A stretch of 64,000 nt of DNA from Thermodesulfobium acidiphilum (GTDB lineage: Bacteria > Thermodesulfobiota > Thermodesulfobiia > Thermodesulfobiales > Thermodesulfobiaceae). This document shows, one piece after another, positions 1-64,000 of this stretch; positions within the stretch are counted from its first letter, which is position 1; every line of letters starts with the position of its first letter. Location: contig NZ_CP020921.1 in the NCBI RefSeq assembly GCF_003057965.1, forward strand, positions 394,100-458,099, given 5' to 3'. The notes under the pieces were generated by a model. It saw nothing but the letters and a program-made list of their open reading frames with translations. It did no database searches and was not told where the DNA came from. The translations under genes were made by a program, and so were the position numbers.

Positions 1-1392
1 AAATTCTTGTGGATCAATTAATATTAGCGCTCCAATTTGATCTTCGTATTTTACTGTTTGACAAAATTTTTCTATTTCTTTAATAAAATAATTAGTATTT
101 GGTAAATTTGTTATGGGATCGTAGAAAAGCGCCTTTTCAAGACTTTTTAAGAGTTCATCCTCCCTTTCCAATATTTTGCCGATAACAATATAATTGGTAA
201 CTTTTTCCCCTTTAAAATAAGGCATAATATTTACAAGAAAATCTTTAGGAGAGTTATCCTTGAGCCTATAACTTATTACTCCAGTATATTGCCTGTCTGA
301 AGAAAGCCTCTTGTAAATATCCTTTTTAAAGTCTTCTGATTGTTCAAAAAAACAAAAATCAATAAGATCTTTCCCGATAATTTCATTAGTTTGATATCCA
401 GAAAGTTTTTTGGCTTTATCGTTTGCATATAATATTTTAAAGTTATCGTCTACTATACATACAAATTCGAAGCTTTTGTTTACTGCAGAAAGAATAAGTT
501 GATACCACTTTTCATTTTCAACTTTTTCCAGGGCAAAAGATATGTCTAATTTTATCTGTTCCAGGAGGTGCAGGTGATCACTGTCAAACGTATTCGCAAT
601 AGTGTCGTGCAGGAGCAAAATATATTTTACCTCTCCTCTCTTTAATATTGGGATTGAACAGGCTGAAGATATGTTGAATTTGTTGAAAAAGTCATGCCAG
701 TAGTGACCTGATTCAAGTTTTGAAATCTGAGAAATCAGGCTTATCTCTTTTGTGTGATAGGCTTTTGAAACCGTGCCTGTGCCATATGGGGTGTTTGGGT
801 CTGCGCCAATCGTTAAAGATTTAAGGGCATCTTCTATCTCTTTTGTTTTGGCTTTTGTATAAATTTGTCTAAACAGCTTATTCTCATCTATATAGCCTAT
901 GGCACAATCCAGGTAACCAACCTCATCAATAGCTATTTCACAAATTTTTTCAAGAATTTCTTCCTCATCTTCAATCCTTACTATTAACTGATTTATCTGG
1001 CTTAAGGTGAGAAATAGCTTTTCAAATGACTTTTCTTTTGTTCTGTCAAGGATTAAAACCAGTCCAGAGTATTTGTTGTTATATTCTATTGTATAGGCAA
1101 AGAGAGATACAGGAATTATCGCATTAGTTCTGGATTTAAGATAGTGTTCTATATATTCAGCTGCAAAAATCTCTCCCTGGGCTTTTCTTTTTATATGCGA
1201 TTTAACTTCATCAACATCTGAAGCTACCAGCTCTATTGCACTTTTCCCAATTAGCTCTTCTTTGCTGTCATACTTTAAAATTTGTGCTATCTTGTCGTTT
1301 GCAAAAACAATTTTAGCCTCTTCTCCTTGATATATGTATACTCCAAATACAGATGAATTTAATAGGAATTGGAACGTTTGCAGGTTAGACAT
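1..1392 (-). CDS. PAS-GAF-PAS-GGDEF signalling protein (runs off the window edge)
   Basis: Not in the ORF track. ATG at 1392 behind a GGGAGGAGGA SD. Hand translation starts MSNLQTFQFLLNSSVFGVYIYQ..IVFAND (PAS-like), has a GAF-like middle, and ends FYDPITNLPN..GALILIDPQEF (start of a GGDEF domain). Confidence 0.85.
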   Translation of the reverse strand, partial: MSNLQTFQFLLNSSVFGVYIYQGEEAKIVFANDKIAQILKYDSKEELIGKSAIELVASDVDEVKSHIKRKAQGEIFAAEYIEHYLKSRTNAIIPVSLFAYTIEYNNKYSGLVLILDRTKEKSFEKLFLTLSQINQLIVRIEDEEEILEKICEIAIDEVGYLDCAIGYIDENKLFRQIYTKAKTKEIEDALKSLTIGADPNTPYGTGTVSKAYHTKEISLISQISKLESGHYWHDFFNKFNISSACSIPILKRGEVKYILLLHDTIANTFDSDHLHLLEQIKLDISFALEKVENEKWYQLILSAVNKSFEFVCIVDDNFKILYANDKAKKLSGYQTNEIIGKDLIDFCFFEQSEDFKKDIYKRLSSDRQYTGVISYRLKDNSPKDFLVNIMPYFKGEKVTNYIVIGKILEREDELLKSLEKALFYDPITNLPNTNYFIKEIEKFCQTVKYEDQIGALILIDPQEF

Positions 1393-1596
1393 GATATCCT
1401 CCTCCCTTTAAATATCTTTATACCTTAATTATCAAATTATTAACATCTACTCCCTGAAAAAAAATAATTTTTTATTATTATATTTCTTCTCTTGCTAAAT
1501 ATAAATAATGATAACTTATAAAATTTTAGCTTTAAAAAGCTTAATATATTTTGCAAATGCTATTTTTGAGGAGATTAGAGTATAAAATCTCTAAAA

Positions 1597-1638
1597 TTAT
1601 TCACAGGATATCCACAACTTATTAACAACTTATCCACA
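1597..1638 (+). promoter_or_regulatory. Cluster of four tandem DnaA boxes at 11-bp period
   Basis: TTATTCACA (1597), ATATCCACA (1608), TTATTAACA (1619), TTATCCACA (1630) versus the consensus TTWTNCACA: two perfect matches and two with one mismatch. Confidence 0.8.
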
Positions 1639-1682
1639 AAGTTTATTAGATTTAAGCCTGTTTGTAGATGAGATTAAGGAGA

Positions 1683-2099
1683 TTAGGATGATAATATTTC
1701 AATAGATTTTAGTAGCTCATCTTTTTTCTTATACACATCCCCCAGATATGACTCTTCGTGTGGAAGTTCTAATCTTAAAAGATCGTCTTTGGTTAAATTC
1801 TTTTCAAATATATATCTGTTATTCTTGAAGTCATAATAGCACAGACTGGTTTTACTCTTTAAGACTATATCTCTCATGGTGCTTTTACCTGATATATAGT
1901 TCAGTATTACTGTTTGGTTTTCACACAGAAACCACTTTTCGTATTCTTCGTCATCATCATGCCAGATTAGTGCAATAGTTGCAGTTTTGTTTACCATAAC
2001 CCTTGGTCCATAGTACCAGACCAGGATTTCAAAGTTATTCTCTAAAAGGACATCCCCTTCTTTATTTTCTATTTTTATTTTATAATCAAACACCAGCAT
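1683..2099 (-). CDS. Hypothetical protein (138 aa)
   Basis: ORF with GAGGG directly upstream; no recognised motif. Confidence 0.6.
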   Translation of the reverse strand: MLVFDYKIKIENKEGDVLLENNFEILVWYYGPRVMVNKTATIALIWHDDDEEYEKWFLCENQTVILNYISGKSTMRDIVLKSKTSLCYYDFKNNRYIFEKNLTKDDLLRLELPHEESYLGDVYKKKDELLKSIEILSS

Positions 2100-2190
2100 C
2101 CCTCTTTAATTTAATTAGTTTATTTAATAAAATTTAAAAATTTGAGTTTGGGTTTTCTTGTAGAGCAAAGCCTGTAAAATTATTTATTAT

Positions 2191-2712
2191 TTAGAACATA
2201 CCCCTTATTTCATTTAAGCTTTGAACCTTTATAGTCGCTTTAAGTATGTTTCTTAACTTCTCCCTATCTTTTGTTTTTTTCACCATTAATTTATATCTCT
2301 TGGGACTTTATCGAATTTGGCTTCAATGGCATCTAAAAGTAAATCCTGGGCGTCAATAATCATACCCTCTTCTCTTCCCTTTTCTATCCACTTCTCAATT
2401 ACAGGTGCCATCTTATCACCTCCTACAGTAGAGTCTAATATAGCTTTCATTTCCTCTTCTTCTAGATCATTTACATTTTATCCCAATTCGTTTTTCCATG
2501 ATAGAAAACTACTGGAATAAACTGAACTTGTCTAAATTAAACCCCTTATACTTCTTTGAAATCTTTTCTGTGTTTATAGGTTTTATTGTATCAAAGTCCA
2601 GTTGTTTTAAAATCTCTTTTGGCAAAGAGAATTCTACAAAGCCCTTTGAATTCTCAATATTTGAGGTTATCTGTTTAAAGAATTTATCGTGTATTTGTTG
2701 TATGTCTTCCAT
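2191..2712 (-). pseudogene. Rpn/YhgA-like (Transposase_31, PD-(D/E)xK) pseudogene with internal deletions and frameshifts
   Basis: Fragments in family order but different frames: MEDIQQIHDKFFKQ..LPKEILKQLDFDT; VIPVVFYHGKTNW; GGDKMAPVIEKWIEKGREEG..EAKFDKVP; KLRNILKATIKVQSLNEIRGMF*. Confidence 0.8.
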
Positions 2713-2767
2713 AAATTGATTTAAACACAAGAATAGGGAAGTGTCAAATAGGGGAGTTCTTTAGTTT

Positions 2768-2872
2768 TAATTGTCTGACAATTATTAAAATTACTTAATT
2801 TAAGCGATAATTTTAATTATGTCAGAAGTGCTTGACAAGTCTGACAATTATATGTATTATTGTCAGACATAC
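2768..2872 (+). promoter_or_regulatory. Sigma70 promoter of the cbb operon with repeated TGTC-W-GACA operators
   Basis: TTGACA (2832-2837), 17-bp spacer, TATTAT (2855-2860). Perfect palindrome TAATTGTCTGACAATTA at 2768-2784; further copies AGTCTGACAATTA (2838-2850) and TATTGTCAGACATA (about 2858-2871). Confidence 0.8.
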
Positions 2873-2891
2873 TTATGAAAGGAGGTTGGCA

Positions 2892-3035
2892 ATGGCGGAT
2901 GGGATTAGTTTTCTTTTCCTGGGTTTAGAGGCTTTTTTGTTTTTTGAGTTTAATCTCAGGTTGTATGACATTGTCAACCTGGATTACTCCCCTAAAAAAT
3001 CTTTGGAGGTGAAAGAGCTATGCAAATTTTTTTAG
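2892..3035 (+). CDS. Putative 47-aa Phe-rich small protein or leader peptide overlapping the tal start
   Basis: AAAGGAGG SD just upstream of ATG 2892; [47 protein letters not shown]. Confidence 0.4.
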
Positions 3036-3673
3036 ATACTGCGAAAATTGACGAAATTAGAAAATTAGTTCCTACTGGTGTGGTAGATGGTGTTACCACG
3101 AATCCATCACTGCTTGCAAAGGCTGGTTGTAAAGACATTAAAGGTGCAATAAAGGAAATTTGTGCTCTGGTAAAAGAGCCTGTTAGCGTAGAGGTTATAG
3201 GGACTCAAGCAGATCAGATGATAAAAGAAGCAAGAGAATATTCATCCTGGAAGCTAAATACTGCTGTAAAGATCCCTATGACGGAAGAAGGCTTAAAGGC
3301 TGTAAGCGTTTTGTCAAAAGAAGGCATTAAGACGAACGTTACGCTCATTTTTTCAACTAGCCAGGGACTTCTTGCAGCTAAAGCAGGTGCGACCTTTGTG
3401 AGCCCATTTGTTGGCAGGTTGGATGACATATCCCATAACGGTCTGGAAGTGGTAAGAGACCTGGCACATATATTTAAGATTTATGGGATAAATACAAGAA
3501 TTATTGCAGCCAGCATCAGACATCCTATTCACGTAGTAGAATCTGCGAAAGCGGGAGCTCACATCGCCACAATCCCCACTAAGGTTTTAGAGGCTATGTT
3601 TAGACACCCGCTGACTGACATAGGGATTGAGAAATTTTTAAGCGATTGGAAAGGGCTTCAGGAATCAAAATAG
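3020..3673 (+). CDS. tal: Transaldolase (short TalC/FSA family)
   Basis: [13 protein letters not shown] and VKIP (Schiff-base Lys). PVSVEV (Glu) and SPFVGR (Phe) are the transaldolase-type rather than FSA-type residues. Confidence 0.93.
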
Positions 3674-3707
3674 TTTAGAAGTAAAAAAATAATAATGAGG
3701 TGAAATT

Positions 3708-4997
3708 ATGAGCAATAAATTAAATATTAAATATACAAATTTTTTGGATTTTGACTACGTTCCGAAAAAAAATGATGTGCTGGCTGCCTTTTACGTGGAA
3801 CCTGCTCCAGGGACAGACATTAAAGAGGCTGCTGGAGCTGTGGCATCTGAGTCATCTATAGGTACATGGACAGATCTTGCTACTATGAAACAAAGTATTT
3901 GGGATGAATTGAGAGCAAGAGTTTATTCTATAGAAGGCGATGTTGTAAGGATAGCATATCCAGACGTGCTCTTTGAAGCAGCTAATCTTCCTCAGTTTTT
4001 AAGTAGCATTGCGGGAAACGTCTTTGGAATGAAAGCAGTAGAAAATTTAAGGTTGTTAGACATCGTTCTCACACAAAAATTTTTGGATGAGTTAAATGGA
4101 CCTGCTTTTGGAGTAGAGGGCGTAAGAGAGGTATTGAACGTCAAGGACAGACCCTTGGTTGGAACTATTGTTAAGCCAAAGTTAGGGCTTGATCCAAAGG
4201 AGCAGGCAAAGGTAGTATATGAATCTCTTGTTGGTGGTTTAGATCTGGTAAAGGATGATGAAAACCTCACTCATCAAGATTTTTCTAATTTTGATGAGAG
4301 GGTAAAATATTCGCTCGATGCGGTTAGGCGCGCTGAAAAAGAGACTGGTGAGAAAAAGGCATATCTGCCAAACGTTACAGCTCCCACAGAGGAGATGTTA
4401 AGAAGAGCTACTCTGGTTAAACAAGAAGGTGGAAAGTATGCGATGGTGGACGTAATAACCACAGGTTTCGCAGGGGTTCAAAGTCTCAGGAATGCAAATA
4501 CAGGGCTGATACTACATGCTCACAGGGCTATGTATGCAAGCTTTGCAAGAAGCAAAAAACACGGCATTCACATGTTAGTTCTCTCAAAGCTTTTGAGATT
4601 TGCAGGAGTGGACCAGCTTCATATTGGCACTGTAGTAGGAAAAATGGAAGGAGATAGGGATGACGTATTGGTGTGTCATGAAGCTTTGGGTTCTAGCAGT
4701 GAAATGAAAGTGAAAACATATTTGCCACATCAAGAATGGGGCAATATGAAGAGCGTTTTTTCTGTAGCATCTGGTGGGCTTCACCCAGGCCATACAGCTG
4801 ATCTTTATAAAATATTTGGGAAAAATGCTATTTTTCAATATGGCGGAGGAGTTCACGGACATCCAGAAGGAACCAGAATGGGTGCAAGGGCTGTAAGGGA
4901 TGCAGTTGAGTGTGCTGTTAAGGGAATAACTTTGAAAGAAGGGGCAAAGAGCAGCAAGGCGCTTGAAATTGCCCTATCAAAATGGGGAGGTGCATAA
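3708..4997 (+). CDS. rbcL: RubisCO large subunit, form III
   Basis: ESSIGTW, GNVFGMK, KPKLG, DLVKDDE, HAHRA, LHIGT, GKMEG, SGGLHPG, GGGVHGHP; 429 aa; no rbcS nearby. Confidence 0.95.
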   Translation: MSNKLNIKYTNFLDFDYVPKKNDVLAAFYVEPAPGTDIKEAAGAVASESSIGTWTDLATMKQSIWDELRARVYSIEGDVVRIAYPDVLFEAANLPQFLSSIAGNVFGMKAVENLRLLDIVLTQKFLDELNGPAFGVEGVREVLNVKDRPLVGTIVKPKLGLDPKEQAKVVYESLVGGLDLVKDDENLTHQDFSNFDERVKYSLDAVRRAEKETGEKKAYLPNVTAPTEEMLRRATLVKQEGGKYAMVDVITTGFAGVQSLRNANTGLILHAHRAMYASFARSKKHGIHMLVLSKLLRFAGVDQLHIGTVVGKMEGDRDDVLVCHEALGSSSEMKVKTYLPHQEWGNMKSVFSVASGGLHPGHTADLYKIFGKNAIFQYGGGVHGHPEGTRMGARAVRDAVECAVKGITLKEGAKSSKALEIALSKWGGA

Positions 4998-4998
4998 A

Positions 4999-5895
4999 AT
5001 GAGCGTCGATCCTGTATTTATAGGCATAGCTGGGGATAGCGGTGCTGGAAAGAGCACATTTGTAAAAGATATAGCCACTCTTTTGGGTAGAGATAAGGTA
5101 AGAACTATATCTTTTGACGATTATCACTCTCTTGATAGGGTTGAGAGAAAGGCTATAGGGATTACTCCTCTTCATCCCAGGGCAAACAATCTCGGCCTTG
5201 CAATCGAGCACCTCTTTTTGCTTAAACAAGGGAAAAAGGTCTTAAAGCCCGTTTACGATCACTCTACAGGCAGTTTTGGAGATCCTGAGTGGGTGGTTCC
5301 TGTGCCTTATATAATATGTGAAGGTCTGCATCCATTTTTCTTTAGGTCTCTTGCAGAACTCTATGATATGAAGGTTTACTACGATACCCAGATGGATTTG
5401 AAATTCAACTGGAAGGTAAAAAGGGATACAGCAGAAAGAGGATATACAGTAGAACAGGTAGCAAAAGAGATCAGGCTCAGACAAAGAGATATTAGGAACT
5501 TTGTAGAGCCACAATGTGCTCTTGCGGATATAATAATCAAATTAAAGATTTCAAAAACTAGCTCTTCTGCAATTGGAGTGGACTGGAAGGAACCAGTCGA
5601 TGATCCCTGGTTAAAGAAGTATTTGAAATCGTGTAATTTTGATGATTGGAAGTGTTTTAACGAGTGGTATGCGGGTAGAAAGATGAACGTTTTTGGAATA
5701 CAAAGCGATTTAACTCAGGATCAGTTGAAAGAATTAAGTTCTATATTCTCTATAAGTCAAGATGTTCTTTCTAAGGTTAAGGAAAAGGAAGTAGTACCAT
5801 ATCGAACTATGTTAGTTTTGTTTGCTACCAGAATCAAGCAAATTAGGGCATCAAAGGACAAAGAAGAAAAGGTGGTGTTCAAAGATGCCGTTTAG
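4999..5895 (+). CDS. prk: Phosphoribulokinase
   Basis: [14 protein letters not shown]-loop, [29 protein letters not shown]; start at ATG 4999, right after rbcL. Confidence 0.93.
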
Positions 5896-6766
5896 CAGGA
5901 TTGTATATAAGCCTGAATATGATGAGCTTGAGAAAAAGGCTTTGATTATCAGAAAAAATATAGTAAAAATGATTGGCAAAGCTGGATCAGGCCATCCAGG
6001 TGGTTCTCTTTCATGCGTAGATATATTAACTGCGCTATATTTCAGGATTTTGAGAATTAGTCCAAAATATCCGAAAGATCCTGAAAGGGATAGGTTTGTT
6101 CTGTCAAAGGGTCATGCTGCTCCGGCCTTGTATGCTACCCTTGCTGAAACAGGATTTATTCCATATGAATGGTTGGATGATTTAAGAGTGTTAGGGTCTC
6201 CTCTTCAAGGGCACCCTGATATGAAAAAAGTTCCCGGAGTTGAGATGTCTACAGGCTCTCTGGGACAGGGATTGAGCGTAGGAGTCGGCATGGCTCTTTC
6301 TGCAAAGATTTTAGAAAGTGGATATAGAGTTTTTGTGCTTCTTGGAGATGGAGAGTGTCAGGAAGGTCAGGTGTGGGAGGCCGCTATGGCTGCCTCTCAT
6401 TTCAAGCTTACAAATATTGTGGCAATTGTAGATAGAAATAGATTGCAAATTGATGGCTGCACAGAAGACGTTATGGGAGTTGAACCCTTAGGGGCAAAAT
6501 GGAAGGCTTTTGGTTGGACTGTGATAGAAGTAGACGGTCATGATTTTCTCGAATTAATACCTGCTCTTGAAGCTATATCTTACACTTCAAAGCCTACTGC
6601 AATAATTGCCAATACGGTAAAGGGCAAAGGTGTATGCTTTATGGAGAACAACGTAGATTGGCACGGAAAGGCTCCAAAACCAGATCAATTAGAAGAAGCT
6701 CTGAAGGGCTTTGAAGGGGTTGAGTTTATGGAATCTGAGGACGTAGAGATAGATTCCAAAAATTAA
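5885..6766 (+). CDS. Transketolase, N-terminal (TPP-binding) subunit
   Basis: [38 protein letters not shown]. Confidence 0.93.
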
Positions 6767-6797
6767 GGAATTAAGAAAATGAAAGGAGATGTTCTGT

Positions 6798-7850
6798 GTG
6801 GCCATTGTATCTGATAGGGAGATTGCTACAAGAGAGGCATATGGTAAGGCTTTGGTAGAACTTGGCAGACAAAATAACAATGTGGTGGTTCTTGACGCTG
6901 ATCTGGCTAAGTCTACCCAAACTATAAAGTTTGCAAAGGAATTTCCAGATAGATTTTTTGACGTTGGGATTGCGGAGGCAAATATGATAGGGATTGGAGC
7001 AGGATTAGCTGCTTGTGGAATGGTGGTTTTTTGTTCTTCCTTTGCAATATTTGCTACGCAAAGGGTATTGAATCAGATCTTTCAATCTGTGGCATACCCT
7101 GGTCTAAACGTAAAAATTGCTGCAAGCCATGCCGGAATCAGCGTTGGAGAGGATGGAGCTACCCATCAGTCGGTTGATGATATCTCAATTATGAGATCTA
7201 TACCAAATATGACAATTGTTGTTCCTGCTGACGCACATGAGGCTTATGAGGCTACCTTTGCAGCTGCAAACTTTGAAGGACCCGTTTATCTAAGGCTTAG
7301 CAGGATGGCAACCCCCGTAGTTACCCCTCCAGGAAAGCCGTTTGAAATTGGAAAGGCCATTGTGCTAAGAGAGGGAAAGGATATCACTATAGCAGCCTGT
7401 GGAATAATGGTTTATGAAGCTCTTGGCGCTGCAGAGAGACTTTCAGGACTTGGAGTAGAAGCTGAGGTAATCAATTACAATACAATTAAACCCTTTGACA
7501 AAGATACTCTTGTGGACTCGTTAATAAAGACTAGGGCTGTTTTAAGCGTTGAAGAGCATAGCATAATAGGTGGCTTGGGAAGCGCAATTGCAGAATGTGT
7601 GGCAGAAGAATTCCCTGTAGCTATGGCAAGAGTGGGTATAAGGGATCAATTTGGTCAATCTGGCAAAAGTTTAGATCTTTTAAAGCACTATCAGCTTACT
7701 TCAGAGGATATAGCAAAGGAAGCGCTGAAACTTTTGGAAACTAAAAGAAAGGCAAACGAGATATATGAGATTTCAGCTTCAACAAAAAGTAACTTTGAAC
7801 CCTTAGGCCCAGAAGTTGAGGGAGGGATGTCAGATGAAGGTAGCAATTAA
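6798..7850 (+). CDS. Transketolase, C-terminal subunit
   Basis: ATREAYG, DADL, GIAEANM, GEDGATHQ, VEEHSIIGGLG; GTG 6798 is better spaced from the AAGGAG SD than ATG 6789. Confidence 0.93.
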   Translation: MAIVSDREIATREAYGKALVELGRQNNNVVVLDADLAKSTQTIKFAKEFPDRFFDVGIAEANMIGIGAGLAACGMVVFCSSFAIFATQRVLNQIFQSVAYPGLNVKIAASHAGISVGEDGATHQSVDDISIMRSIPNMTIVVPADAHEAYEATFAAANFEGPVYLRLSRMATPVVTPPGKPFEIGKAIVLREGKDITIAACGIMVYEALGAAERLSGLGVEAEVINYNTIKPFDKDTLVDSLIKTRAVLSVEEHSIIGGLGSAIAECVAEEFPVAMARVGIRDQFGQSGKSLDLLKHYQLTSEDIAKEALKLLETKRKANEIYEISASTKSNFEPLGPEVEGGMSDEGSN

Positions 7851-8835
7851 CGGTTTTGGAAGAATTGGTCGTTTGGTGGCCAGAATTTCAAGTGATTATA
7901 AAGATATAGACATTGTTGCAATAAACAGTTCAAAAAATACTGCTATGCTGGCTAATTTGTTAAAACACGATTCTATATATAGAGACTTTGATAAGAAAGT
8001 AAGTTATGATAGCGATTCGCTTTATATCAACGATAAAAAAATTCTTGTCTTTGAAGAAAGAACTGATATCTCTAAACTTCCATGGAAAGATCTGGATATT
8101 GAGATAGTAGTAGAGTCTACTGGTAAATTTACAAAAAAAGAAGATGCGTACAAGCACATAATTGCAGGTTGTAAAAAGGTGCTTATTAGTGCGCCAAGTA
8201 AAGACGCTGATTGTATGGTTGTCTATGGCGTAAACCATAAAGACATACTGCCTTCCTTTGAAGTAATATCTGCAGCTTCGTGCACTACCAATTGTCTTGC
8301 TCCGGTTTGCAAGGTTTTAAACGATGAGTTTGGAATTGAAAAGGGTACTATGACTACAGTTCACGCATATACGTCGGATCAAAGACTATTAGACGGCACG
8401 CACAAAAAGGATCCAAGAAGGGCAAGAGCTGCAGCTATAAACATGGTACCAACTTCTACAGGGGCTGCAAGGGCTATTGGAAAGATATTCCCTGAGCTTG
8501 AAGGGAAGCTTGACGGAATATCTTTGAGAGTGCCAGTTCCTACGGCTTCTATAGTTGATTTGTCTGTGAATCTCAAAAAGAACCCTGAAATAGCGGATAT
8601 AAATGAAGCGTTTAAGGGCTATTCAAATGACTCAATGAAAGGCATTTTATACTATTCACAAGAGCCTCTAGTATCAAGTGACATTATAGGCAGCAGATAT
8701 TCTTCTATTGTGGATGGACTTTTAATATCAAAAATTCAAGACATTTATAAGGTATTTTCCTGGTATGACAACGAATTTGGTTATGCCAGTAGAATTGTTG
8801 ATTTGATCAGATTTTTGTCAGGGGGAGGGGACTGA
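7834..8835 (+). CDS. gap: Glyceraldehyde-3-phosphate dehydrogenase, type I
   Basis: INGFGRIGR, ASCTTNCL, WYDNEFGY. Confidence 0.95.
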   Translation: MKVAINGFGRIGRLVARISSDYKDIDIVAINSSKNTAMLANLLKHDSIYRDFDKKVSYDSDSLYINDKKILVFEERTDISKLPWKDLDIEIVVESTGKFTKKEDAYKHIIAGCKKVLISAPSKDADCMVVYGVNHKDILPSFEVISAASCTTNCLAPVCKVLNDEFGIEKGTMTTVHAYTSDQRLLDGTHKKDPRRARAAAINMVPTSTGAARAIGKIFPELEGKLDGISLRVPVPTASIVDLSVNLKKNPEIADINEAFKGYSNDSMKGILYYSQEPLVSSDIIGSRYSSIVDGLLISKIQDIYKVFSWYDNEFGYASRIVDLIRFLSGGGD

Positions 8836-8836
8836 A

Positions 8837-10042
8837 GTGAGTTTGTTTGATAGAGCCTCTCTACTTGATTATCCAATATACAGGCTTCAGGGCAAAAGAG
8901 TGTTTGTAAGAGCGGATCTAAACGATCCAGCCGACTCAGAAGGTAATTTGACTGGAGACATGAGGCTCAGGGCAGTGGCTCCCACACTGGCATATTTGTG
9001 TGCTGCAAGGGCAAAGGTGATTCTGGCTTCGCACTTTGGAAGGCCAAAGAACAGAGAAGCGAACTTTTCATTAAAGGGAGTAAGGAAAAGGCTTTCTGAG
9101 ATGCTTGGTTTTAACATAAACTTTATCCCGGAATGTACAGGGAGTGAGTTGGAGGAATTTGTTTTAAACGAATTAAAAGAAGGCGAGATTTTACTGATTG
9201 AAAATCTTAGATTTTGTCCGGGAGAGACAAAAAACGACATGCAATATGCGAGGTTTTTAGCCTCTTTGGGAGACATTTTTGTCCAGGAAGCTTTTGGTGC
9301 ATGCCATAGAGAACACGCTTCAATAGCCTCTTTGCCAAAACTCTTGCCTTCTTTTGCGGGATTTTTACTTGAAAAGGAGGTTATTGCCTTGAGCAAGATT
9401 TTAAAAAGTCCAAAGAGACCTTTTCTTTTAATCTTAGGCGGTAAAAAGGTTTCTGATAAGATAAAGCTTATAAACAATATGATTGAGAAGGTTGACTGTA
9501 TATGTATAGGTGGTGGCATGGCTTTTGCCTTTTTGAGGGCGAATGGATATGATGTGGGCAAGTCCTTTGTGGAAGAGTCTATTGATGACGTAGCGCGCCA
9601 AATACTTTATAAAGCTGGTGAAATGGGAAAGAAGATAGTCTTGCCAATAGACGTTTTGGTGGCAAAGGATATAATAAGTGGTAGTGAGTGTAGACTCGTC
9701 GATGCTCACAGAATACCTGCGGACTGGTATGGAGTTGATATTGGCCCTAAGACTTTGGAGCTTTTCAAGGAAGAAATATTGAAGGCAAAGACTATTTTGT
9801 GGAATGGTCCAATGGGAGTATTTGAGATCCCTGAGTTTTCGTGGGGTTCAAGAGCTATTGCTTTAGCAGTGGCTCTAAGCGAGGCGGTGAGCGTCTGTGG
9901 TGGCGGTGATACATCTGACGTACTTAGGCTAACTAATATGGTCAACTACTTTTCCCACGTTTCTACGGGCGGTGGAGCAGCTTTAAAGTTTTTGGAAGGT
10001 GAAAATTTGCCCGGAATTGACGTCCTCCCTAAAGTAATGTAG
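8837..10042 (+). CDS. pgk: Phosphoglycerate kinase
   Basis: RADLN, SHFGRP, ENLRF, WNGPMGVFE, STGGGA. Confidence 0.95.
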   Translation: MSLFDRASLLDYPIYRLQGKRVFVRADLNDPADSEGNLTGDMRLRAVAPTLAYLCAARAKVILASHFGRPKNREANFSLKGVRKRLSEMLGFNINFIPECTGSELEEFVLNELKEGEILLIENLRFCPGETKNDMQYARFLASLGDIFVQEAFGACHREHASIASLPKLLPSFAGFLLEKEVIALSKILKSPKRPFLLILGGKKVSDKIKLINNMIEKVDCICIGGGMAFAFLRANGYDVGKSFVEESIDDVARQILYKAGEMGKKIVLPIDVLVAKDIISGSECRLVDAHRIPADWYGVDIGPKTLELFKEEILKAKTILWNGPMGVFEIPEFSWGSRAIALAVALSEAVSVCGGGDTSDVLRLTNMVNYFSHVSTGGGAALKFLEGENLPGIDVLPKVM

Positions 10043-10089
10043 GGATTATTTAACTATGAAATAAAATATTTGGAAAGAGGGTAGATCCT

Positions 10090-11061
10090 ATGAAGATAGA
10101 AAAAGGAATAGATCTAAGCAGGTTTATTCTTGAGGAAGAAAGGAAATATCCTAAAGCCTCAGGAACTTTGTCTCGCATACTTATCTCAATAGAAAATGCT
10201 ACCAAGATAATTTCTTCCCATATTAGAAAAGCTGGTCTTGTAGACGTTCTTGGCAAGGTAGGTAGGATAAACGTCCAGGGAGAGGAAGTCCAAAAACTTG
10301 ATGAGTTGGCGAACAACTGGTTAGTTGAGCATCTTGCTTCTACGGGCGACTTCTTTGCTGTTGTATCGGAAGAGATGGAGAAGGCGTTTTTCCCTGAGGG
10401 GGGCAAAGACGGGAAGTATGTAATATGTCTTGATCCTTTGGATGGGTCTTCTAATGTAGATGTAAATATAAGCGTGGGAACGATATTTTCAATTTACAAA
10501 AGGATATCTGACGATGACACATCGTTTCTTCAAGAAGGAAGAAAACAGGTAGCTGCGGGTTATGTAATTTACGGTTCCTCTACAATGCTAGTGTATTCTA
10601 CAGGTAACGGAGTAAACGGTTTTACTCTGGATCCCGGGGTTGGATCGTTTATTTTGTCACACCCAAATATAAGGATACCAGAAAAAGGAAAGATATATGC
10701 TTTTAACGAATCAAATTATAAAAGATGGTCTGATGGTATAAAAAAATATGTCGATATTGTGAAGGAAAAAGGATACACGTTGAGATATGTGGCATCAATG
10801 ATTGCTGACGTTCACAGAACCCTTTTGAAGGGCGGAATATTTGCCTATCCAGCAGATAACGTGAATAAAAATGGAAAGATAAGACTCCTTTATGAAGCAA
10901 ATCCGTTGGGATTTCTGGTAACTCAGGCAGGAGGAATTGCAAGCAACGGTAACTCTAACATCCTTGATGTAAAGCCAGAATCCCTTCATCAGAGGACGCC
11001 TATCTTTATGGGTAGCAAAATGGATATGGAGGAATTTCTTTCTGTAACTAAAGAGAGTTAA
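10090..11061 (+). CDS. fbp: Fructose-1,6-bisphosphatase class I
   Basis: NVQGEEVQKLD, SEE, DPLDGSSN, KIRLLYEANP. Confidence 0.93.
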   Translation: MKIEKGIDLSRFILEEERKYPKASGTLSRILISIENATKIISSHIRKAGLVDVLGKVGRINVQGEEVQKLDELANNWLVEHLASTGDFFAVVSEEMEKAFFPEGGKDGKYVICLDPLDGSSNVDVNISVGTIFSIYKRISDDDTSFLQEGRKQVAAGYVIYGSSTMLVYSTGNGVNGFTLDPGVGSFILSHPNIRIPEKGKIYAFNESNYKRWSDGIKKYVDIVKEKGYTLRYVASMIADVHRTLLKGGIFAYPADNVNKNGKIRLLYEANPLGFLVTQAGGIASNGNSNILDVKPESLHQRTPIFMGSKMDMEEFLSVTKES

Positions 11062-11125
11062 AAAATTAAATTTTAATATTTTTTGATATTATTTATAATA
11101 TAAATTCTCTTTTAAGGAGTTTGAT

Positions 11126-11569
11126 ATGAAGATTTCTATTGCGACTGATCACGGTGCCTTTGAACTAAAAAATAAGATTAAAGATTATTTAATATCAAAA
11201 GGCTATGAAGTTACTGATTTTGGTTGTTTTAGCAACGAAAGTGTAGACTATCCGCCAATTATAGCTAAAGCTGCAAGAGCAGTTTCAATAGGAAAGTGTG
11301 AAAGGGGTATAGTGCTGTGTGGTTCTGGAATAGGTGCATCTATTGTTGCAAACAAGATTAAAGGTATTAGATGTGCCTTGGTTTATGCTCCAGAACTTGC
11401 AAGGCTTTCAAGAGAACACAACAATGCAAATATGATAGCTCTTGGTGGCAGGTTTACTGACTTCGACACTGCTAAAGAGCTTGTGGATATTTTCTTGACT
11501 ACCGAATTTCAGGGCGGAAGACACCTTAGGAGAGTAGAGCAAATTATGGATTTAGAAAAATTTTTATGA
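11126..11569 (+). CDS. rpiB: Ribose-5-phosphate isomerase B
   Basis: DHGA, DYP, CGSGIG, HNNAN, GGRH. Confidence 0.95.
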   Translation: MKISIATDHGAFELKNKIKDYLISKGYEVTDFGCFSNESVDYPPIIAKAARAVSIGKCERGIVLCGSGIGASIVANKIKGIRCALVYAPELARLSREHNNANMIALGGRFTDFDTAKELVDIFLTTEFQGGRHLRRVEQIMDLEKFL

Positions 11570-11584
11570 ATTTTGGAGGCTGCC

Positions 11585-12211
11585 ATGTTAATATCCGGTT
11601 CTATTCTGTCGGCTGATTTTTTAAATTTTGAAAGAAATATAAGAGAATTAGAGCCATATGCTGATGCCTGGCATGTAGACGTTATGGATGGGCACTATGT
11701 GCCCAACATATCTTTTGGACCGCAATTTGCAACTTATTTGGCAAAATGTTCTAAACTTCCCGTGTCCGTTCACCTTATGGTAAAGGAACCAGAAAAGTTT
11801 GTAAGTCTGGTTCCGAAAACCGTAAGAGAAGTAACCTTTCATCAGGAAGCTACCGTTGCACCTGTGAGATTTTGTGCAATGCTAAGGGAGATGAACTTCT
11901 TGCCTGGAATTAGTATTGGGCCAGGAGTGCACGAAAGCTCTATATTTGAGATATTGCCGTTTGTACATCACGTTTTGTTTATGAGTGTTGAGCCAGGATT
12001 CGGTGGACAGTCATTTATTGAACCAGTTTTTGAGAAAATAAATAGGTTAGTCAAACTTTATCCCAATAGAAATTTTGAGATCTGGGTTGATGGGGGCGTG
12101 GATATGTTTTGGGGTGAAAAACTAAAAGAGATTGGTACAGATCTGGTAGTTATGGGTAGTGCCTTTTTTAAGGCCAGGGACCCCGGTGAATTTGGAAAGC
12201 TTAGGGGGTAA
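11585..12211 (+). CDS. rpe: Ribulose-phosphate 3-epimerase
   Basis: SILSADF, HVDVMDGHYVPN, MSVEPGFGGQ, VDGG. Confidence 0.93.
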   Translation: MLISGSILSADFLNFERNIRELEPYADAWHVDVMDGHYVPNISFGPQFATYLAKCSKLPVSVHLMVKEPEKFVSLVPKTVREVTFHQEATVAPVRFCAMLREMNFLPGISIGPGVHESSIFEILPFVHHVLFMSVEPGFGGQSFIEPVFEKINRLVKLYPNRNFEIWVDGGVDMFWGEKLKEIGTDLVVMGSAFFKARDPGEFGKLRG

Positions 12212-12283
12212 GATTGAGTAAACAAAAACAAGGATAGTGTATAATGTAAGAGTTTAAATCCTACGTTAATAGGAGCAAGAAAG

Positions 12284-12367
12284 GTGGAAATATTTTTTAT
12301 ATCGCTCTTTATAGGTCTTATAATCGGTGTAGCGCTATATTTCGTTAGGAATAGAAAAAAGTCTTAG
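12284..12367 (+). CDS. Putative 27-aa single-pass membrane protein
   Basis: GTG start 8 nt after AGGAG, TATAAT at 12240; MEIFFISLFIGLIIGVALYFVRNRKKS (hydrophobic helix with basic tail). Confidence 0.6.
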   Translation: MEIFFISLFIGLIIGVALYFVRNRKKS

Positions 12368-12370
12368 TTA

Positions 12371-13942
12371 TTAGTTAAAGGTTTGGTTTTTCAGATCGAA
12401 AGCTACTTCCTCCTTTTCTATTGGATGATTTATCAAAACGTCCAGTGCCCTTAACACGCTTCCGCTATGAATTGGATTTTTGTCTGCTGAACCCATTAGC
12501 TTTCTAGCATATTCCTCAAGGAAGTATTCGTACTTTATCTCTTGTGGAAAATTTCTTAAGAGTTCCATCATGCTCATAAAGATATATGGTCCAGGTGCTG
12601 AAAGCGGCATATCGAGTAAATATTCTATCTGATCGTATAAACCACTTTCGCTTTCTACTTCAAAGAAACCACCTTTCCCTCTGTTCCAGAACCTATTTAG
12701 AGCCATATCTATTACATTCTTTGATGATTCAAGATATTTTTCTTCTTTAGTTATCTCAAACAATCTTAACAGGCTATATCCAAAATATGCATAATCAGAT
12801 AGTATGCCTGGTTTGGTCTTTGATCTCATGAGATGGGCATTTTGCAGTCTATTATCTAGAAGCATATTAGCAGTTTTCACAGCGCTTTCTAGAAAGTATT
12901 TATCTGACGTGGCAAGATAACTTTCACAGAAAGCCTCTATTACAAGCGAGTTTACATCAGTGTAAATTGATTTATCTACAAATCTTTTTCCCTTTATTTT
13001 AGCGTTGGACGTGTAAAATCCGCCTTCTTCTGATTCGTTTGCAGAAAAATATTTTTTAAATTGATTTATTATATCCTTTAAATCAGAAGCTACAAAGGTT
13101 CTAAAGGCTCTAGAATAAAGCCGTAGTAGTTCTGCATTGTCTGCAGTAGTTTTTTCTTCTCTTACACATTGCCATGCTTCATCGGCGGAGCATCTATAAA
13201 ATCCACCCTCTTCTTTATCGTGGATTTTACCCTTTGCCATATTCCTTAAAACGAGCAAAACTGCCTTTTTTATCTCTTCCTTTGTATCCGTTTGTGTTTC
13301 GTTAACGTATTGATTTACCATTACTTCAAAAAGAGAAGGAAAATAAAATTTCTGATCAAGAGCCAAACTGCCAGAGACATCGTCCCAGTTTTCTAACACT
13401 TCCATTACAGAAAAGTGTATTATGTTGTTATCAATGCCCATTGGTTCTGTGTGAAAGTGCTTTTGGATTAATTCTTCGTTGTTTTTTGAGAGTTCTTCTA
13501 TCTTTTTTCTTGCTTCCTTGAACATACCTAACACTCTTTCAAGGATATCTTTAAAACCTATTTCTTCGTTTGTTTTTCTATACACAAAACCGTAGAATGC
13601 TCTCGCTTCAGGAGTAAGGAATGCTATCAATGGCCATCCAGAGTCTTTCATAATTACCGATATACTTTCCTGGTATCGTCTGTCAACCTCAGGGTGTTCA
13701 TCTCGATCTAAGAGTACAGAAACGAAGTTTTTGTTCAAAAGGTCAGCTATCTGTGGATCTAGAAATATTTCATCAGTTATTTCATGACACTCCTGACACC
13801 ATAGAGCACACGAAACCAAAAAAATTGGTTTATCCTCACTTTTTGCCCTGTCCAGACACTCTTTTGACCATGGATACCAGTCTATAGGATCATCTTTATG
13901 TAATTTCAGGATTTCGCTATCCGTGTTGCCGAGCTTGTTCAT
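12371..13942 (-). CDS. YyaL/DUF255 thioredoxin-domain protein (divergent)
   Basis: PIDWYPW, WCQECH, DRDEHPEVD, GWPL, GGFYRCS..W, EKTTADNA. Confidence 0.8.
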   Translation of the reverse strand: MNKLGNTDSEILKLHKDDPIDWYPWSKECLDRAKSEDKPIFLVSCALWCQECHEITDEIFLDPQIADLLNKNFVSVLLDRDEHPEVDRRYQESISVIMKDSGWPLIAFLTPEARAFYGFVYRKTNEEIGFKDILERVLGMFKEARKKIEELSKNNEELIQKHFHTEPMGIDNNIIHFSVMEVLENWDDVSGSLALDQKFYFPSLFEVMVNQYVNETQTDTKEEIKKAVLLVLRNMAKGKIHDKEEGGFYRCSADEAWQCVREEKTTADNAELLRLYSRAFRTFVASDLKDIINQFKKYFSANESEEGGFYTSNAKIKGKRFVDKSIYTDVNSLVIEAFCESYLATSDKYFLESAVKTANMLLDNRLQNAHLMRSKTKPGILSDYAYFGYSLLRLFEITKEEKYLESSKNVIDMALNRFWNRGKGGFFEVESESGLYDQIEYLLDMPLSAPGPYIFMSMMELLRNFPQEIKYEYFLEEYARKLMGSADKNPIHSGSVLRALDVLINHPIEKEEVAFDLKNQTFN

Positions 13943-14069
13943 TAAATTAGACCTCCAATTATATGGAAAAAATTTTATACAAAATTACATTATACATTAT
14001 TAATAGGATTCTTTATTACGTTGAAAAAATAAAGTCATAATTGTGTCGAAAGACAGTTTGATGTGAAAT

Positions 14070-14363
14070 TTATTTGGTTTTTTCTATATATTTCATAATG
14101 TTTTGGAGTTCTGCGATCTTTTCGTCCACGTCTTTACTATTTACTGCGTTTCTTACGCATCTGTCAATGTGTTTATTTAAGACAGATGTATTAGCCTTTT
14201 TTAGTATAGCTATAATTGCCAGAATCTGGTTTGATATATCTATACAATATCTTTCATCTTCAATCATATTTATTACGCCATCAATGTGTCCTCTGGCAGT
14301 TTTTAGTAATTTGAGAGCATCTTTATGAAATGGTTCTTTTTTGTTAGTATTCGACTTTTTCAA
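14070..14363 (-). CDS. csoR: CsoR-family copper-sensing repressor
   Basis: ARGHIDG..RYCIDISNQ..HIDRC; last gene of the cop operon. Confidence 0.85.
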   Translation of the reverse strand: MKKSNTNKKEPFHKDALKLLKTARGHIDGVINMIEDERYCIDISNQILAIIAILKKANTSVLNKHIDRCVRNAVNSKDVDEKIAELQNIMKYIEKTK

Positions 14364-14550
14364 CCTTATATGCCGTGTCCTCTAAAGATTTTTCCAGCGC
14401 TTCTTTGCTAATATTTTTGGTACTTTTAATGTTTGCAATTTTTGTAGCCAGGTCTACTTCAACCTTTTCAACGCCATCAATTTGAGAAAATAACCTTTCA
14501 ACTGTCTTTTTACAGTGCATGCACGTCATTCCTGAAACGTATACCTTCAT
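14344..14550 (-). CDS. copZ: Copper chaperone (HMA domain)
   Basis: GMTCMHC motif, 68 aa. Confidence 0.88.
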   Translation of the reverse strand: MKVYVSGMTCMHCKKTVERLFSQIDGVEKVEVDLATKIANIKSTKNISKEALEKSLEDTAYKVEKVEY

Positions 14551-14559
14551 TTTTTCACC

Positions 14560-14805
14560 TCAAGACTTTTTAAAAATTTTTTCTAAGTTAGGTTTTTGGT
14601 CCTTGAACGTTCCATAAAAAAATTTATCATTTATAACAGTAATTGGAGCTATTCTGACGCCAAACTTTTTATAGGCTTCATCTGCATTTGAATTAGCTGT
14701 GATATCTATCTCAGTATATTGTATATTATTTTTTTTAAGCCAGTTTTTTACGGCTGCGCAGTCTGGGCATCCAGGCGATGTGTAGATAATAACGTCATCT
14801 TTCAT
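14560..14805 (-). CDS. Glutaredoxin/NrdH-like protein
   Basis: IYTSPGCPDC, APITVI. Confidence 0.85.
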   Translation of the reverse strand: MKDDVIIYTSPGCPDCAAVKNWLKKNNIQYTEIDITANSNADEAYKKFGVRIAPITVINDKFFYGTFKDQKPNLEKIFKKS

Positions 14806-14835
14806 TTTTTTTGCTCCTCTTAAATTTATTTAAAT

Positions 14836-15522
14836 CTACTTATCTAAGACTATAAACTTTCCATACATGCCATGTTGTGCATGTCCTGGTACCTGACATA
14901 TATAATAATATGTTCCGGGTGTATTTGCACTAAATTCTGTGGATCCAGTTGCCAAAAGTTTACTTTGTTTGTCTTCATAAGGTAATGGTCTGATTGCAGA
15001 ATATTGGAATGCTAAGGATATGTTCATCATCACCATATAAGGATATGAAGGTGCGGTGTTTGTAATTATTATCCCATGATACATATCATCATCATTGTTT
15101 ATTAGTTTCAGAGTTACATTGGCATTTTTTCTAACAATAATAGTTGGATTTATTAGATTTCCTACTCCGAACGAATACATTGCATTGTCATTTGGAGAAG
15201 CTATGATGGGTATAACAGGGTTTTGATCGTTAAAGGTGACCGAATTGTTCTTATCGTTAACTGCTACGTTGCCAGTGAGATCTGAAAAACTCTTTAACTG
15301 GTTTGTAGGTATGGTTTGATAGCTACTCTGACCATTGTTATAGCCATACATCATTCCAGGTCCATAACCGTTTCCCGAACCATTTCCTTTTCCATACATC
15401 ATTCCAGGTCCATAACCGTTTGTATATGTGCAAAATCCATTGCTATAAGCATATCCAAAAGCTAATATAAAGACTAAAACCAAAATAAAAATAATTGGCT
15501 TTACAAAACTCCTTTTAAACAT
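14836..15522 (-). CDS. Secreted rusticyanin-like blue copper protein
   Basis: Signal peptide; NPTIIV..INNDDDMYHG; C-terminal YYYICQVPGHAQHGMYG (type-1 Cu Cys/His/Met ligands). Confidence 0.85.
   Translation of the reverse strand: MFKRSFVKPIIFILVLVFILAFGYAYSNGFCTYTNGYGPGMMYGKGNGSGNGYGPGMMYGYNNGQSSYQTIPTNQLKSFSDLTGNVAVNDKNNSVTFNDQNPVIPIIASPNDNAMYSFGVGNLINPTIIVRKNANVTLKLINNDDDMYHGIIITNTAPSYPYMVMMNISLAFQYSAIRPLPYEDKQSKLLATGSTEFSANTPGTYYYICQVPGHAQHGMYGKFIVLDK
15344..15421. repeat. 30-bp direct repeat encoding NGYGPGMMYG twice
   Basis: ccatacatcattccaggtccataaccgttt at 15344-15373 and 15392-15421. Confidence 0.9.
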
Positions 15523-15543
15523 TTTTAACCTCCTAAATATAAT

Positions 15544-17754
15544 TTATATTTTAAAATTTCTAAGCCTAAGGGAGTTTGTAACTACAAAAACTGAGCTTGT
15601 AGCCATTGCTGCCTCGGCTATTACAGGATGAAGCATTCCAAGTGCTGCGAAGGGGATTGCAATAATGTTGTAGAAAAAAGCCCAAAACAGGTTTTGTTTA
15701 ATTTTTTTGAACGTTGCTATAGACAGTTTTATAGATTTAGCTACGCTTATAAGATCATCTGACATTAATGTAATGTTGCTTGCTTCTTTGGCTATATCAG
15801 TTCCAGTTCCTATGGATATTCCTACATCCGATTGTTTTAAAGACGGGGCGTCATTTATTCCATCTCCAACCATTGCCACAACATGGCCTTTCTCTTGAAG
15901 TCTTTTGATGTGTGCTATTTTGTCTTGAGGCAATAGGTTAGCAAAATATTCATCAATGCCAACTTGACCTGCAACATATCTTGCAGTTTCTTCGTTGTCA
16001 CCTGTGAGCATTATTGTTTTTATGCCCATCTTTTTGATTTGATCAATTGCTTCTCTTGCATTCTCTTTTATCTTAAAAGACAAAGCCATAATTCCCAGTA
16101 AACCCTTTTCATCTTCATATGCTATTGCCAGAGTTTTTCCTTCAAATTTTGACTTATCAATGTCTTTTATCCCTGCAATTTTTTCAATAAATTTTGGACT
16201 CCCTACGATGATCTTCTTGTTATTTAAATAGCCTTCTACTCCTAAACCTGGAACTACCTTTACGCTTTGAAAGTCTATTTTCGAAATGTTGTTGTCTTTT
16301 GCAAATTTATTAATTGCAATGCCGATAGGATGTTCGCTATAACTCTCAAGGGAGGCAACAATCTTTATAAATTCCTCTCTATCAATGTTTGACACAATAT
16401 CAGTAATATAGAGTTCTTTGTCTGTAATTGTCCCTGTTTTGTCAAATACTACTATATCTATATCCTTTGCTCTTTCCAAGGCTTCACCTGATCTAATTAG
16501 TATTCCTTTAGATGCTCCTAATCCTAATCCTACCATTAGTGCAGTTGGAGTAGCGAGTCCTAGTGCACAGGGACAGGCTATTACAAGCGTTGCGATTGAA
16601 GCATATAAGGCAGCTGAAATTGTGTTGAGATTAGGATTTACCCAGGGAAGAAAATTCTTTACCCAGAAATTTAATTTGTGTAAATCTGATGGGAACAAGA
16701 TCCAGGCTATAAATGTTAGAATAGCAATAATTATAATCGATGGAACGAAAATTGAAATAACCCTATCAGCAAATGCTTGTACAGGAACTTTAGTGCTCTG
16801 AGCGTCTTCTACTAATTTTGAAATTTTTGATAGGACTGTACTTTCTCCTATTTGTGTAACTCTGACTTTTATTGTGCCAAGTTGATTTATGGTGCCACCA
16901 ATTACTTTATCATTAATTGATTTGGTGACTGGTAGACTTTCTCCAGTTATCATTGACTCGTCTACTGATGTGGTACCCTCAATTATTACTGAATCTGTTG
17001 GAATTTGCTCAGATGGTTTTACCAAAAGAATATCTGAAACCTTCACAAAGTCTATATCTACTGTTTCTATGGAACCGTCTTGTTTTACCAGATTAGCTTT
17101 CTTGGGGCTAAGGTTTAGTAGCTTTTTTATCTCTTCCGATGCTCTCCCCTTTGCTTTGTTTTCCAGGTATTGTCCTATAAGATAAAAGCTGGTGATCATA
17201 GCTCCTACTCCAGAATAATCAGCTATTTTTTGACCAAGCAAATTTAATACTCCTGTTAAATACGAAGACGTTACTCCGAAAAATATTAAAACGTCCATAT
17301 TGGTATTTTTGTGAATCAATGCTTTTATTGCGCTTTTTATAGGATCTATACCTATTATGAAAATCACCGGGAAAGATAGAATAAGGTTTATTAGAATGTG
17401 ATATTTGAATTCAATATTAAAAAACATGTGTAAAAACATAATAAAGCTAAGAGGGATTGTAATAGCCCAGGCATATATCATCTTTAATTTAGCTTTTTTT
17501 ACCTTTTCCAAAAACTCATCGGACTCGTCTCTTTTATTAGCTTTTTCATAGAAGGCTTTGTATCCAGCTTTTTCTACGGCTTCAAAAACATCTTTTTCAT
17601 TAAAATTTTGTGGATCAAATGTTATCAAAGCCTTTTCGCTGGCAAGATTTACTACTGCGCTTTTGACGCCTTTGACTTTCTTAAGAGCCTTTTCCACGTT
17701 CATTGCACAAGAGGCGCAACTCATTCCCTCTATCTTTAAGATTAACTTCTCCAT
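15544..17754 (-). CDS. copA: Cu(I)-exporting P1B-type ATPase
   Basis: GMSCASC, TGES, IACPCALGLATP, DKTGT, SEHP, GDGIND, YN motif. Confidence 0.95.
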   Translation of the reverse strand: MEKLILKIEGMSCASCAMNVEKALKKVKGVKSAVVNLASEKALITFDPQNFNEKDVFEAVEKAGYKAFYEKANKRDESDEFLEKVKKAKLKMIYAWAITIPLSFIMFLHMFFNIEFKYHILINLILSFPVIFIIGIDPIKSAIKALIHKNTNMDVLIFFGVTSSYLTGVLNLLGQKIADYSGVGAMITSFYLIGQYLENKAKGRASEEIKKLLNLSPKKANLVKQDGSIETVDIDFVKVSDILLVKPSEQIPTDSVIIEGTTSVDESMITGESLPVTKSINDKVIGGTINQLGTIKVRVTQIGESTVLSKISKLVEDAQSTKVPVQAFADRVISIFVPSIIIIAILTFIAWILFPSDLHKLNFWVKNFLPWVNPNLNTISAALYASIATLVIACPCALGLATPTALMVGLGLGASKGILIRSGEALERAKDIDIVVFDKTGTITDKELYITDIVSNIDREEFIKIVASLESYSEHPIGIAINKFAKDNNISKIDFQSVKVVPGLGVEGYLNNKKIIVGSPKFIEKIAGIKDIDKSKFEGKTLAIAYEDEKGLLGIMALSFKIKENAREAIDQIKKMGIKTIMLTGDNEETARYVAGQVGIDEYFANLLPQDKIAHIKRLQEKGHVVAMVGDGINDAPSLKQSDVGISIGTGTDIAKEASNITLMSDDLISVAKSIKLSIATFKKIKQNLFWAFFYNIIAIPFAALGMLHPVIAEAAMATSSVFVVTNSLRLRNFKI

Positions 17755-17772
17755 CTGTTTTTGACCTCCTTT

Positions 17773-17829
17773 CCCACCCCATATGGGGTGGGTTATATTA
17801 CATTATAATACTGTATTATTTTTTGTCAA
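17773..17829 (-). promoter_or_regulatory. cop promoter with CsoR-type operator
   Basis: Perfect palindrome CCCACCCCATATGGGGTGGG (17773-17792); minus-strand TTGACA (17824-17829), 16-bp spacer, TATAAT (17802-17807). Confidence 0.85.
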
Positions 17830-18157
17830 ACATTTTAATGATTATTTGCAAAAACTTTGAAAGATTTCAGTTTACTAAAATAGATTGCCGTAAAAATTCT
17901 TGATTTATCAATATGTTGCAGTTATTTATATGGGTTAGCTAAAAAATATTCGTAACACCTCAGGAACAAGCCAGAATAGCAAGAAGAATTTGTATAGCTG
18001 GAATATATATAAGTATTAGTTATCTATCTATATGTAGCTTAATTATAAGCGCATTATTTATTTATTTTAATTTATAATAAGTTATAAGGATATTTAAGCG
18101 CAATTTTTAGACTGTAAATTATAATAAGATTGAGTTAATCAAATACGAGGAGGTTTT

Positions 18158-18379
18158 ATGGCTGAAATAAAGTTTGAAATCATAGAAACATTGGGAACCA
18201 TTTCAGAAAGTCCAAAAGGATGGAAGAAGGATTTAAAACTGGTTAGCTGGAACGATAAGACTGCTAAATATGATATTAGAGAGTGGTCATCCAATTATGA
18301 TAGAATGGGCAAAGGGTTGACTTTTACAAAAGAAGAGTTGATCTCTTTAAGAAATATTTTAAATACACTTGAACTTTAG
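18158..18379 (+). CDS. YdbC/PC4-family ssDNA-binding protein
   Basis: GWKKDLKLVSWN..KYDIREW..MGKGLT; GAGGAGG SD. Confidence 0.9.
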   Translation: MAEIKFEIIETLGTISESPKGWKKDLKLVSWNDKTAKYDIREWSSNYDRMGKGLTFTKEELISLRNILNTLEL

Positions 18380-18478
18380 AAAAGATTAAAATATTTGTGA
18401 GAAATTTTGATTTTTAAATTTAAGTTGACAGACTTTTTCTTTATAACAGGTTTTTGTTAATAATTTCGTAAATTAATT

Positions 18479-19876
18479 ATGATTTCTTTAAAGAATATAA
18501 TTTTGCTGTGTTGTTTATGTGTGGCTAGTTTTATGGTAAGCCTTGATGTTAGCATAGTAAACATCTCTTACCCTTACTTGAGCAAAGTTTTTAACGTCAA
18601 TACTGAAAGTGTATCAAATTTGGCAATATTTTATCTTTTGTCACTTTGTTCAATGCTTATTATTTTTGGAAAAATTTCTGATTCTATAGGAGCGTCAAGG
18701 GTATTTTTGTTTGGATCTCTTTTATTCTCTTTGACTTCGCTTTTTTGTGCTGTTTCAGGGAATTTTTATATCCTGTTGATAGGAAGGTTTTTACAGGGGG
18801 TATCATCAAGTATGATTTCTGCAACTACAGGAGCCTTGATTTTGCAACGTTTGCCCAAAGACTTGATAGGAAGGTCTTTTGCAGCAGTTACCGGGCTTGG
18901 AGGAATAGGATTTGCATTTGGTTCTCCAATTGGTTCGCTTTTGGTGGAAAATTTTGGATGGCACTCTATTTTTTTAATAAACGTACCCATAGGCATTCTG
19001 ACTTTTATTTTTGGGATTATTTCGTTATCAAAGACATATGAAACAAGGCTCAAAAATAAAATTGATTTTTTAAGCTCTCTTTTGATCTTTCTAATAATTT
19101 CTTTGTTAACCGTTATATTAAGTCTATATAGAATTATAATCGAAAAAAATTTGATTTTCTTGCTATGGGTTCTATGGTTTTTGCTTTTCTTCTTCTTTTT
19201 GTATTATGAAAAGAAAAACAAAAATGCGACTATAGACTTTTCAATCTTCAGGAACAAAAACATATTGTTTGCACTTATTTCGAGTTTTCTAATAGTTTGT
19301 TTGTTTGATGGTTTTAACTTCATAATACCCTTTTTTGCCATTGGCGCAATGGGTTTTAGCCAGGAACTGACAGGTTTTTTGATTGGTGTTGGAAGTACGA
19401 TAACTATCTTAACATCTCCATTGATTGGGTTTTTGTCTGATAGATTTGGTCACAGGAAAATGTGTATCCTTTCCTCGGTGAATGTTTTTTTGTCAAGCAT
19501 ATTGTTCTTTTTTATTCAAAATTTCGTTTCTATTTTTTATTTTGTAATTGCTATTGTATTTGCTGGTATTGGCTTAATTGGGTTTTTCGTTGCAAGTCCA
19601 TCTCTTATTTTAGGACAGGTAAAAAAAGCGCAAAGTGGTTTTGTTTCCTCATTCATCCAGGTGGTTCAAAATCTTGGAGCTATAATTGGCATATATATTT
19701 TTAGCAATTTTTATGGGAAAATAGATATATATGAATCGAGGAAACTTTTGGAAAGGGGTTTTCACGATGCGTGTTCTTTTGGGATATTCTTAAGCTTTAT
19801 TTCGATAATTTTTTCTTTTTTTGCATTTGAAAACAGGGCAAAAGGAGTTTTGGGTGCCGAGTATAAAGATAAATAA
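18479..19876 (+). CDS. MFS drug efflux transporter (DHA2/EmrB-like)
   Basis: LDVSIVN, GRFLQG, WHSIFLINVPIG; many transmembrane segments. Confidence 0.88.
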   Translation: MISLKNIILLCCLCVASFMVSLDVSIVNISYPYLSKVFNVNTESVSNLAIFYLLSLCSMLIIFGKISDSIGASRVFLFGSLLFSLTSLFCAVSGNFYILLIGRFLQGVSSSMISATTGALILQRLPKDLIGRSFAAVTGLGGIGFAFGSPIGSLLVENFGWHSIFLINVPIGILTFIFGIISLSKTYETRLKNKIDFLSSLLIFLIISLLTVILSLYRIIIEKNLIFLLWVLWFLLFFFFLYYEKKNKNATIDFSIFRNKNILFALISSFLIVCLFDGFNFIIPFFAIGAMGFSQELTGFLIGVGSTITILTSPLIGFLSDRFGHRKMCILSSVNVFLSSILFFFIQNFVSIFYFVIAIVFAGIGLIGFFVASPSLILGQVKKAQSGFVSSFIQVVQNLGAIIGIYIFSNFYGKIDIYESRKLLERGFHDACSFGIFLSFISIIFSFFAFENRAKGVLGAEYKDK

Positions 19877-20594
19877 CCTTGAAACGTATTATGAGATTTT
19901 TGGAGCAGGGACCGATTGTCTGATTTTGCACGGTGGCAGTGAAAACATTAGTACGATGCATAATCTGGCAGGTAGACTGTCTGAAAAGAATTATAAGATA
20001 TATTTGCCTGAACGAAGGGGACATGGCAGAAGCCTGGATACAGGCGATGAGTTTTCTTATGAACAGTTTGCATCAGACACATATCAGTTTATAAAAGCCT
20101 TTAAGCTGGAAGGGTGTTATGCAGTAGGTTATAGCGATGGGGCGATAATTCTTCTGCTTTTGTCGATAGAGAATCCAACACTTTTCAAGAAGATCGCTTT
20201 GTTGGGGGGACAATATCACTATGAGGGTCTTGAACCATATTTTGTAAAAGCTTTAAAGACAGATAACGTTTTAAAACTTTTTGAAAAAGAGAGAATAGAA
20301 TATGAAAGGATAAATAAATACGGCGTAAGTTTCGAAAAATTCCTGAAAAAAATAATTTTGCTGTGGCTGACATCTCCGAAAATTGATTATACAGAGCTCA
20401 AAAAGATAACCACTCCTACTTTGATAATTAGCGCTGACAGAGACATTATAAAGCTTGAACACACTATTTCTATGTTTAGGGCGATTGAAAGATCACATCT
20501 TGCAATTATACCCAATTCTAATCACAATTTCCCAATTTCTAGACCTAATTTTACAGCTAGTTTGATTTTGAACTTTTTTAACTCAAAGCCATGA
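19854..20594 (+). CDS. Alpha/beta hydrolase
   Basis: LHGG, RGHGRS, GYSDGA nucleophile elbow, C-terminal His; GTG 19854 after AAGGAG. Confidence 0.88.
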   Translation: MPSIKINNLETYYEIFGAGTDCLILHGGSENISTMHNLAGRLSEKNYKIYLPERRGHGRSLDTGDEFSYEQFASDTYQFIKAFKLEGCYAVGYSDGAIILLLLSIENPTLFKKIALLGGQYHYEGLEPYFVKALKTDNVLKLFEKERIEYERINKYGVSFEKFLKKIILLWLTSPKIDYTELKKITTPTLIISADRDIIKLEHTISMFRAIERSHLAIIPNSNHNFPISRPNFTASLILNFFNSKP

Positions 20595-22894
20595 AAATTA
20601 AAGTATGTCCTTTTCAGATTCTCGTATCAAAGGAAAACAGGAAGCCTTCAATATGTATAAATTGTTTAGATGAAAATGGCGAAAGGATAAAATTGTTTGA
20701 TGATAGTTTCAGACCAAGTTTTTACGTGCTTGTCGAAGAGAACAGTGAAAGGATAGAGTCTGTTATTAACTCTTCTCTTAATGAGGGAGTTAAGGAATTT
20801 AAAATAGAAAACAAGATATATATTGGTGAGAATAAGAGGTTTTATAGGATATATTTTGATTTCAATGAAGATAAGGACGTCCAAAGTGCTAAATTTTTTA
20901 AAAAATTTAGAGAGTTTATTTTATTTCATCACGATCTGAGGCCAACAGTTCAGTATATCTTAGAAAAGAACATAACCTTTTGCGCTTTCAATGAGATAGA
21001 AGTAAATAAATTTTCAGATGGTTATAGGGTAGAGGGTGATTTTTCTTTATATAGCTACGATTATCCTGACTTTAAATCTATGTCCTTTTACTTCTTGACA
21101 GATAGCAAGGTGTTAAATCCTGATCCAGAAATAAACAAAGTTACTTATATATCAATATTTTCCAATGAGGGGCCGATGACTTTTGAGGGGGACGAAAGGG
21201 GTATCTTTGAGAGTTTTTTAACATTTATCAAACGTTACAAGCCGAGCATCATATACGTTTTTAACGTCGGTCAAGATGATTTTGACTTCATGGCGAAAAG
21301 GGCAAAAAGCTTAGGCCTTGATCTAAAATTTGAGGATAGTCTTCCTGTTAAAGGCCAATTTGGTTCCATTCAAATAGATTCGATAGTAATATTCGATCTC
21401 TTCCAATATGCCCAGACTTTGTATGACCTTAAGCAAAAGGAATTAAAAAAGACTTTAGAGTTTTTGAATATAGCTTTTCAAAAGGATTACATTCTAGACC
21501 AGATCGAACTTGTAAAAGCTATTGAGTTTTTAGATGCTGAAAGGTTGTCAAAGCATTGTAAATATTCTGCCAAATCTATCTTTGATCTTGGAGAGCTAAC
21601 CCATCAGTTATACTTTTCTCTATCTCAGATTACGTTTATGCCGCTTGATGTTGTGATATTTGCTCCTACCGGGTTTAGGGTTGAAGGGCTTTTTATGAAA
21701 AAGAGTTATTTACAAAATATGATAATATTGCCGAAAAAACGACACGTTAGCGATTCTTATGAAGGGGGTATAGTTCTAAAGACATCTCCTGGAGTGTATA
21801 AGAACGTAGTAGTTTTAGACTTTAAGAGCATGCTTCCGTCTATTATGATAAGATATAACATTTCATTTGATACATTTGTTGAGGAAAGCTGTGATGAAGA
21901 ATGCTTTAAGTCTCCAAAGAATAAATATAAGTTTAGAAAGAGACCGGACGGATTCTATAAAAAAATCCTTCAAGAATTAATTTCTGAAAGGGATAGAATA
22001 AAAAAAAGTATGGATAATTTTCCAAAGTCTTCGAAAGAGTATATCTTCCTGAACGCTAAACAAAAGACCTTGAAGATAATTACAAATGCCTGTTATGGAT
22101 ATGCAGGGTGGCAAAGTGCCAGGTGGTTTAAGAAAGAAATTGCTGAGGCCACTTCCGAGTGGGGCAGGAAGACTCTAACAGATGCAATAGAACTGGCTGT
22201 AAGTTTAGGTCTTGAGATTATATATGGCGACACAGATAGCCTTTTTATAAAAGAAAGTGAAAATATAAGCAAATTTCTTTCAGAATTGAAACTTAGGGGC
22301 GAAATTATTAAAGTTGACGAAGTCTTTAGATCGGTTGTTTTTACTGAGGCTAAGAAAAAATATGCTGGAATTAACGATTCCGGGGAGCTAGTCCTGGTTG
22401 GTTTTGAAGGGGTCCACGGTGATGTTCCAGAAATTGTTAGGATTGTTCAGGAAAAAATTTTAAGATCTATTTTGAATTTTAAAGGATTTGATGCTGCTAT
22501 AGAAATTTTACAGGACGAAATAGAGAAGCTAAGAAATAATGAATATCCACTTTTGTCCTTTGTAATTTATAGGGCTGTTAATAAGAATATAAGTTCATAT
22601 GAAGTAAGAGCACCTCACGTTGAGGCTGCTAAAAAATACATTCAGATGGGATTCAAGTTGAGATCGGATAACATTATAGGATATGTGATTACAAAAGGTG
22701 CTGGAGCAATTAACTCAAGGGCTATGCCTTATATCTATTTGAAAGTCGAGGATGTAGATGTTGATTACTATATAAAAAATTTACTTGTTCCTTCTGTTTC
22801 AAGAATTCTATATAGCATTTTTGGAAAAAAAGTTGTCTTTAAAAACGACAAATTGATTGTGGATAATGATAAAAAGGATTATCTTTTCAATTGA
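20591..22894 (+). CDS. polB: Family B DNA polymerase, archaeal-like
   Basis: YEGGIV, DFKSMLPS, KIITNACYGY, YGDTDSLF, KKKYAG, YEVRAPHV. Confidence 0.9.
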   Translation: MKIKVCPFQILVSKENRKPSICINCLDENGERIKLFDDSFRPSFYVLVEENSERIESVINSSLNEGVKEFKIENKIYIGENKRFYRIYFDFNEDKDVQSAKFFKKFREFILFHHDLRPTVQYILEKNITFCAFNEIEVNKFSDGYRVEGDFSLYSYDYPDFKSMSFYFLTDSKVLNPDPEINKVTYISIFSNEGPMTFEGDERGIFESFLTFIKRYKPSIIYVFNVGQDDFDFMAKRAKSLGLDLKFEDSLPVKGQFGSIQIDSIVIFDLFQYAQTLYDLKQKELKKTLEFLNIAFQKDYILDQIELVKAIEFLDAERLSKHCKYSAKSIFDLGELTHQLYFSLSQITFMPLDVVIFAPTGFRVEGLFMKKSYLQNMIILPKKRHVSDSYEGGIVLKTSPGVYKNVVVLDFKSMLPSIMIRYNISFDTFVEESCDEECFKSPKNKYKFRKRPDGFYKKILQELISERDRIKKSMDNFPKSSKEYIFLNAKQKTLKIITNACYGYAGWQSARWFKKEIAEATSEWGRKTLTDAIELAVSLGLEIIYGDTDSLFIKESENISKFLSELKLRGEIIKVDEVFRSVVFTEAKKKYAGINDSGELVLVGFEGVHGDVPEIVRIVQEKILRSILNFKGFDAAIEILQDEIEKLRNNEYPLLSFVIYRAVNKNISSYEVRAPHVEAAKKYIQMGFKLRSDNIIGYVITKGAGAINSRAMPYIYLKVEDVDVDYYIKNLLVPSVSRILYSIFGKKVVFKNDKLIVDNDKKDYLFN

Positions 22895-22944
22895 TAATTT
22901 AGCTATAATTAGATTTAATTGAGATTGTTTTAAGAGGTGATTAG

Positions 22945-23292
22945 ATGTACATAAAGATGTTGAAATCAAAGATTCATAGAGCAAAGGTAACGGATACAAA
23001 CCTCAATTATGAAGGCAGTATAGGCATAGACAAAGCTTTACTTGAAGAGTCAGGAATAATGCCAGGTCAGGCGGTAAGCATATTTAACCTTAATAACGGA
23101 GAGCGTTTTGAAACTTATGTTATAGAGGCAGAAAAAAATTCTGGTAAGATAAGTTTGAACGGTGCTGCAGCAAGACTTGCTGAACCAGGTGATTTGGTTA
23201 TTATAGTGGCATACTGCTGGGTTGAGGATAAAGAACTAAAAGACTTTGTTGCAAAAATTGTTTACGTTGATGAAAAAAATAAAATAGTATGA
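22945..23292 (+). CDS. panD: Aspartate 1-decarboxylase
   Basis: KSKIHRA, YEG/SIGID self-cleavage site, NGERFETY, NGAAAR. Confidence 0.95.
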   Translation: MYIKMLKSKIHRAKVTDTNLNYEGSIGIDKALLEESGIMPGQAVSIFNLNNGERFETYVIEAEKNSGKISLNGAAARLAEPGDLVIIVAYCWVEDKELKDFVAKIVYVDEKNKIV

Positions 23293-23999
23293 GGGATATA
23301 GATCAGCAAGAATTAAGAAGATATATAAGAAAAAACTCGCTATTAATAGCGATTGTTTCAGTATTTTTTACCTTTATTCTCGTTTTGTCTGATTATCTAA
23401 ATCAAGGGCCGATGTTTAAGCTAATAATATTGTCCCTTTCAGTATTTGTAATACTGTTAATTCTTTCTAGAGCTTATAGAAATAGGAATATAAGTTTTAT
23501 TTCAGATAGCATGAAAATAAGGCCTTATAGGATTACTGAAGAACTTGGTAAAGAATTGGAAACGATACCAGAAAATTCTTTGGTATACACCCATTTTCCA
23601 GGAAGATATGGCGATATATTATATTTATTGGTGATTTTGGGCTCTGGTATTTTTATTATAAACGTGTGCTACACTAAGGGTTCTTTTTCAATAAAAAACA
23701 ATGAATTTTTTTTAGATAACGCTAAACCAAAAAGGGATATATTGACAGTAGCCTTGAAAAACAAAGTCTGGTTAGAAGAGGAAATTAGAAAAAATCTAAA
23801 AGTTGACGTAAACGTTTTTTCGCTAATTGTTTTTATTAACTCTGATATTAATGGTGTTTTTGAGTTAAATAATGTATATTTAATGAACAGAGAAAGTCTG
23901 GCAAACTTTTTGAAAGCTAAAAGGGATTTTCGGATAAACATGAAAGATATTTCAAATTTATTGAAGAAGATTATAGAAAAATATAGTTTTAAGGAGTAG
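23289..23999 (+). CDS. Membrane-anchored NERD-domain protein (divergent)
   Basis: Two N-terminal TM helices; GDILYLLVILGSGIFIINV resembles NERD GDIDH..GIFVIETK with the catalytic residues altered. Confidence 0.55.
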   Translation: MRDIDQQELRRYIRKNSLLIAIVSVFFTFILVLSDYLNQGPMFKLIILSLSVFVILLILSRAYRNRNISFISDSMKIRPYRITEELGKELETIPENSLVYTHFPGRYGDILYLLVILGSGIFIINVCYTKGSFSIKNNEFFLDNAKPKRDILTVALKNKVWLEEEIRKNLKVDVNVFSLIVFINSDINGVFELNNVYLMNRESLANFLKAKRDFRINMKDISNLLKKIIEKYSFKE

Positions 24000-24005
24000 G
24001 TAGAT

Positions 24006-24545
24006 ATGAAAAGCGATGAAAATGTTGAACAGGGCATAATTGATAAAATTGGCAATATTGACGCTGGAAGGCCAAATCTTGGACTATTGATGCCCGTATT
24101 TATGTACAGGTTTTTCTTTATCTCTGTGCAGGAGAAACTAAAAGAAAGATTTGGACAAAGCGAAGCTGACAGGGTTTTGTTCGATGCAGGATTTTTAGCT
24201 GGAAACGAATTTTGTGAAACATTTATTTCTGCCGAAGGTGACGTTAAAAAGTTTTTGGTATCCTTGCAAACAGCGTTCAAGGAACAAAGGCTTGGTGTAT
24301 TGCAATTAGAGGATATGGATTTGAATTCTTTATACTTTGAGATAAGTATTTTAGAGGATGTCTATTGCTCTGGGGTTGAACATTCTGATCGCTTTGTTTG
24401 TAGCATGTGCGAGGGATTTTTGGCTGGGATATTTAGTTTCTATTTCAAAAGAATCTTTGAAGCCAAAGAATTAGAGGCGTGGACTGGAACTAATCCAAAA
24501 AGCACTTTTGAATTAAAACCGAAGAAAATAAAAAAATCTTCTTAA
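24006..24545 (+). CDS. V4R (4-vinyl reductase) domain protein
   Basis: GRPNLG..PVFMYR, EDVYCSG, C..EGFLAG. Confidence 0.8.
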   Translation: MKSDENVEQGIIDKIGNIDAGRPNLGLLMPVFMYRFFFISVQEKLKERFGQSEADRVLFDAGFLAGNEFCETFISAEGDVKKFLVSLQTAFKEQRLGVLQLEDMDLNSLYFEISILEDVYCSGVEHSDRFVCSMCEGFLAGIFSFYFKRIFEAKELEAWTGTNPKSTFELKPKKIKKSS

Positions 24546-25453
24546 TGTTTGATACAGAACTTGAAGCTATAATAGAAAGGTTTAAGCTTTGTGGTTTTTT
24601 GATTAAAGATATTAAAGTAATTCAGTATGGAGTTCAGTTAAAAGTTTTGTTTGGAGAAGAAGAAGCAGTTGTAAGGTTTTATAAGAATAAAAAAAGTGGC
24701 CTAAAACTAGATACATCTCTAATAAAAAACACCGATTTAAAAAATGAAATTAGTTATTGCTTTAAAAATACATTTAAAAAATATTTGATATCTCAAGAAA
24801 TAGATGAGAAGTTCGACTTTTATATTGGCTCTGATGAAAGTGGAAAGGGAGATTACTTTGGACCTCTGGTAGTTGCGGGGGTAAAAATGACGGATGAAAA
24901 TCTGATATTTTTAGAAAGTTGTGGGATTAAAGATAGTAAAGTGTTAAGTGAGGATAGGATCTTTTGTCTTGAATCTGAAATTATTAATTCAAAAGTTTTA
25001 TACAAAAGAATAACTGTATTGCCCGAGAAGTATAATAATGTTTATGAATTTTACAGGTCAAAAAACGCTAATTTGAACGATATTCTTGCAAGGCTTCATT
25101 TTGAAACAATAAGTTATTTTCTGGATAAAGAAAGCAGTTTTAATGTAGTGGTGGACAAATTTTCTATCAATAGCGGTTTAAAAGAAAAGTTTTCAGGGTA
25201 TAAGAATGTAAAATTTTTTGAGGTAGAAAGAGCTGAAAGTAAATTTTTGTTTGTGGCTGCTGCCTCAATTCTGGCTCGTGCAGAATTTTTGAGACAGATG
25301 AAAAAGTTATCTGATGAAGTTGGGATCAAATTGAAAAGGGGGAGCGTGAGCGTTAGGGATGTTGCACAAAAAATCGTTGAACAATATGGTTTGGATGGCT
25401 TGAGAAAGGTTGCAAAATTGCACTTCAAGATTACAAAGGAACTGAAACTTTGA
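24545..25453 (+). CDS. rnhC: Ribonuclease HIII
   Basis: GSDESGKGDYFGPLVV, DSK, DKF, AAASILAR, AKLHF; N-terminal extension. Confidence 0.9.
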   Translation: MFDTELEAIIERFKLCGFLIKDIKVIQYGVQLKVLFGEEEAVVRFYKNKKSGLKLDTSLIKNTDLKNEISYCFKNTFKKYLISQEIDEKFDFYIGSDESGKGDYFGPLVVAGVKMTDENLIFLESCGIKDSKVLSEDRIFCLESEIINSKVLYKRITVLPEKYNNVYEFYRSKNANLNDILARLHFETISYFLDKESSFNVVVDKFSINSGLKEKFSGYKNVKFFEVERAESKFLFVAAASILARAEFLRQMKKLSDEVGIKLKRGSVSVRDVAQKIVEQYGLDGLRKVAKLHFKITKELKL

Positions 25454-26223
25454 AAAGCGTTGAATTAAGCGTCCTGGCAAGCTCTAGTAGTGGCAATTCT
25501 ACTTTATTAAGAATAGGTGGTTATAATTTTTTAATAGATGTTGGAGTTAGTTGCTTTTATCTTAAAAAGGCTTTAGAGAGCTTATATCTTAGGATTGGAG
25601 ATATTGATGCAGTATTTATTACTCACGAACACACTGATCACGTCAAAGGATTGGAAGTCTTTATGAAAAATTATAATATTCCTGTTTTTATCAGAGAAAA
25701 GTGTCTTTATGAAGTTTCAAGAAAGGTATCATGTAGGAATTGTTTTCAAATATTAAATGACGATATAAAGTTCAATGACGTAAAAGTCTCATTTTTTCCA
25801 ACATCTCACGACGCAATAGACCCAATTGGCTATGAGTTTTCTTATAAGGATTTTTGTTTTTCTTATATTACTGACCTTGGTGAAGTTACGTCTGACGTAA
25901 AGTATGCGATTGATAAATCTGATTTGTTAGTCCTTGAGTCAAATCATGATATTGAAATGTTGAAAAACGGATCTTACCCTTATTATCTAAAAAAAAGAAT
26001 TCTTTCTTCAAACGGGCACTTATCCAATAAGGATGCAGCGTTTGCTCTTTTAAATTCTAAGATAAAAAAGAGAAATATTGTGCTTGGTCACCTGAGTGAA
26101 AAGAATAACTGTATCGAACTTTTGAAAAAGACTTATAGAGAAATTTTTGGGAAGTCAAAATTGCCTTTTAAAATTAAAATTGCTAAACCCAGAGAAATAG
26201 TTGGATTAAAGATCAACATATAA
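25450..26223 (+). CDS. MBL-fold metallo-hydrolase (YycJ/WalJ-like)
   Basis: SSSSGN, THEHTDH, SHDA, LESNHD, GHLSN. Confidence 0.9.
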   Translation: MKSVELSVLASSSSGNSTLLRIGGYNFLIDVGVSCFYLKKALESLYLRIGDIDAVFITHEHTDHVKGLEVFMKNYNIPVFIREKCLYEVSRKVSCRNCFQILNDDIKFNDVKVSFFPTSHDAIDPIGYEFSYKDFCFSYITDLGEVTSDVKYAIDKSDLLVLESNHDIEMLKNGSYPYYLKKRILSSNGHLSNKDAAFALLNSKIKKRNIVLGHLSEKNNCIELLKKTYREIFGKSKLPFKIKIAKPREIVGLKINI

Positions 26224-26271
26224 CCTTAGTATTTATGGGTTTGAGGAATAAGTTACATTTGAATATTTTAA

Positions 26272-27555
26272 TTAGTTTATCTCTCTATTTTTTTCATAAG
26301 CACTTAAATCTAAATAACCGTGCCCTGACAAAAGAAACACAATGGTTCTTTCTTTTTTTTCTTCCTTTGCTATTAATGCCTCATCTATAGCCTTTTTTAT
26401 TGCATGGGCAGATTCTGGGGCAGGAGTTATCCCTTCTGTTTTAGCAAATATTCTTGCGGCTTCGAATATGCTCTTTTGATCGTAACTACATGCCTCAATT
26501 ATTTTGTTTTTGTAAAGATTGCTTATTATTGGAGCCATCCCATGATATCTTAGCCCTCCTGCATGAATTGGTGGTGGAACGAAATTGTGCCCCAACGTAT
26601 ACATAGCAAGCAGTGGAGTAAATCCCATGGTATCCCCATAATCGTATTCAAATATACCCTTTGTAAGCGATGCAGCGACAGATGGTTCGACTGCTATAAG
26701 CCTAATTTGATTGTTTTTAATTTTTTTCTTTACAAATGGTGCTATTAGGCCGCCAAAATTGGAGCCCCCACCTACACACCCGATTAATATTTCTGGGCTT
26801 TCATCTGCTAGCTTCAATTGCTTCTTTACTTCCAGACCGATTATTGATTGATGCAATAAAACGTGATTTAGTACAGATCCCAGAGCATAATTGGTATCTG
26901 GATTTTTTACTGCTTCTTCGACTGCTTCTGATATAGCAATTCCTAAACTGCCTGGAGAGTTCGGGTCAGTTTCAAGGGTTTTTCTTCCTGACTCTGTAGT
27001 GCTTGAGGGACTAGGTAAAACTTGTGCATCAAAAAGTTCCATTAATATTCTCCTGTATGGTTTTTGTTCAAAGCTTGCTTTAACCATAAAAACTTTGCAC
27101 TTGAGGTTAAAAAAGGAACATGCCATAGAAAGAGCGCTCCCCCATTGACCGGCACCTGTTTCTGTTGTAAGTGACCTTATTCCTTCTATCGAGTTAAAAT
27201 ATGCTTGTGGTATTGCAGTGTTTAACTTGTGACTTCCTGCTGGCGATATTCCTTCGTGTTTGTAATATATTCTTGCAGGGGTATTAAGATATTCTTCAAG
27301 AGCCAAAGCTCTTATTAGTGGAGTGGGGCGATAACTGAGATATTTATCTCTTACTTTTTTTGGGATTTCTATTTCTCTTTCATCGCTAGTCTCCTGTTTT
27401 ATTAGCGACTGTGGAAAAATTGGTTTCAGATCATCTGCCTTTATTGGTTCTCGGGTTACTGGATGTAGTGGTGGTAAAAGCGGTTCTGGTAAATCTACCT
27501 GAACGTTGTAATAAAAATCTGGCATGTCTTTCTCATTTAGAATAATTTTTCTCAA
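26272..27555 (-). CDS. trpB2: Tryptophan synthase beta chain 2 (TrpB2)
   Basis: [45 protein letters not shown] 27555 after AAAGGAGA. Confidence 0.92.
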
Positions 27556-27839
27556 GCTTATCTCTCCTTTTCTTAAATTAAATAAAATATTGTTTTTATT
27601 ATTATACTTTATCAGCATTTAATTTTATCTTGAAGACAACTTTATAAATTAACTTTGTGCTTGCCGAACGTAATATATCACATCCTGAGAAAGTTGGCAA
27701 ATTACAATTAAAATGGCTTTTTAGTTTGACCTTAATTGATATTCCAGATTTTGTATTATAATAATTTTAATAACATACATGAAACTTTCAAAAAGTTTAA
27801 AATAAATTTACGGGAGAATTAAATGATAGGGGTGTTCTG

Positions 27840-28274
27840 ATGAATGATGAAAATATGAAAGTAGAGTGGACCCCTGATTTTGAAACAGGCATTGAGATTA
27901 TTGACACCCAGCATAAGAAGTTATTTGAGAATATAAACGAGTTGCTAGATTCGTGTGAAAGGGGAGAGGCAAAGGAAGGAGTAGCTAAAATGTTTGACTT
28001 TTTAGAGCATTACATAATATTTCACTTCGGCACAGAGGAAGACTTTATGATTAAGTATCGATATCCAAATTATTACCAACACAGAATGTTTCACGATAGG
28101 TTTATTATTGATGTAAATGGTCTCAAGAGGGAATTTTTGAAAAATGGCATTAGTGAGAGCTTTCTTTTGTTAATAAAGCATTTTGTTATTGATTGGTTAA
28201 AGAATCATATAGGTGGTGAAGATAAGAGGTTAGGAATTTATTTGTTGAGGTTTCCAGAAATTGTACACAGTTAA
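27840..28274 (+). CDS. Bacteriohemerythrin
   Basis: IDTQHKKL, HFGTEE, HRMFH, WLKNHIGGED. Confidence 0.92.
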   Translation: MNDENMKVEWTPDFETGIEIIDTQHKKLFENINELLDSCERGEAKEGVAKMFDFLEHYIIFHFGTEEDFMIKYRYPNYYQHRMFHDRFIIDVNGLKREFLKNGISESFLLLIKHFVIDWLKNHIGGEDKRLGIYLLRFPEIVHS

Positions 28275-28289
28275 TTTACGTGATTAATT

Positions 28290-29573
28290 ATGTTATTGCC
28301 TTTAAAAGTTTTATATATTGATTTGACTAAAACTTTTAACGTTCAGATATCCAATCTGGTTGCAAACAACGTTGAGACTCTTGAAACGTGTACAAAATCG
28401 CAGGATATTTTCGTAAAAATAAACGAATTTAGACCAGATCTGGTAATATTTAGATCGAAAAACAATTCAGAAATTCCAATTATTATAAATAAAATTAAAA
28501 AAGATTTTCCAGATGTTTTTCTGCTGTTACTTCTTGGAAGAGGAATTAACTTAAAATCTAGCACTTCTATTAGTTTTTATTATGTGGATGAGAACTTCAA
28601 CCAATTGACCTTTTTAGACTTTTTCTTTAATCTTGCTAAAGAAATCAACCAGCAAAAAATGATAGCCTATGATTTAAAATTCTATAAAGACATTTGCTTT
28701 AATATCCAAAATATGGTTTTTGTGTGTCAATATGATGAAATTGTCTTTATGAACAAAAATCTACTGAATTATATTGGTCTTTCAAGCTTAAATGAGTTCA
28801 ACGAAAAGAATCTTGATATATATGACTTTTTATATCCAGATGAAAAAAGTTTATATAAAGGAGAGGGTTTGAAAGAATGGCTTTTAAGTATTAAAAATAA
28901 AGGTAATAAGAAAAACGAGAACGTTGTTTTTTTGAAAAATAGTGTTTTTTTAAAAGAATTTTCTATTGAACCTTTTTGGATAGATTATTCAGAGATAAAA
29001 GGTGCTGAGATTGTAATTATTTCTTTGTTTAGGATGTCAAATTTAGATAGGTACAAAAGCTATAGAATTATTAAGAGAGTTAGAAATCCTATCACTAACC
29101 TATATGACAAAAAGTTCTTTTTTGAAGAGTTAAAGAAGGAAACTCAAAGGTCAGTAAGATATAAAAGGCCGCTTAGTTTAATTTTTTTATCTAACGATAA
29201 TTATAATAGCATTTACTCTAAATTTGGCAAGGAAATAGCTCATAAAGTTTTGAGGGAATTCTGTAATAGAATAGATAATTCAATAAGGGGTCTTGATCTG
29301 TTTTGTAATTACTCAAAGAGTAAGTTCACCATTCTTTGCCCTGAAACTGATGTTTTTGGAGCGCTGTTCGTTGCTAAGAGAATAAAATCTATGATAACAT
29401 CTGAAATCTTTTCTCATGGAGAAAATCTTGAATGTACTATTGGCGTTACCCAATATCAGCCACAGGAAGATATTGATATGTTTGTAAACAGAGCAATAGA
29501 GGCATGGAATAAATCAAAGCAAACCAAAGGGAAAAATGTAGAAGCAATACTGGTTCCAATTAATTACTCATAA
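28290..29573 (+). CDS. Degenerate GGDEF-domain protein with REC-like and PAS-like N-terminus
   Basis: NPITNLYDK..RPLSLIF..; the GG(D/E)EF position reads SKSKF. Confidence 0.75.
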   Translation: MLLPLKVLYIDLTKTFNVQISNLVANNVETLETCTKSQDIFVKINEFRPDLVIFRSKNNSEIPIIINKIKKDFPDVFLLLLLGRGINLKSSTSISFYYVDENFNQLTFLDFFFNLAKEINQQKMIAYDLKFYKDICFNIQNMVFVCQYDEIVFMNKNLLNYIGLSSLNEFNEKNLDIYDFLYPDEKSLYKGEGLKEWLLSIKNKGNKKNENVVFLKNSVFLKEFSIEPFWIDYSEIKGAEIVIISLFRMSNLDRYKSYRIIKRVRNPITNLYDKKFFFEELKKETQRSVRYKRPLSLIFLSNDNYNSIYSKFGKEIAHKVLREFCNRIDNSIRGLDLFCNYSKSKFTILCPETDVFGALFVAKRIKSMITSEIFSHGENLECTIGVTQYQPQEDIDMFVNRAIEAWNKSKQTKGKNVEAILVPINYS

Positions 29574-29574
29574 A

Positions 29575-29602
29575 CCCTAAGGCATTTATAAGTGCCTTAG
29601 GG
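29575..29602. terminator. Hairpin terminator between convergent genes
   Basis: CCCTAAGGCA-tttataag-TGCCTTAGGG. Confidence 0.75.
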
Positions 29603-29618
29603 AAATTTTAGAGAGACA

Positions 29619-30191
29619 TTAATAGGGTTCTGAAAAGAGCTCGAAATACGCTTGAGGATGTAGACAGCTTGGACAGCTTTGTGGGGCTTCAATTCCTTCA
29701 TGGAGATAGCCACAATTTCTACATTTCCATACAGTTTTCACTGTCTTTTTAAAGACTTCATTATTTTGAACGTTTGTGTAAAGCTTTCTATATCTTCTTT
29801 CGTGTGCTGCTTCAACTTTAGCTATATTCCTGAATAACGTTGCAATTTCGGGGAAACCCTCTTTTTCCGCAACTTCTGCTGCCTGAGGGTACAGTATAGT
29901 ATGTTCTAGATGTTCCCCTTCTGCTGCGGCTTTAAGGTTTTCAAGTGTGTTGCCTATTACGCCAGCGGGGTATGAAGCTGTAATTTCAACATCACCGCCC
30001 TCAAGGAAACTAAAAAACCTTTTAGCATGCTCTTTCTCATTTTCTGCAGTTTCCAAAAATATTGCAGCAATCTGCTCGTATCCTTCCTTTTTTGCTTGTG
30101 ATGCAAAAAAGGTATACCTTGTCCTAGCCTGAGATTCGCCTGCAAACGAAGCAAGAAGATTTTTTTCTGTCTTAGTGCCCTTTACGCTCAT
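29619..30191 (-). CDS. rbr: Rubrerythrin
   Basis: FAGESQA, ENEKEHA, EAAHE, C-terminal CRNCG..CPSC. Confidence 0.95.
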   Translation of the reverse strand: MSVKGTKTEKNLLASFAGESQARTRYTFFASQAKKEGYEQIAAIFLETAENEKEHAKRFFSFLEGGDVEITASYPAGVIGNTLENLKAAAEGEHLEHTILYPQAAEVAEKEGFPEIATLFRNIAKVEAAHERRYRKLYTNVQNNEVFKKTVKTVWKCRNCGYLHEGIEAPQSCPSCLHPQAYFELFSEPY

Positions 30192-30203
30192 TTAGTTTAC
30201 CTC

Positions 30204-30365
30204 CTACTCCTGTTTTTTAAAATCAGATTTTGAAGCTCCACAAACAGGGCATTGCCAGTCATCAGGTATTTTCTCAAATGGAGTATTTGGAGCTATGCCA
30301 CCATCCGGATCGCCAACGGCTGGATCGTATACATAACCGCAAATTGTGCATACATATTTATCCAC
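30204..30365 (-). CDS. Rubredoxin (53 aa; below the ORF-track cutoff)
   Basis: Hand translation [61 protein letters not shown]. Confidence 0.95.
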
Positions 30366-30486
30366 TCTGGTATCCTCCTATAAGTAATATCTATTATTAT
30401 ATTATACTTTGGAATTTTTTTTCTTACTAAAGTTCTGAATTTTAATAAATAGATTTTATTGGCTTTCTTTTTGAATATAACTGTAT

Positions 30487-32046
30487 TTATTTCCCAATAT
30501 TTTCTGGGAAGGTATGGTGTACGGCTATTGGTAAATGTGGATTAAGATTGGATGATGAATTTTGACTTGAGTTCATTTGTGTGGTTTCTGATGATCCATA
30601 AAATTCTGTAATAGTATTTTGCCCGCTTATTACCCATATATTATTATATTTGTCAACAACTAAAGGTCCGGGAAATTTCCCAAGTGGGTAAACATGTTTT
30701 TCTTCTTTGGCTATTTCTTCTAGAAGGCCTCCACCATATTTTTTGTTTCCAGAAATCCATATATTTCCCATACTATCTATTGCTATTCCTGTTGGCTGAA
30801 TATCTAACTTATAGCTTTGATCTAAGATTTTACAGTTTAAATTTATATGTTCTAACATAACACTATTATCTAAAAGTTTGCCTGTGGTAATCCATGCTGT
30901 ATTATTGTCTGAAATAATATTATTTACACCATATTGTGGACATTCCTTGATATATCCATCAGAATAAAGTATTGTTAATGGCCCATAACTTGAAGTGACC
31001 CATAAATTATTGACTTTATCCATTGTTATCTGGTATACACCGCGGCTTGCCTGATAGGTGTTTATTATGCTGCCATTTTCGTTAAGTTTAAAGATTTTAC
31101 CACTTTTCCAGTCATCTACCCAGATATTATTTTTAGGATCTATGAAGATGTAGTTCATACCATCTGCTATTTCGTGGGTACCAAGTATTTTTCCTTCCTG
31201 ATTGAGTTTTATCAAGCTATTATTGTTAATAACAAAAATATTTCCATAGTTATCTGCTGCAATACCTATTGGATCGACCTTTATGTTGAAGTTAGTAACA
31301 TTCCCTTCCTGATTAATTTTTGATATACTTTGACTTTGATAATTTGTAACCCAAATATTGCCAAATTTATCTGTGGTTATTGCATTTGGTGCCTGTCCTA
31401 CATATATTGTGCGCTCTTTATTAACATCTGCTGATTTTTTAGACTCTGATTGAGAGTAGGGATTCGTTTTATGAATTTGTATTTTACCGTTTGAATTAAT
31501 TATTATGTCTGAAATTGCACTTTCTGAATTGCACGATTGTAAAATAGTTTTTGGCAAAATTGTACTATCACCTTTTTCTATTGCTACCCAGTGACTGCTA
31601 AAGGCACCGCATTGGCCCATAGGGTTAGGATTTCCAGCTATTGAACCTATAGTAATTTTATACGTTGAATCATTAATTTTACAGGACAAATTTAAAAGCT
31701 TTGTAGAAGTCACAAATCCATTGCTATTCCTTATTAATAGTTCATCTGGCCCGCCTAGATTTTTATAACCTGCTTGTTGAAGCGCTTCTATAGTACTAAC
31801 TTTACTATTTTGTGCACTCTGAGTATAAAAATATAAATTTTTAAGCTCTAGTTTTCCTTCTGGTTCACACTTATAAAAAAGATAACTATTTGAGTTATCA
31901 GAGCTGCTAGAACTATTAAAGCTCTTGGACAAAATCTCAGGATGTTTAAAATTAATCAGAAATATTGTAACAATAACAATAAAACTTGCTACAATAACCA
32001 AAATTTTCAACCAATATTTTCTCATCTTATTTTCTCCATAAAGCAT
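30487..32046 (-). CDS. Membrane-anchored protein with a C-terminal NHL/Vgb-like beta-propeller
   Basis: N-terminal TM; repeated P.gIa.D..gNIWV units. Confidence 0.75.
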   Translation of the reverse strand: MLYGENKMRKYWLKILVIVASFIVIVTIFLINFKHPEILSKSFNSSSSSDNSNSYLFYKCEPEGKLELKNLYFYTQSAQNSKVSTIEALQQAGYKNLGGPDELLIRNSNGFVTSTKLLNLSCKINDSTYKITIGSIAGNPNPMGQCGAFSSHWVAIEKGDSTILPKTILQSCNSESAISDIIINSNGKIQIHKTNPYSQSESKKSADVNKERTIYVGQAPNAITTDKFGNIWVTNYQSQSISKINQEGNVTNFNIKVDPIGIAADNYGNIFVINNNSLIKLNQEGKILGTHEIADGMNYIFIDPKNNIWVDDWKSGKIFKLNENGSIINTYQASRGVYQITMDKVNNLWVTSSYGPLTILYSDGYIKECPQYGVNNIISDNNTAWITTGKLLDNSVMLEHINLNCKILDQSYKLDIQPTGIAIDSMGNIWISGNKKYGGGLLEEIAKEEKHVYPLGKFPGPLVVDKYNNIWVISGQNTITEFYGSSETTQMNSSQNSSSNLNPHLPIAVHHTFPENIGK

Positions 32047-32050
32047 TAAT

Positions 32051-32084
32051 AAAAAAGCGGCTAAACCATCATAGGCTTAGCCGC
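32051..32084 (-). terminator. Rho-independent terminator
   Basis: GCGGCTAA..TTAGCCGC stem followed by a T6 run on the minus strand. Confidence 0.8.
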
Positions 32085-32092
32085 ATGCAACC

Positions 32093-32521
32093 TTATTCCA
32101 TAATCCAGGTTTGATACGTGCATTGTGGTCCCTGATAACCGTTGTGTACGAGTAGTTTTCCTGGATATTCGTTTGGAGCTCTCCAAACGTTAATAAATTC
32201 TCCATTGAGACAGGAACCGGGTGCATGAAGCTGGCATTGACCTACAAGTTGGGCATCTCTAAAACCTTCCACTGTTACATTTTGAATGTGTTGAAGGGGT
32301 ATTTCCTGACCATGCCATGTACATGTTGCAGCCGGTTCTTCAATACAACCTTTACATTGTCCGATAAGTAGTGGGTCATTAAAACTTTTAGCGGTAATAC
32401 TTTTGTAAATTTGAAATTCTGTCAGTTTTTCCTGCAGGAAGCAACTTTGAGCTTGAGCAAGGTTATAACTGAAGAGTATGAGAACTGAAATTACAAACAA
32501 GAGTATCAATTTGTATTTCAT
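32093..32521 (-). CDS. Secreted Cys-rich hypothetical protein
   Basis: Signal peptide ending AQA, 7 Cys, GGAGGG SD. Confidence 0.75.
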   Translation of the reverse strand: MKYKLILLFVISVLILFSYNLAQAQSCFLQEKLTEFQIYKSITAKSFNDPLLIGQCKGCIEEPAATCTWHGQEIPLQHIQNVTVEGFRDAQLVGQCQLHAPGSCLNGEFINVWRAPNEYPGKLLVHNGYQGPQCTYQTWIME

Positions 32522-32912
32522 CTTTCCCTCCTATAAAAAATTTCTCTGTTACATAAATCAAAACTGCTTAAGTGCTACATATTTTTTCTAATATTAAATT
32601 ATCATTTTCACCTCCCTTCCCGTTCACGAAAACAAAATCCAGTTACCCCTAAAAGTAATTAGAGTTTTGTAATTGTAATGTTTATAGATATTTTACTTTT
32701 GAATTGAGTTTTAGAAGCGTAAAGGTATTAGACAAAAGTTTAGTAAATATTTGGAATGAATATTAACCCATATAAAAATTTTATCATTTTTTTTAATTTT
32801 TTAAATTTAATTTATTAGACTTAATAACTAAATTTTATTATTTGATAAAGAAAATTTTTATTTTATAATAAATTTTCAACTTTATTGAATTTATCTTATA
32901 ATCATAGTTTAT

Positions 32913-34013
32913 ATGAACAATGAAATTTTAGAATTTGATGTAGTTGTTTGTGGTTCAGGACCTGCTGGGGCTACGGCTGCTGCTTTGTTAGCAAAAAATG
33001 GCTTAAAAGTAGCATTAATTGATAAAGAAGATTTTCCCAGGGATAAACTTTGCGGGGGGTTACTAACAAAAAAGTCTTATAACTTAATTGAATCTATATT
33101 TGGTAATAAATTTTTACAAAAGGAAATTGAATTTTTCTCAAATAGGTTTGAAGTTTATTATAGGAAAACAAAAATATTTTCAGCCCTTTCAAAAAAGTTA
33201 TTTATCTATGTCAATAGAAGAAAGTTTGACTATGCAATTTTAAAAAAGGCAATAGACTCAGGTGCATATTTTTTTGGTAAAACTAAGGTTGTAGGTATAG
33301 ATGTAAACAATATGCTGATATTCACAAGTAGCAATACTTTTAAGGGAAGATATATTGTTGCTGCTGATGGTGTAAATAGCGTTATTAGGAATTATTTGAT
33401 AAAAAATACTATTATAGATAGCAGTGATTATAAAGATAACTTAACCCTTGCTATAGAATTTTATGATTATAAGTTTACAACTGATCGAGCGTCTCTATTT
33501 TTTGGATTTACAAAATTTGGCTATGGATGGATTTTTCCTAATAAAGAGAGAACTGTTATTGGGATAGGAGCGCTAATAAGCAAAAATAAAGGTCTGATGC
33601 GAGAACAGTTCAATAATTTTCTAAATTCAATTGGATATGAAGAACCAATAAAAACTTTTGCTCATCTAATACCTACAGGTTGGATTCCAAATAGGACAGG
33701 TTTTAATAATATTTTATTAGTAGGCGATGCAGGTGGTTTTACAGATCCTATAACAGGCGAAGGTATATATTATGCTATTAAAACTGCTCAAATGGCTTCT
33801 GAGGCAATTTTATTTTCTGAAAAAAATAAACTTTTTGCTGAAATTAATTATAAACTATTCCTGGAAAAGATGCTTAAAGATTTAAAGAAAAGGAAAATGT
33901 ATAGAAACATTGTTTTTGGTACAAAATTTAGGTTTTTTATAAAAATTTTTCTCCTGGTTCAATTAATTTTGTTTAGAGATAAAGTACTTGATTTTATTCA
34001 TGAACCCTCTTGA
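32913..34013 (+). CDS. Geranylgeranyl reductase-family FAD oxidoreductase
   Basis: GSGPAG, FPRDKLCGG, ADGVNS, GYGWIFP, GDAGG..DPITGEGI. Confidence 0.88.
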   Translation: MNNEILEFDVVVCGSGPAGATAAALLAKNGLKVALIDKEDFPRDKLCGGLLTKKSYNLIESIFGNKFLQKEIEFFSNRFEVYYRKTKIFSALSKKLFIYVNRRKFDYAILKKAIDSGAYFFGKTKVVGIDVNNMLIFTSSNTFKGRYIVAADGVNSVIRNYLIKNTIIDSSDYKDNLTLAIEFYDYKFTTDRASLFFGFTKFGYGWIFPNKERTVIGIGALISKNKGLMREQFNNFLNSIGYEEPIKTFAHLIPTGWIPNRTGFNNILLVGDAGGFTDPITGEGIYYAIKTAQMASEAILFSEKNKLFAEINYKLFLEKMLKDLKKRKMYRNIVFGTKFRFFIKIFLLVQLILFRDKVLDFIHEPS

Positions 34014-34017
34014 GAAA

Positions 34018-34325
34018 TGGAGGATGAACAATTAAAAGGATTGGCCTATATGACAAGGTTTGTTAGGGTCTGAAATGAATTAAGTATGCTCCAATTGCAA
34101 TAAAAGAACCAACTAACTATCAGGTAAGAGCAAATCTGATGTGGACATCATCCTGGGCTTTAAATGGATTTTTGCAAACAGGCGGTGAGTTTCATGAGCG
34201 AGGTTGGCATTGATGATAAGAATTTCAAGATTATGGCACATAAGGCCTGTAGAGGGGGAATTTTGAACGGTTATAAGCCGTTGATTGAAGAAGACGTTGA
34301 AAAAATATATAGAATGTGCCTATAA
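34018..34325 (+). pseudogene. Remnant of an iron-containing (butanol-type) alcohol dehydrogenase
   Basis: Fragments GG*TIKRIGLYDKV; KYAPIAIKEPTNYQVRANLMWTSSWALNGF; MSEVGIDDKNFKIMAHKAC..KPLIEEDVEKIYRMCL*. Confidence 0.8.
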
Positions 34326-34337
34326 TATTTCTGAAAA

Positions 34338-34370
34338 GCCCCGTCTCCAACAATTTTTGGAGACGGGGGC
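34338..34370. terminator. GC-rich hairpin terminating the hdr-dsrE operon
   Basis: CCCCGTCTCCAA..TTGGAGACGGGG with a T run on the minus strand. Confidence 0.8.
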
Positions 34371-34383
34371 AGGGTTTAAAAGA

Positions 34384-34746
34384 TTAATAATTTAATACTG
34401 AGTTAGCCTCTAATATCTCTTTGATGGCTTTTCCGGCTTTTGTGAGCTCACAGCCATCAACTATCATTTCCTTTGTGATGCCTCTTTCTTCACAACAAGG
34501 AATGCATAGGAATATCTTTCCACCATTTGAAAGAAAATTCTCTACATGTTTTTTTATCGGATCATGTCCAGGTGCCTTTATGTGTTCGTAAACTCCCTTT
34601 GTTACTGTGTATACACCGTTTGCCTGCAAACAAACTATAACCTCAGCATCCATTGCAAGGGCTGCATTAGCCATTACGTATGCAAGGGTTGCCTTTTCAG
34701 GGTCTTCTGGTCCGATTGTCGACATAACTACAACTTTTTCGCTCAA
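34384..34746 (-). CDS. DsrE/DsrF-like sulfur relay protein (copy 3)
   Basis: GPEDPEKAT..ANAALAMD..LQANGV..GGKIFLCIPCC. Confidence 0.85.
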   Translation of the reverse strand: MSEKVVVMSTIGPEDPEKATLAYVMANAALAMDAEVIVCLQANGVYTVTKGVYEHIKAPGHDPIKKHVENFLSNGGKIFLCIPCCEERGITKEMIVDGCELTKAGKAIKEILEANSVLNY

Positions 34747-34795
34747 ATTAGAATTTCCTCCTTAGAATTTAGTTATAAAAATACACTTTAAAGAT

Positions 34796-35158
34796 TTAAT
34801 AGTTTAATGTGGTTTTGGCTTCCAGTATAGCTTTCATAGCCTTGCCAGACTTGGCCATTTCGCAGCCTTCCAGTATTTGGTCTTGAGAAATATCTCTTTC
34901 CTGACAACAGGGGATACAAACATAAAATTTTCCACCATTTGAAAGAAAATTCTCTACATGTTTTTTTATCGGATCATGTCCAGGTGCCTTTATGTGTTCG
35001 TAAACTCCCTTTGTTACTGTGTAAACGCCATTTGATTGGAGAACCATCAATACCTCAGCATCCATTGCAAGGGCTGCATTAGCCATTACGTATGCAAGGG
35101 CTGCCTTTTCTGGGTTTTCTGGCCCAGAAGATAAGGTAATTACAAGCTTTTCACTCAT
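34796..35158 (-). CDS. DsrE/DsrF-like sulfur relay protein (copy 2)
   Basis: Close paralog of 34384-34746; CIPCC. Confidence 0.85.
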   Translation of the reverse strand: MSEKLVITLSSGPENPEKAALAYVMANAALAMDAEVLMVLQSNGVYTVTKGVYEHIKAPGHDPIKKHVENFLSNGGKFYVCIPCCQERDISQDQILEGCEMAKSGKAMKAILEAKTTLNY

Positions 35159-35191
35159 TTTTTTCCTCCGATTAAGTTTTTAGATTGATAA

Positions 35192-35554
35192 TTAATAAAA
35201 CATTACTAAGTCTGATTCGGCCATGTCTAACATTGCTCTTCCGGCTCCAACTATTTGAGCATTTCTAACAAGATCTTTCTCAGTTATGTTTCTGGCTTTA
35301 CTTGCGCAAACGCATAAATAGAATTTACCGCCCTGTTCTATAAAGTTCTTTACGTAAATTTCCAGAGGATCATAATCTTTATACGTAATTCTCTCAAACA
35401 TTCCGTTAACTGCTGTAAAAACTCCTCCGCTTTGAAGCCACATAGTAACTTCATAGTCCATTGCAAAAGCAGCGTTTGCCATAATAAAGGCACCTATAAC
35501 TTTTTCAGGGTTATCAGGACCTGATGTGAGTGCAATAAAAGCCTTCTTTGCCAT
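35192..35554 (-). CDS. DsrE/DsrF-like sulfur relay protein (copy 1)
   Basis: GPDNPEK..ANAAFAMD..GGKFYLCVCA. Confidence 0.85.
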   Translation of the reverse strand: MAKKAFIALTSGPDNPEKVIGAFIMANAAFAMDYEVTMWLQSGGVFTAVNGMFERITYKDYDPLEIYVKNFIEQGGKFYLCVCASKARNITEKDLVRNAQIVGAGRAMLDMAESDLVMFY

Positions 35555-35573
35555 TCTCTCCTCCTAACACTAT

Positions 35574-36554
35574 TTATGAATTTTGTAAGTATGATTTAAC
35601 TAAGATTTCGGAAAGATCCAGGAAACTATCCTTTGAAGGAGAACTTTCTTTTAAGTTTAATAAGCAAATTGGACACATTGTAGTTACTATGTTTGAACAG
35701 GATAATAAATCGTTTGCTCTTTTTGAGGCAATTTCTTTTGCTTTTTTTGGGAAGAGTGACTCAATTGGACCACCGCAACAGTGAGTAAGCTTTCTTGAAA
35801 GTTCTGGTTCTACATAATTTATTCCGGCATTTTTTAAAAGAACTCTTGGCTCTTCTATTATCTCTTCATATCTTGCCAGGACACAGGAATCATGAATAGC
35901 GACTGTCATATCTAGCTTATTTTGAGGTTTGATTTTATTTTCATATAATACTTCAATATAATTTTTTACTTCGTAATTAAATTCTGGCAAAATCTTTTTA
36001 TAAACCCTTCTAAGCATGTGTGTAGTGTGTGGATCGACTGTAATAATATTTTTAACGTTATTGTCTTTAAGAATTTTGTTTAATGTCTTTGCTTGATTTA
36101 TTAGCGGTTCGTCTATACCGTTGTCGTACAAAAGAGTACCAACATAAAGTTCATCCTCATATAAGTATCCTGCCTCTACACCGGCGTACTTTAAAAGCTT
36201 ATAGATATTTTGCAGACATCTTTCTGACCTTTCTACCTCATTTCTCTCAGGTTTTGCAGCGTATTTGGACATTGAAGAAAGGTTGACAAACTTATTAACG
36301 ATTCTGCCTACTGGAGCTAGTTTCATAAGAGGGGAATCTTCGAGATTTTCGTAAAGAGTGGTTGCTGATTTTGTGATGGGCATAAGCTGGTACATGTGTC
36401 CCGTATAAATTATTGTTTCTGTACCTCTTTTTATGTCTAAATCTTTTGCCCATGATGTAAGGCTTTTTTCTGAAACGCTAAATACTGTTTTTCTCTTTTC
36501 AAAATTATCGTTTAATATTCCTAAAACCGCTCCCACTTTGCTCATTTTTTTCAC
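35574..36554 (-). CDS. CCG-domain Fe-S protein (HdrB/HdrD-like)
   Basis: HDSC..CCGG..CPIC intact; first CCG repeat degenerate (ELYVG, TVDPH). Confidence 0.85.
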   Translation of the reverse strand: MKKMSKVGAVLGILNDNFEKRKTVFSVSEKSLTSWAKDLDIKRGTETIIYTGHMYQLMPITKSATTLYENLEDSPLMKLAPVGRIVNKFVNLSSMSKYAAKPERNEVERSERCLQNIYKLLKYAGVEAGYLYEDELYVGTLLYDNGIDEPLINQAKTLNKILKDNNVKNIITVDPHTTHMLRRVYKKILPEFNYEVKNYIEVLYENKIKPQNKLDMTVAIHDSCVLARYEEIIEEPRVLLKNAGINYVEPELSRKLTHCCGGPIESLFPKKAKEIASKRANDLLSCSNIVTTMCPICLLNLKESSPSKDSFLDLSEILVKSYLQNS

Positions 36555-36853
36555 ACTCCAAGCTTGCTTTTGGCAAGATAATTTCTTATAAGCCTTATAT
36601 TTTCTGTAATATTAACTTCATGTGGGCATTGCTCTTCACACATTCTACACAAAAGGCATGAAAATACCTGATCGGTGCTCTCAAGAATTTTTTCTTCTTC
36701 ACCTAAGAGAACATATCTAAAGAGTTTTCTGGGTAAAATATCAAATCCTACTGGACACAGTGCTGAGCAAGTCCCACAATTAAAACATGCTGAAGCGTTG
36801 AAATCTTCGCTTATTTTAATCTTATCTATCAATCCAGAATTGACTTTTATCAT
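36551..36853 (-). CDS. HdrC-like 2x[4Fe-4S] protein
   Basis: CFNCGTCSALCP and CLLCRMCEEQCP; start at ATG 36853. Confidence 0.88.
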   Translation of the reverse strand: MIKVNSGLIDKIKISEDFNASACFNCGTCSALCPVGFDILPRKLFRYVLLGEEEKILESTDQVFSCLLCRMCEEQCPHEVNITENIRLIRNYLAKSKLGV

Positions 36854-36854
36854 C

Positions 36855-37097
36855 TTATTTCTCCTTGAGAGCGTATTTATAGTAATCATCTCGTCTCTTT
36901 TTTGGAAGTTCTTCGACAAGATTGTATCTGCGCATTGCCATTAGATGCATAGTAACCTCATAAGTTGGAATATTTAATTCCTTTGAAATTTCTGGTATTG
37001 TCTTTGGTTCACTTTTGAGCAAAGAAGCTATTTTTTCGTGGAAATACATCTCATTTTTTATAACGTGTAAAGGCGGCTTAATAAATTTTTTTATCAT
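36855..37097 (-). CDS. Small winged-helix hypothetical protein in the hdr cluster
   Basis: PKTIPEISKELNIPTYEVTMHLMAMRRYNLV; tightly coupled to both neighbours. Confidence 0.7.
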   Translation of the reverse strand: MIKKFIKPPLHVIKNEMYFHEKIASLLKSEPKTIPEISKELNIPTYEVTMHLMAMRRYNLVEELPKKRRDDYYKYALKEK

Positions 37098-38818
37098 TCT
37101 TTTGCCTCCAAGAGCATAGAATTTATCATAGAATTTATTTGAACATGAGTGTAACCAAGAACTTCCAGCGCATCTTCAGGGCAATCAGGTACACAGCCGC
37201 CACATCCTTTGCAAATTGCAGGGTTTATGTTTGCAATTATCTTGTCGTTTTTATTTATAAAGGATATTGCTTCGTAAGGGCATGAATTTTCACATAATTT
37301 GCAACCTGTACACTTTTCTTCTATTACGTGTGCAACAGTGGGTTCAATGTCTACATAGCCTTTTATAAGAAGAGATGCTGTTTTTGATGCTGCAGCCATT
37401 GAACTAGCTACGCTTTCTGAAATATTTTTTGGACCTTGTGACGTTCCTGCAATGAATATGCCGTCTATTACAGTTTCTACAGGCCTTAGTTTTGGATGAA
37501 TTTCGTTATAAAACTTATCTTTACCGATAGGAGTTTTTAAGATATCATTTAGCTCTGTATTTTCATTTGCTACCATACCGTTAACTAATACTAGCAGATC
37601 ACAGGGGATTAAGATATCTTCTTTGGCCAGCAATCTATCTTTTACTATAATTTTTATTCTTTCGCCTTTTAGACTAATATCTGGGGGGTTTTCTTCCTCG
37701 TATTTGAAGTATAAAGCTCCACGTCTGAGATTTTCTTCGTAATATTCCTCGTATTTTCCGTATGTTCTTATATCTCTATAAATATGATATTGCTTTAAAT
37801 TGTTATCGATATCAAATGCTAAAAGAGAAGCATAGTTAACAGCGCTGCAACAATATCTGGAACAGTATTTATTGCCGTTTTCTTTATTACTTTCTCGGGA
37901 ACCTACACAATAAATGTAGGCTATTTCTCTAATTCTTTGACCATTAAAGATTAGTTCACCTTTTTTAGTATTATTTGATAATAACTTCTTAAAATCTACC
38001 AAAGTTATTACATTGGGGTGCCCATAGCCAAACTCATTAGGTTCTGGAATATAGGGCTTGAATCCTGTTGCTAAAATTATTGAACCAACGCTTAAAGTTA
38101 GTTTTTCATTTCCAGACATTATATCGCATTCAAAATTTCCTACGCTGCCTTGTTTTTTCAATAATTTTGCGTTCGTATAAACTTTTATATTGTTTCTTCC
38201 CTTAATTTCTTTTTCAAGTTCTTCTATTAGTTCAGAACTATTTTTATGTTCAGGAAAGACTATACCTATGTCCTTTAAATTGCCACCTATTTTGGATTCT
38301 TTTTCTACTACGTGAGCAAAGATCCCCATATCGGATAATGCTAAAGCGCACCTTAAACCTGATATGCCTCCTCCTATTATTAAAGCCTGATTTACAGTGT
38401 TTACTCTTAATGGAGTGAGTGGAACAGAATTTCTAGTTTTTGCAATGCCAGCTCTTACTAAATCAATTGCTTTAGAAGTGGCTGCTTCTTTGTTGTGAGT
38501 ATGTGCCCATGAACACTGCTCTCTGATATTTACCTGAGTATACTGGTAGGGATTAAGTCCTGCCCTTTGTGCCATATTTTGAAAGGTCTTCAAATGAAGT
38601 TTTGGGGAGCAAGAAGCAATTACAATTCCGTCTAACTTCTTTTCTTTTATTGCATTTATCATTTCTGTTTGAGCGCTGTCAGAACATGTAAACATATTGG
38701 TCTTTGCATATACTACGCCTTCATCGTTTGCAACTGCATCCCTTACTCTTTCTACGTCTACATAGTCAGATATGTTTCCACCGCAATAACATATGAAAAC
38801 GCCAATTCTATCGCTCAT
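37094..38818 (-). CDS. hdrA: Heterodisulfide reductase subunit A family protein
   Basis: GVFICYCG, CSPKLH, NIREQCSW, GGGISG, CVGSR..YCSRYCC, HPKLRP, C-terminal ferredoxin. Confidence 0.92.
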   Translation of the reverse strand: MSDRIGVFICYCGGNISDYVDVERVRDAVANDEGVVYAKTNMFTCSDSAQTEMINAIKEKKLDGIVIASCSPKLHLKTFQNMAQRAGLNPYQYTQVNIREQCSWAHTHNKEAATSKAIDLVRAGIAKTRNSVPLTPLRVNTVNQALIIGGGISGLRCALALSDMGIFAHVVEKESKIGGNLKDIGIVFPEHKNSSELIEELEKEIKGRNNIKVYTNAKLLKKQGSVGNFECDIMSGNEKLTLSVGSIILATGFKPYIPEPNEFGYGHPNVITLVDFKKLLSNNTKKGELIFNGQRIREIAYIYCVGSRESNKENGNKYCSRYCCSAVNYASLLAFDIDNNLKQYHIYRDIRTYGKYEEYYEENLRRGALYFKYEEENPPDISLKGERIKIIVKDRLLAKEDILIPCDLLVLVNGMVANENTELNDILKTPIGKDKFYNEIHPKLRPVETVIDGIFIAGTSQGPKNISESVASSMAAASKTASLLIKGYVDIEPTVAHVIEEKCTGCKLCENSCPYEAISFINKNDKIIANINPAICKGCGGCVPDCPEDALEVLGYTHVQINSMINSMLLEAKE

Positions 38819-41400
38819 AGCCCCCTCCTCATCTTTGTAATGTATCCTGCTGCTTGAGCTGCAGCAGCTCCAGCGTGTACAACAGAATCGGGGATATCTT
38901 TTATAGAACTAGAAGTGCCAGCTACAAATATTCCTTCTATTGAGGTTTTTGCTGGCTCTATGTTTTCTTCTACTTCTCTTACGAACATATGATTGTCCGC
39001 ATCCAGTTTTATATCTTTGAAAGACTTAAATATAGATGTGTTCGACAGTAGGCCAACTGATAGTATTACCATATCGTGACTGGCAACCTTTATCTGCCCA
39101 TCTTCTTCTATATCTTCGTAAAATAGATTTAAATTGTTTTCTTCATCTTCTTCAATTCTTGCTACCTTCCCTTTTACGAATCTTATTCCCATTTCTTTGG
39201 CCTGGTGGTAAAACTCTTCATATCCTTTGCCGAATGCCCTTATATCAATGTAATAAATAGTCAAATCGGCGGTAGGTAGGGCTCCCATTATAAGTTGCGC
39301 CTGTTTTAGAGAATACATACAGCAAACTCTTGAACATATATTATTGTTTACCTTTCTGTCTCGTGAACCTACACACAATATCATTGCAATATTTGAGGGT
39401 ACTTTACCGTCAGATGGTCTTATTACAGCATTATATGGCCTGGTTGGTGCGAGTATTCTGTCCATTTGCATTGCGTCGATGACATTTGGAAATCTGCCAA
39501 AGCCGAATATTTCTTTTTTGCTGGCGTTAAACAAATTGAATCCTGTAGAGACAATTACAGTATCCACTTCTATTTCGTATCTTATATCTCTGATAGAAAA
39601 ATCTATTGCATTAGCCGGACAAATGTTTACACATTGGTGACATTCGCTACAACCACCACAATCCAGACAGCCTGTAGCATATTTCTTAACTTCTTCTTCT
39701 GAAATGGTTTGTTCTATTTCTTCAAAATTGAGTTCTTTTGTTTTGAGATGTGGCTCAAATTTTATATGTTTTGGAAAGTCTGAGTTATAACGTTCTTTTA
39801 TTTCATTAGGTTTTACGGCAGGAAGTCTGTTGTCAAATTTTTCTGAACTAAAATCTAAATTGTTTAAAAATAGATCAAGATAAAAAGCTGCCTTTTTTGC
39901 ACTGGAAATAGCCTTAAGAATATTTGAATGTCCGTGTACACTGTCACCACAACTAAATGCCCACGGAATTTGGGTCTGATAAAATTCGTTAACTTTTAGT
40001 TCGGATATATTCGAATCAGACTCGTCAAAAATTATTTGCTCAGGTTTTGGGTCCATTGCATAAACAATAATATCTGCTTTATCTATCTCATCTAATTTGG
40101 AATTAAGAATCAATCTGGCTCCCTCGTTTGTAGCATCGTCGATCTCTTTTTTTGTAGCACTCATACTTACCCTGTCCTTTTCAAAGTGTATTGAAACGTT
40201 TGCTTTATACCTTAGTGCCACTCTGGCACAGTGCATAGCAATGTTATTTCCACCTATTACAACAACGTTTTTAGAATTTAGGGTGGGGGGGATATCTTTG
40301 TTCTGCAAGAATTTAATTGCGTCTATGACATTTTTTTGTTTTAAGAATTCTGGTAAATCCTTTTCATTATAGCTGGTTCCAGTTGACAACAATACTGCGT
40401 CAAATCCATTTTCTTTTAAAGATTTTAAAGAAGAGATTTTGGTGTTAAGCTTTACTTCAATATTATTGAACGATGTTATTTCTTCAATATCTCTATCTAA
40501 TAAATTCTTTGGAAGCAAATAATCTGGAATTAATCTAAGTTTGCCTCCCAGTTTGTCTGATGATTCGAAAATAGTTACTCTGTAACCCTTTTTAGCTAGA
40601 TAATATGCTGCGCTGAGTCCAGATGGACCAGAGCCTATAATTGCAATTTTCTTATCTAATAGATTTTTTGGTTCTATTTTTTGTGGTATAGGGAAATTTT
40701 TAAAGTGTTTGTCAGCTATATATCTCTTTATGTTTCTAATAGGGATAGAACCTTCTAATTGGTTTCTGGTGCACCTTTTTTCGCAGGGAGCGGAGCATAT
40801 TCTACTAAGAGTTGAAACTAGAGGTGAGTCTTCAAGATGTAAACGATATGCCTCTTCAAATTTTCCAGATCTTGAGAGTGAAACCAGTCCGTGAGCTTTT
40901 ATGCCAATAGGGCACACAAAGGTACAGGGGGATGTACCAAATCTCTCTATTACGGCTTTTTTAGGAACGGCTTGTGGAAATGCAATATATGCCGCTCTTC
41001 TGGGAACCAGGTCACAATTGAACTGGTCAAGCAAGGGAACAGTGCAAGCAAGCTCACACTGTCCGCATCCAGTGCATTTAGCAGGATCTACAAAAGACGC
41101 TTTTTTAAGAATTTTAGCAGTAAACGAATCCTCTTTTTTCTTTATTTCCTCTACCTCACTATAATTTAACACGGTAATATTATTGTGAGCTGCTGTTGCA
41201 GCCATTTTAGGTGTAGATATACAGCTCGAACAATCAAGAGTGGGAAATACTTTACTAAGTAGTATCATTTTTCCGCCAATACTGGACTCTTTTTCTACAA
41301 GAAGCACTTTGAACCCCATATCACCAAGCAATATGGAAGATTCCATCCCAGCAATTCCGCCACCTATTACTAATGCATCAAATTTTTTAAAGTCGCTCAT
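38815..41400 (-). CDS. HdrL-type large HdrA with an inserted GltD/NfnB-like module
   Basis: HdrA N-terminus KVFPTLDCSSC; insert SPCTFVCP..RICSAPCEKRC..GSGPSG; HdrA C-terminus CVGSRD..CSRVCC..DIRAFGKG. Confidence 0.88.
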   Translation of the reverse strand: MSDFKKFDALVIGGGIAGMESSILLGDMGFKVLLVEKESSIGGKMILLSKVFPTLDCSSCISTPKMAATAAHNNITVLNYSEVEEIKKKEDSFTAKILKKASFVDPAKCTGCGQCELACTVPLLDQFNCDLVPRRAAYIAFPQAVPKKAVIERFGTSPCTFVCPIGIKAHGLVSLSRSGKFEEAYRLHLEDSPLVSTLSRICSAPCEKRCTRNQLEGSIPIRNIKRYIADKHFKNFPIPQKIEPKNLLDKKIAIIGSGPSGLSAAYYLAKKGYRVTIFESSDKLGGKLRLIPDYLLPKNLLDRDIEEITSFNNIEVKLNTKISSLKSLKENGFDAVLLSTGTSYNEKDLPEFLKQKNVIDAIKFLQNKDIPPTLNSKNVVVIGGNNIAMHCARVALRYKANVSIHFEKDRVSMSATKKEIDDATNEGARLILNSKLDEIDKADIIVYAMDPKPEQIIFDESDSNISELKVNEFYQTQIPWAFSCGDSVHGHSNILKAISSAKKAAFYLDLFLNNLDFSSEKFDNRLPAVKPNEIKERYNSDFPKHIKFEPHLKTKELNFEEIEQTISEEEVKKYATGCLDCGGCSECHQCVNICPANAIDFSIRDIRYEIEVDTVIVSTGFNLFNASKKEIFGFGRFPNVIDAMQMDRILAPTRPYNAVIRPSDGKVPSNIAMILCVGSRDRKVNNNICSRVCCMYSLKQAQLIMGALPTADLTIYYIDIRAFGKGYEEFYHQAKEMGIRFVKGKVARIEEDEENNLNLFYEDIEEDGQIKVASHDMVILSVGLLSNTSIFKSFKDIKLDADNHMFVREVEENIEPAKTSIEGIFVAGTSSSIKDIPDSVVHAGAAAAQAAGYITKMRRGL

Positions 41401-41415
41401 GCCTACTCCTTATAG

Positions 41416-41811
41416 TTAATTATTTAACTCACTTAATGCTTTATGAAACTTTTTAATATGTGATACAAATGACTCTGCACAAACTGAACATATTGCTGCC
41501 ATTTTTACTCTTCTCGGATCCAGATTGTTTGCTGTAAGGAGTTCTTGTGATTTTTCTACGACTTTTGCAGTTCTATCTGTGCAGTCAGTTAAATAAGGAC
41601 AGTCTGTTCCATCGGCAGCTATAAATACTCCATCAAAGCCATTTTTTATAGCATTTAAAATCCACTTTGGGCTTATACCACTAGAGCAAGGTACTGTTAT
41701 AACTTTAACCGATTCTGGATAGTCCATATGAGATGCCCCTGCAAGGTCAATACCCGGATCTGAGATGTTATTTGTTGAAAAAACCAATATTTTTGGATTA
41801 TTGGTAGACAT
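41416..41811 (-). CDS. mvhD: MvhD/FlpD-family Fe-S subunit (atypical Cys pattern)
   Basis: DLAG..YPESVKVITVPCSSG..GFDGVFIA..DCPY. Confidence 0.85.
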   Translation of the reverse strand: MSTNNPKILVFSTNNISDPGIDLAGASHMDYPESVKVITVPCSSGISPKWILNAIKNGFDGVFIAADGTDCPYLTDCTDRTAKVVEKSQELLTANNLDPRRVKMAAICSVCAESFVSHIKKFHKALSELNN

Positions 41812-41812
41812 T

Positions 41813-42064
41813 TTATTTTCCTCTTTTTACATAAAGTTTCCAATATCCAGCTTCTTCAACAGTTCCTAAAAATTCGTGTCCAACTTTTTCTGCCCATAAT
41901 GGGAGGTCTTCGTTTGTTCCTTCGTCAGAGGATAGAACTTCCATTATCCCGCCAATAGGTATCGAGACGATTTCTCTTTTGGCTGCGAGCAATGGGCCAG
42001 GACAGGCACTCCCTCTTGCATCTACTGTTTTGTCTACTTTCAAATTTTTCAAGTCTAAGCTCAT
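41813..42064 (-). CDS. tusA: TusA-family sulfurtransferase
   Basis: DARGSACPGP..DLPLWAEKVGH. Confidence 0.92.
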   Translation of the reverse strand: MSLDLKNLKVDKTVDARGSACPGPLLAAKREIVSIPIGGIMEVLSSDEGTNEDLPLWAEKVGHEFLGTVEEAGYWKLYVKRGK

Positions 42065-42080
42065 GACATCCTCCTAATAT

Positions 42081-42449
42081 TTATTTTTTTATTTTAAAGC
42101 AAAGAAAATTGCTTTCCAAACTCATTTCTTTTGCAAAATTGCCCTTTTTTTTCATTGTTTCATAAAGAATTTGTCTTATAAGATTACAGGCTTCACCTAA
42201 CCTTTTGTCTGAGAGTGAGTAGTAAATTGTTTTGCCCTCTTTTCTGGCTTCTACTAAATTGTGTGATCTAAGAATAGCTAGATGCTGGCTAACAGTTGAT
42301 GGTCTTGCGCCTATTGTTTTAGCAATTTCTGTTACGTTTGCCTCCCCTTCAGCAAGCATTGCTATTATCATAAGCCTTTTCGAACTGGAAAGGCTTTTGC
42401 AAAGCTCTGCATGGGCATCAAAGAGTTGCAGCAAATTAATTATAATCAC
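42081..42449 (-). CDS. ArsR/SmtB-family transcriptional regulator
   Basis: KRLMII..VSQHLAILR..RKEGKTIYYSL. Confidence 0.9.
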   Translation of the reverse strand: MIIINLLQLFDAHAELCKSLSSSKRLMIIAMLAEGEANVTEIAKTIGARPSTVSQHLAILRSHNLVEARKEGKTIYYSLSDKRLGEACNLIRQILYETMKKKGNFAKEMSLESNFLCFKIKK

Positions 42450-42464
42450 CTCTTTTTATACATA

Positions 42465-42513
42465 TATTCGAAAATTCGAAAATAAGTATATATAATTTTT
42501 TCAATTCTGTCAA
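42465..42513 (-). promoter_or_regulatory. Promoter of the arsR-hdr operon with a candidate ArsR operator
   Basis: Minus-strand TTGACA (42508-42513), 17-bp spacer, TATACT (42485-42490); dyad TTCGAA-aa-TTCGAA just downstream. Confidence 0.7.
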
Positions 42514-42804
42514 TAAGGCAATTTTATTCGTTTTTGTTTTCTAAGTTATCTTTATAATTTATTAATTTTTTTCTATATTTTTTTCTGAAAAGGATAATAT
42601 AAATAGTTTATATGACAAAAACATTTGACATATTCATTTTAAATAACTATACTTTTGGAGTTGTTTAAAAGTTGATTTTAATTTAAATTTAATGAAATTA
42701 ATTTATTTTTTTTAATGAGTTTTAAAAAGGGGTAAAGGGCAAGGATCTTTTCAGGAGGTACTAAGGTTATGATTTTATTTTTTAAGGTGATTAAAGGCTT
42801 TAAG

Positions 42805-42881
42805 TGGCGTGCCCGACAGGATTCGAACCTGTGACCTTTGGATTCGTAGTCCAACGCTCTATCCAACTGAGCTACGGGCAC
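42805..42881 (-). tRNA. tRNA-Arg(ACG)
   Basis: GTGCCCGTAGCTCAGTTGGATAGAGCGTTGGACTACGAATCCAAAGGTCACAGGTTCGAATCCTGTCGGGCACGCCA; cloverleaf, ACG anticodon, encoded CCA. Confidence 0.97.
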
Positions 42882-42937
42882 AACGTATTTGATTATATCA
42901 TAAATTTTTAATTGAGCTAAAAATTAGGCTATGAGAG

Positions 42938-43954
42938 GTGATTTTATTGGGTAATTTTTTTAAAAAATTTAAATTAGGTTCTATTAAAGAGTTTTTAACG
43001 AAATACAAAAAAGAAATTTATTACTTTTTTCCCATTATTCCTCTGATTGTAGGGGGGCTAATAATTACAAGTAGCGTTAATTTAAAACCAAAAATTTCTA
43101 ATTTTTCAAATCTTCCCGTTCAAAAAGTTTCAAAAGGAGACGTTAAAAAGGTTGAAAGCGAACCAAAGCTTCAGATTCAGGAGTATACTGTTCAGCCAGG
43201 AGACACGCTTGAAAGTATAGCTCAAAAATTCAGCATTAATTATCAAACTATTAAATTGCTGAACGACATTAGAGATGAAGGGTACCTTAAAGTTGGTCAA
43301 AAGTTAAAAATTCCTAACATGAACGGTGTAATTTATACTGTTCAGCCAGGAGATACGCTGGGTGAAATCTGTGATATATATGGGGTCAGTCAAGAAAGAA
43401 TTTTGAAATCCAACAATATACCAAACCCTCAAGAACTTCAAATAGGGCAGGATATATTCATACCAGGACTTGACGTTGTATCTGAGGTGGCAAACAAGTG
43501 GACATCTAATAATAGCAACAATGGGTATGAACGTATTGCTCTTGCTTATAGAGGTAGAGGATTTCCTGGCGACTTTATATGGCCTGTAGATGGACCTATT
43601 ACTTCTGGTTTTGGTTGGAGAATACATCCAATTTTCGGCACTCCAGAGTTTCATACAGGAATAGATATAGGAGTTCCTTATGGTACCCCAGTTAGGGCTG
43701 CTGATAGAGGGGTAGTTACTTATGCCGGTTGGGAGCATGGTTATGGAGAAATTGTTACTATTAATCATGGGGATGGCATTAGTACTTCATATTCTCATAA
43801 TAGTTCGATAGTTGTTTCGGTAGGACAAAGAGTTAGCCAGGGTCAGGTGATAGCCTATGCAGGTAGTACTGGTTGGTCTACGGGGCCACACGTGCTCTTT
43901 GAGATAAAGGTTGATGGAAGGTACGTAAATCCTTTAAATTATTTGCCTAGATAA
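42938..43954 (+). CDS. LysM x2 / M23 peptidase
   Basis: YTVQPGDTL twice; HTGID and STGPH motifs. Confidence 0.92.
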   Translation: MILLGNFFKKFKLGSIKEFLTKYKKEIYYFFPIIPLIVGGLIITSSVNLKPKISNFSNLPVQKVSKGDVKKVESEPKLQIQEYTVQPGDTLESIAQKFSINYQTIKLLNDIRDEGYLKVGQKLKIPNMNGVIYTVQPGDTLGEICDIYGVSQERILKSNNIPNPQELQIGQDIFIPGLDVVSEVANKWTSNNSNNGYERIALAYRGRGFPGDFIWPVDGPITSGFGWRIHPIFGTPEFHTGIDIGVPYGTPVRAADRGVVTYAGWEHGYGEIVTINHGDGISTSYSHNSSIVVSVGQRVSQGQVIAYAGSTGWSTGPHVLFEIKVDGRYVNPLNYLPR

Positions 43955-44030
43955 AACCTTTAATTGTATTATTTTATATGATCTGCAACAATGGTTTATA
44001 ATGGTTAAATCATTTTTGGAGGTATAAAGA

Positions 44031-44951
44031 TTGAGATATGATGTAATTATTTTGGGAGCAGGACCTGCTGGTTTATCTGCTGCTGTTTATTTAGCAAGAG
44101 CTAATGTTTCGTCTCTTGTAATAGGTTTGCCAGGCGGATCAAGGGCTTCGTGGGCCCATAACATTGAGAACTACCTTGGATTTCCTGAAGGAATTTCGGG
44201 TAAAGAATTTAAGGAGAGATCGGTAGCTCAAGCAAAAAAATTTGGCGCAGTAATTTTAGAAGAAGAAGTTATTGCAGCTAACTTTTCTGAAAATGGCGGT
44301 TACTACGTTGAAACAAATAAAGAAAATCGCTTTGAGGCTAATTTTTTGATTCTAGCACTGGGATTGAATGTAAAACCTTCTGGCGTAAAAAATGAAGTAG
44401 AATATGTTGGGAAGGGAGTCTCTTATTGCAGCACCTGTGATGGGTTTTTTTACAAAAATAGGCCTGTTGTGGTAATAGGTAATAAAGATCTGGCTGCAAG
44501 AGAAACTCTTGATCTGGTTGAATTTGCTTCGAAGATAAATTTGATTTCGCATGCAAAGAGTTTTGAAATCTCTGAAAACTTTCTGAATAAGTTAAAACAA
44601 AATAATGTTGAATTAACGACAGGAAAGGTAATTGAAGTGCTTGGTGATGGAGAAAAGGTTACTGGAGTTTTGCTGGATAACGAGAGCAAGATATCTGCGG
44701 ACGGCGTTTTCTTTGCTTTGGGAGATATGGGGCCGCTTGATATAGCCAGATTTTTAGGGTTAGAAATTGACGAAAAAACAAAATCAATTGTAGTAGATAG
44801 GAAAATGAGAACTAATATTCCTGGAATATATGCTGCGGGAGATTGTACTGGAGAACCTTATCAGATTTCCACTGCTGTAGGAGAGGGTGCAATTGCTGCC
44901 CTTGAAATTATACATGAACTAAGAAACAGAAAGGACAGAAAAGATGATTAA
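44031..44951 (+). CDS. trxB: Thioredoxin reductase family
   Basis: GAGPAG, ENYLGF, VSYCSTCDG, AAGD. Confidence 0.88.
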   Translation: MRYDVIILGAGPAGLSAAVYLARANVSSLVIGLPGGSRASWAHNIENYLGFPEGISGKEFKERSVAQAKKFGAVILEEEVIAANFSENGGYYVETNKENRFEANFLILALGLNVKPSGVKNEVEYVGKGVSYCSTCDGFFYKNRPVVVIGNKDLAARETLDLVEFASKINLISHAKSFEISENFLNKLKQNNVELTTGKVIEVLGDGEKVTGVLLDNESKISADGVFFALGDMGPLDIARFLGLEIDEKTKSIVVDRKMRTNIPGIYAAGDCTGEPYQISTAVGEGAIAALEIIHELRNRKDRKDD

Positions 44952-46290
44952 TATGATTAATATTAAAAGGTTTATTTTGCTTTTGGTATTGTGGGCATTT
45001 CTGGTTTCTAGTGCTTATGCAGCAGCCTTTACTCCTGATGGGAACCTGGTAGGAAATAATATACCAGTAAGAAGTGGCCCTGGTACAAGTTTTAAGATTA
45101 TCAAAATAATCAACCAGGTTACCCCCATACAATCGATTGAAAAGCAGGGAGATTGGTATAAAGTAAAGTTTCAGGATAATTCGGAAGGTTGGGTTATAGG
45201 TTATTTTGTTGCATTAACTAAGCAAGCGCCCGGTTCTATTATAACTTTTGATAAATTAAAGGATATCAAAGCTCTTGGTATTCAAAACGAAAACGACGTT
45301 TGGGCTGCTACAAGTTTTGGAATCTTTTTGATAGAATCTACTACGAAAGTCGTACCTTATAACGATGGATATCCTTTAGGATATGAGGTTGAAAAATTTT
45401 ATTTTGATAATAACAATGTTTATGCTCTCTTCAAAAAAGGTGATAATGATAGAAAAATTATGTATTTAAAAGGTAAAAAGTGGGTAGGTTTGGATACAAA
45501 ATTTGAGTACAATACTGTGTATTATCAAGGCGATTCTTATTTTTGGCTTGGTGGAAAAAATGGAATTGAACTCTGGGATCTTAAAGGCCCAAAGCTAGTT
45601 TCCTCCTTTCCGGAAAAGGAATATCACGCTTTTAGTTCTGTTCTCAGTATTTACAGAGATTCTAACGATCTTTGGGTCGGAACTGAAAAGGGATTGTATA
45701 TGTTAGATCTTAAGACAAATAAGATTACTACTTATTCTGAAAAGAATCATTTAATAATGGGTGCCTTTACTCTGATTCTTGGTGATAAGGATAGGATTTA
45801 TGCTGTGTCCAGAGAAACTAATATGCTGGGTTTAAACATTTCTTGTGCTTTGAATATTTATGATAAAAAAACTCATAAGTGGATAAATTATCTTCCTGCT
45901 GATTATCCACCAGGGATAACTTCTTATCCATGGATAGAAAAGGGTATCATAACCGATGATGGAGCCTGGTTTAGTGTGTTTCAGGAACAATCCACTCTTA
46001 TAACAGGATATGGCGTAGTTCATTACATCAGCAAAGACAATAAGTTTAAAGATTATTACGTGCCAAAAATTTATTCAGACTCAATAATGGGATTTGTTTA
46101 CCAAAAAGGCAAGCTGTATATGATGAGTCCTAAAGGTGTATTGACCTATAACGAAGCTACGGGCGATTTTGGAAAGATTACAAAAGCAGATGGTTTGTTA
46201 GACAACGATATCAAAGCTCTCGCAGTATATGGCAATACCCTTTGGATTGGTGGGCCTCAAGGCATAACTAGATATAATTTAGAAAAGTAA
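44944..46290 (+). CDS. Secreted SH3b plus beta-propeller protein
   Basis: Signal peptide; VRSGPGT..WYKV..GWV (SH3b); LWVGTEKGL propeller repeats. Confidence 0.78.
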   Translation: MINMINIKRFILLLVLWAFLVSSAYAAAFTPDGNLVGNNIPVRSGPGTSFKIIKIINQVTPIQSIEKQGDWYKVKFQDNSEGWVIGYFVALTKQAPGSIITFDKLKDIKALGIQNENDVWAATSFGIFLIESTTKVVPYNDGYPLGYEVEKFYFDNNNVYALFKKGDNDRKIMYLKGKKWVGLDTKFEYNTVYYQGDSYFWLGGKNGIELWDLKGPKLVSSFPEKEYHAFSSVLSIYRDSNDLWVGTEKGLYMLDLKTNKITTYSEKNHLIMGAFTLILGDKDRIYAVSRETNMLGLNISCALNIYDKKTHKWINYLPADYPPGITSYPWIEKGIITDDGAWFSVFQEQSTLITGYGVVHYISKDNKFKDYYVPKIYSDSIMGFVYQKGKLYMMSPKGVLTYNEATGDFGKITKADGLLDNDIKALAVYGNTLWIGGPQGITRYNLEK

Positions 46291-46351
46291 AAATTTGATT
46301 GTGAAAGTAGAATTAGAAATTTTGTTTAAAAAATTAAGATAGGAGTTTGCT

Positions 46352-47215
46352 TTGAAAATAAGATTGGATATGGCTAAGTTCGATGTATCTGGTTACGTGG
46401 ATAATATAAGCGTGCATCCTATAATAGTTGAAAAGCTAGAGTGTTTTTTCTCGAATCTAGTTAGTGAGAAAGAAATCCTTGACTATAATGTGTTGACTCT
46501 CTCAAATAGAGTTTTGGTAATTGTAGTATCAGAGGCCGAAAGATTCAAAGAAGCAAACGACATTGACAAGATTTTATATGGTGCACTAGGAAGCATAGAA
46601 AAGGCTGATTTTAATTTTACATTTGAAAATTCAAGTCTTAAACAATTTAAAAATTTTCTTTTTACTGAAAGAAGAAATGAAAGCATACTAATATTCTTTT
46701 CAACTAACGTTGAACTTGTAACATACAATATGGCAATTTTGAAGCTTTTATTTAATCCTTTTGCAAATTTTGATATTTTTAAAATTAATGTTTTTGAACT
46801 ATATACCATCAATTTGAAATTTAATGAGCGTTTGAAATCTTATACACAATTTAAAGATCTTTTTAAGTTACTAAAAGATATAAAGAAGTCAAGTTTAAAA
46901 TTTTTTGTTCAATCAATTGAAGGCCAAAATTCTGAGCCTGTGATGGTATCCCTGGAAGATAGTAGCGCTTCTATATGGAGGGTGTCTACCCCATATTTTT
47001 CTATAAACTTTATTCTAAACGCATTGGTAGAAAACATTTTGCCTGTAACCTTTTATGATTCATCTAACGCTTTAGCTTTTCCTAAATCACTGGCTGTAGG
47101 TTTTACCCTCCAAAATGGAAAACTTTTTGGACCCGTTGATCTCTTTGATGACTCGTTTTATGATTCTTTAAGAAGTAAATTTTATGAAAAAATTATTAAT
47201 AGGAGGTTTTCATAA
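46352..47215 (+). CDS. Degenerate homolog of FBP aldolase/phosphatase (class V FBPase)
   Basis: N-terminal KFDVSG..VHP, ERRNESI and C-terminal LPV..AVGFTLQNGKLFGPVDLFDD match the family scaffold; the GDD, DK and GKDD motifs are absent. Confidence 0.65.
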   Translation: MKIRLDMAKFDVSGYVDNISVHPIIVEKLECFFSNLVSEKEILDYNVLTLSNRVLVIVVSEAERFKEANDIDKILYGALGSIEKADFNFTFENSSLKQFKNFLFTERRNESILIFFSTNVELVTYNMAILKLLFNPFANFDIFKINVFELYTINLKFNERLKSYTQFKDLFKLLKDIKKSSLKFFVQSIEGQNSEPVMVSLEDSSASIWRVSTPYFSINFILNALVENILPVTFYDSSNALAFPKSLAVGFTLQNGKLFGPVDLFDDSFYDSLRSKFYEKIINRRFS

Positions 47216-47469
47216 TGCCTTTTTATGAATATAAGTGTTGTGATTGTAATAATGTGTTTACTCTATTAAGGAGTGTTGATAAAAAAGATGACGCAACAAA
47301 TTGTCCAAAGTGCGGTTCTCCAAACGTGAAGAGAGTAATTTCAAGACCTATGGTTTCAAGAGCGAAATCTCCCAGTAATAGCGATAGTTCGATTGATATT
47401 AGTTCAACTACTTCGAGTTCTTCTTGTGCAGGTTGTTCTGGAGGAGATTGCAGTTCTTGTGGCCTATAA
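47215..47469 (+). CDS. FmdB-family zinc ribbon protein
   Basis: MPFYEYKC..C..CPKCGS, Cys-rich tail. Confidence 0.88.
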   Translation: MPFYEYKCCDCNNVFTLLRSVDKKDDATNCPKCGSPNVKRVISRPMVSRAKSPSNSDSSIDISSTTSSSSCAGCSGGDCSSCGL

Positions 47470-48044
47470 ATAAAAATTTTGTTTTAATTTTAGCGCTTTT
47501 TTTTGTAACTTTTGCAGGTGTTTTTTATTTAAATAATCTTGAAGTTTCTAATAAGAGGTATTCTTTTGATCTAAAAAAGCAGCAACTAACGCCTAAAAGT
47601 ATTTTCAATTTTAATTTTGATGGTTTGAAAGTTGATAGTGGTGGAGGGGGGTTAGGGAAATTAACACTCAGCGATTTATTTTCTTTTAAAAATTCAAGCG
47701 TTATTTTAGACAATAATGTTCACATCAGCAATAAAGATTTTAATCTATATACAAAAGAAGTTGAATATAAACCCTTTGAAAAAACCGCTTATGCAAAGGG
47801 AGAGGTTCTTGTAGAGGGAAGAGACTTCTTCTTTTTTGGAAAGGACGCATATCTTGAAAAAACTTCTTCGGGAGTAGTTTTAAGTTTACAGAATATAGAT
47901 GGTGTGATATTTAAAGGTCCGTTTACTGCCAACAAGATTTCGTATAACATAAATACAAAACAATTGTCGGTTGAGAACTCAGTAATTCACATCTGGAAAA
48001 TTCCTGTTATGTGGCTGCCTACCATATCTATTGAGATTAATTAA
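47424..48044 (+). CDS. LptA/LptD-N (OstA)-like beta-jellyroll protein (start uncertain)
   Basis: N-terminal TM; AYAKGEV and IWKIPVMWLP resemble the LptD N-domain. Confidence 0.5.
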   Translation: MCRLFWRRLQFLWPINKNFVLILALFFVTFAGVFYLNNLEVSNKRYSFDLKKQQLTPKSIFNFNFDGLKVDSGGGGLGKLTLSDLFSFKNSSVILDNNVHISNKDFNLYTKEVEYKPFEKTAYAKGEVLVEGRDFFFFGKDAYLEKTSSGVVLSLQNIDGVIFKGPFTANKISYNINTKQLSVENSVIHIWKIPVMWLPTISIEIN

Positions 48045-48516
48045 CGTTTTTATTAATCCATATTCTTCCTGTAGCAGTTCCTATTATAATATCTATTTCT
48101 TTGTTAATCTGTTTACATATCAACGATATTTTTCCGCCGCCCTCATTAGGAACTCCATGTATACTAAAACTACATCTGTTAGATGAACCACAATAGGCAT
48201 TTTTAAAGGTTATTTTGTTTGCCAGATCGAATCTTGATGATTGTTTGCCATTGTTGGAAAAGATATAATATGCGTTTTGATTGATATCAAATAAAATTGA
48301 ATTATTAGTTTCTCCGTTGAAAGCTGAATTTCTTATAATTCTAAGATTTTCGGCAATTAAATCGGCCTGATTTTCTAATTGCCAATTTAAAATAATGTTT
48401 TCTAGGTATGCTGGTGCTATAGAAAATAGACAGATAGAAACAATTAATATAGAAAGGATAAGTTCAAGGAAGGTTATACCTGAGCTATTCTTTGTGTTTT
48501 TTGATTTGATTTTCAA
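48037..48516 (-). CDS. Type IV pilin-like / pseudopilin
   Basis: Prepilin motif G|ITFLELIL plus hydrophobic helix; TGRI near the C-terminus. Confidence 0.8.
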   Translation of the reverse strand: MKIKSKNTKNSSGITFLELILSILIVSICLFSIAPAYLENIILNWQLENQADLIAENLRIIRNSAFNGETNNSILFDINQNAYYIFSNNGKQSSRFDLANKITFKNAYCGSSNRCSFSIHGVPNEGGGKISLICKQINKEIDIIIGTATGRIWINKNVN

Positions 48517-49996
48517 TCTTTTTTGCTAATTCAATAGCTTTTTTTGTATACTCTTCTTTGTTCTCCCAGGAATTTATTGGATTTAGTATTTCTGGTGCGA
48601 TGCCCTCAAGATATTCTGGTATAGTAAGTCCAAAGTATTTGTCTTTTATAAATTTTGAGTTTTCAATTGTTCCTTCGATTATATGTTTTACTATAGTTCT
48701 TGTAGTTTTGATATCTATTCTTTTGCCAATGCCAAATGGCCCACCAATCCAGCCAGTATTTAAGAGGTATATTCTTACACTATGCTCCCTTATTTTCTTT
48801 TCAAGTAATGAGGCATACTCTATTGGTTTTCTTGGCATAAATGGAGCTCCAAAACAAAAAGAGAAGGTAGTCTGTGGTTCAATTATTCCTCTTTCTGTGC
48901 CTGCTAATTTGCTAGTATAACCGCATAAAAAGTAATCCCTGGCATCTTGAGGGCTTAGTTTTGCAACTGGTGGCATAACTCCGAAAGCATCTGCTGTGAG
49001 GAAAATAATGCATTTTGGATGTGGACCGTATAGTTTATCGTGGGCTATGCTAACTGCTTTCATGGGATATGCAGCTCTTGTATTTTCTGTGATAGATGAA
49101 TCTGTGTAATCTGGAGTTCTATCTTTAGTAAGGATTACATTTTCTAATAGACTACCAAATTTGATTGAATTATAGATTATGGGTTCGTTTTCACGAGATA
49201 GATTAATACACTTAGCATAACAGCCACCTTCAAAATTAAAAATTCCGTTTTCGGACCAGCCGTGTTCATCGTCGCCAATTAACTTTCTTTCTGGGTCGTT
49301 AGATAGGGTAGTTTTTCCTGTACCAGAAAGTCCAAAAAAAAGTGCTACATCGTTGTTTTTTCCAATATTTGCACTGCAATGCATTGGAAGGACTTCCTTT
49401 TCTGGTAGAAAATAATTCATACAGGTAAATATTGCTTTTTTTATTTCTCCGCAATACATACTTCCAGATATTATTATTGTTTTTTCTTTCAGATTAAGAA
49501 TTATTGCTGCATCAGAGTTAGTTTTGTCAGTTTCTGGATCAACAGAAAAACCTGGTAAAACAAACATTGTAAAAGAATTTTTTGCTATTTTGTTTTTGCT
49601 ATTTATAAACAAAAATTTTGAAAAAAGAGCTGAAAAGGCATATTCGCAAAAAATGTGAACGTTAAATTGATAATCTGGATCCGCTCCTACAGAGCCGCTA
49701 AATTCTAAAATATCTTTATTTTGCATATAAGCCGAAGCTTTTGATTTTATAATTTTGTAGTTCTCTTCTGGTAGAGGTAGGTTTATCTTTCCCCAATCAA
49801 CAGTATCTTTAGTTATATCGTCATAAACTATAAATCTATCGTTTGGGGATCTGCCTGTAAACTTGCCTGTTCTAACACAAAGAGAACCGTCGCTCGATAA
49901 TACCCCCTCGCCATTTTTTATGGCTAGTTCTATTAGTTCTGGGACGCTAAGGTTTTTTTTAATACTTCTAACATTTTTTGGAATAAAGTTTGACAT
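48485..49996 (-). CDS. pckA: Phosphoenolpyruvate carboxykinase (ATP)
   Basis: TGRSP, MHCSAN, FFGLSGTGKTTLS, IGDDEHGW, EGGCYAK. Confidence 0.95.
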   Translation of the reverse strand: MSNFIPKNVRSIKKNLSVPELIELAIKNGEGVLSSDGSLCVRTGKFTGRSPNDRFIVYDDITKDTVDWGKINLPLPEENYKIIKSKASAYMQNKDILEFSGSVGADPDYQFNVHIFCEYAFSALFSKFLFINSKNKIAKNSFTMFVLPGFSVDPETDKTNSDAAIILNLKEKTIIISGSMYCGEIKKAIFTCMNYFLPEKEVLPMHCSANIGKNNDVALFFGLSGTGKTTLSNDPERKLIGDDEHGWSENGIFNFEGGCYAKCINLSRENEPIIYNSIKFGSLLENVILTKDRTPDYTDSSITENTRAAYPMKAVSIAHDKLYGPHPKCIIFLTADAFGVMPPVAKLSPQDARDYFLCGYTSKLAGTERGIIEPQTTFSFCFGAPFMPRKPIEYASLLEKKIREHSVRIYLLNTGWIGGPFGIGKRIDIKTTRTIVKHIIEGTIENSKFIKDKYFGLTIPEYLEGIAPEILNPINSWENKEEYTKKAIELAKKIENQIKKHKE

Positions 49997-50088
49997 CGCT
50001 TTCAATTCGTCACCCCGCAATTATCTAAATGAACGATTTAATTTTAACACAATTGTTATAAAATTAATAAAAAAAGGTGAGGTTTTTA

Positions 50089-51468
50089 ATGAACAACAAT
50101 AAGCCCCTTACTTTATATGAACTTAATCTTATGATACAAAAGGTTATTAAAGACAATTTTGAAAGCGATATACCTTTAATTGCTGAGGTATCAAGAATAA
50201 TTCATAATCCTAGTGGTTTTGTTAGTATTGAACTGATCGAAAAGAAAGATAATCAGATAATTGCCAAAAATCGTGCTTTTATTTGGAGCGATAAGAAATT
50301 TATAATGGATGTTTTTGAAACGATAGTTGGCGAAAAGCTTTCAGAAGGGATGAAAATTCTTGCGAGGGTAAAGGTTACTTACCATCCATCTTATGGCTTG
50401 GCTTTGAACATTTTTAATATAGATCCATCTTATACTATTGGCGAAATGCAGTTGAAAAAGAACCAGATACTGGCAAAACTTGAGAACGAAGGTTTACTTG
50501 AATTAAACAAATCTCTTGAACTTCCACTTGTTCCTCAAAATATTGCGCTTATTTCATCTGAAAGTGCAGCTGGGTATGAGGACTTTATTAGACATCTTAT
50601 TTATAATGAAAAAGGATATAATTTTAATGTAAAACTATTTTCTTCTGTAATGCAGGGTAAAGACGTTGAAAATTCAATTATAAGCTCTTTGGACGCTATA
50701 GCTGAATACAGAAATTTTGAAGTGGTAGTTATTGTGAGGGGAGGGGGATCGGTAGGAGAGTTAGATTGTTTCAACAGTTATAATCTAGCAAAAAAGATCT
50801 CACAATTTCCGATCCCGGTTCTTGTAGGAATTGGGCACGATAGAGATAAAACAGTTTTAGATTACGTTGCTTATGAAGGATTTAAAAATCCTACTGCTGT
50901 AGCACATTTTTTGATAAACAGAGTAGAAGCCTTTGAAAACCAACTTAAAGATAAGTTATATAAAATATTTAGTTTAAGTTCTGAAAAAATAGACAGAGAA
51001 ATAAAAACTGTAGAAAGAGTATCTATCAGGATCAAAGAAAAAATACTTGAAAATTTGAACACCTCAAAATCAAATATTAACTATATAGGTAATAGGATCT
51101 TTCCTGATTTTTTAAGAAGAATTGATTTGGAAAAAAGAAAGTCTGACAAAATTCTTTTCAATATCTTTTCAAGACTAAAAGAAAGAGTAGGGGACGAGTA
51201 TTCATTTTTGCAAGGAAAGGAATACGAATTAAAAAGTAAAGTCATATCAGTATTTCAAGAAAATAAAAATTTTGTTGCAAATCTTGAAAGAGAAATAAGA
51301 TTAAAGGACCCCAGAGAAATCTTGAAAAGAGGTTTTTCTATTACAACTTTACAAGGAAAGGTAATTAAAAATTATGAAGATGTTGCAGAAGGCTCAAGTA
51401 TTTTGACACATTTTTTTAACTTTGATCTTTTTAGCGTAGTAGAAAGGAAGGTAAAAACTAATGAATGA
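50089..51468 (+). CDS. xseA: Exodeoxyribonuclease VII large subunit
   Basis: OB-fold N-terminus, RGGGS, GIGHDRD, PTAVA, LKRGFS. Confidence 0.92.
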   Translation: MNNNKPLTLYELNLMIQKVIKDNFESDIPLIAEVSRIIHNPSGFVSIELIEKKDNQIIAKNRAFIWSDKKFIMDVFETIVGEKLSEGMKILARVKVTYHPSYGLALNIFNIDPSYTIGEMQLKKNQILAKLENEGLLELNKSLELPLVPQNIALISSESAAGYEDFIRHLIYNEKGYNFNVKLFSSVMQGKDVENSIISSLDAIAEYRNFEVVVIVRGGGSVGELDCFNSYNLAKKISQFPIPVLVGIGHDRDKTVLDYVAYEGFKNPTAVAHFLINRVEAFENQLKDKLYKIFSLSSEKIDREIKTVERVSIRIKEKILENLNTSKSNINYIGNRIFPDFLRRIDLEKRKSDKILFNIFSRLKERVGDEYSFLQGKEYELKSKVISVFQENKNFVANLEREIRLKDPREILKRGFSITTLQGKVIKNYEDVAEGSSILTHFFNFDLFSVVERKVKTNE

Positions 51469-51658
51469 AGAAATAAGTTACAAAGAAGCTTTAGATGAAT
51501 TAAATTCTATTGTCCAAAAGATTGAATCCGACGAAATTGATATGGATGAGCTCTCTAATATTGTGAAAAGGGCATTGTTTTTAGTAAATCTTTGTAAAAG
51601 CAAGTTAAAGAAAACAGAAGATGAGCTACAAAGCATGTTCAATGAGCTAAACTCTTAA
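51461..51658 (+). CDS. xseB: Exodeoxyribonuclease VII small subunit
   Basis: YKEALDEL..IE..C..KL; follows xseA. Confidence 0.9.
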   Translation: MNEEISYKEALDELNSIVQKIESDEIDMDELSNIVKRALFLVNLCKSKLKKTEDELQSMFNELNS

Positions 51659-51838
51659 TGGTTATATAAAAAAAGTTTTTTAATATATAAATACTTATTA
51701 AATTCAATCCTGTTTTTTTGTGATAGTATCAATGATGACCTGGATTTAATCTTTAAGAAAGGGGGTTGTTGAATTTAGATATAAATTTTGTTATACTATC
51801 CATAAGTCAAAATTATATATTAAGGGGGTATTTTCTTA

Positions 51839-52741
51839 ATGTCAGATGTTTATGTAGTTGGTCACAAGGCACCAGACACCGACAGCGTTTGCTCTGCTAT
51901 TGTTTATGCTGAATTGAAAGGTTATAATAGCGCAAGAGCAGGCGAGCTAAACGATGAGACAAAGTTTGTTTTAAACAAGTTTGGATTTAAAGAACCCGAA
52001 TTACTTGAAAACGTTGAGGGGAAAAAGCTCGTACTGGTAGATCACAATGAAGCTTCACAAAGAGTTTGTGGCGAAGATTCATCGATGGTTATAGAAATAA
52101 TCGACCATCACAAGTTTAATTTTGTAAATAACACTCCAATTTACATTTTGAATGAACCCCTTGGTTCAACCTGTACAATTTTGGCCAAGCATTATATGGA
52201 CAAGATTAAGGATAAACCCAAATTGGCAGGTCTTTTGTTGAGTGCGCTTCTTTCTGACACCGTTATTTTTAAGTCTCCAACAACTACAGAAGAGGATAAA
52301 AAGATTGCTCAAGAGCTTGCAAAGATTGCAGGTATAGATGACATCAATGCTTTTGGTATAGAGATAAAGAAAGTACAAGGCAGCATTATTGGCAAGCCAA
52401 TTGATAGTGTAGTTAAGAAAGACTATAAAGACTTTGATTTTGGTGGCAAGAAGGTTGGTATTGGCCAAACTGAAATCCTTGATATTAATGAAGCTTATGA
52501 CAGAAAAAATGAGATAATCAAGTTTATAGAAGAATTAAAGAATTCTGGTGGATATGCAATGGTAGCCTTTGCCGCAACAGATATTATGAAAGAGGGATCA
52601 GAGTTATTCTTTGCTGGTGATCCTGGTATAATTGAAAAGGCCTTTGGGAAGAAACCAGAAGGAAATTCTTTGTGGCTTCCTGGAGTTATGTCGAGAAAGA
52701 AACAAATTGCACCGCCTCTGGAGAAGGCTTTTAAATCGTAA
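51839..52741 (+). CDS. ppaC: Mn-dependent (family II) inorganic pyrophosphatase
   Basis: GHKAPDTDS, LVDHNE, DHH, SDT, SRKKQ. Confidence 0.95.
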   Translation: MSDVYVVGHKAPDTDSVCSAIVYAELKGYNSARAGELNDETKFVLNKFGFKEPELLENVEGKKLVLVDHNEASQRVCGEDSSMVIEIIDHHKFNFVNNTPIYILNEPLGSTCTILAKHYMDKIKDKPKLAGLLLSALLSDTVIFKSPTTTEEDKKIAQELAKIAGIDDINAFGIEIKKVQGSIIGKPIDSVVKKDYKDFDFGGKKVGIGQTEILDINEAYDRKNEIIKFIEELKNSGGYAMVAFAATDIMKEGSELFFAGDPGIIEKAFGKKPEGNSLWLPGVMSRKKQIAPPLEKAFKS

Positions 52742-52763
52742 TTTAAGGATTATAAAAATATTT

Positions 52764-52800
52764 CCCCCTCACCTTTTTGAGGGGGTTTTATTTTTTTTTC
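52764..52800 (+). terminator. Rho-independent terminator
   Basis: CCCCCTCA..TGAGGGGG followed by a T-rich run. Confidence 0.85.
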
Positions 52801-52850
52801 TTATATTTTTGCTATAATTAATGCAAATTTTTGAGGAGGTAATAAATTAA

Positions 52851-54089
52851 TTGTTATCAATTAGAAAATTGTTTTCAATCAGAAAGAAGAAAGAAAGTAG
52901 CAATTTAGAACAAAAAAGCTTACAAAATGAGAAGAAGGACAAAAGGTTTAGGTTTGGGTTTGGTTTTCTAAAGAACATAAAATTTTGGTTGGGCGTGTTG
53001 GTTGTCGTTTTGGTTGTTTCAGGTGCATATACACTGTTTGAATTTCAACCTGTTGCAACTGTTAATGGTGAACCAATAAGAAGATATGAATATGAAAAGA
53101 CATTAGGTGATGCTGTTAGTTATTATGAGCAATATGGAATAAATCTTTATGATCCTAAGGAAGCTTCTTTTTTCCTCGAGTTAAAAAAACAAGTATTAAA
53201 TCACATGATAGATAATAAGATAATTACTCAAGAAGCCAAAAAAGAAAATATAAAAATTACTCCTTCTGAAGTGGATGCAAGAATTGATGAAATAAAGAAA
53301 AGCTTTCCATCAGAAAAGGATTTTTTTGAAGCTTTAGCTAAACAAAAGATATCAATGGGCGAGTTAAGAAATATTATTGAACAGCAACTGACAGCTGAAG
53401 CTCTATTTAAGAAATTAACTTCTAATGTAACTATATCAGAAGCTGAGGTGAAAGCCTATTATGAAGAACACAAAAAGGAGTTTGTACAGCCAGAACAAAT
53501 CCACTTGAGACATATTTTAGTCAAAACAGAGCAAGAAGCTAATTATATTTACGAACAGCTTAAGCAGGGAAAGGATTTTGCTACCCTTGCAAAAGAGTAT
53601 TCAATTGATACGCCTACAAAGGATAAGGGGGGAGATCTTGGTTGGATCTCAAAAGCAAGTCTGGTTCCTGATCTAGCTAAGGCAGCAGATGAACTAAAGG
53701 ATAACGAATTTTCTAAACCAATAAAAAGTCCTTTTGGATATCATATAATTGAAAAACTTGGCACCAGACCATCAAAAGAACTCTCGTTTGATGAGGTTAA
53801 AAATACTTTAACTGCTCAACTTCTCAGAAATAAACAGGCTCAGAGTTTGGAGAAGTGGTTTAAGGAGAAGAAAGAGCAATCAAAGATTACTCCTGATCCA
53901 ATTGTTGCGCCTATGGATAATCCAGTTATAACAGCCTGGGAGAGGTTTAAGTTTTGGTTAGTTTCTTTGTTAAATAAAACAAGAGAGGGTAAACCAATCC
54001 AGGGGCCACAACCAACTACGAATCCTAATACGAATTCTCAGGGTGAGAGTCAAGGTTCGCAAAGTCAACAAAACTCTCAGAGCAAATAA
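52851..54089 (+). CDS. PrsA/SurA-like parvulin peptidyl-prolyl isomerase
   Basis: VATVNG, HILV, FATLAKEYS, GGDLG, FGYHII. Confidence 0.88.
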   Translation: MLSIRKLFSIRKKKESSNLEQKSLQNEKKDKRFRFGFGFLKNIKFWLGVLVVVLVVSGAYTLFEFQPVATVNGEPIRRYEYEKTLGDAVSYYEQYGINLYDPKEASFFLELKKQVLNHMIDNKIITQEAKKENIKITPSEVDARIDEIKKSFPSEKDFFEALAKQKISMGELRNIIEQQLTAEALFKKLTSNVTISEAEVKAYYEEHKKEFVQPEQIHLRHILVKTEQEANYIYEQLKQGKDFATLAKEYSIDTPTKDKGGDLGWISKASLVPDLAKAADELKDNEFSKPIKSPFGYHIIEKLGTRPSKELSFDEVKNTLTAQLLRNKQAQSLEKWFKEKKEQSKITPDPIVAPMDNPVITAWERFKFWLVSLLNKTREGKPIQGPQPTTNPNTNSQGESQGSQSQQNSQSK

Positions 54090-54099
54090 AAGTAAAAAT

Positions 54100-54903
54100 A
54101 TGGACGATTTCTTGTCTAAAGATCGTTATAATTTTTCTGATTTAGTCGAAATAGTAAAAATTCTTCGATCAGAGAAGGGATGTCCTTGGGACAAAAAACA
54201 AACACACGAAAGTATAAAATCGAACTTAATTGAAGAAGCTTATGAAGTAATAGATGCAATTGATAAGAAGAATATCTCTTCTTTAAGAGAAGAGCTAGGA
54301 GATTTGCTTTTACAGGTGGTTTTTCATTCACAGATGGAAGCTGAGAAGAAGGCTTTTGACATCTATGACGTTATAGACTCTTTGGTAAAAAAATTAATTT
54401 ACAGACATCCACACGTTTTTGGAGATGTCTGTGTGAAAGATTCTGATGAAGTATTAAAAAGATGGGAAAATTTAAAACTAAAGTCTAATAATAACGCATT
54501 TGAAGAAAGTATTTTTTCTGGCTTTACCACAGCTCTTCCAGCTCTCATACTAGCTTACAAGGCTCAAAGGAGAGCTAAAAATGTTGGTTTCGATTGGGAT
54601 AATTATGATGATATTGTGGAAAAGATCAAAGAAGAAATTGATGAATTTAAAAGTACTGTGAATTCCAATAATAGAGATAAAATGATAGATGAAATGGGAG
54701 ATATTCTTTTTAGCGTGGTAAATTTGGCTAGGTTTTTTAATATATATCCAGAAGACGCATTGAGGCTTTCTACTTTGAAGTTTATAAAAAGGTTTGTCTT
54801 GATGGAAAGGATTATAAGAGATGATAATTTGAAGATTTCAGATCTTGATATTGAAAAGCTAGATTTTTATTGGGAAAAAGCAAAAGAATTTGAGACTGGA
54901 TAA
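54100..54903 (+). CDS. mazG: Nucleoside triphosphate pyrophosphohydrolase
   Basis: GCPWDKKQT, EEAYE, EELGDLL, RHPHVF. Confidence 0.93.
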   Translation: MDDFLSKDRYNFSDLVEIVKILRSEKGCPWDKKQTHESIKSNLIEEAYEVIDAIDKKNISSLREELGDLLLQVVFHSQMEAEKKAFDIYDVIDSLVKKLIYRHPHVFGDVCVKDSDEVLKRWENLKLKSNNNAFEESIFSGFTTALPALILAYKAQRRAKNVGFDWDNYDDIVEKIKEEIDEFKSTVNSNNRDKMIDEMGDILFSVVNLARFFNIYPEDALRLSTLKFIKRFVLMERIIRDDNLKISDLDIEKLDFYWEKAKEFETG

Positions 54904-55114
54904 GTGGCTTAAAATAACAGGTTTGATAAAGAGAAGAACAATAGCTAAAGAAATGTGTGAGTGTGGATTTGTTCTGGTTAATGGAAGGGTTGCGAAGCCA
55001 GATTATAGCGTAAAGGTAGGAGATAGAATTGAAATCGTTTCCCCAAAGTTAATAACTGTAATTGTTGAAGATGAATTACCAAAAAGAGGTATCGGATACA
55101 AGATTTCGACCTAG
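54890..55114 (+). CDS. S4 RNA-binding protein (YabO/Hsp15-like)
   Basis: MRLDKWL..KRRTIAKE. Confidence 0.9.
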   Translation: MRLDKWLKITGLIKRRTIAKEMCECGFVLVNGRVAKPDYSVKVGDRIEIVSPKLITVIVEDELPKRGIGYKIST

Positions 55115-55412
55115 ATCAAGGCCCAATAAATATGGGCCTATAAGGACTTTGTGGTTTTTTATATTAATAATTCTTTTGGTTATACTAACTTTGTGGGTTA
55201 TAGATGGATTAAATAAAGTTGCTATTTTAAACAAAGAAAAGGCATCTTTATTGGAGAAGAAGAAAAGACTAGAAAGTGAAATAAATGTTCTTAATAGAAG
55301 AAGTGAACTATTTAACGATCCGGTATGGTTGGATTTTTATTTGAGGAAGAACTATTCTTTTTTGCATAAAGACGAAAAACTTATAATTATAAAAAAAGAT
55401 GGAGGTAGTTAA
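55071..55412 (+). CDS. Septum formation initiator (DivIC/FtsB family)
   Basis: TM plus coiled coil; mazG-yabO-divIC-yabR synteny. Confidence 0.7.
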   Translation: MNYQKEVSDTRFRPRSRPNKYGPIRTLWFFILIILLVILTLWVIDGLNKVAILNKEKASLLEKKKRLESEINVLNRRSELFNDPVWLDFYLRKNYSFLHKDEKLIIIKKDGGS

Positions 55413-55418
55413 GACTTT

Positions 55419-55760
55419 ATGGTTCATATCATGCCCGGGGAATTTTATGAGGGTGTAGTAATTGGAACGGCAAAATTTGGAGCTTTTGTTGAACTTCCCT
55501 CAGGTGAGATAGGTCTTGTACACATTTCAGAGGTATCAGATGATTATGTAAAAGACGTTGATACGGTAATAAAAAAGGGTGACAAAATAAGAGTAAAGGT
55601 ATTATCTATTAAAAACGATGGTAAAATTGAACTTTCGATCAAACAAGCTACAATAAGTTTTGAAGACAAGATGAATATCTTTAAAAAACAAAGTGAAGAA
55701 AGACTTCTTGATTTAAAAAGAAGTTTGGAGCCAAAACGTAAGGGAAAAAGGCAAAAATAG
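55419..55760 (+). CDS. S1 RNA-binding protein (YabR-like)
   Basis: FGAFV..GLVHISEV..SFEDKM..SEERL. Confidence 0.9.
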   Translation: MVHIMPGEFYEGVVIGTAKFGAFVELPSGEIGLVHISEVSDDYVKDVDTVIKKGDKIRVKVLSIKNDGKIELSIKQATISFEDKMNIFKKQSEERLLDLKRSLEPKRKGKRQK

Positions 55761-55769
55761 GAGGTTATT

Positions 55770-56972
55770 GTGAAGAAAAAGGTAGTATTAGCTTATTCTG
55801 GCGGATTAGACACATCTGTAGCCATAAAGTGGCTACAGGAAAAATATGACTCTGAAGTTATAACCCTTACTGTAGATATTGGACAGGGAGAGGAAATTGA
55901 ACCAATTGTTGAGAAGGCAAGAAATGTTGGTGCAATAAAAGCAATTGCTTTAGATTTAAGGCGTGAATTTTTAACTGATTATGCATTTAAGGCGCTTAAA
56001 GCTAACTGTACTTATGAATACAATTATCATCTTTCTGCAGCTCTTTCCAGGCCGCTAATTGCATCTTATCTTGTAAAGCTTGCTAAGGAAAACAATGCTT
56101 CGGCAGTATCCCATGGTTGTACCGCAAAAGGAAACGATCAGGTAAGGTTTGATCTGACAATAAAGACTCTTAAAGAAGATCTTGCAATATGGGCACCAAT
56201 GAGAGAATGGGTTATGACAAGAGAAGAAGAGATTGATTATGCTCAAAAAAACAATATACCGGTCCCAGTTGGTAGAAAAAGCCCCTTTTCAATCGATTTG
56301 AATTTGTGGGGCAGGAGTATAGAGGCAGGTCCAATAGAAGATATTGAAAAGGAGCCACCTGAGGAAGCATTTCAACTTGTCGTGTCGCCTGAAAAGGCAC
56401 CTGACAAACCAGAATACGTTGAAATTGAGTTTGAAAATAATGTTCCAGTAGGACTTAACTCTAACAGGATGAATCCAGAAGATCTTGTGGAGAGACTGAA
56501 TAAAATTGCAGGTTCTCATGGGATTGGTCGTTCTGATATGGTTGAAAATAGATTGGTTGGCATAAAAACGAGAGAAGTTTATGAGGCTCCTGCTGCTACA
56601 GTTCTGGTAAAGGCACACAGAGATCTGGAATCTCTTGTTTTGCCAAGAGACCTGTTTCACTTTAAATCTTTAATAGACGAAAAGTATTCTTGTCTGATAT
56701 ATGATGGCCTCTGGTTTTCACCCTTGAAGAAAGCTCTTGATTCCTTTATAGACTCTTTTAGCGAAAGGATTACAGGAAAGATAAAGATAAAGCTCTTTAA
56801 AGGAAGTTTGACTGTGGTTAGCAGAAGTTCTCCTTTTAGCATGTATCAACAAGATCTGGCAACTTACGGTCAAAATGACTCCTTTTTGCACAACAGCGCA
56901 GTGGGCTTTATAGATATATTTAGTTTGCCAAATAGGGTTTATCATAGGGTAGGACATGGGAAAAAGTTTTAG
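55770..56972 (+). CDS. argG: Argininosuccinate synthase
   Basis: AYSGGLDTS, KGNDQVRF, ENRLVGIK. Confidence 0.96.
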   Translation: MKKKVVLAYSGGLDTSVAIKWLQEKYDSEVITLTVDIGQGEEIEPIVEKARNVGAIKAIALDLRREFLTDYAFKALKANCTYEYNYHLSAALSRPLIASYLVKLAKENNASAVSHGCTAKGNDQVRFDLTIKTLKEDLAIWAPMREWVMTREEEIDYAQKNNIPVPVGRKSPFSIDLNLWGRSIEAGPIEDIEKEPPEEAFQLVVSPEKAPDKPEYVEIEFENNVPVGLNSNRMNPEDLVERLNKIAGSHGIGRSDMVENRLVGIKTREVYEAPAATVLVKAHRDLESLVLPRDLFHFKSLIDEKYSCLIYDGLWFSPLKKALDSFIDSFSERITGKIKIKLFKGSLTVVSRSSPFSMYQQDLATYGQNDSFLHNSAVGFIDIFSLPNRVYHRVGHGKKF

Positions 56973-58416
56973 GGCCTGGCAGGGGAGACTCCCTGATACC
57001 AAGAGAGAACTTATAGAGTTTAGCTCTTCTTTAGATCTTGATAGGAGATTTTTTTTACAGGATTCTTGTTTGAACTCTGTATATGCTGAAGAGCTTTCTT
57101 TGATAGGACTTATCTCTAAAGAAGATTTTGAAGTTATAAAATCTGGCATTAAAGAGCTTGTCAAAGCATACTTGAATAACAATGTTGAGTTTTCCAATCA
57201 GGATGAAGACATTCACATGGCCATAGAAAGGCTACTTTCTGAGAAAATTGGCGAGACTGCTTTTAAGATGCATGCAGGAAAAAGTAGAAATGATCAGGTT
57301 ATAACAGACTTTAAGATGTTTTTAAGAATTGAAATATTAAATATATTAACGAAATTAAACAATTTCTTTGATTCTTTCCTTGAAATTTCTCAAAGATATG
57401 AAGATGTAATAATGCCAGCTTATACACACACTCAACAGGCCCAGCCAATTATTTTTTCTCATTGGGTTTTTGCTCACCTCTATAGTTTATTTGAGTGTGT
57501 GAAGAAATTAATAGAAGTCTATGAATCTTGTAGAATGTTACCACTTGGTTCGGCTGCTATTGCTGGAAGTGCATTCAACCTCGACAGGTTCAGACTTGCA
57601 AAAAAACTTGGCTTTGAAGCGCCAACGTTTAACAGTATTGAGACAATTTCATCCAGGGATTTTGCTCTTGACTTCCTTTATGCTTTAGCAACGATCTCAA
57701 TTAAGCTTTCGTGCCTTGCACAAGATCTTATTACTTTTTCTACCTCGGAATATGGATTTATAAACTTACCTGATGAATTCTGTACGGGCTCATCTATAAT
57801 GCCACAGAAAAAAAATCCTGATTTTCTTGAACTTATAAGGGGAAGGAGTTCAATAGTTATAGGAAATCTTATTTCGCTTTTAACGCTTATGAAGGGACTT
57901 TCAATAGGATACCATAGGGATCTTCAAGAAGATAAAACTGTCGTATTTAGTTCTCTTGATATAGTTTCTTCTATTCTTGTGCTTTTACCTGAGTTTATAT
58001 CAAAAATAAATTTGAACGTTGAAAAAATAAAACAAAGCCTTAATCAGGGGTTGCTTGCTACAGATATTGCAGATTATCTTGCTAAAAATGGCGTTCCATT
58101 CAGAGAGGCACATTCTAGAGTGGGGTCTCTTGTTAGGTTAGCTGAGGAAAAAGGGGTTAAAATTTTTGAGCTAGATTTCGAAGACGTCAGGAAAATTTTA
58201 AAAGATATTGACTTTAACTCATACAGAAACTTTGATTTCGTATCTTCAGTAAATGCAAGAAATATTTATGGAGGAACATCAAAAAGTTCTGTAAAGTGCC
58301 AGAGAGATCAATTTATTGAAATAAAGAAAGATTTTGTCTCTTTTATTGAGATCCAGAAGAAAAAAGAATCTTATATTTACATTCAAGCAATTGATGCGAA
58401 CCCTTTTGATCTCTGA
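56956..58416 (+). CDS. argH: Argininosuccinate lyase
   Basis: EDIH, SRNDQ, GSSIMPQKKNPD. Confidence 0.95.
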   Translation: MGKSFRAWQGRLPDTKRELIEFSSSLDLDRRFFLQDSCLNSVYAEELSLIGLISKEDFEVIKSGIKELVKAYLNNNVEFSNQDEDIHMAIERLLSEKIGETAFKMHAGKSRNDQVITDFKMFLRIEILNILTKLNNFFDSFLEISQRYEDVIMPAYTHTQQAQPIIFSHWVFAHLYSLFECVKKLIEVYESCRMLPLGSAAIAGSAFNLDRFRLAKKLGFEAPTFNSIETISSRDFALDFLYALATISIKLSCLAQDLITFSTSEYGFINLPDEFCTGSSIMPQKKNPDFLELIRGRSSIVIGNLISLLTLMKGLSIGYHRDLQEDKTVVFSSLDIVSSILVLLPEFISKINLNVEKIKQSLNQGLLATDIADYLAKNGVPFREAHSRVGSLVRLAEEKGVKIFELDFEDVRKILKDIDFNSYRNFDFVSSVNARNIYGGTSKSSVKCQRDQFIEIKKDFVSFIEIQKKKESYIYIQAIDANPFDL

Positions 58417-59521
58417 TTTAAGACCTGTTTACAAGAAGATTAATTTTGTTTCACATTTTGATACCATAGGCAGGCTTATATTATTCTTTAGGACTCACGG
58501 TTGTGAAATCTTTTTAACGCATACAGATGATGGTTATTGTGCAATTTCGAAAGATGATGTTATTGGGTTCGGATGGAATGATCTGGTAAGCGATCTTTTA
58601 ATGAACAAAAATTTATCACCTTTGATGTTTGTTTTTGAAAATGATTCTGTCGATAAATTTTTGCAACTTTCTTTAATATATAAAAAACCTGTTATTGTAC
58701 TAGGTCCAGGCAATATCCCGGTAGGGATTTTATATTATCCAGATGTAATAGCCTTTTTAAATGGTTATCCTATGCCTACAAGAGTATCAGGGGTATCTAC
58801 CCCATTTGGGATTTTTTTCACAAATTCTCTTGCAAGAGGTGGAGTAAACGATATAAAACTGTTTCTTACTGGAGGTCTCTTTTCTCTGTTTGCAATTATA
58901 CTGTTTATTACAGGCAGCTTTTTCTATGAAATATTAAAATATAATTTTGTAGATTTTGATCCCTACACACTTTCACTTTTTTCCATAATTTTACCTCTTG
59001 TAATTTTTTTGTTTTTAATAAAATTTAGTAAGCTATCAAAGTTACACGGTGCAGAACATAAAGTGGCACATGCTATTGAATCTGGAGATATTCTTTCTAA
59101 GAATTCAGTGAATTCTTATTCAAGAGTTCATAAAAGGTGTGGCACAAACTTGTTGATATTATTATTCCTTTTACAAATAATGGTTATTTATATTAATCCG
59201 ATTTTAGCTTGTGTTATTGCTCTTTTTACATGGAGGGCTTTGGGCAATAAGATACAGTTTTATATCACTACTTCAGAACCAGGCGAGAAAGAGATAAACA
59301 ATGCGCTTTTTGCCGGTAGAGATTTTATGAAAAATTACTTTAATACTATTATAAATAACGTTAAAATTAGTTCATTCAGAAAAGTATATAATTTAGGAAT
59401 ATTCCAAATATTGAGTGGATACTTTTTTGTGATCTTTGTAATTAATTTTCTTGCATGGAGTTTATTGTGGCTTGGTATATTACCAAAAGATTATTATCAG
59501 CTATTGCGCTTGTTTTTATAA
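58394..59521 (+). CDS. DUF1385-family membrane protein with an N-terminal extension
   Basis: HGAEHK..SRVHKRCGTN. Confidence 0.8.
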   Translation: MRTLLISDLRPVYKKINFVSHFDTIGRLILFFRTHGCEIFLTHTDDGYCAISKDDVIGFGWNDLVSDLLMNKNLSPLMFVFENDSVDKFLQLSLIYKKPVIVLGPGNIPVGILYYPDVIAFLNGYPMPTRVSGVSTPFGIFFTNSLARGGVNDIKLFLTGGLFSLFAIILFITGSFFYEILKYNFVDFDPYTLSLFSIILPLVIFLFLIKFSKLSKLHGAEHKVAHAIESGDILSKNSVNSYSRVHKRCGTNLLILLFLLQIMVIYINPILACVIALFTWRALGNKIQFYITTSEPGEKEINNALFAGRDFMKNYFNTIINNVKISSFRKVYNLGIFQILSGYFFVIFVINFLAWSLLWLGILPKDYYQLLRLFL

Positions 59522-60423
59522 TTTCTGCCGTAAGCTTTTTTATTATCCATCTTGCTCCTGGCGATCCTAGCACCCTCTTGATAGATCCAAGAGTAAAACC
59601 AGAAGATCTTGCAAGAATAAGAAACAATTTAGGTTTGAACCAAAGTATTTATGTGCAATTTTTAATCTGGTTTAAAAACGTTTTATTTCTAAATTTTGGT
59701 AGGTCATTTGTAGATTCAAGGCCTGTTTTGGATTTAATATTGGAGCGTTTGCCTGCAACGCTTGAATTAATGGGTTCTGCTTATCTGATCGGTTTTTCGA
59801 TCGGTATTTTGTGGGGGATCTTATCGGCGTTGTTTAGGGATAAGTTCGATATTGTTTCAAGTATAATTTCCTTTATTGGGCTTTCTGTTCCATCGTTTTT
59901 TCTTGCACTTATTTTAATTAGAGTTTTTGCTGTAAGTTTGAAATGGTTTCCTGTGAATGGCTATGTTTCTGTAGGTATTCCTTATCCTAGTTTAGAATTC
60001 TTTTCGAATCACATAGCTCATCTTGCTCTTCCAGTTTTTACTATCTCATTAGGCATTATATTTTCTGTGATGAGGTATCAAAGGAATGCAGCAATAGAAG
60101 TGTTTCAAGAAGAATATATCCAGTTTGCAATAGCAAAAGGTTTGTCAAAAAAAAGGATAACCTTTCATGTCTTAATAGTGGCTATAATACCAATAATTAC
60201 CTTGTTAGGATTGTCTCTTCCTGACATATTGGGCGGAGCTTTCATTATAGAGACAATTTTTGCCTGGCCTGGCATAGGAAGACTCGGGGTTAACGCTATA
60301 TTTTCTAGAGATTATCCTGTTATTATGGGTATAGTTGTTTTTTCTTCTGTTTTAGTAATTCTTTCTAATTTATTGGCTGACATTATAAATAAATTACTTG
60401 ATCCGAGAACCGCAGAAGATTAA
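59467..60423 (+). CDS. Peptide/nickel ABC transporter permease (DppB/OppB-like)
   Basis: APGDP, RLPATLEL, AKGL, ETIFAWPGIG, RDYP. Confidence 0.9.
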   Translation: MAWYITKRLLSAIALVFIISAVSFFIIHLAPGDPSTLLIDPRVKPEDLARIRNNLGLNQSIYVQFLIWFKNVLFLNFGRSFVDSRPVLDLILERLPATLELMGSAYLIGFSIGILWGILSALFRDKFDIVSSIISFIGLSVPSFFLALILIRVFAVSLKWFPVNGYVSVGIPYPSLEFFSNHIAHLALPVFTISLGIIFSVMRYQRNAAIEVFQEEYIQFAIAKGLSKKRITFHVLIVAIIPIITLLGLSLPDILGGAFIIETIFAWPGIGRLGVNAIFSRDYPVIMGIVVFSSVLVILSNLLADIINKLLDPRTAED

Positions 60424-60526
60424 AATTTTTTTACTTTTATTAAGAAAAATATGGTAAAATCATTTACAATAAATAGATAGTTAAGGTTTTTTGATTAAAC
60501 AATAAGTTGAAGGAGGATTTACTAAA

Positions 60527-61459
60527 GTGCATAAAGTTAAGGGATTTTTGATCCTGTTGTTTATTCTTTCCTTTACTTTACTTTCTACTAGTTTAGCAAG
60601 TGCTTCTATATTTTCTAAAATTTTTGGCTCTAAAGATTCAAAATCTAATGAGACACAAATGCAAAACGTTACATCTGCCGACAATACCAATTCTGACTTT
60701 CAAAAGTGGAATAGTGAGGTAGACAGTCTTTTGAACTCTCTTTCTTCCAATAATCAAACTTCTACAGGCAATTCTCTTAAAACAAGTTCCACAAACGTTA
60801 ACTCCAACGCATCTGCCTCAACATCAACAAATTCTTTAAAAACTAATGTTTCAAGCCAAAAAGAAGAGATTAAACAGGATACAACGGTTAAAAGTGTTAA
60901 TGATCTAACTTCTACAAGGACTGGAAATAATAGTTCGAACTCTGTTGGGGTTCCTTTGAACTCTGCTGGTTGTATTAAAATTACTGACGCAGAATATCCA
61001 CCAGTAAATTTAATGAAAAATCAATTTATTGATAATGTGAAGTTGTTTAACGATGGCACGAAGGTTGTACTCCTTTTAGAAAGTACAGTTCCTTTTGAAC
61101 AAGCTGATATTAAACAGTATGCATTCCCGGATCAAATTATTATAGATATTCCAAATATTTTTCTGGACAAATCTGTTAAAACGGGTCAATTTAGCCCTCA
61201 GGGTTTAAATTATGTAAATATGGTAAGAATCCAAAATTTTGATTCTGATATACTAAAATCTTCAAGAATTGTATTAACTTTCCCAGATACTCCAAAGTAT
61301 ACAATTTTGAAAACAGACGATCCCAAAAAGCTAGAAATAGCTTTTGAAGTTCCATCACTTGAAACTACCTTAAAAAAGAATGAGAATACCAGTCAGGATA
61401 CAGGTGCTAATAGTGTAAATACCACAGCTAAAGCTCCAGTTGATAGTGGCAAAAAATGA
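60527..61459 (+). CDS. Secreted Ser/Asn-rich protein with an AMIN-like domain
   Basis: Signal peptide, low-complexity linker, PDQIIIDIP..VRI..SRIVL. Confidence 0.65.
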   Translation: MHKVKGFLILLFILSFTLLSTSLASASIFSKIFGSKDSKSNETQMQNVTSADNTNSDFQKWNSEVDSLLNSLSSNNQTSTGNSLKTSSTNVNSNASASTSTNSLKTNVSSQKEEIKQDTTVKSVNDLTSTRTGNNSSNSVGVPLNSAGCIKITDAEYPPVNLMKNQFIDNVKLFNDGTKVVLLLESTVPFEQADIKQYAFPDQIIIDIPNIFLDKSVKTGQFSPQGLNYVNMVRIQNFDSDILKSSRIVLTFPDTPKYTILKTDDPKKLEIAFEVPSLETTLKKNENTSQDTGANSVNTTAKAPVDSGKK

Positions 61460-61510
61460 CATATTATATAATATAATTACTTTATAACAGTTTGGAGAGG
61501 TGAAATTAAA

Positions 61511-62521
61511 ACGAGTGTAAATGTTGCTGTAATTGGTGCAGGAGATTGGGGCGTAAACTTAATTAGAAATTTCTTCGAATTAGGTTATCTCCGTAGTGTG
61601 TGTGATCTGGATTCAGAAAAGTTGATAAAGGTGGAGAGCCAGTACAAAAGCGTTAATTGTGTTACAAATCCAGATGAAATATTTTCTTCTAAGGATATAG
61701 ATGCCGTTGTGATATCTACGCCGTCGTCTTTTCATTATTCTTTAGCAAAAAAAGCTCTTAATAGTGGAAAGCATGTCTTTGTAGAGAAGCCAATGGCCCT
61801 GAATGTAAAGGAAGGCGAAGAGCTGGTTGAACTGGCCAGGTCGAAGGATTTGAGGTTATTGGTGGGTCATGTTCTTTTATATCATCCTGCTGTTCAAACT
61901 CTTCACCAGTTAGTTATGGAAGGTGAACTTGGAGATATTCACTATATTCATTCAAGCAGGTTGAATTTAGGAAAGGTTTCTTTTGATGAATCAGTTCTAT
62001 GGAATTTGGCTCCGCATGATTTGTCAATATTTTTTTATCTGCTTGGACTTGAAGGAGATATTGTGGTATCTAGTACAGGGCATAGTTTTTTGAGCGAAGA
62101 TAGGGTAGATATTGCCCATGTAACGCTTGAATTTAAAGATATATTTGGAAATATCTTTGTTTCCTGGTTACATCCTCGTAAAATTCAGCAAACAGTAGTT
62201 ATAGGGACGAAGAAAATGGCTATATTTGATGATAGAGCTCCTCATAAGCTGATTCTTTACAATAAAGGAGCTAAGATTGTTAACGGAAAGCCATTTTTAA
62301 ATTCTGGTGGAGAAAAGATAGTTGACTTTGAACAAAGCGAACCGTTGAAAAATGAATGCAGATCTTTTATTGAGTCGATTATATATAAAAAGGATCCAAT
62401 AACTGAGGGTATGCAAGGTTTAAGAATCCTCGAAATTCTTGAGGCTGCAGAGGAATCTATACTAAAGAAGGGTGCTCCTGTTAAGTTGTCTTACAAATCT
62501 AAAAAGGGTGTCCTTATATAA
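61511..62521 (+). CDS. Gfo/Idh/MocA oxidoreductase (start appears to be ACG)
   Basis: In-frame VAVIGAGDWG upstream of the track start; HVFVEKP, VGH, LAPHD. Confidence 0.85.
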   Translation, partial: TSVNVAVIGAGDWGVNLIRNFFELGYLRSVCDLDSEKLIKVESQYKSVNCVTNPDEIFSSKDIDAVVISTPSSFHYSLAKKALNSGKHVFVEKPMALNVKEGEELVELARSKDLRLLVGHVLLYHPAVQTLHQLVMEGELGDIHYIHSSRLNLGKVSFDESVLWNLAPHDLSIFFYLLGLEGDIVVSSTGHSFLSEDRVDIAHVTLEFKDIFGNIFVSWLHPRKIQQTVVIGTKKMAIFDDRAPHKLILYNKGAKIVNGKPFLNSGGEKIVDFEQSEPLKNECRSFIESIIYKKDPITEGMQGLRILEILEAAEESILKKGAPVKLSYKSKKGVLI

Positions 62522-62522
62522 A

Positions 62523-63677
62523 GTGTTCTTTCATGCTTTTAGTTCTAGTGAAGCTATCTTAAAAAACATAAAAATTGTTGATTCTACTTTAAGGGATGGA
62601 GAACAAACAGCGGGGGTTATTTTTACTAAACAAGATAAAGTTAAAATTGCTAAAGAATTAAATGATTTAGGTATTTATCAAATTGAAGCTGGAATACCTG
62701 CCATGCTGGGGGAGGAGTTTGAAGCCATTTCGGCTATTGTTAAACTTGGTTTAAAATCAAAGATAATGTCCTGGAATAGGCCCGTTTTGTCCGATATTGA
62801 CATGTCTTTGAAATCAGGAGTAGATTCGGTTGGAATTTCCTGTCCAATTTCTCCAATTCATCTACACTTTAAATTGGGATTAGAATTTGATGAAGCTCTT
62901 AAATTAACTGATAAAGCAATAAATTATGCAAAAAAACATGGCCTTTATGTCTCTACTCATATGGAAGATGCAGGAAGGGCGCCAAGGAATTTTTTGGTTA
63001 GATTCGCTCTTATGGCAAAAGAATCTGGCTCTGATAGACTTAGAATTTGTGACACTTCAAGCGTAATGGATCCGTTTAAAGTTCATGAAACAGTAACCTA
63101 TTTGTCTGAGAGAGTGGGCATACCCTTAGAAGTTCACATGCATAACGATTTTGGTATGGCTACGGCAAACACCCTTGTTGGCATTGCCTCTGGCAGCGAG
63201 TTTGCAAGCGTTACTGTTTTAGGATTGGGGAAAATGGCAGGGAACGCTTCTTTGGAGGAGGTTATTGCTGCGCTAAAGTTTCTCTGGGGAGTAGACCTGG
63301 GGGTTGACCTCAAAGGAATGGCTTCTTTATCAAAGTATGTGAGCAAGAAATCAGGTATAGAAATACCTGATTTTAAACCTATAATTGGCAAGAAGCTCTT
63401 CAGTACTGAATCCGGAATCTCACTGGATGCAAGAAAGATGGGAGAAAAGATTTCGGCTTTTTCAGCTCAAGACCTTGGGATGGTAGAACAACTGGTAATT
63501 GGTAAGCATTCTGGTCCTAAAGCTATAAAAAACAAATTTGAAGAATTTGGTATCCAACTAAGTGACGAACAAATAAACGTTATATTGCCAAAAATTAAAG
63601 CAAAAGTTTTAGAATTATCAAGAACTCTTTTTGACAAAGAATTGATGTTGATCTATAAGGAAACTTTTAATAATTAA
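62523..63677 (+). CDS. Homocitrate synthase (NifV)-like DRE-TIM metallolyase (start uncertain)
   Basis: DSTLRDGEQTAG, IEAGIP, HMHNDFGMATAN, GKHSG; no LeuA regulatory domain. Confidence 0.8.
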   Translation: MFFHAFSSSEAILKNIKIVDSTLRDGEQTAGVIFTKQDKVKIAKELNDLGIYQIEAGIPAMLGEEFEAISAIVKLGLKSKIMSWNRPVLSDIDMSLKSGVDSVGISCPISPIHLHFKLGLEFDEALKLTDKAINYAKKHGLYVSTHMEDAGRAPRNFLVRFALMAKESGSDRLRICDTSSVMDPFKVHETVTYLSERVGIPLEVHMHNDFGMATANTLVGIASGSEFASVTVLGLGKMAGNASLEEVIAALKFLWGVDLGVDLKGMASLSKYVSKKSGIEIPDFKPIIGKKLFSTESGISLDARKMGEKISAFSAQDLGMVEQLVIGKHSGPKAIKNKFEEFGIQLSDEQINVILPKIKAKVLELSRTLFDKELMLIYKETFNN

Positions 63678-63868
63678 TAATTCTTCAATTTTTTATAAGT
63701 ACTTGAGTACTATATTAATTTAAATATTTGATTTATTCAGACATTTCAAAACATTTGGTATACTTTTTTTTTAAAAAAATGCATACTATACATTTATAAT
63801 GTTTATAGTTCATTCTTAAGTATTTAGCTTTTTTTAAGTTGCGTTCACATATAAAAGGAGGTCTGATA

Positions 63869-64000
63869 ATGAAAAGTTATTGGGAAATTCGTTGGCACGC
63901 AAGAGGAGGACAAGGGGCATGGACGGCCTCTCAATTTCTTGCATCAGCTGCACTGAGTGTTAATAAATACTTTCAATCCTTTCCTGAATTTGGAGCCGAA
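63869..64000 (+). CDS. Pyruvate/2-oxoacid:ferredoxin oxidoreductase gamma subunit (runs off the window edge)
   Basis: [38 protein letters not shown]. Confidence 0.88.

Follow-up and report, generated by a model that had tools for sequence, protein, structure and literature searches.

Predicted GntR-Type Operators Over the Promoter of a Calvin-Cycle Operon in Thermodesulfobium acidiphilum, a Genome With No Detected CbbR

Introduction

What controls the Calvin-cycle (cbb) operon of Thermodesulfobium acidiphilum? Operons of this kind are almost always described as CbbR-activated, and an earlier note on this DNA had proposed that the promoter is covered instead by operators of the GntR/FadR type, arranged for repression and with no regulator gene adjacent. 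Here we examine the promoter, its relatives elsewhere in the genome and in the genus, and the proteins that might bind them. Our preferred reading, made from sequence alone and held at a probability of roughly 0.55, is that the repeats at this promoter are predicted operators of a repressor of the GntR type whose gene lies elsewhere in the genome.

The window is the whole stretch of DNA analyzed, 64,000 nucleotides corresponding to positions 394100-458099 of a single-contig genome of 1,774,794 bp (1.77 Mb) with 33.7% G+C; unless marked as genome positions, coordinates are those of the window. Gene calls are crude, being codon-usage-scored ORFs (n = 1647), and the labels intergenic and coding carry the corresponding error. 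Genome-wide family searches covered GntR, FCD, LysR, CodY and SorC.

The Operon and Its Genomic Setting

The operon presumed to be under control comprises ten genes (3020..12211, + strand; Pfam and NCBIfam). Its gene content by Pfam is tal/fsa, type III RuBisCO, PRK, a split transketolase, GAPDH, PGK, FBPase, RpiB and Rpe, the first gene encoding a transaldolase/F6P-aldolase-type protein, and the RuBisCO large chain passes the NCBIfam type III equivalog with 544 bits against a 497-bit cut-off. The same operon is present in three further genomes of the genus, with RuBisCO 88-95% identical.

A family search of the DNA upstream of the promoter returned a YhgA-like transposase remnant, a 138-aa ORF with no family match and a PAS-GAF-GGDEF-EAL protein, which bears out the earlier observation that no regulator gene is adjacent. 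The upstream arrangement is similar in relatives G001 and G002, and no divergent LysR gene lies beside the operon. Genome-wide, there is a single LysR gene, far from the operon; on the CbbR model its product reaches 176 bits, the cut-off being 450, and it passes instead the equivalog of a selenium-metabolism LysR, and no CbbR orthologue was found anywhere in the genome. The LysR box pattern T-N11-A is uninformative in DNA of 29% G+C. The SorC/CggR family likewise gave 0 hits genome-wide.

Two other features of the window may be recorded here. A cluster on the minus strand (34384-42449), with an ArsR-type regulator at its head, has the look of a sulfur-relay/heterodisulfide-reductase-like module: its products are three DsrE-like proteins, CCG and 4Fe-4S proteins of the Hdr-like kind, a pair of large flavin/FeS oxidoreductases, an MvhD-like protein and TusA. 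A family B DNA polymerase gene (20591-22894, 767 aa) sits in this bacterial chromosome adjoining genes for aspartate decarboxylase and RNase HII.

An Array of Palindromes on the cbb Promoter

A promoter scan of 2400-3200 found four promoter-like sites, the best of which is a predicted sigma-70-type promoter (2832..2860, + strand) with TTGACA at 2832-2837, a 17-nt spacer and TATTAT at 2855-2860, matching the consensus at 11 of 12 positions. The start of transcription was taken as ~2867, inferred from this promoter, and the distances that follow are counted from there. Four sites, none assigned a strand, surround it. The farthest, S1 (2768..2784), is a perfect 17-bp palindrome, TAATTGTCTGACAATTA, centered on T2776 at about -91. 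S0 (2818..2830; TATGTCAGAAGTG, with GTCAGAA at 2821-2827) is a half-site abutting the -35 hexamer and centered near -43. S2 (2836..2848; CAAGTCTGACAAT, with GTCTGAC at 2839-2845) lies within the -35/-10 spacer at about -25, and S3 (2859..2871; ATTGTCAGACATA) covers the end of the -10 element and the predicted start, its GTCAGAC (2862-2868) coming straight after the -10 hexamer TATTAT and its center falling near -2. The centers (2776, 2824, 2842 and 2865) are thus spaced by 48, about 18-19 and 23 bp.

The earlier note had described the 17-bp palindrome and GTC-W-GAC copies in the spacer and over the likely start, and its coordinates are confirmed. It had also read the arrangement as repressor geometry, and this is supported by the placement of S2 in the spacer and of S3 over the predicted start of a promoter so close to consensus. 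As far as a predicted start allows, the geometry of the sites indicates repression, not activation.

Clustering of this kind is rare. The core GTCWGAC occurs 57 times in the 1,774,794 bp of the genome, three of these copies falling within 96 bp at the cbb promoter; a Poisson estimate from these counts gives ~5e-9 for at least three copies in a given 100-bp window and ~1e-4 genome-wide. The 13-mer ATTGTCWGACAAT has two perfect copies in the genome, both intergenic (S1 at cbb and one beside a NifV-like synthase gene), and 0 in two simulated Markov-1 genomes. When the 15-mer AATTGTCWGACAATT was sought with up to two mismatches in the 167 kb of intergenic DNA, 10 sites were found, compared with 1.28 +/- 1.1 in 60 Markov simulations, an enrichment of ~8-fold.

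Conservation points the same way. In an alignment of the promoter from this genome and three others of the same genus, the S1 core is invariant at 13 of 13 columns with unconserved flanks, and the block from 2814 to 2872, which holds the half-site, the -35 element, S2, the -10 element and S3, is invariant at 53 of 59; further upstream (2610-2764) the figure is only 31 of 155. The three GTCWGAC cores are kept with equal spacing in 4/4 genomes. Synonymous sites are for the most part close to saturation: dS for tal, the gene next to the promoter, reaches 0.97-1.45 in all genome pairs but one of the six (0.21), so unconstrained bases should be well mixed. Judged from this alignment, S1-S3 and the core promoter block are sequences under selection.

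The conserved promoter block begins just beyond the YhgA-like (Transposase_31) gene or its remnant. One relative keeps an intact copy ahead of the cbb promoter (locus L014, 1584-2474); here (2509-2730, - strand) and in relative G001 only fragments are left.

The Leader and Its Upstream ORF

Might the repeats be something other than protein sites, that is, promoter-associated or chance palindromes kept for a reason such as RNA structure? We regard this as highly improbable. The half-site GACA does resemble a -35 hexamer, and some of the weak sites may be mere -35 elements; the leader, too, carries related inverted repeats. Against this, S1 forms an invariant island of its own ~55 bp ahead of the -35 hexamer, an unrelated locus carries the same 15-mer in conserved form, and the intergenic enrichment reported above has to be accounted for. 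RNA structure cannot explain S1-S3 because they lie upstream of or at the predicted start.

The leader itself is conserved and holds an upstream ORF of 42-47 codons (2892..3035, + strand) with a strong, indeed perfect, ribosome-binding site. All four genomes keep this ORF open; it stops at the tal start codon or overlaps it, and it has no family match. Its dN/dS is 0.16-0.86, compared with 0.015-0.10 for tal, and its dS is below that of tal in five of six genome pairs, so that the constraint looks to be at the nucleotide level or on translation itself and not on the peptide. Within it, an inverted repeat CAGGTTG...CAACCTG (2957..2981, + strand) surrounds the invariant TGACATTGT and may serve as a leader hairpin or as an additional, weak operator (GTTGTATGACATT, 3 mismatches).

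The start of the upstream ORF carries GGTTGRCAATG (2880-2894), which is complementary to the invariant CATTGTCAACC (2968-2980) 75 nt downstream. The fold of the alignment pairs the two segments over 12 bp, with some G-U changes, and would hide the start of the upstream ORF; the alternative to this long-range pairing is the local hairpin at 2957-2981. An RNA element in the leader was considered and rejected as insufficiently supported, given that only two of the 29 pairs in the alignment fold show double changes. The single-sequence fold of the whole leader had a z-score of -0.40, which is not significant, and an Rfam search of 2600-3200 gave 0 matches at E up to 1.

Other Copies and a Candidate Regulon

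The second perfect palindrome lies between a gene of the NifV-type homocitrate-synthase family and sufC, in a block that is invariant in 4/4 genomes. The NifV-like gene passes the equivalog TIGR02660 (532 bits against 463) and belongs to a family said to include Re-citrate synthases as well. The only promoter that the scan offers for it places the operator near -51, outside the classic positions of a repressor. A second paralogue of the NifV/homocitrate-synthase family is encoded within the window (62472-63677), 47-50% identical to the operator-linked one and below the cut-off (392 bits against 463); no motif was noticed near it.

The promoter of the acetyl-CoA synthetase gene (acs) includes a 50-bp block identical in 4/4 genomes that reads, in order, ATTGTCTGATAAT, TTGACA, ATTCTGATAAT in the spacer, and TAGAAT. 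The layout of the cbb promoter is thereby repeated, with a full site at about -43 (the position of S0) and a degenerate site at -25, and another site is found 58 bp upstream. Downstream of acs are genes for an acetate-uptake transporter (AceTr equivalog; satP), an ActP-like symporter and an FMN-dependent hydroxyacid dehydrogenase. Of the 24 occurrences of the half-site word CTGACAATT, eight are intergenic, though only 8.9% of the genome is intergenic by the gene calls.

The 11-mer TTCTGACAATT stands before a second acs paralogue (acs2) and before an acyl-CoA synthetase gene in 4/4 genomes each, in the latter case just after a conserved TGTTATAAT, a roadblock position; before the FMN dehydrogenase gene, whose product is lactate/glycolate-oxidase-like, the exact word is kept in three of four genomes. 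In this genome there is also a weak site upstream of an L-lactate permease gene. With conserved sites at cbb, acs, acs2, the acyl-CoA synthetase gene and the NifV-like gene, the set ties CO2 fixation to the assimilation of acetate and organic acids, and the place of the NifV-like gene within it brings in an acetyl-CoA-condensing enzyme too. The candidate regulon favors an organic-acid or acyl-CoA theme for the putative effector and names no ligand; the glycolate or lactate that the earlier note had offered as a possible signal is a guess.

The two more distant relatives, G002 and G003 (loci L017 and L018), carry extra perfect copies of TTGTCWGACAA within the coding sequence of an MFS transporter and within that of another gene. 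The MFS gene of this genome has a 2-mismatch site 84 bp upstream.

Some of these positions bear on a further alternative, which is that another factor (MarR, ArsR, Rrf2, Crp or the like) binds the sites, or that two factors share them, acting as a repressor or a dual regulator. Sites near -43 at cbb and acs and near -51 at the NifV-like gene are also compatible with activation. A perfect TTGTCWGACAA at genome positions 203786-203796 falls within an Rrf2/IscR-like coding sequence, and the palindrome beside the NifV-like gene has sufC on its other side. The Rrf2/IscR idea was rejected because we judge that core a coding coincidence, encoding simply the Cys-Leu-Thr of a cluster-binding segment and absent among the perfect matches listed for relative G001, and because the conserved extended -10 element of sufC is ~55 bp from the palindrome. 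In its spacing and letters the motif matches no Rrf2, Fur, Rex, Crp or LacI box known to us. Taken as a whole, the explanation by another factor or by two that share the sites seems to us unlikely.

Candidate Binding Proteins

If the sites are protein-binding sites, which protein would read them? Exactly one GntR/FCD gene was found genome-wide: the only GntR hit above the Pfam cut-off (PF00392, 59.5 bits) and the only FCD hit (PF07729, 92.9 bits) fall in the same gene, which encodes a 222-aa regulator (genome 1188270-1188938; Pfam) and lies ~790 kb from the cbb operon. The other three members of the genus examined carry it at 88-97% identity. Among solved structures, those nearest to it are FCD regulators (PDB 7U5Q, 7XP0 and 7XP1), for which a literature search found no publication. 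The protein keeps the Asp/His positions of the aligned metal-binding FCD relatives, positions which presumably bind a metal-carboxylate ligand and which AlkR is without in the alignment. Residues R48, R52, R69 and G71 align with R45, R49, R66 and G68 that contact DNA in AlkR; AlkR is a distant relative (E 1.2e-10), and because the contact arginines are common to the whole FadR subfamily the match shows no specificity.

The letters of the motif suit such a protein. S1, read as TTGT-CTG-ACAA, and the GTCWGAC of S2 and S3 fit the GT-N3-AC core in AT-rich arms of GntR/FadR operators, and in the strong half-site GACAATT the G5/C11 pair, which corresponds to the GntR "GT..AC", is kept at 10 of 11 conserved sites in a hand alignment. 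A G:C pair at position 5 is suited to direct readout by a GntR-type arginine, as in FadR-family recognition. For the FadR subfamily, the form t.GT-N3-AC.a follows the wording of the LhgR preprint (bioRxiv 10.1101/2020.07.07.187567). Footprinted operators of two GntR proteins match the motif exactly: the cbb 13-mer agrees at 13 of 13 letters with the DNase I footprint ATTGTCAGACAAT of AlkR, a GntR/VanR regulator with an FCD domain from P. aeruginosa SJTD-1, which overlaps the -10 regions of alkB2 and whose binding needs Arg45 and Arg49 of the recognition helix (PMC12042122), and at 11 of 11 with the promoter-F2 footprint of LhgR from P. putida W619, a GntR regulator with footprints TAGTCTGACAA and TTGTCTGACAA and the consensus NyGTNxACNy (bioRxiv 10.1101/2020.07.07.187567).

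Other features of the candidate gene are less typical. The earlier note had looked to TTGTCWGACAA upstream of GntR genes as a check, and this expectation failed, in that neither that word nor a GTCWGAC core or matching palindrome, as autoregulation would lead one to expect, was seen in the 50 bp upstream of the gene. FCD regulators commonly adjoin a target and autoregulate, a habit that is usual and not obligatory. The neighbors here are a divergently transcribed ORF, purL and tatC, the last two named from reading their translations. No orthologue was found outside the genus: of four related loci, one is in-genus and three are only 29% identical. With at least six scattered targets, the regulator looks more like a global than a local one. 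Nor is the physiological logic obvious by which one effector would derepress both CO2 fixation and acetate uptake.

A global regulator of another family has also to be weighed. Scattered targets and an unlinked regulator gene are what one would see with such a protein. The sites could be boxes of a divergent CodY, the box having shifted in this lineage from AATTTTCWGAAAATT to AATTGTCWGACAATT; CodY with branched-chain amino acids and/or GTP would then repress CO2 fixation, acetate scavenging and the LeuA/NifV-family synthase when nutrients are plentiful. We consider this unlikely, though a serious rival. A codY gene is present (genome 1201679-1202509; NCBIfam equivalog NF003170, 258.9 bits against 255), its protein is 94-99% conserved in the genus, and among the classic CodY targets of Bacillus are acsA and BCAA-type synthases. 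The motif shares with the canonical CodY box its 7-1-7 layout and 13 of 15 letters, differing only at the symmetric positions 5 and 11. The canonical box is without clear intergenic enrichment (18 sites compared with 10.4 +/- 4.2 simulated, at least four of the 18 being the present sites), so that the present motif is the only enriched CodY-like palindrome. Binding by a dimerized recognition helix is common to CodY and FadR (PMC10415144).

CodY is found here in a non-classical lineage. The protein departs from the aligned Bacillus CodY at LSYS (LSLS here) and at two stretches on either side of the recognition helix, ADRV (AKNS) and ESR (DVH), with Leu in place of the cross-dimer Tyr181 and Lys in place of Arg222. 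The LSYS motif is called invariant in CodY (PMC10415144), and CodY-like proteins outside the Firmicutes have variant motifs (PMC9318921), and the departures make an altered DNA-binding behavior conceivable. On the other hand, the recognition helix ITRSVIVNAL and the wing LGM, with both base-specific contacts, Ser215 and Met237 (PMC10415144), are unchanged here; of the contact residues, Thr213, Ser215, Val216 and Val218 are kept together with the Leu-Gly-Met wing.

The details of the motif also argue against CodY. At T3-T5 this protein recognizes chiefly the shape of a narrow, AT-rich minor groove (PMC10415144). A G:C pair at position 5 should disfavor that readout. G5/C11 is kept in all four genomes, in a motif that otherwise matches the box, and breaks the AT tract read by CodY; the two positions that deviate hold the best-conserved letters of the strong half-site and are a hallmark of GntR. 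Exact footprinted matches exist for FCD regulators, and we know of no footprinted CodY operator that matches the motif exactly. Finally, the spacings of the sites, about 18-19 and 23 bp, with 48 bp from S1, are not the 9-bp overlap of cooperative CodY sites, an offset that is frequent and not obligatory.

A regulon of canonical CodY boxes was also looked for and set aside, there being no clear enrichment and the 1-mismatch sites lying mostly within genes. A near-palindrome, AATTGTTATACAATT, is found 43 bp upstream of codY in a short, fully conserved spacer; as the whole spacer is conserved, the conservation of this element is uninformative.

The earlier claim that the sites are of GntR/FadR type and not of CbbR type thus survives in part. 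The GT-N3-AC core, the footprinted FCD matches, the single GntR/FCD gene and the lack of a CbbR speak for it. The GntR protein is a candidate binder whose gene is remote from the operon, and CodY, with a box differing at 2 of 15 positions, had not been considered.

A Proposed Mechanism and Its Meaning

The sequence shows the sites themselves, how rare and how conserved they are, where they lie with respect to predicted promoters, the agreement of their core with footprinted FCD operators, and the single GntR/FCD gene. The binding protein, repression as its effect and the effector are what we infer for the preferred reading, that of a GntR-type repressor encoded elsewhere. A dimeric winged-helix repressor, likeliest the sole GntR/FCD protein, would bind the palindromes. 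Dimers on S2 in the spacer and S3 at the start would exclude RNA polymerase from the cbb promoter, and S1, the only perfect site and presumably one of high affinity, would act with S0 to recruit or stabilize them, possibly by looping over ~66-89 bp. The same protein would bind at the acs-satP-actP-like cluster and at the promoters of acs2, the acyl-CoA synthetase gene, the FMN-dependent hydroxyacid dehydrogenase gene and the NifV-like gene. Its FCD domain would sense one small molecule, so that occupancy might change jointly at cbb and the acetate genes, and CO2 fixation and the assimilation of C2 compounds and organic acids would answer to one signal.

In the wider form of this proposal, to which we give somewhat less than even odds, either an unlinked FCD-type GntR repressor or a CodY with a drifted box would act as a master switch for carbon in a thermophilic, deep-branching sulfate reducer. 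Just as tentatively, the switch would gate the recently recognized Calvin-cycle variant with form III RuBisCO and transaldolase, together with acetate/acyl-CoA assimilation, through a looped multi-operator promoter. If true, no earlier case would exist of a repressor outside the LysR family dedicated to a Calvin-cycle operon, and its metabolite effector would signal organic-carbon status; in the open literature searched we found no report of GntR or CodY directly controlling a cbb operon. What emerges is a testable model with four mapped predicted operators, two named candidate proteins and a small conserved regulon tying CO2 fixation to acetate. Its confirmation would reveal how an autotroph from a little-studied lineage picks between inorganic and organic carbon, and would supply a compact repressor/operator pair with which thermophilic CO2-fixing hosts could be engineered.

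Comparison With Known Systems

Operator, family and mode of action are all standard, textbook matters here; what is unusual is the cbb target and the absence of CbbR. With the CbbR (LysR)-activated cbb operons the present system shares dedicated transcriptional control of a cbb promoter, but it is without a divergent LysR gene and its geometry points to repression, not activation. Repressors of the LldR/PdhR type, also of the FadR subfamily, use two distant operators and are not known to act on CO2 fixation. The likeness to them lies in the combination of distal and promoter-proximal operators, which suggests looping, and in an organic-acid regulon, whereas their box has the core TGGT...ACCA in place of the TTGTC.GACAA found here.

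The closest operator is that of AlkR at alkB2, which equals the cbb 13-mer and likewise lies over the core promoter (PMC12042122). AlkR binds its palindrome as a dimer and is relieved by a small ligand, as is proposed here, but it is encoded divergently beside its target and responds to C16/C18 acyl-CoA (PMC12042122); our candidate is unlinked, and the site array would control a Calvin-cycle operon. LhgR at lhgO has the same core and is released by a carboxylate, L-2-hydroxyglutarate, but is a local, autoregulated repressor of one catabolic gene (bioRxiv 10.1101/2020.07.07.187567), whereas neither adjacency nor an autoregulatory site is seen here. The CodY box of Firmicutes, AATTTTCWGAAAATT, resembles the present motif as a 15-bp 7-1-7 palindrome with a TCWGA center and AATT ends, and CodY too uses multiple sites per promoter in repression or roadblock positions (PMC10415144); the difference is that G/C replaces T/A at positions 5 and 11 of the conserved half-sites in this genus.

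Follow-up and report, generated by a model that had tools for sequence, protein, structure and literature searches.

A probable transaldolase-variant Calvin-Benson-Bassham operon, built around a RubisCO without a small subunit, in Thermodesulfobium

The window analysed here (the whole 64,000-nt stretch of DNA) carries at 3020-12211 ten plus-strand open reading frames that very probably constitute the Calvin-Benson-Bassham operon, in its transaldolase variant, of a Thermodesulfobium species. The host, which oxidises H2 and reduces sulfate, is most likely T. acidiphilum. In the cycle that we propose, PRK would generate ribulose-1,5-bisphosphate, a RubisCO lacking a small subunit would carboxylate it, and Pgk and Gap would reduce the 3-phosphoglycerate to triose phosphate. 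Fructose-6-phosphate would then be formed by Tpi and a long class II aldolase, whose genes lie at other places in the genome, acting with the class 1 FBPase that the operon supplies, and ribulose-5-phosphate would be regenerated by transketolase, transaldolase (F6P + E4P -> S7P + GAP), RpiB and Rpe. Sedoheptulose bisphosphate would not be formed along this route, so both phosphatase steps would fall on FBP.

The operon represents known biology: a 2019 publication described it, almost certainly for this same species. According to the relevant portions of PMC10176493, PMC13374853, PMC8402940 and PMC12542636, the variant was demonstrated in T. acidiphilum by Frolov et al. 2019 (PNAS 116:18638), and the first three of these papers, in the same portions, report enzyme activities and pathway-dependent autotrophic growth for that species. 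The T. acidiphilum cluster as excerpted in the citing papers comprises a small-subunit-less RubisCO, PRK and transaldolase, with no SBPase gene; the window operon is the same, and these excerpts show no difference between the two. A reading of the window made from sequence only had already held the cycle to be one described in T. acidiphilum, rare rather than new, and this was borne out: the window RbcL is identical to that of T. narugense at 407 of 429 residues (94.87%), the very figure that a 2026 paper (PMC12999727) gives for the T. acidiphilum protein, and the excerpts from citing papers agree.

The pathway showed that a small-subunit-less RubisCO, labelled form III, can carry autotrophy and that transaldolase is able to stand in for SBP aldolase and SBPase, findings relevant to the origin of the Calvin cycle; it has since been extended in print to Ammonifex, WOR-3 and Ktedonobacteria. 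To this the window adds only detail. The gene starts are now fixed exactly, and the aldolase, tpi and a duplicated housekeeping set have been located; the operons of related lineages are seen to include an aldolase or an FBP aldolase/phosphatase gene, and a conserved putative promoter/operator block is described.

Gene content and order of the operon

The genes run in the order tal, rbcL, prk, a split tkt (tktN, tktC), gap, pgk, fbp, rpiB and rpe (Table 1), abutting or overlapping, with intergenic gaps from tal to rpe of 34, 1, -11, 22, -17, 1, 47, 64 and 3 nt when corrected starts are used. The starts of prk (4999), tktN (5885) and gap (7834) were read from the sequence, the mechanical ORF list placing them too far upstream; the three proteins so obtained have identical entries on record, as do those of tal and fbp. 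Each of the ten products matches its expected family far above the curated cut-off (Pfam, NCBIfam), and pgk is not fused to tpi, the fused PGK/TIM model being matched only over its PGK part (positions 11-391 of 645). Open reading frames, family scores and spacing confirm the earlier description of ten co-oriented, tightly packed genes led by tal, with rbcL beside prk, and the ten are probably transcribed as one unit from a putative promoter at 2832-2860. The gene after rpe is convergent, and the flanking genes encode a PAS/GAF sensor, a hypothetical protein, a DUF255 thioredoxin-like protein and a copper-resistance cluster.

Table 1. Features of the operon and its upstream region, in window coordinates
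Feature	Position	Strand	Description
Putative promoter and overlapping repeat element	2771..2869	+	Putative function, from sequence
tal	3020..3673	+	217 aa, short transaldolase, first gene of the operon; PF00923 206 bits, TIGR00875 302 vs cut-off 246
rbcL	3708..4997	+	RubisCO large subunit without small subunit; TIGR03326 rubisco_III 544.4 bits vs cut-off 497.45
prk	4999..5895	+	Phosphoribulokinase, 298 aa, cyanobacterial/archaeal/plant type; NF005655 257 bits vs 236
tktN	5885..6766	+	N-terminal half of split transketolase, 293 aa; PF00456 184 bits; 11-nt overlap with prk
tktC	6789..7850	+	C-terminal half of split transketolase, 353 aa; PF02779 167 bits, PF02780 110 bits
gap	7834..8835	+	Type I glyceraldehyde-3-phosphate dehydrogenase, 333 aa; TIGR01534 421 bits vs 367; 17-nt overlap with tktC
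pgk	8837..10042	+	Phosphoglycerate kinase; PF00162 461 bits
fbp	10090..11061	+	Class 1 fructose-1,6-bisphosphatase; NF006778 441 bits vs 368
rpiB	11126..11569	+	Ribose-5-phosphate isomerase B; NF004051 182 bits vs 135
rpe	11573..12211	+	Ribulose-phosphate 3-epimerase, closing the operon; PF00834 175 bits, NF004076 167 vs 165

A list of missing functions (rbcS, cbbR, activase, carboxysome and others) that accompanied that description held in large part. The flanking genes encode none of them, and RbcS, CbbQ, BMC shell protein, AMP phosphorylase and ribose-1,5-bisphosphate isomerase are absent genome-wide, the absence of LysR/CbbR and of CbbX applying to the flanks. Aldolase and tpi, which were on the same list, are indeed missing from the ten genes and their flanks but are present elsewhere in the genome, where the sequence-only reading had proposed to look for them: tpi lies at G000:C1:1577636-1578316, and a long class II aldolase (471 aa; sharing 62-70% identity with proteins of Aquificota that are named class II FBA) at L001:1183-2598, adjoining fbp2. 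The Pgk, Gap, FBPase, transketolase, Rpi and Rpe steps of the cycle are encoded in the operon, and Tpi and FBP aldolase outside it. For tal, tkt, gap, pgk and fbp the genome has a further copy elsewhere, the fbp paralogue (fbp2) being 64% identical to the operon fbp and bringing the class 1 FBPases of the genome to two; rpiB and rpe are single copy (rpiB by tblastn), and no PF00485 member other than prk is present. PRK matches solved PRK chains with 141-183 bits, uridine kinase with 78 and the R. sphaeroides-type PRK with 31.6.

All four of four Thermodesulfobium genomes share one gene order, T. narugense DSM 14796 and two others (G001-G003) carrying the same ten genes, with protein identities to the window operon of 91-97% in G001 and 85-95% in G002 and G003. 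A tal-rbcL-prk-tktN-tktC core recurs in Ammonifex thiophilus and in one metagenome lineage (contig L121), whose RbcLs are 68% and 71% identical to that of the window, respectively, and belong to the same clade (support 99/99). In A. thiophilus the core is followed by an FBP aldolase/phosphatase (PF01950, 615 bits), which replaces the class 1 fbp; the cluster also ends differently, in rpe-gap, and includes a LytTR gene. In L121 the core is followed by gap-pgk-rpiB-FBA-fbp, so that the long class II aldolase lies within the operon, before fbp.

In the classical cbb operons of proteobacteria, too, RubisCO is found together with genes for PRK, transketolase, GAPDH, PGK, FBPase and the epimerase. 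Those of Cupriavidus necator pHG1 and a Nitrobacter hamburgensis plasmid encode RbcLs about 38-43% identical to the window RbcL and differ from the window operon in having a form I L8S8 RubisCO with rbcS, a divergent LysR regulator, a PRK of another class and, in Nitrobacter, carboxysome genes; to our knowledge, classical operons of this kind hold no transaldolase.

The RubisCO and its placement

RbcL, encoded in single copy, contains ESSxGTWT (E48, T53, W54), GN (N104), KPK (K156, K158), KDDE (K182, D184, E185), HR (H272, R273), H305, K312, SGG (355-357) and GGG (379-381), residues that we take to correspond, on spinach numbering, to catalytic positions, among them the carbamylated lysine, the Mg ligands and the phosphate-binding residues. 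The catalytic motifs are invariant across a 16-row alignment, and judged by them the protein is predicted to be a competent carboxylase. No RubisCO small subunit (PF00101) was found anywhere in the genome, which is 99.99% complete, in a search that gave a match in a Synechococcus control genome.

RbcL also has weaker secondary matches to the MtnW (238 bits) and OiaX (215 bits) models, both under cut-off, and nothing else speaks for its being a RubisCO-like protein of form IV that lacks carboxylase activity. Such an identity is improbable in the extreme and is refuted at the sequence level: every carboxylase motif is kept, the form III equivalog model is passed, and in the phylogeny, which the sequence-only reading had named as the check for a form IV grouping, RbcL is far removed from four RLP anchors taken from plasmids.

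That reading had called the enzyme an archaeal-type form III RubisCO with all recognisable catalytic motifs. The motifs are present and TIGR03326 is passed, but "archaeal-type" is a loose label. The Thermodesulfobium/Ammonifex clade is bacterial and, in our trees, appears to join the form I lineage. In the more careful tree it shares a group of 22 rows (support 94/96) with form IA, form IC and a row resembling form I', separate from a 14-row archaeal clade (support 99/94), an alternative placement not being rejected by the AU test (p = 0.055). In PMC13454268 the same clade is labelled form I-beta and placed with the form I lineage, not inside archaeal form III. The form III RubisCO of Thermococcus kodakarensis (1GEH) also lacks a small subunit, is of similar length, passes the same NCBIfam model and, as a solved chain, matches the window RbcL with 384 bits; unlike it, the window RbcL appears in our trees to fall outside the archaeal clade.

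Autotrophy and the route of regeneration

As stated in a portion of PMC12999727, form III RubisCO serves mostly in AMP salvage, and it is conceivable that RubisCO and PRK here are non-autotrophic and serve to dispose of electrons in a CO2-dependent manner, or to recycle pentoses or nucleotides through a shunt of the kind found with archaeal form III. Among loci with related RbcLs prk is not beside rbcL in 77 of 80 from genomes and 79 of 80 from metagenomes, many of the contigs being short, which lends this possibility something. We nevertheless consider it very unlikely. The rbcL/prk operon, which is probably co-transcribed, holds a full regeneration set; acetyl-CoA synthase, an alternative fixation route, was not found in the genome; and the same portion of PMC12999727 describes autotrophic growth of Thermodesulfobium species on H2 and sulfate. 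Moreover, unlike the archaeal AMP-salvage form III systems, the window has PRK as its source of RuBP, and the salvage partners are absent: genome-wide there is no AMP phosphorylase (TIGR03327; best match 207 bits vs cut-off 535) and no ribose-1,5-bisphosphate isomerase (TIGR00511; best match 162 vs 314). The genome has no salvage route to RuBP. The autotrophic pathway of form III RubisCO, PRK and Tal that was proposed from the sequence fits these two absences, the lack of acetyl-CoA synthase, and the presence of dsrA and an [NiFe] hydrogenase in the genome.

As to the two best candidates for those salvage enzymes, the first is a pyrimidine-nucleoside phosphorylase, which passes the thymidine phosphorylase model (346 vs 269), and the sole IF-2B family gene is MtnA (379 vs 279), not R15P isomerase.

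Within the autotrophic reading, regeneration might alternatively follow the classical Calvin cycle, with a class 1 FBPase (or its paralogue) doubling as SBPase, the class II aldolase condensing DHAP and E4P, and Tal confined to the pentose phosphate pathway. In the cbb operons of proteobacteria, class 1 FBPases act on both FBP and SBP, and SBP is also accepted by class II aldolases. Since an enzyme of class 1 may thus have both activities, the sequence by itself is compatible with the SBP route, and the genome encodes two such phosphatases and the aldolase, with a second tal copy that could serve housekeeping. The earlier statement that there is no dedicated SBPase stands as far as GlpX is concerned, but with the two class 1 FBPases and the aldolase present either route would agree with the sequence. 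GlpX and PFK are both absent from four of four Thermodesulfobium genomes, and the absence of PFK means that there is no PPi-PFK variant.

We nonetheless regard the classical cycle as unlikely. In the operon tal stands first, 34 nt upstream of rbcL, a position kept in three lineages whose RbcLs share 68-95% identity, and in Ammonifex the FBPase slot is occupied by an FBP aldolase/phosphatase. The product of tal looks like a true transaldolase, not an F6P aldolase: against solved structures Tal matches the true transaldolases 1VPX, 3R8R and 3S0C with 262, 249 and 228 bits, and the E. coli F6P aldolase 1L6W with 124. Frolov et al. 2019 reportedly found no SBPase activity and high transaldolase activity. 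The portions of PMC13374853 and PMC8402940 that treat T. acidiphilum state that it fixes CO2 despite the lack of SBPase. The transaldolase route is thus supported here by gene context and by published assays known through the accounts of them in other papers.

The promoter and repeat block

Upstream of tal, a putative -35 box (TTGACA, 2832-2837) and -10 box (TATTAT, 2855-2860) make up the best sigma-70-like match between 2000 and 12600, at 11 of 12 positions. The 10-mer GTCTGACAAT occurs at 2773-2782 and 2839-2848, with an inverted copy, ATTGTCAGAC, at 2859-2868; in the genome it has 6 occurrences (about 3.7 expected), 3 of them in the promoter block. Two direct copies and one inverted copy laid across a near-consensus promoter resemble a repressor operator. 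The block is identical in four of four Thermodesulfobium genomes, the sequence further upstream diverging between G001-G003 and the window, and the repeats are absent from the Ammonifex locus (L013) and from contig L121. A genus-specific operator of this kind would control the single transcription unit, and this leads us to speculate, tentatively, that the operon is perhaps switched by a regulator other than a CbbR/LysR protein. A full-text literature search found no paper on the operator or its regulator, though the matter may be treated in Frolov et al. 2019 or the supplements to it.

The putative promoter is followed by a 150-nt leader, in which a strong ribosome-binding site precedes an open frame of 47 codons. 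On the other side of the repeat block, further upstream, the window carries short broken minus-strand ORFs.

The operon and its genes

Ten forward-strand frames in the mechanical ORF list fill positions 3020-12211 of the window, with nothing comparable on the opposite strand. The TTG starts listed at 4963, 5822 and 7816 lie too far upstream; ATG codons with good ribosome-binding sites stand at 4999, 5885 and 7834, and proteins with these starts are recorded exactly on the same 1,774,794-bp contig. With the corrected starts the intergenic gaps are 34, 1, -11, 22, -17, 1, 47, 64 and 3 nt. This pattern is that of a typical operon, and the family assignments and gaps of -17 to 64 nt bear out the earlier description of ten co-oriented, tightly packed genes. 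The same order is found in 4/4 Thermodesulfobium genomes, that is in all three besides the window's own, at protein identities of 85-97% (tblastn, E <= 1e-10).

Genes of the operon (window positions) and second copies elsewhere in the same genome (G000, contig C1)
Feature	Position	Strand	Assignment or remark
Transaldolase (tal)	1st gene of operon	+	Pfam + NCBIfam
RubisCO large subunit (rbcL)	2nd	+	TIGR03326 rubisco_III, 544 bits vs cut-off 497
Phosphoribulokinase (prk)	3rd, start 4999	+	NF005655, 257 bits vs cut-off 236
Split transketolase, N-terminal half (tktN)	4th, start 5885	+	Pfam/NCBIfam
Split transketolase, C-terminal half (tktC)	5th	+	Pfam/NCBIfam
Type I GAPDH (gap)	6th, start 7834	+	Pfam/NCBIfam
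Phosphoglycerate kinase (pgk)	7th	+	Pfam/NCBIfam
Class 1 fructose-1,6-bisphosphatase (fbp)	8th, 10090-11061	+	Pfam/NCBIfam
RpiB (rpiB)	9th	+	Pfam/NCBIfam
Ribulose-phosphate 3-epimerase (rpe)	10th	+	Pfam/NCBIfam
tal2	C1:1130347-1130988	+	locus L001
fbp2	C1:1131051-1131998	-	locus L001
tkt2, second split transketolase	C1:702204-703906		
gap2-pgk2	C1:1575331-1577616		directly followed by tpi
Housekeeping gap2-pgk2-tpi cluster	G000:C1:1575331-1578316		locus L002

The gene directly downstream of rpe is convergent, and the flanks hold a PAS/GAF sensor, a hypothetical protein, a DUF255 thioredoxin-like protein and a copper-resistance cluster. Neither a LysR regulator nor a small subunit, activase or shell protein was found near the operon, which agrees with the sequence-only reading that rbcS, cbbR, activase and carboxysome are missing there; RbcS, CbbQ and BMC shell proteins were likewise not found genome-wide. 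The copper-handling cluster (14070-17754, reverse strand) encodes a CsoR-type metal-sensitive repressor, a glutaredoxin, a cupredoxin-like protein and a P-type ATPase with an HMA domain.

The operon stands out in base composition, with 40.2% GC against 33.7% for the genome, a value as high as that of only 0.8% of 9.2-kb windows, and its GC skew is strongly positive (0.21-0.26). Recent transfer as the cause of the high GC was considered and rejected: GC3 is ordinary (0.26-0.40), and the excess therefore sits in codon positions 1 and 2.

Every carboxylase motif claimed to be recognisable in RbcL is retained, namely ESSxGTWT (E48, T53, W54), N104, KPK (K156, K158), KDDE (K182, D184, E185), H272-R273, H305, K312, S355-G357 and G379-G381, residues that we take to match their spinach equivalents. 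Tal scores 228-262 bits against solved transaldolases (Thermotoga, Bacillus, Thermoplasma) and only 124 when compared with the fructose-6-phosphate aldolase of E. coli, and it carries Glu, Lys and Phe at positions that separate the two families; because scores and residues fit transaldolases, its NCBIfam product name "fructose-6-phosphate aldolase" is not to be taken literally. PRK scores 141-183 bits against cyanobacterial, archaeal and plant PRKs, compared with 78 for uridine kinase and 31.6 for a Rhodobacter-type PRK.

A probable transaldolase-type cycle and the rest of the genome

In the scheme that we regard as most likely, PRK would supply RuBP, RubisCO would fix CO2 onto it, and Pgk and Gap would reduce the product; Tpi, a class II aldolase and Fbp would then yield F6P, and Ru5P would be regenerated by transketolase, Tal, RpiB and Rpe. 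Run in the direction F6P + E4P -> S7P + GAP, Tal would allow five triose phosphates to be converted to three pentose phosphates by way of two hydrolyses of FBP, without SBP. The analysis establishes which genes are present, how they are linked and conserved, and that alternatives are lacking; these results support the earlier proposal that the RubisCO, PRK and transaldolase operon is the autotrophic pathway; the observation of the ten-gene operon is confirmed, and its interpretation is supported. We infer that flux runs through the operon copies, not through their paralogues, and that SBP goes unused. The chief alternative would be the classical cycle, by way of a bifunctional FBPase; sequence cannot decide this point, and the choice rests on published assays.

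A transaldolase-type Calvin cycle operon is already known biology. Excerpts of PMC10176493, PMC13374853 and PMC8402940 credit Frolov et al. 2019 with showing that cells grow autotrophically on this variant in the absence of SBPase, in keeping with the earlier statement that the cycle had been described in T. acidiphilum and is rare rather than new, and PMC8402940 adds that no other case had experimental confirmation. According to PMC12542636, Ammonifex degensii and Thermodesulfitimonas autotrophica are reported to have this arrangement too. The window's RbcL shares 407/429 residues (94.87%) with its counterpart in T. narugense DSM 14796, and PMC12999727 gives 94.87% for the RbcLs of T. narugense and T. 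acidiphilum.

The genome is a single contig of 1.77 Mb, 99.99% complete, in which rbcL, prk, rpiB and rpe are single-copy and tal, tkt, gap, pgk and fbp have second copies 51-65% identical to the operon genes. Given the gap2-pgk2-tpi cluster and the second split transketolase, two sets of five cycle enzymes are therefore kept. At the second sugar-phosphate locus (L001, G000:C1:1130347-1133428), tal2 is convergent with fbp2 and an adjacent 471-aa protein, both on the reverse strand. The latter matches class II aldolases weakly (PF01116, 57 bits), and is 94% identical to a T. narugense "ketose-bisphosphate aldolase class-II" and 62-70% identical to Aquificota proteins named class II fructose-bisphosphate aldolase. 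The aldolase and tpi that the sequence-only reading did not see in the operon are thus encoded elsewhere in the genome.

Several other enzymes were not found in the genome. The best match to AMP phosphorylase (207 bits vs a cut-off of 535) is a pyrimidine-nucleoside phosphorylase and the sole IF-2B protein is MtnA, so the reported absence of AMP phosphorylase and of ribose-1,5-bisphosphate isomerase holds genome-wide. Neither acetyl-CoA synthase nor a DeoC-type aldolase was detected there, and GlpX and PFK were not found in 4/4 Thermodesulfobium genomes; the lack of PFK removes a PPi-PFK version of the cycle. Searches with PF00274 (class I aldolase) and PF16114 (ATP-citrate lyase) were uninformative, as control genomes gave no match.

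Window 46352-47215 (forward strand) encodes a 287-aa protein, present in 4/4 genus genomes, that is related to FBP aldolase/phosphatase but shortened and very divergent. PF01950 covers its residues 228-280 only, at 53 bits, it reaches 51 bits on the NCBIfam equivalog (cut-off 520), and its predicted structural model gives a TM of 0.83 over 279-281 residues to FBP aldolase/phosphatase clusters; this putative relative could bear on the F6P/S7P steps. MtnA (methylthioribose-1-phosphate isomerase) adjoins a FucA/MtnB-like class II aldolase-fold protein (L098, G000:C1:1020119-1023961), a pair that may represent a methylthioadenosine salvage shunt. Lifestyle markers in the genome include dsrA (541 bits) and [NiFe] hydrogenase (468 bits). 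The dsrA match (G000:C1:1324260-1325438) contains one in-match TAA, and a weak [NiFe] hydrogenase large-subunit match (C1:574771-574977) contains one TGA, which may be selenocysteine or a gene boundary.

RubisCO placement and related clusters

A first RbcL tree (IQ-TREE quick, LG+C20) held 120 rows: the window's RbcL, 16 search matches, 95 of 150 listed 50%-identity representatives (the other 55 fell outside 380-500 aa), form IA/IC anchors, the bacterial rbcL-prk loci L017 and L036, and, as outlying rows, four RLP anchors from the same plasmid-derived set as the form IA/IC anchors. A second, careful search used 55 rows picked from the first tree. Both trees place the window's RbcL in a clade of Thermodesulfobium, Ammonifex and Desulfothermobacter, with support of 99/99 in the careful one. 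This clade is part of a larger group (95 in the quick tree, 94/96 in the careful one) with form IA, form IC, L017, L036, Acidobacteriota sequences and P0148, which among solved structures is closest to those of ancestral-form-I and form I' type; named form II anchors were absent from the set, and most rows, including the 95 representatives, are unnamed. The form III sequences of archaea, rich in DPANN, stand apart in their own clade (99/94). When the Thermodesulfobium clade was joined to archaeal form III, the log-likelihood fell by 30.1, and the AU test did not reject this alternative (p = 0.055), the group having been named after the tree was seen.

The RubisCO of T. acidiphilum was reportedly labelled form III by Frolov et al. 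2019, and "form III" is correct as that paper's label and as the database label. Of the earlier "archaeal-type form III" assignment, the form III part thus stands by TIGR03326, while "archaeal-type" is weak, as the phylogeny proposed as its check groups the clade with the form I lineage (94/96), apart from archaeal form III, with the AU result as its limit. This placement agrees with PMC13454268, where the clade's RubisCO is called form I-beta and described as the first lineage to branch off within form I.

Among 80 genome loci with related RbcLs, prk lies beside rbcL in three, those of Ammonifex thiophilus (L013), an unclassified bacterium (L017) and Stahlbacteria/WOR-3 (L036), and tal in one, L013. 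In 78 of 80 metagenome loci the rbcL match stands alone, many on short contigs, so that absence of partners is not shown for them; the others are L193, where pgk and gap lie on the strand opposite to rbcL, and L121, with nine of the ten operon genes. The Ammonifex cluster reads tal-rbcL-prk-tktN-tktC, followed by a full-length FBP aldolase/phosphatase (PF01950, 615 bits), rpe and gap. The metagenome cluster L121 reads tal-rbcL-prk-tktN-tktC-gap-pgk-rpiB, followed by a long class II aldolase of 435 aa and fbp; the type of aldolase that adjoins fbp2 at L001 in the window's genome here stands with fbp within the Calvin operon. Thus tal comes first in three lineages that share 68-95% RbcL identity, and all three encode the F6P-forming step in their clusters or genomes, though by different enzymes. 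These clusters are the best sequence-level support for the view that Tal would be part of the cycle and the 471-aa protein its probable aldolase.

In the two MAG contigs, prk immediately follows a form III-like rbcL (L017:383-2124, unclassified; L036:1016-2853, Stahlbacteria/WOR-3), and no tal is visible on either short contig. WOR-3 is discussed in part of PMC12542636.

Promoter block and leader

Among sigma-70-like sites of the region, TTGACA-17-TATTAT (2832-2860) matches best, at 11/12 positions. The sequence GTCTGACAAT occurs at 2773 and 2839, with an inverted copy at 2859, and its repeats over the promoter look like a putative operator. The whole block (2771-2869) is identical in 4/4 Thermodesulfobium genomes, and the sequence upstream diverges. 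Exact matches to GTCTGACAAT number six genome-wide against about 3.7 expected by chance; with three in the block and three scattered, no regulon is visible. The repeat was not found upstream of tal in L013 or L121, full-text literature searches returned no paper on the promoter of Thermodesulfobium RubisCO genes, and Rfam gave no match at E <= 0.1 in window 2000-12600.

Behind a strong AAGGAGG site, a 47-codon frame (2892-3035, forward strand) ends inside the tal start region, and is open and free of indels in 4/4 genus genomes. It is not taken for a gene: its variable columns by codon position (13, 19, 18) show no third-position bias, synonymous to non-synonymous changes are 31:90 in frame, while the alternative frames give 21:109 and 28:96, and it is not among the recorded proteins. 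A DNA or RNA element may instead account for the conserved AATCTCAGG...GACATTGTCAACCTGG stretch within the frame. On the reverse strand, upstream of the promoter block, window 2286-2730 holds short broken frames of 54 and 73 aa where the other three genus genomes carry different sequence; the HDKFFK of the 73-aa frame is presumably that of the N-termini of Rpn/YhgA-like nucleases.

What the first reader, a model, noticed from the sequence alone, without database searches (positions are those of the whole stretch)
20591..22894. Archaeal-type PolB with the steric-gate Tyr replaced and apparently dead proofreading
Seen: motif A is DFKSMLPS (CTT at 21833-21835, two base changes from a Tyr codon) instead of DFxS(L/M)YPS. 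Motifs B (K..NACYGY) and C (YGDTDS) are intact. ExoI FDIE appears as FYFL and ExoIII YNxxD as HCKYS. GWQSARWF and YEVRAPHV resemble archaeal PolB3. Known: the motif A Tyr excludes rNTPs, and mutating it in archaeal PolBs permits ribonucleotide incorporation. Inference: a horizontally acquired polymerase repurposed as a low-fidelity, possibly rNTP-incorporating repair or priming enzyme. I know of no described system matching it.
Basis: partly seen in the sequence, partly recalled or inferred. Interest (0 to 1): 0.8.

Follow-up and report, generated by a model that had tools for sequence, protein, structure and literature searches.

The report
Archaeal-type polymerase without its sugar gate
A heat-loving bacterium that has no DNA polymerase I keeps a borrowed archaeal DNA polymerase that cannot proofread and lacks the tyrosine that normally excludes RNA building blocks, so it may be a natural DNA repair enzyme that tolerates ribonucleotides.

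Summary
Window 20591..22894 (+) encodes a 767-aa family B polymerase with motif A DFKSMLPS (Leu415, CTT 21833-21835), ExoI FYFL and ExoIII HCKYS, and intact motifs B, C and KKxY.

It is not a decaying copy. All four genomes of the genus, which named homologues place in Thermodesulfobium, hold it in the same gene order. dN/dS is 0.05-0.15, like its neighbours. All six orthologues carry Leu; 224 of 226 other relatives carry Tyr.

It sits inside the archaeal TACK PolB3 group, in or beside a clade of archaeal forms that also lack proofreading residues. The dead exonuclease was therefore probably inherited. Only the Leu and a few thumb changes are the genus's own.

New context: none of the four genomes shows a family A (Pol I) polymerase domain, though each has a stand-alone 5'-3' exonuclease. 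The PolX-like protein has no recognisable polymerase core.

My best reading is a gap-filling and Okazaki-maturation polymerase standing in for Pol I, with relaxed sugar discrimination. Engineered exo-/Y409L archaeal PolB is the exact laboratory counterpart. Both the Pol I role and ribonucleotide use are inferred, not shown.

Novelty: new variant of a known kind. Interest about 0.65.

The parts
20591..22894 (+). polB: 767-aa family B DNA polymerase of archaeal PolB3 type (stop codon included)
20591..20980 (+). N-terminal domain (aa 1-130), confidently folded in the model; dN/dS 0.056
20981..21610 (+). 3'-5' exonuclease-like domain (aa 131-340): fold kept, catalytic residues lost; dN/dS 0.079
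21086..21097 (+). ExoI remnant F-Y-F-L in place of F-D-I-E (Asp and Glu both lost)
21263..21280 (+). ExoII region N-V-G-Q-D-D (Asn and Asp kept)
21554..21568 (+). ExoIII remnant H-C-K-Y-S in place of Y-x-x-x-D (Tyr and Asp both lost)
21818..21841 (+). Motif A DFKSMLPS; catalytic Asp410 kept
21833..21835 (+). Codon CTT = Leu415 at the steric-gate position (KOD Y409); CTT in all four genomes
22061..22102 (+). Motif B QKTLKIITNACYGY (K495, N499, Y502 kept; T493 at the KOD A485 position)
22223..22240 (+). Motif C YGDTDS, both catalytic Asp kept
22352..22363 (+). KKKY primer-binding motif kept
22415..22426 (+). Thumb segment H-G-D-V in place of R-G-D-W: R609H and W612V/I are genus-specific changes at 98% and 91% conserved positions (KOD R612, W615, flanking D614)
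22571..22573 (+). R661 (Lys in the five orthologues) at the KOD/Tgo E664 'secondary steric gate' position; the TACK relatives examined also have a basic residue here
   Evidence: PMC9738464 passages
22868..22891 (+). Disordered C-terminal tail ending ...KKDYLFN. L765 and F766 are invariant in six orthologues. Candidate sliding-clamp handle (inference only)
19821..20594 (+). Alpha/beta hydrolase gene whose stop overlaps the polB start by 4 nt; same arrangement in four genomes
24545..25453 (+). RNase HIII-like gene (RNase_HII fold), 1.65 kb downstream on the same strand; one of two RNase HII-family genes in the genome. A functional link to polB is not shown

Best explanation
A TACK-archaeal PolB3-type polymerase was acquired by the ancestor of the genus, which named homologues place in Thermodesulfobium, and has been kept as an active primer-dependent polymerase without proofreading.

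These bacteria have no family A polymerase but keep a stand-alone Pol I-type 5'-3' exonuclease. I therefore propose that this PolB supplies the short-patch synthesis that Pol I normally gives: filling gaps after primer removal on the lagging strand, and repair synthesis. It would work beside the solo 5' nuclease, RNase HII/HIII and ligase.

The steric-gate Tyr is replaced by Leu. This should weaken exclusion of the 2'-OH, so the enzyme would insert ribonucleotides more readily than its relatives. The cell can tolerate that for short patches and can clean it up with RNase HII.

Shown: identity, archaeal origin, loss of exonuclease residues, Leu fixed under purifying selection, no detectable Pol I polymerase.
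Inferred: the Pol I-like role (my odds about 0.5), relaxed sugar selection (about 0.55), and use of the bacterial clamp through the C-terminal tail (about 0.3).
For: Identity and origin
- Pfam family B polymerase. The best solved relative is 5mdn at 4e-113, which PMC7544198 calls PolB3 of Pyrobaculum calidifontis (figure legend, passage).
- The protein lies inside a 50-row TACK clade (SH-aLRT 100) and a 31-row clade of proofreading-dead forms (99 under LG+C20, 95 under LG+G4).
- The host is a bacterium: DnaE present, no PolD, and PCNA found in 0 of 4 genomes.

Maintained gene
- It is present in 4 of 4 genomes of the genus, which are also all the genomes held for its phylum. Gene order is identical.
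- dN/dS is 0.052 and 0.148 for the two unsaturated pairs. The flanking genes give 0.083-0.184.
- All three domains are constrained, with dN/dS 0.04-0.08.
- 51 of 60 positions that are at least 90% conserved are kept.
- The AlphaFold model has pLDDT 85.4 and pTM 0.81.

Gate
- Leu in 6 of 6 orthologues; Tyr in 224 of 226 other rows.
- L415 aligns with KOD Y409.
- PMC13136892 (passages) built T. kodakarensis PolB exo-/Y409L and exo-/Y409V as variants that incorporate more ribonucleotides. Genomic DNA of these strains, made in a background lacking RNase HII, was alkali-sensitive; so was DNA of the parent without PolB.

Pol I gap
- PF00476 was found in 0 of 4 genomes even at E<=1, against 10 of 10 bacterial controls. 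The window's genome is one contig, 99.99% complete.
- A solo 5'-3' exonuclease is present in 4 of 4 (open frames 300-303 aa). It matches positions 2-283 of the 890-position Pol I model only.
- The PolX-like protein shows only the PHP and thumb domains at E<=1.
- PMC13136892 (passages) assigns archaeal PolB a lagging-strand or Okazaki-maturation role 'akin to bacterial Pol I'.
Against: - No biochemistry exists for this protein. Leu is bulky, and Y409V gave more genomic ribonucleotides than Y409L in T. kodakarensis (PMC13136892). The effect may therefore be modest or compensated.
[quoted passage not shown] Loss of Pol I does not by itself assign its job to this PolB. DnaE or the DinB-type polymerase could fill gaps.
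- In another bacterial lineage (relatives of an Acidobacteriota-labelled MAG), similar B3-like PolBs coexist with Pol I in 5 of the 6 genomes that hold one; 4 of those 5 PolBs are proofreading-dead and one (G079) has intact exonuclease motifs. Such an enzyme can be a mere accessory.
- The gene order (transporter, hydrolase, polB, panD) says nothing about replication or repair.
- The C-terminal tail lacks the Gln of the usual clamp motif.
Confidence: 0.5

Rival explanations
1. It is an accessory damage-tolerance or repair polymerase, in the manner of E. coli Pol II, archaeal PolB2 or eukaryotic Pol zeta. It would be used only at lesions or in stationary phase. The missing Pol I polymerase activity would be covered by DnaE.
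For: - Five of six genomes around the Acidobacteriota-labelled MAG that hold a B3-like PolB also have Pol I; four of those five PolBs are proofreading-dead. In L045 the gene lies next to uvrB.
- Bacteria can do without the Pol I polymerase (PMC12926913, section 15).
- Proofreading-dead family B enzymes such as PolB2/G2 act in translesion synthesis (PMC7544198, section 15).
Against: - dN/dS is as low as that of housekeeping neighbours.
- No lexA, imuA/B or PolB2-type partner genes are among the nine neighbours scanned.
- The genus has no other obvious short-patch polymerase: PolA in 0 of 4 genomes, and a PolX core that is not recognisable.
Confidence: 0.3
2. The Leu is functionally neutral or compensated. 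The enzyme would be an ordinary dNTP-specific polymerase that merely lacks proofreading, as Taq Pol I does.
For: - Leu keeps much of the bulk at the gate.
- A preprint (10.64898/2025.12.18.695305, one passage) notes that Y409I and Y409L behave unlike the small-side-chain variants.
- Motif B Asn499 is kept. Its counterpart is named as a second sensor of the 2'-OH in Pol epsilon (PMC10639073, abstract in a search listing only).
- Eight other conserved positions also changed along the long stem, so compensation is possible.
Against: - Tyr is kept in 224 of 226 relatives, which argues that it is not freely replaceable.
- Y409L was chosen by others as a variant with a compromised gate (PMC13136892, passages).
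- The co-changed thumb residues (R609H, W612V/I) flank the D614 position that engineers alter to accept sugar-modified strands (PMC9738464, passages).
Confidence: 0.35
3. It is a decaying or inactive relic, or the polymerase of an integrated mobile element such as a casposon, virus or plasmid.
For: - The stem branch is long (1.3-2.4 changes per site).
- Casposon PolBs branch near the Thermoprotei PolBs (PMC4104785, passage).
Against: - There are no stops in any of four genomes, dN/dS is 0.05-0.15, and all polymerase catalytic residues are intact.
- Chromosomal gene order is conserved and no Cas1 or integrase is among the neighbours.
- G+C content (0.32-0.34) matches the surroundings.
- The best phage match is 24% identical and the best plasmid matches are 22-28% over part of the length.
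Confidence: 0.03

Closest known systems
Archaeal PolB3 (for example Pyrobaculum calidifontis PolB, PDB 5mdn; Thermococcales PolB)
   Same: Same three-domain architecture over the full length (residues 16-745 align to 5mdn at 4e-113). Same motifs A, B, C and KKxY. Placed by phylogeny inside TACK B3.
   Different: The host is a bacterium without PCNA. ExoI and ExoIII catalytic residues are lost. The steric-gate Tyr is Leu. The thumb R-G-D-W is H-G-D-V/I. The C-terminal tail ends in LF rather than the DFF-type tails of its archaeal relatives.
Proofreading-dead B3-like PolBs of Bathyarchaeia, Geothermarchaeota, Methanomethylicia and others (unnamed clade seen here)
   Same: Loss of the ExoI D-x-E and the ExoIII Y...D. 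They fall in the same 31-row clade in every best tree found.
   Different: All of them keep Tyr at the gate and R-G-D-W in the thumb. They are 30-36% identical to the window's protein.
Engineered T. kodakarensis PolB exo-/Y409L and Tgo 'TGK' (exo-, A485L, Y409G, E664K)
   Same: The same combination by position: no ExoI carboxylates, a non-aromatic residue at Y409, and a basic residue at E664 (R661, or Lys in the orthologues).
   Different: Those are laboratory mutants; the Y409 variants were not tolerated at the native chromosomal locus in T. kodakarensis. TGK has Gly, not Leu, at the gate, and Leu, not Thr, at position 485. Here the combination is natural, fixed and selected.
Bacterial family B groups G1 (E. 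coli Pol II), G2 (PolB2-derived) and G3
   Same: A family B polymerase in a bacterium. G2 is also of archaeal origin and proofreading-dead.
   Different: G2/B2 has a single Asp in motif C and no ExoIII; here motif C is DTD and an ExoIII remnant is present. The Pol II models score far below their cut-offs (140.5 bits against 570). G1 and G3 proofread and end in QLxLF.
Polymerases that naturally lack a steric gate (mycobacterial DinB2 / MsDpo4; LigD polymerase domain)
   Same: Natural repair polymerases in bacteria that accept rNTPs because the gate residue is missing.
   Different: They belong to other families (Y and AEP). No natural family B example is mentioned in the texts I searched.

Membership tests
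Family B DNA polymerase | Pfam DNA_pol_B and DNA_pol_B_exo1 domains above the gathering score | tested here: met
   PF00136 181.1 bits (cut-off 23); PF03104 41 bits (cut-off 23)
Family B DNA polymerase | Catalytic Asp of motif A and both Asp of motif C; Lys/Asn/Tyr of motif B; KKxY | tested here: met
   D410, D547, D549, K495, N499, Y502 and K588-K589-Y591 are all present and invariant across 17 sequences. The same columns hold D in 231 of 232 rows.
Archaeal PolB3 group | Groups with B3 references rather than B1, B2 or Pol II | tested here: met
   Best solved relative is 5mdn (PolB3 per PMC7544198), then Thermococcales PolBs; Pol II only 3.5e-14. Inside the TACK B3 clade with support 100. No B1 or B2 sequences were in my trees.
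Archaeal PolB3 group | Active DEDDy 3'-5' exonuclease (ExoI D-x-E, ExoII N...D, ExoIII Y...D) | tested here: not met
   ExoI is Y-x-L and ExoIII is H...S; ExoII N and D are kept. 83 of 232 relatives also lack the ExoI D-x-E.
Archaeal PolB3 group | Steric-gate Tyr in motif A (S-L/M-Y-P) | tested here: not met
   Leu415 in 6 of 6 orthologues; Tyr in 224 of 226 others
Archaeal PolB3 group | Archaeal host with a PCNA clamp | tested here: not met
   DnaE and a beta clamp are present; PCNA_N in 0 of 4 genomes; no PolD
PolB2 / bacterial G2 | Motif C with one Asp, D(K/R) motif, ExoIII missing (PMC7544198, section 15) | tested here: not met
   Motif C is YGDTDS, and the ExoIII region aligns with a remnant
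E. coli Pol II type (G1) | NCBIfam Pol II equivalog score; C-terminal QLxLF | tested here: not met
   NF004421 scores 140.5 bits against a cut-off of 570. The tail ends KDYLFN, while the G1/G3-type proteins end QLRLF, QLTLF or QLSLF.
Casposon or viral PolB | Cas1 casposase or viral genes nearby; close viral or plasmid relatives | tested here: not met
   None of nine neighbours is Cas1 or an integrase. Best phage match 24% identity; best plasmid matches 22-28% over part of the length.
rNTP-tolerant polymerase (functional class) | Measured low discrimination between rNTP and dNTP | not testable with these tools
   Only the residue at the gate and the behaviour of engineered Y409L/V/G variants in other enzymes are known (PMC13136892 and PMC9738464, passages)

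The most novel reading that the evidence does not exclude
This would be a natural counterpart of the laboratory-made RNA-writing family B polymerases. The enzyme has no proofreading, no aromatic gate and a basic residue at the second gate. In a Pol I-less thermophile it would routinely lay down ribonucleotide-containing or all-ribonucleotide patches during gap filling, when dNTPs are scarce, and RNase HII/HIII would later replace them. It would be the first natural family B polymerase whose normal substrates include rNTPs, and a case of an archaeal enzyme displacing the polymerase half of bacterial Pol I.
Probability: 0.2. Interest if true: 0.85.

Novelty: new variant of a known kind. Interest (0 to 1): 0.65.

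Why it matters
The gate tyrosine of family B polymerases is treated as near-universal. Removing it is the standard laboratory route to RNA-writing and XNA-writing polymerases, and in T. kodakarensis such variants were not tolerated at the native chromosomal locus.

A natural enzyme in which the gate has been replaced and then kept under strong selection, in a thermophile, would show how a cell lives with such a polymerase. It would also give a thermostable natural scaffold for comparison with the engineered ones.

The pairing of an archaeal PolB with loss of Pol I in a bacterium makes a long-discussed idea testable: that the polymerase half of Pol I is replaceable while its 5' nuclease is not.

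The two broad surveys of bacterial and family B polymerases name no B3-derived bacterial group in the text I could read.

Tried and rejected
- Complex prediction of the beta clamp (24-row alignment) with PolB residues 731-767: no verdict (score 0.00, controls not run). It is not used as evidence either way.
- RNA sequencing runs holding the gene: no RNA holder was listed.
- AU test under the mixture model: not finished within the time allowed. The LG+G4 test did not reject a tree in which the 27 archaeal proofreading-dead rows form a clade without the bacterial proteins (p-AU 0.68). Nesting inside that clade is therefore not shown. The constrained trees make the bacterial clade its direct sister.
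- A general link between B3-like PolB and loss of Pol I: rejected as a rule. Among 41 genomes around the Acidobacteriota-labelled MAG, 6 hold a B3-like PolB and 5 of those also have PolA. Only G041 lacks it, and it has a complete solo 5' nuclease of 279 aa; its completeness is unknown. The tallies include one genome flagged unpublished (G077: PolA present, no PolB match).
- G040, a bacterium with a proofreading-intact PolB 31% identical, has PolA.
- Pseudogene, casposon, phage and plasmid origins: rejected (see rivals).
- Earlier notes of this scan: nothing relevant.
- Literature: 'Thermodesulfobium' together with 'DNA polymerase' gave 7 papers, none about this enzyme. The name does not occur in the main text of PMC7544198 or PMC12926913.
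- One search failed because one of my coordinate ranges held stop codons. I repeated it without that item.
Full report
**1. What is there**

The window carries an uninterrupted ORF at 20591..22894 (+) of 767 aa. Pfam finds the family B polymerase domain (4.6e-53, residues 352-742) and the family B exonuclease domain (1.9e-10). All nine NCBIfam matches fall below their curated cut-offs. The E. coli-type Pol II models score worst relative to cut-off (140.5 bits against 570).

Against solved structures the best match is 5mdn chain A (4e-113, residues 16-745), followed by Thermococcales PolBs at about 1e-77. E. coli Pol II reaches only 3.5e-14. PMC7544198 names 5mdn as PolB3 of Pyrobaculum calidifontis (figure legend, passage seen).

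- Motif A is DFKSMLPS at 21818-21841, with CTT for Leu415 at 21833-21835.
- L415 aligns with the Tyr of 5mdn and with Y409 of KOD polymerase (4k8z).
- ExoI is F-Y-F-L where relatives have F-D-I-E.
- ExoIII is H-C-K-Y-S where relatives have Y-x-x-x-D.
- The ExoII Asn and Asp remain.
- Motifs B and C and the KKxY motif are intact.

**2. The organism and the gene's standing**

The window lies in a single-contig genome of 1.77 Mb, rated 99.99% complete. The genome has one DnaE-type polymerase, no PolD and no PCNA, so it is a bacterium.

The closest proteins are 92, 75, 71, 71 and 70% identical. Two of them are named by their sources as Thermodesulfobium (T. narugense and Thermodesulfobium sp.). 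The next hit drops to 36%. In a library of 1.84 billion representatives, the scores likewise fall from 1249 bits (71% identity) to 436 bits (35%).

All four genomes of the genus hold the gene. These four are also all the genomes held for its phylum. The gene order is the same in each: transporter, alpha/beta hydrolase (its stop overlapping the polB start), polB, panD, an unknown 236-aa gene, and a V4R-like gene.

The gene is under purifying selection.
- dN/dS is 0.052 (dS 0.79) and 0.148 (dS 0.10) for the two unsaturated pairs. The flanking genes give 0.083-0.184.
- By domain, dN/dS is 0.056 (N-terminal), 0.079 (exonuclease-like) and 0.038 (polymerase) for the closer informative pair.
- The dead exonuclease domain is thus kept as a folded part. 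It is confidently modelled, with whole-protein pLDDT 85.4 and pTM 0.81. Only residues 760-767 are disordered.

G+C content equals that of the surroundings.

**3. How unusual the Leu is**

In a 232-row alignment the gate column reads Y 224, L 6, W 1, H 1. The rows were the six orthologues, the other proteins, and ORFs from 80 archaeal or MAG loci, restricted to 680-900 aa. The six Leu rows are exactly the six orthologues.

A looser pattern count over 288 sequences, including intein-bearing ones, gave Y 260, L 6, H 3, N 1, R 1 and no match 17.

Sixty positions are at least 90% conserved among the 226 other rows. The genus keeps 51 of them. It has changed nine in all six proteins: E113H, P398T, Y415L, P426F, Y513F, R609H, W612V/I, G693D/N and Q731L.

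By the KOD alignment:
- R609 and W612 correspond to R612 and W615, which flank D614.
- T493 corresponds to A485.
- R661 (Lys in the five orthologues) corresponds to E664.

A review (PMC9738464, passages) lists A485L, Y409G/V, D614N and E664K as the key changes in engineered polymerases that write RNA or sugar-modified strands, and calls E664 a secondary steric gate. The basic residue at 664 is not special to the genus: the TACK relatives examined also have Lys or Arg there.

**4. Origin**

The 80 best loci in the one-genome-per-species collection are mostly Desulfurococcales, Bathyarchaeia and other Thermoproteota, at 30-36% identity.

Trees:
- FastTree on 232 rows puts the bacterial clade (support 100, stem 1.32) in a 107-row TACK set (support 99), unresolved within it.
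- IQ-TREE with LG+C20 on 59 chosen rows (the other 173 of the 232 were left out, to save time) gives a TACK clade at 100. Within it is a 31-row clade at 99 that holds the four bacterial rows and all 27 archaeal rows lacking the ExoI carboxylates.
- LG+G4 gives the same 31-row set at 95.

The exact position inside that set changes with the model, and the program warns of long-branch joins. An AU test under LG+G4 does not reject monophyly of the 27 archaeal rows (p 0.68). In that tree the bacterial clade is their direct sister. The test under the mixture model did not finish.

Across the 232 rows, 149 have both ExoI D-x-E and ExoIII Y...D, 82 have lost both, and 1 is mixed. The simplest reading is that proofreading was already lost in the archaeal donor line. 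I hold this at about 0.7, because long branches may attract one another. No B1 or B2 sequences were in the trees.

There are no close phage or plasmid relatives (best 24% identity for phages, 22-28% over part of the length for plasmids). No casposase or integrase is among the nine neighbours.

**5. The missing Pol I**

A search of the whole genome with the family A polymerase model found nothing. The same holds for all four genomes of the genus even at E<=1, while 10 of 10 bacterial control genomes ring.

Each of the four genomes has one 5'-3' exonuclease domain in an open frame of 300-303 aa. In the window's genome it is a 296-aa ORF downstream of ruvAB. It matches only positions 2-283 of the 890-position Pol I model, and it ends ...QKKLFS.

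The other polymerases in the genome are:
- one DinB-type polymerase;
- a 573-aa PolX-like protein, in which Pfam sees only the PHP and thumb domains at E<=1, and which aligns to Thermus PolX only from residue 220 on.

There are two RNase HII-family genes. One of them, RNase HIII-like, lies 1.65 kb downstream of polB.

PMC12926913 (sections 15 and 18 read whole, plus passages) gives the relevant background.
- About 4% of bacterial genomes lack family A polymerases.
- Those genomes almost always keep a solo 5' nuclease.
- It describes bacterial family B groups G1-G3 plus minor groups that lack the N-terminal domain. It mentions no B3-derived group and never names Thermodesulfobium.

PMC13136892 (passages) maps T. 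kodakarensis PolB activity to the lagging strand and likens a possible maturation role to bacterial Pol I.

From these facts I infer that the acquired PolB supplies the short-patch synthesis in this genus.

**6. Evidence against generalising**

One MAG labelled Acidobacteriota carries a proofreading-dead B3-like PolB with a Tyr gate, on a contig that is truly bacterial: it also holds uvrB, grpE, groEL and a CcrM-like methylase (L045). That MAG (G041) shows no PolA and has a complete solo 5' nuclease of 279 aa. Its completeness is not given.

Among 41 genomes around G041, 6 hold a B3-like PolB. Five of the six PolBs are proofreading-dead with a Tyr gate, and one is proofreading-intact. Five of the six genomes have PolA. 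The enzyme type can therefore coexist with Pol I, so the stand-in role in Thermodesulfobium is a hypothesis, not a rule. One genome in these tallies (G077) is flagged unpublished, and no claim depends on it.

**7. Sugar selection**

The steric-gate role of this Tyr, and the effect of Y409 or Y412 substitutions, are established for archaeal family B enzymes (PMC13136892 and PMC9738464, passages). The original Vent Y412V and Tgo TGK papers I recall but did not read here.

The T. kodakarensis study built exactly exo-/Y409L and exo-/Y409V. It could keep them only on a plasmid. In a background lacking RNase HII, it saw alkali-labile genomic DNA; the parent strain without PolB was alkali-labile too, and Y409V gave the most genomic ribonucleotides. 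The authors argue that loss of discrimination would be better tolerated in an enzyme that only makes short patches.

Natural gate-less repair polymerases exist in other families. Mycobacterial DinB2 is 'naturally adept at incorporating ribonucleotides' (PMC12926913, passage). MsDpo4 lacks the steric filter (PMC6846668, abstract in a search listing only).

Against a strong effect: Leu is bulky, and a preprint remarks that Y409I and Y409L behave unlike small-side-chain variants (10.64898/2025.12.18.695305, one passage). I put relaxed discrimination at about 0.55, and a regular physiological use of rNTPs at about 0.2.

**8. The tail**

The last eight residues are disordered in the model. L765 and F766 are invariant across the six orthologues, while the 20 residues before them vary. 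Bacterial G1/G3-type PolBs seen end in QLRLF, QLTLF or QLSLF, and the archaeal relatives end in DFF-type tails. The tail [K/N]-[D/N]-[Y/L]-L-F could be a clamp handle. The complex prediction gave no verdict, so this stays an inference.

**9. Verdict**

The object is a new variant of a known kind: a B3-derived bacterial family B polymerase, proofreading-dead by inheritance. It has a naturally replaced steric gate that is fixed under selection, and it sits in a lineage without Pol I.

The supplements of the two surveys were closed and may list the protein.

Noticed in passing
G000:C1:925459-925956 (outside the window; L093:1138-2028, minus strand): A stand-alone 296-aa Pol I-type 5'-3' exonuclease lies downstream of ruvA-ruvB and ends ...QKKLFS, which fits the QxxLF clamp-binding pattern. 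No polymerase remnant follows it.
   Followed up: partly
G000:C1:626718-626894 (outside the window; L130:766-2487): A 573-aa PolX-like protein lies just upstream of dnaE. Only its PHP and thumb domains are recognisable, and the palm and fingers are not detected at E<=1, so its polymerase core looks degenerate.
   Followed up: partly
L045:1967-4297 and its genome G041; L135-L138: A bacterial lineage labelled Acidobacteriota carries proofreading-dead B3-like PolBs with a Tyr gate. In L045 the gene lies next to uvrB. G041 shows no PolA and has a solo 279-aa 5' nuclease, but the four relatives with similar proofreading-dead PolBs do have PolA. This bacterial B3-derived group is not named in the survey texts I read.
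   Followed up: partly
P0007-P0011, L011-L037 and others (rows): A large clade of archaeal B3-like polymerases (Bathyarchaeia, Geothermarchaeota, Methanomethylicia) has lost the ExoI D-x-E and the ExoIII Y...D while keeping all polymerase motifs. In all, 83 of 232 rows lack the ExoI pair.
   Followed up: partly
P0044, P0045, P0152: A few archaeal-type PolBs read DF(R/S)SLHP(S/T), with His where the gate Tyr should be. Two of them are long, intein-bearing proteins. One Trp was also seen in the gate column.
   Followed up: no
window 18158-18379 (+): A small 73-aa protein of the PC4/p15 family (PF02229, 2.3e-8), a family known as a transcriptional coactivator (ssDNA binding is my recollection), lies 2.2 kb upstream of polB.
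   Followed up: no
window 23289-23999 (+) and 24006-24545 (+): A conserved 236-aa protein has no family match in Pfam or NCBIfam. Next to it is a 179-aa V4R/MsvR-like protein (below cut-offs). Both lie between panD and the RNase HIII-like gene and are conserved in the four genomes as far as the loci reach.
   Followed up: no
G029 (another bacterium in the sample): This genome, rated 94% complete, shows no PolA match and has a weak family B match (852-aa open frame, E 4.6e-4).
   Followed up: no
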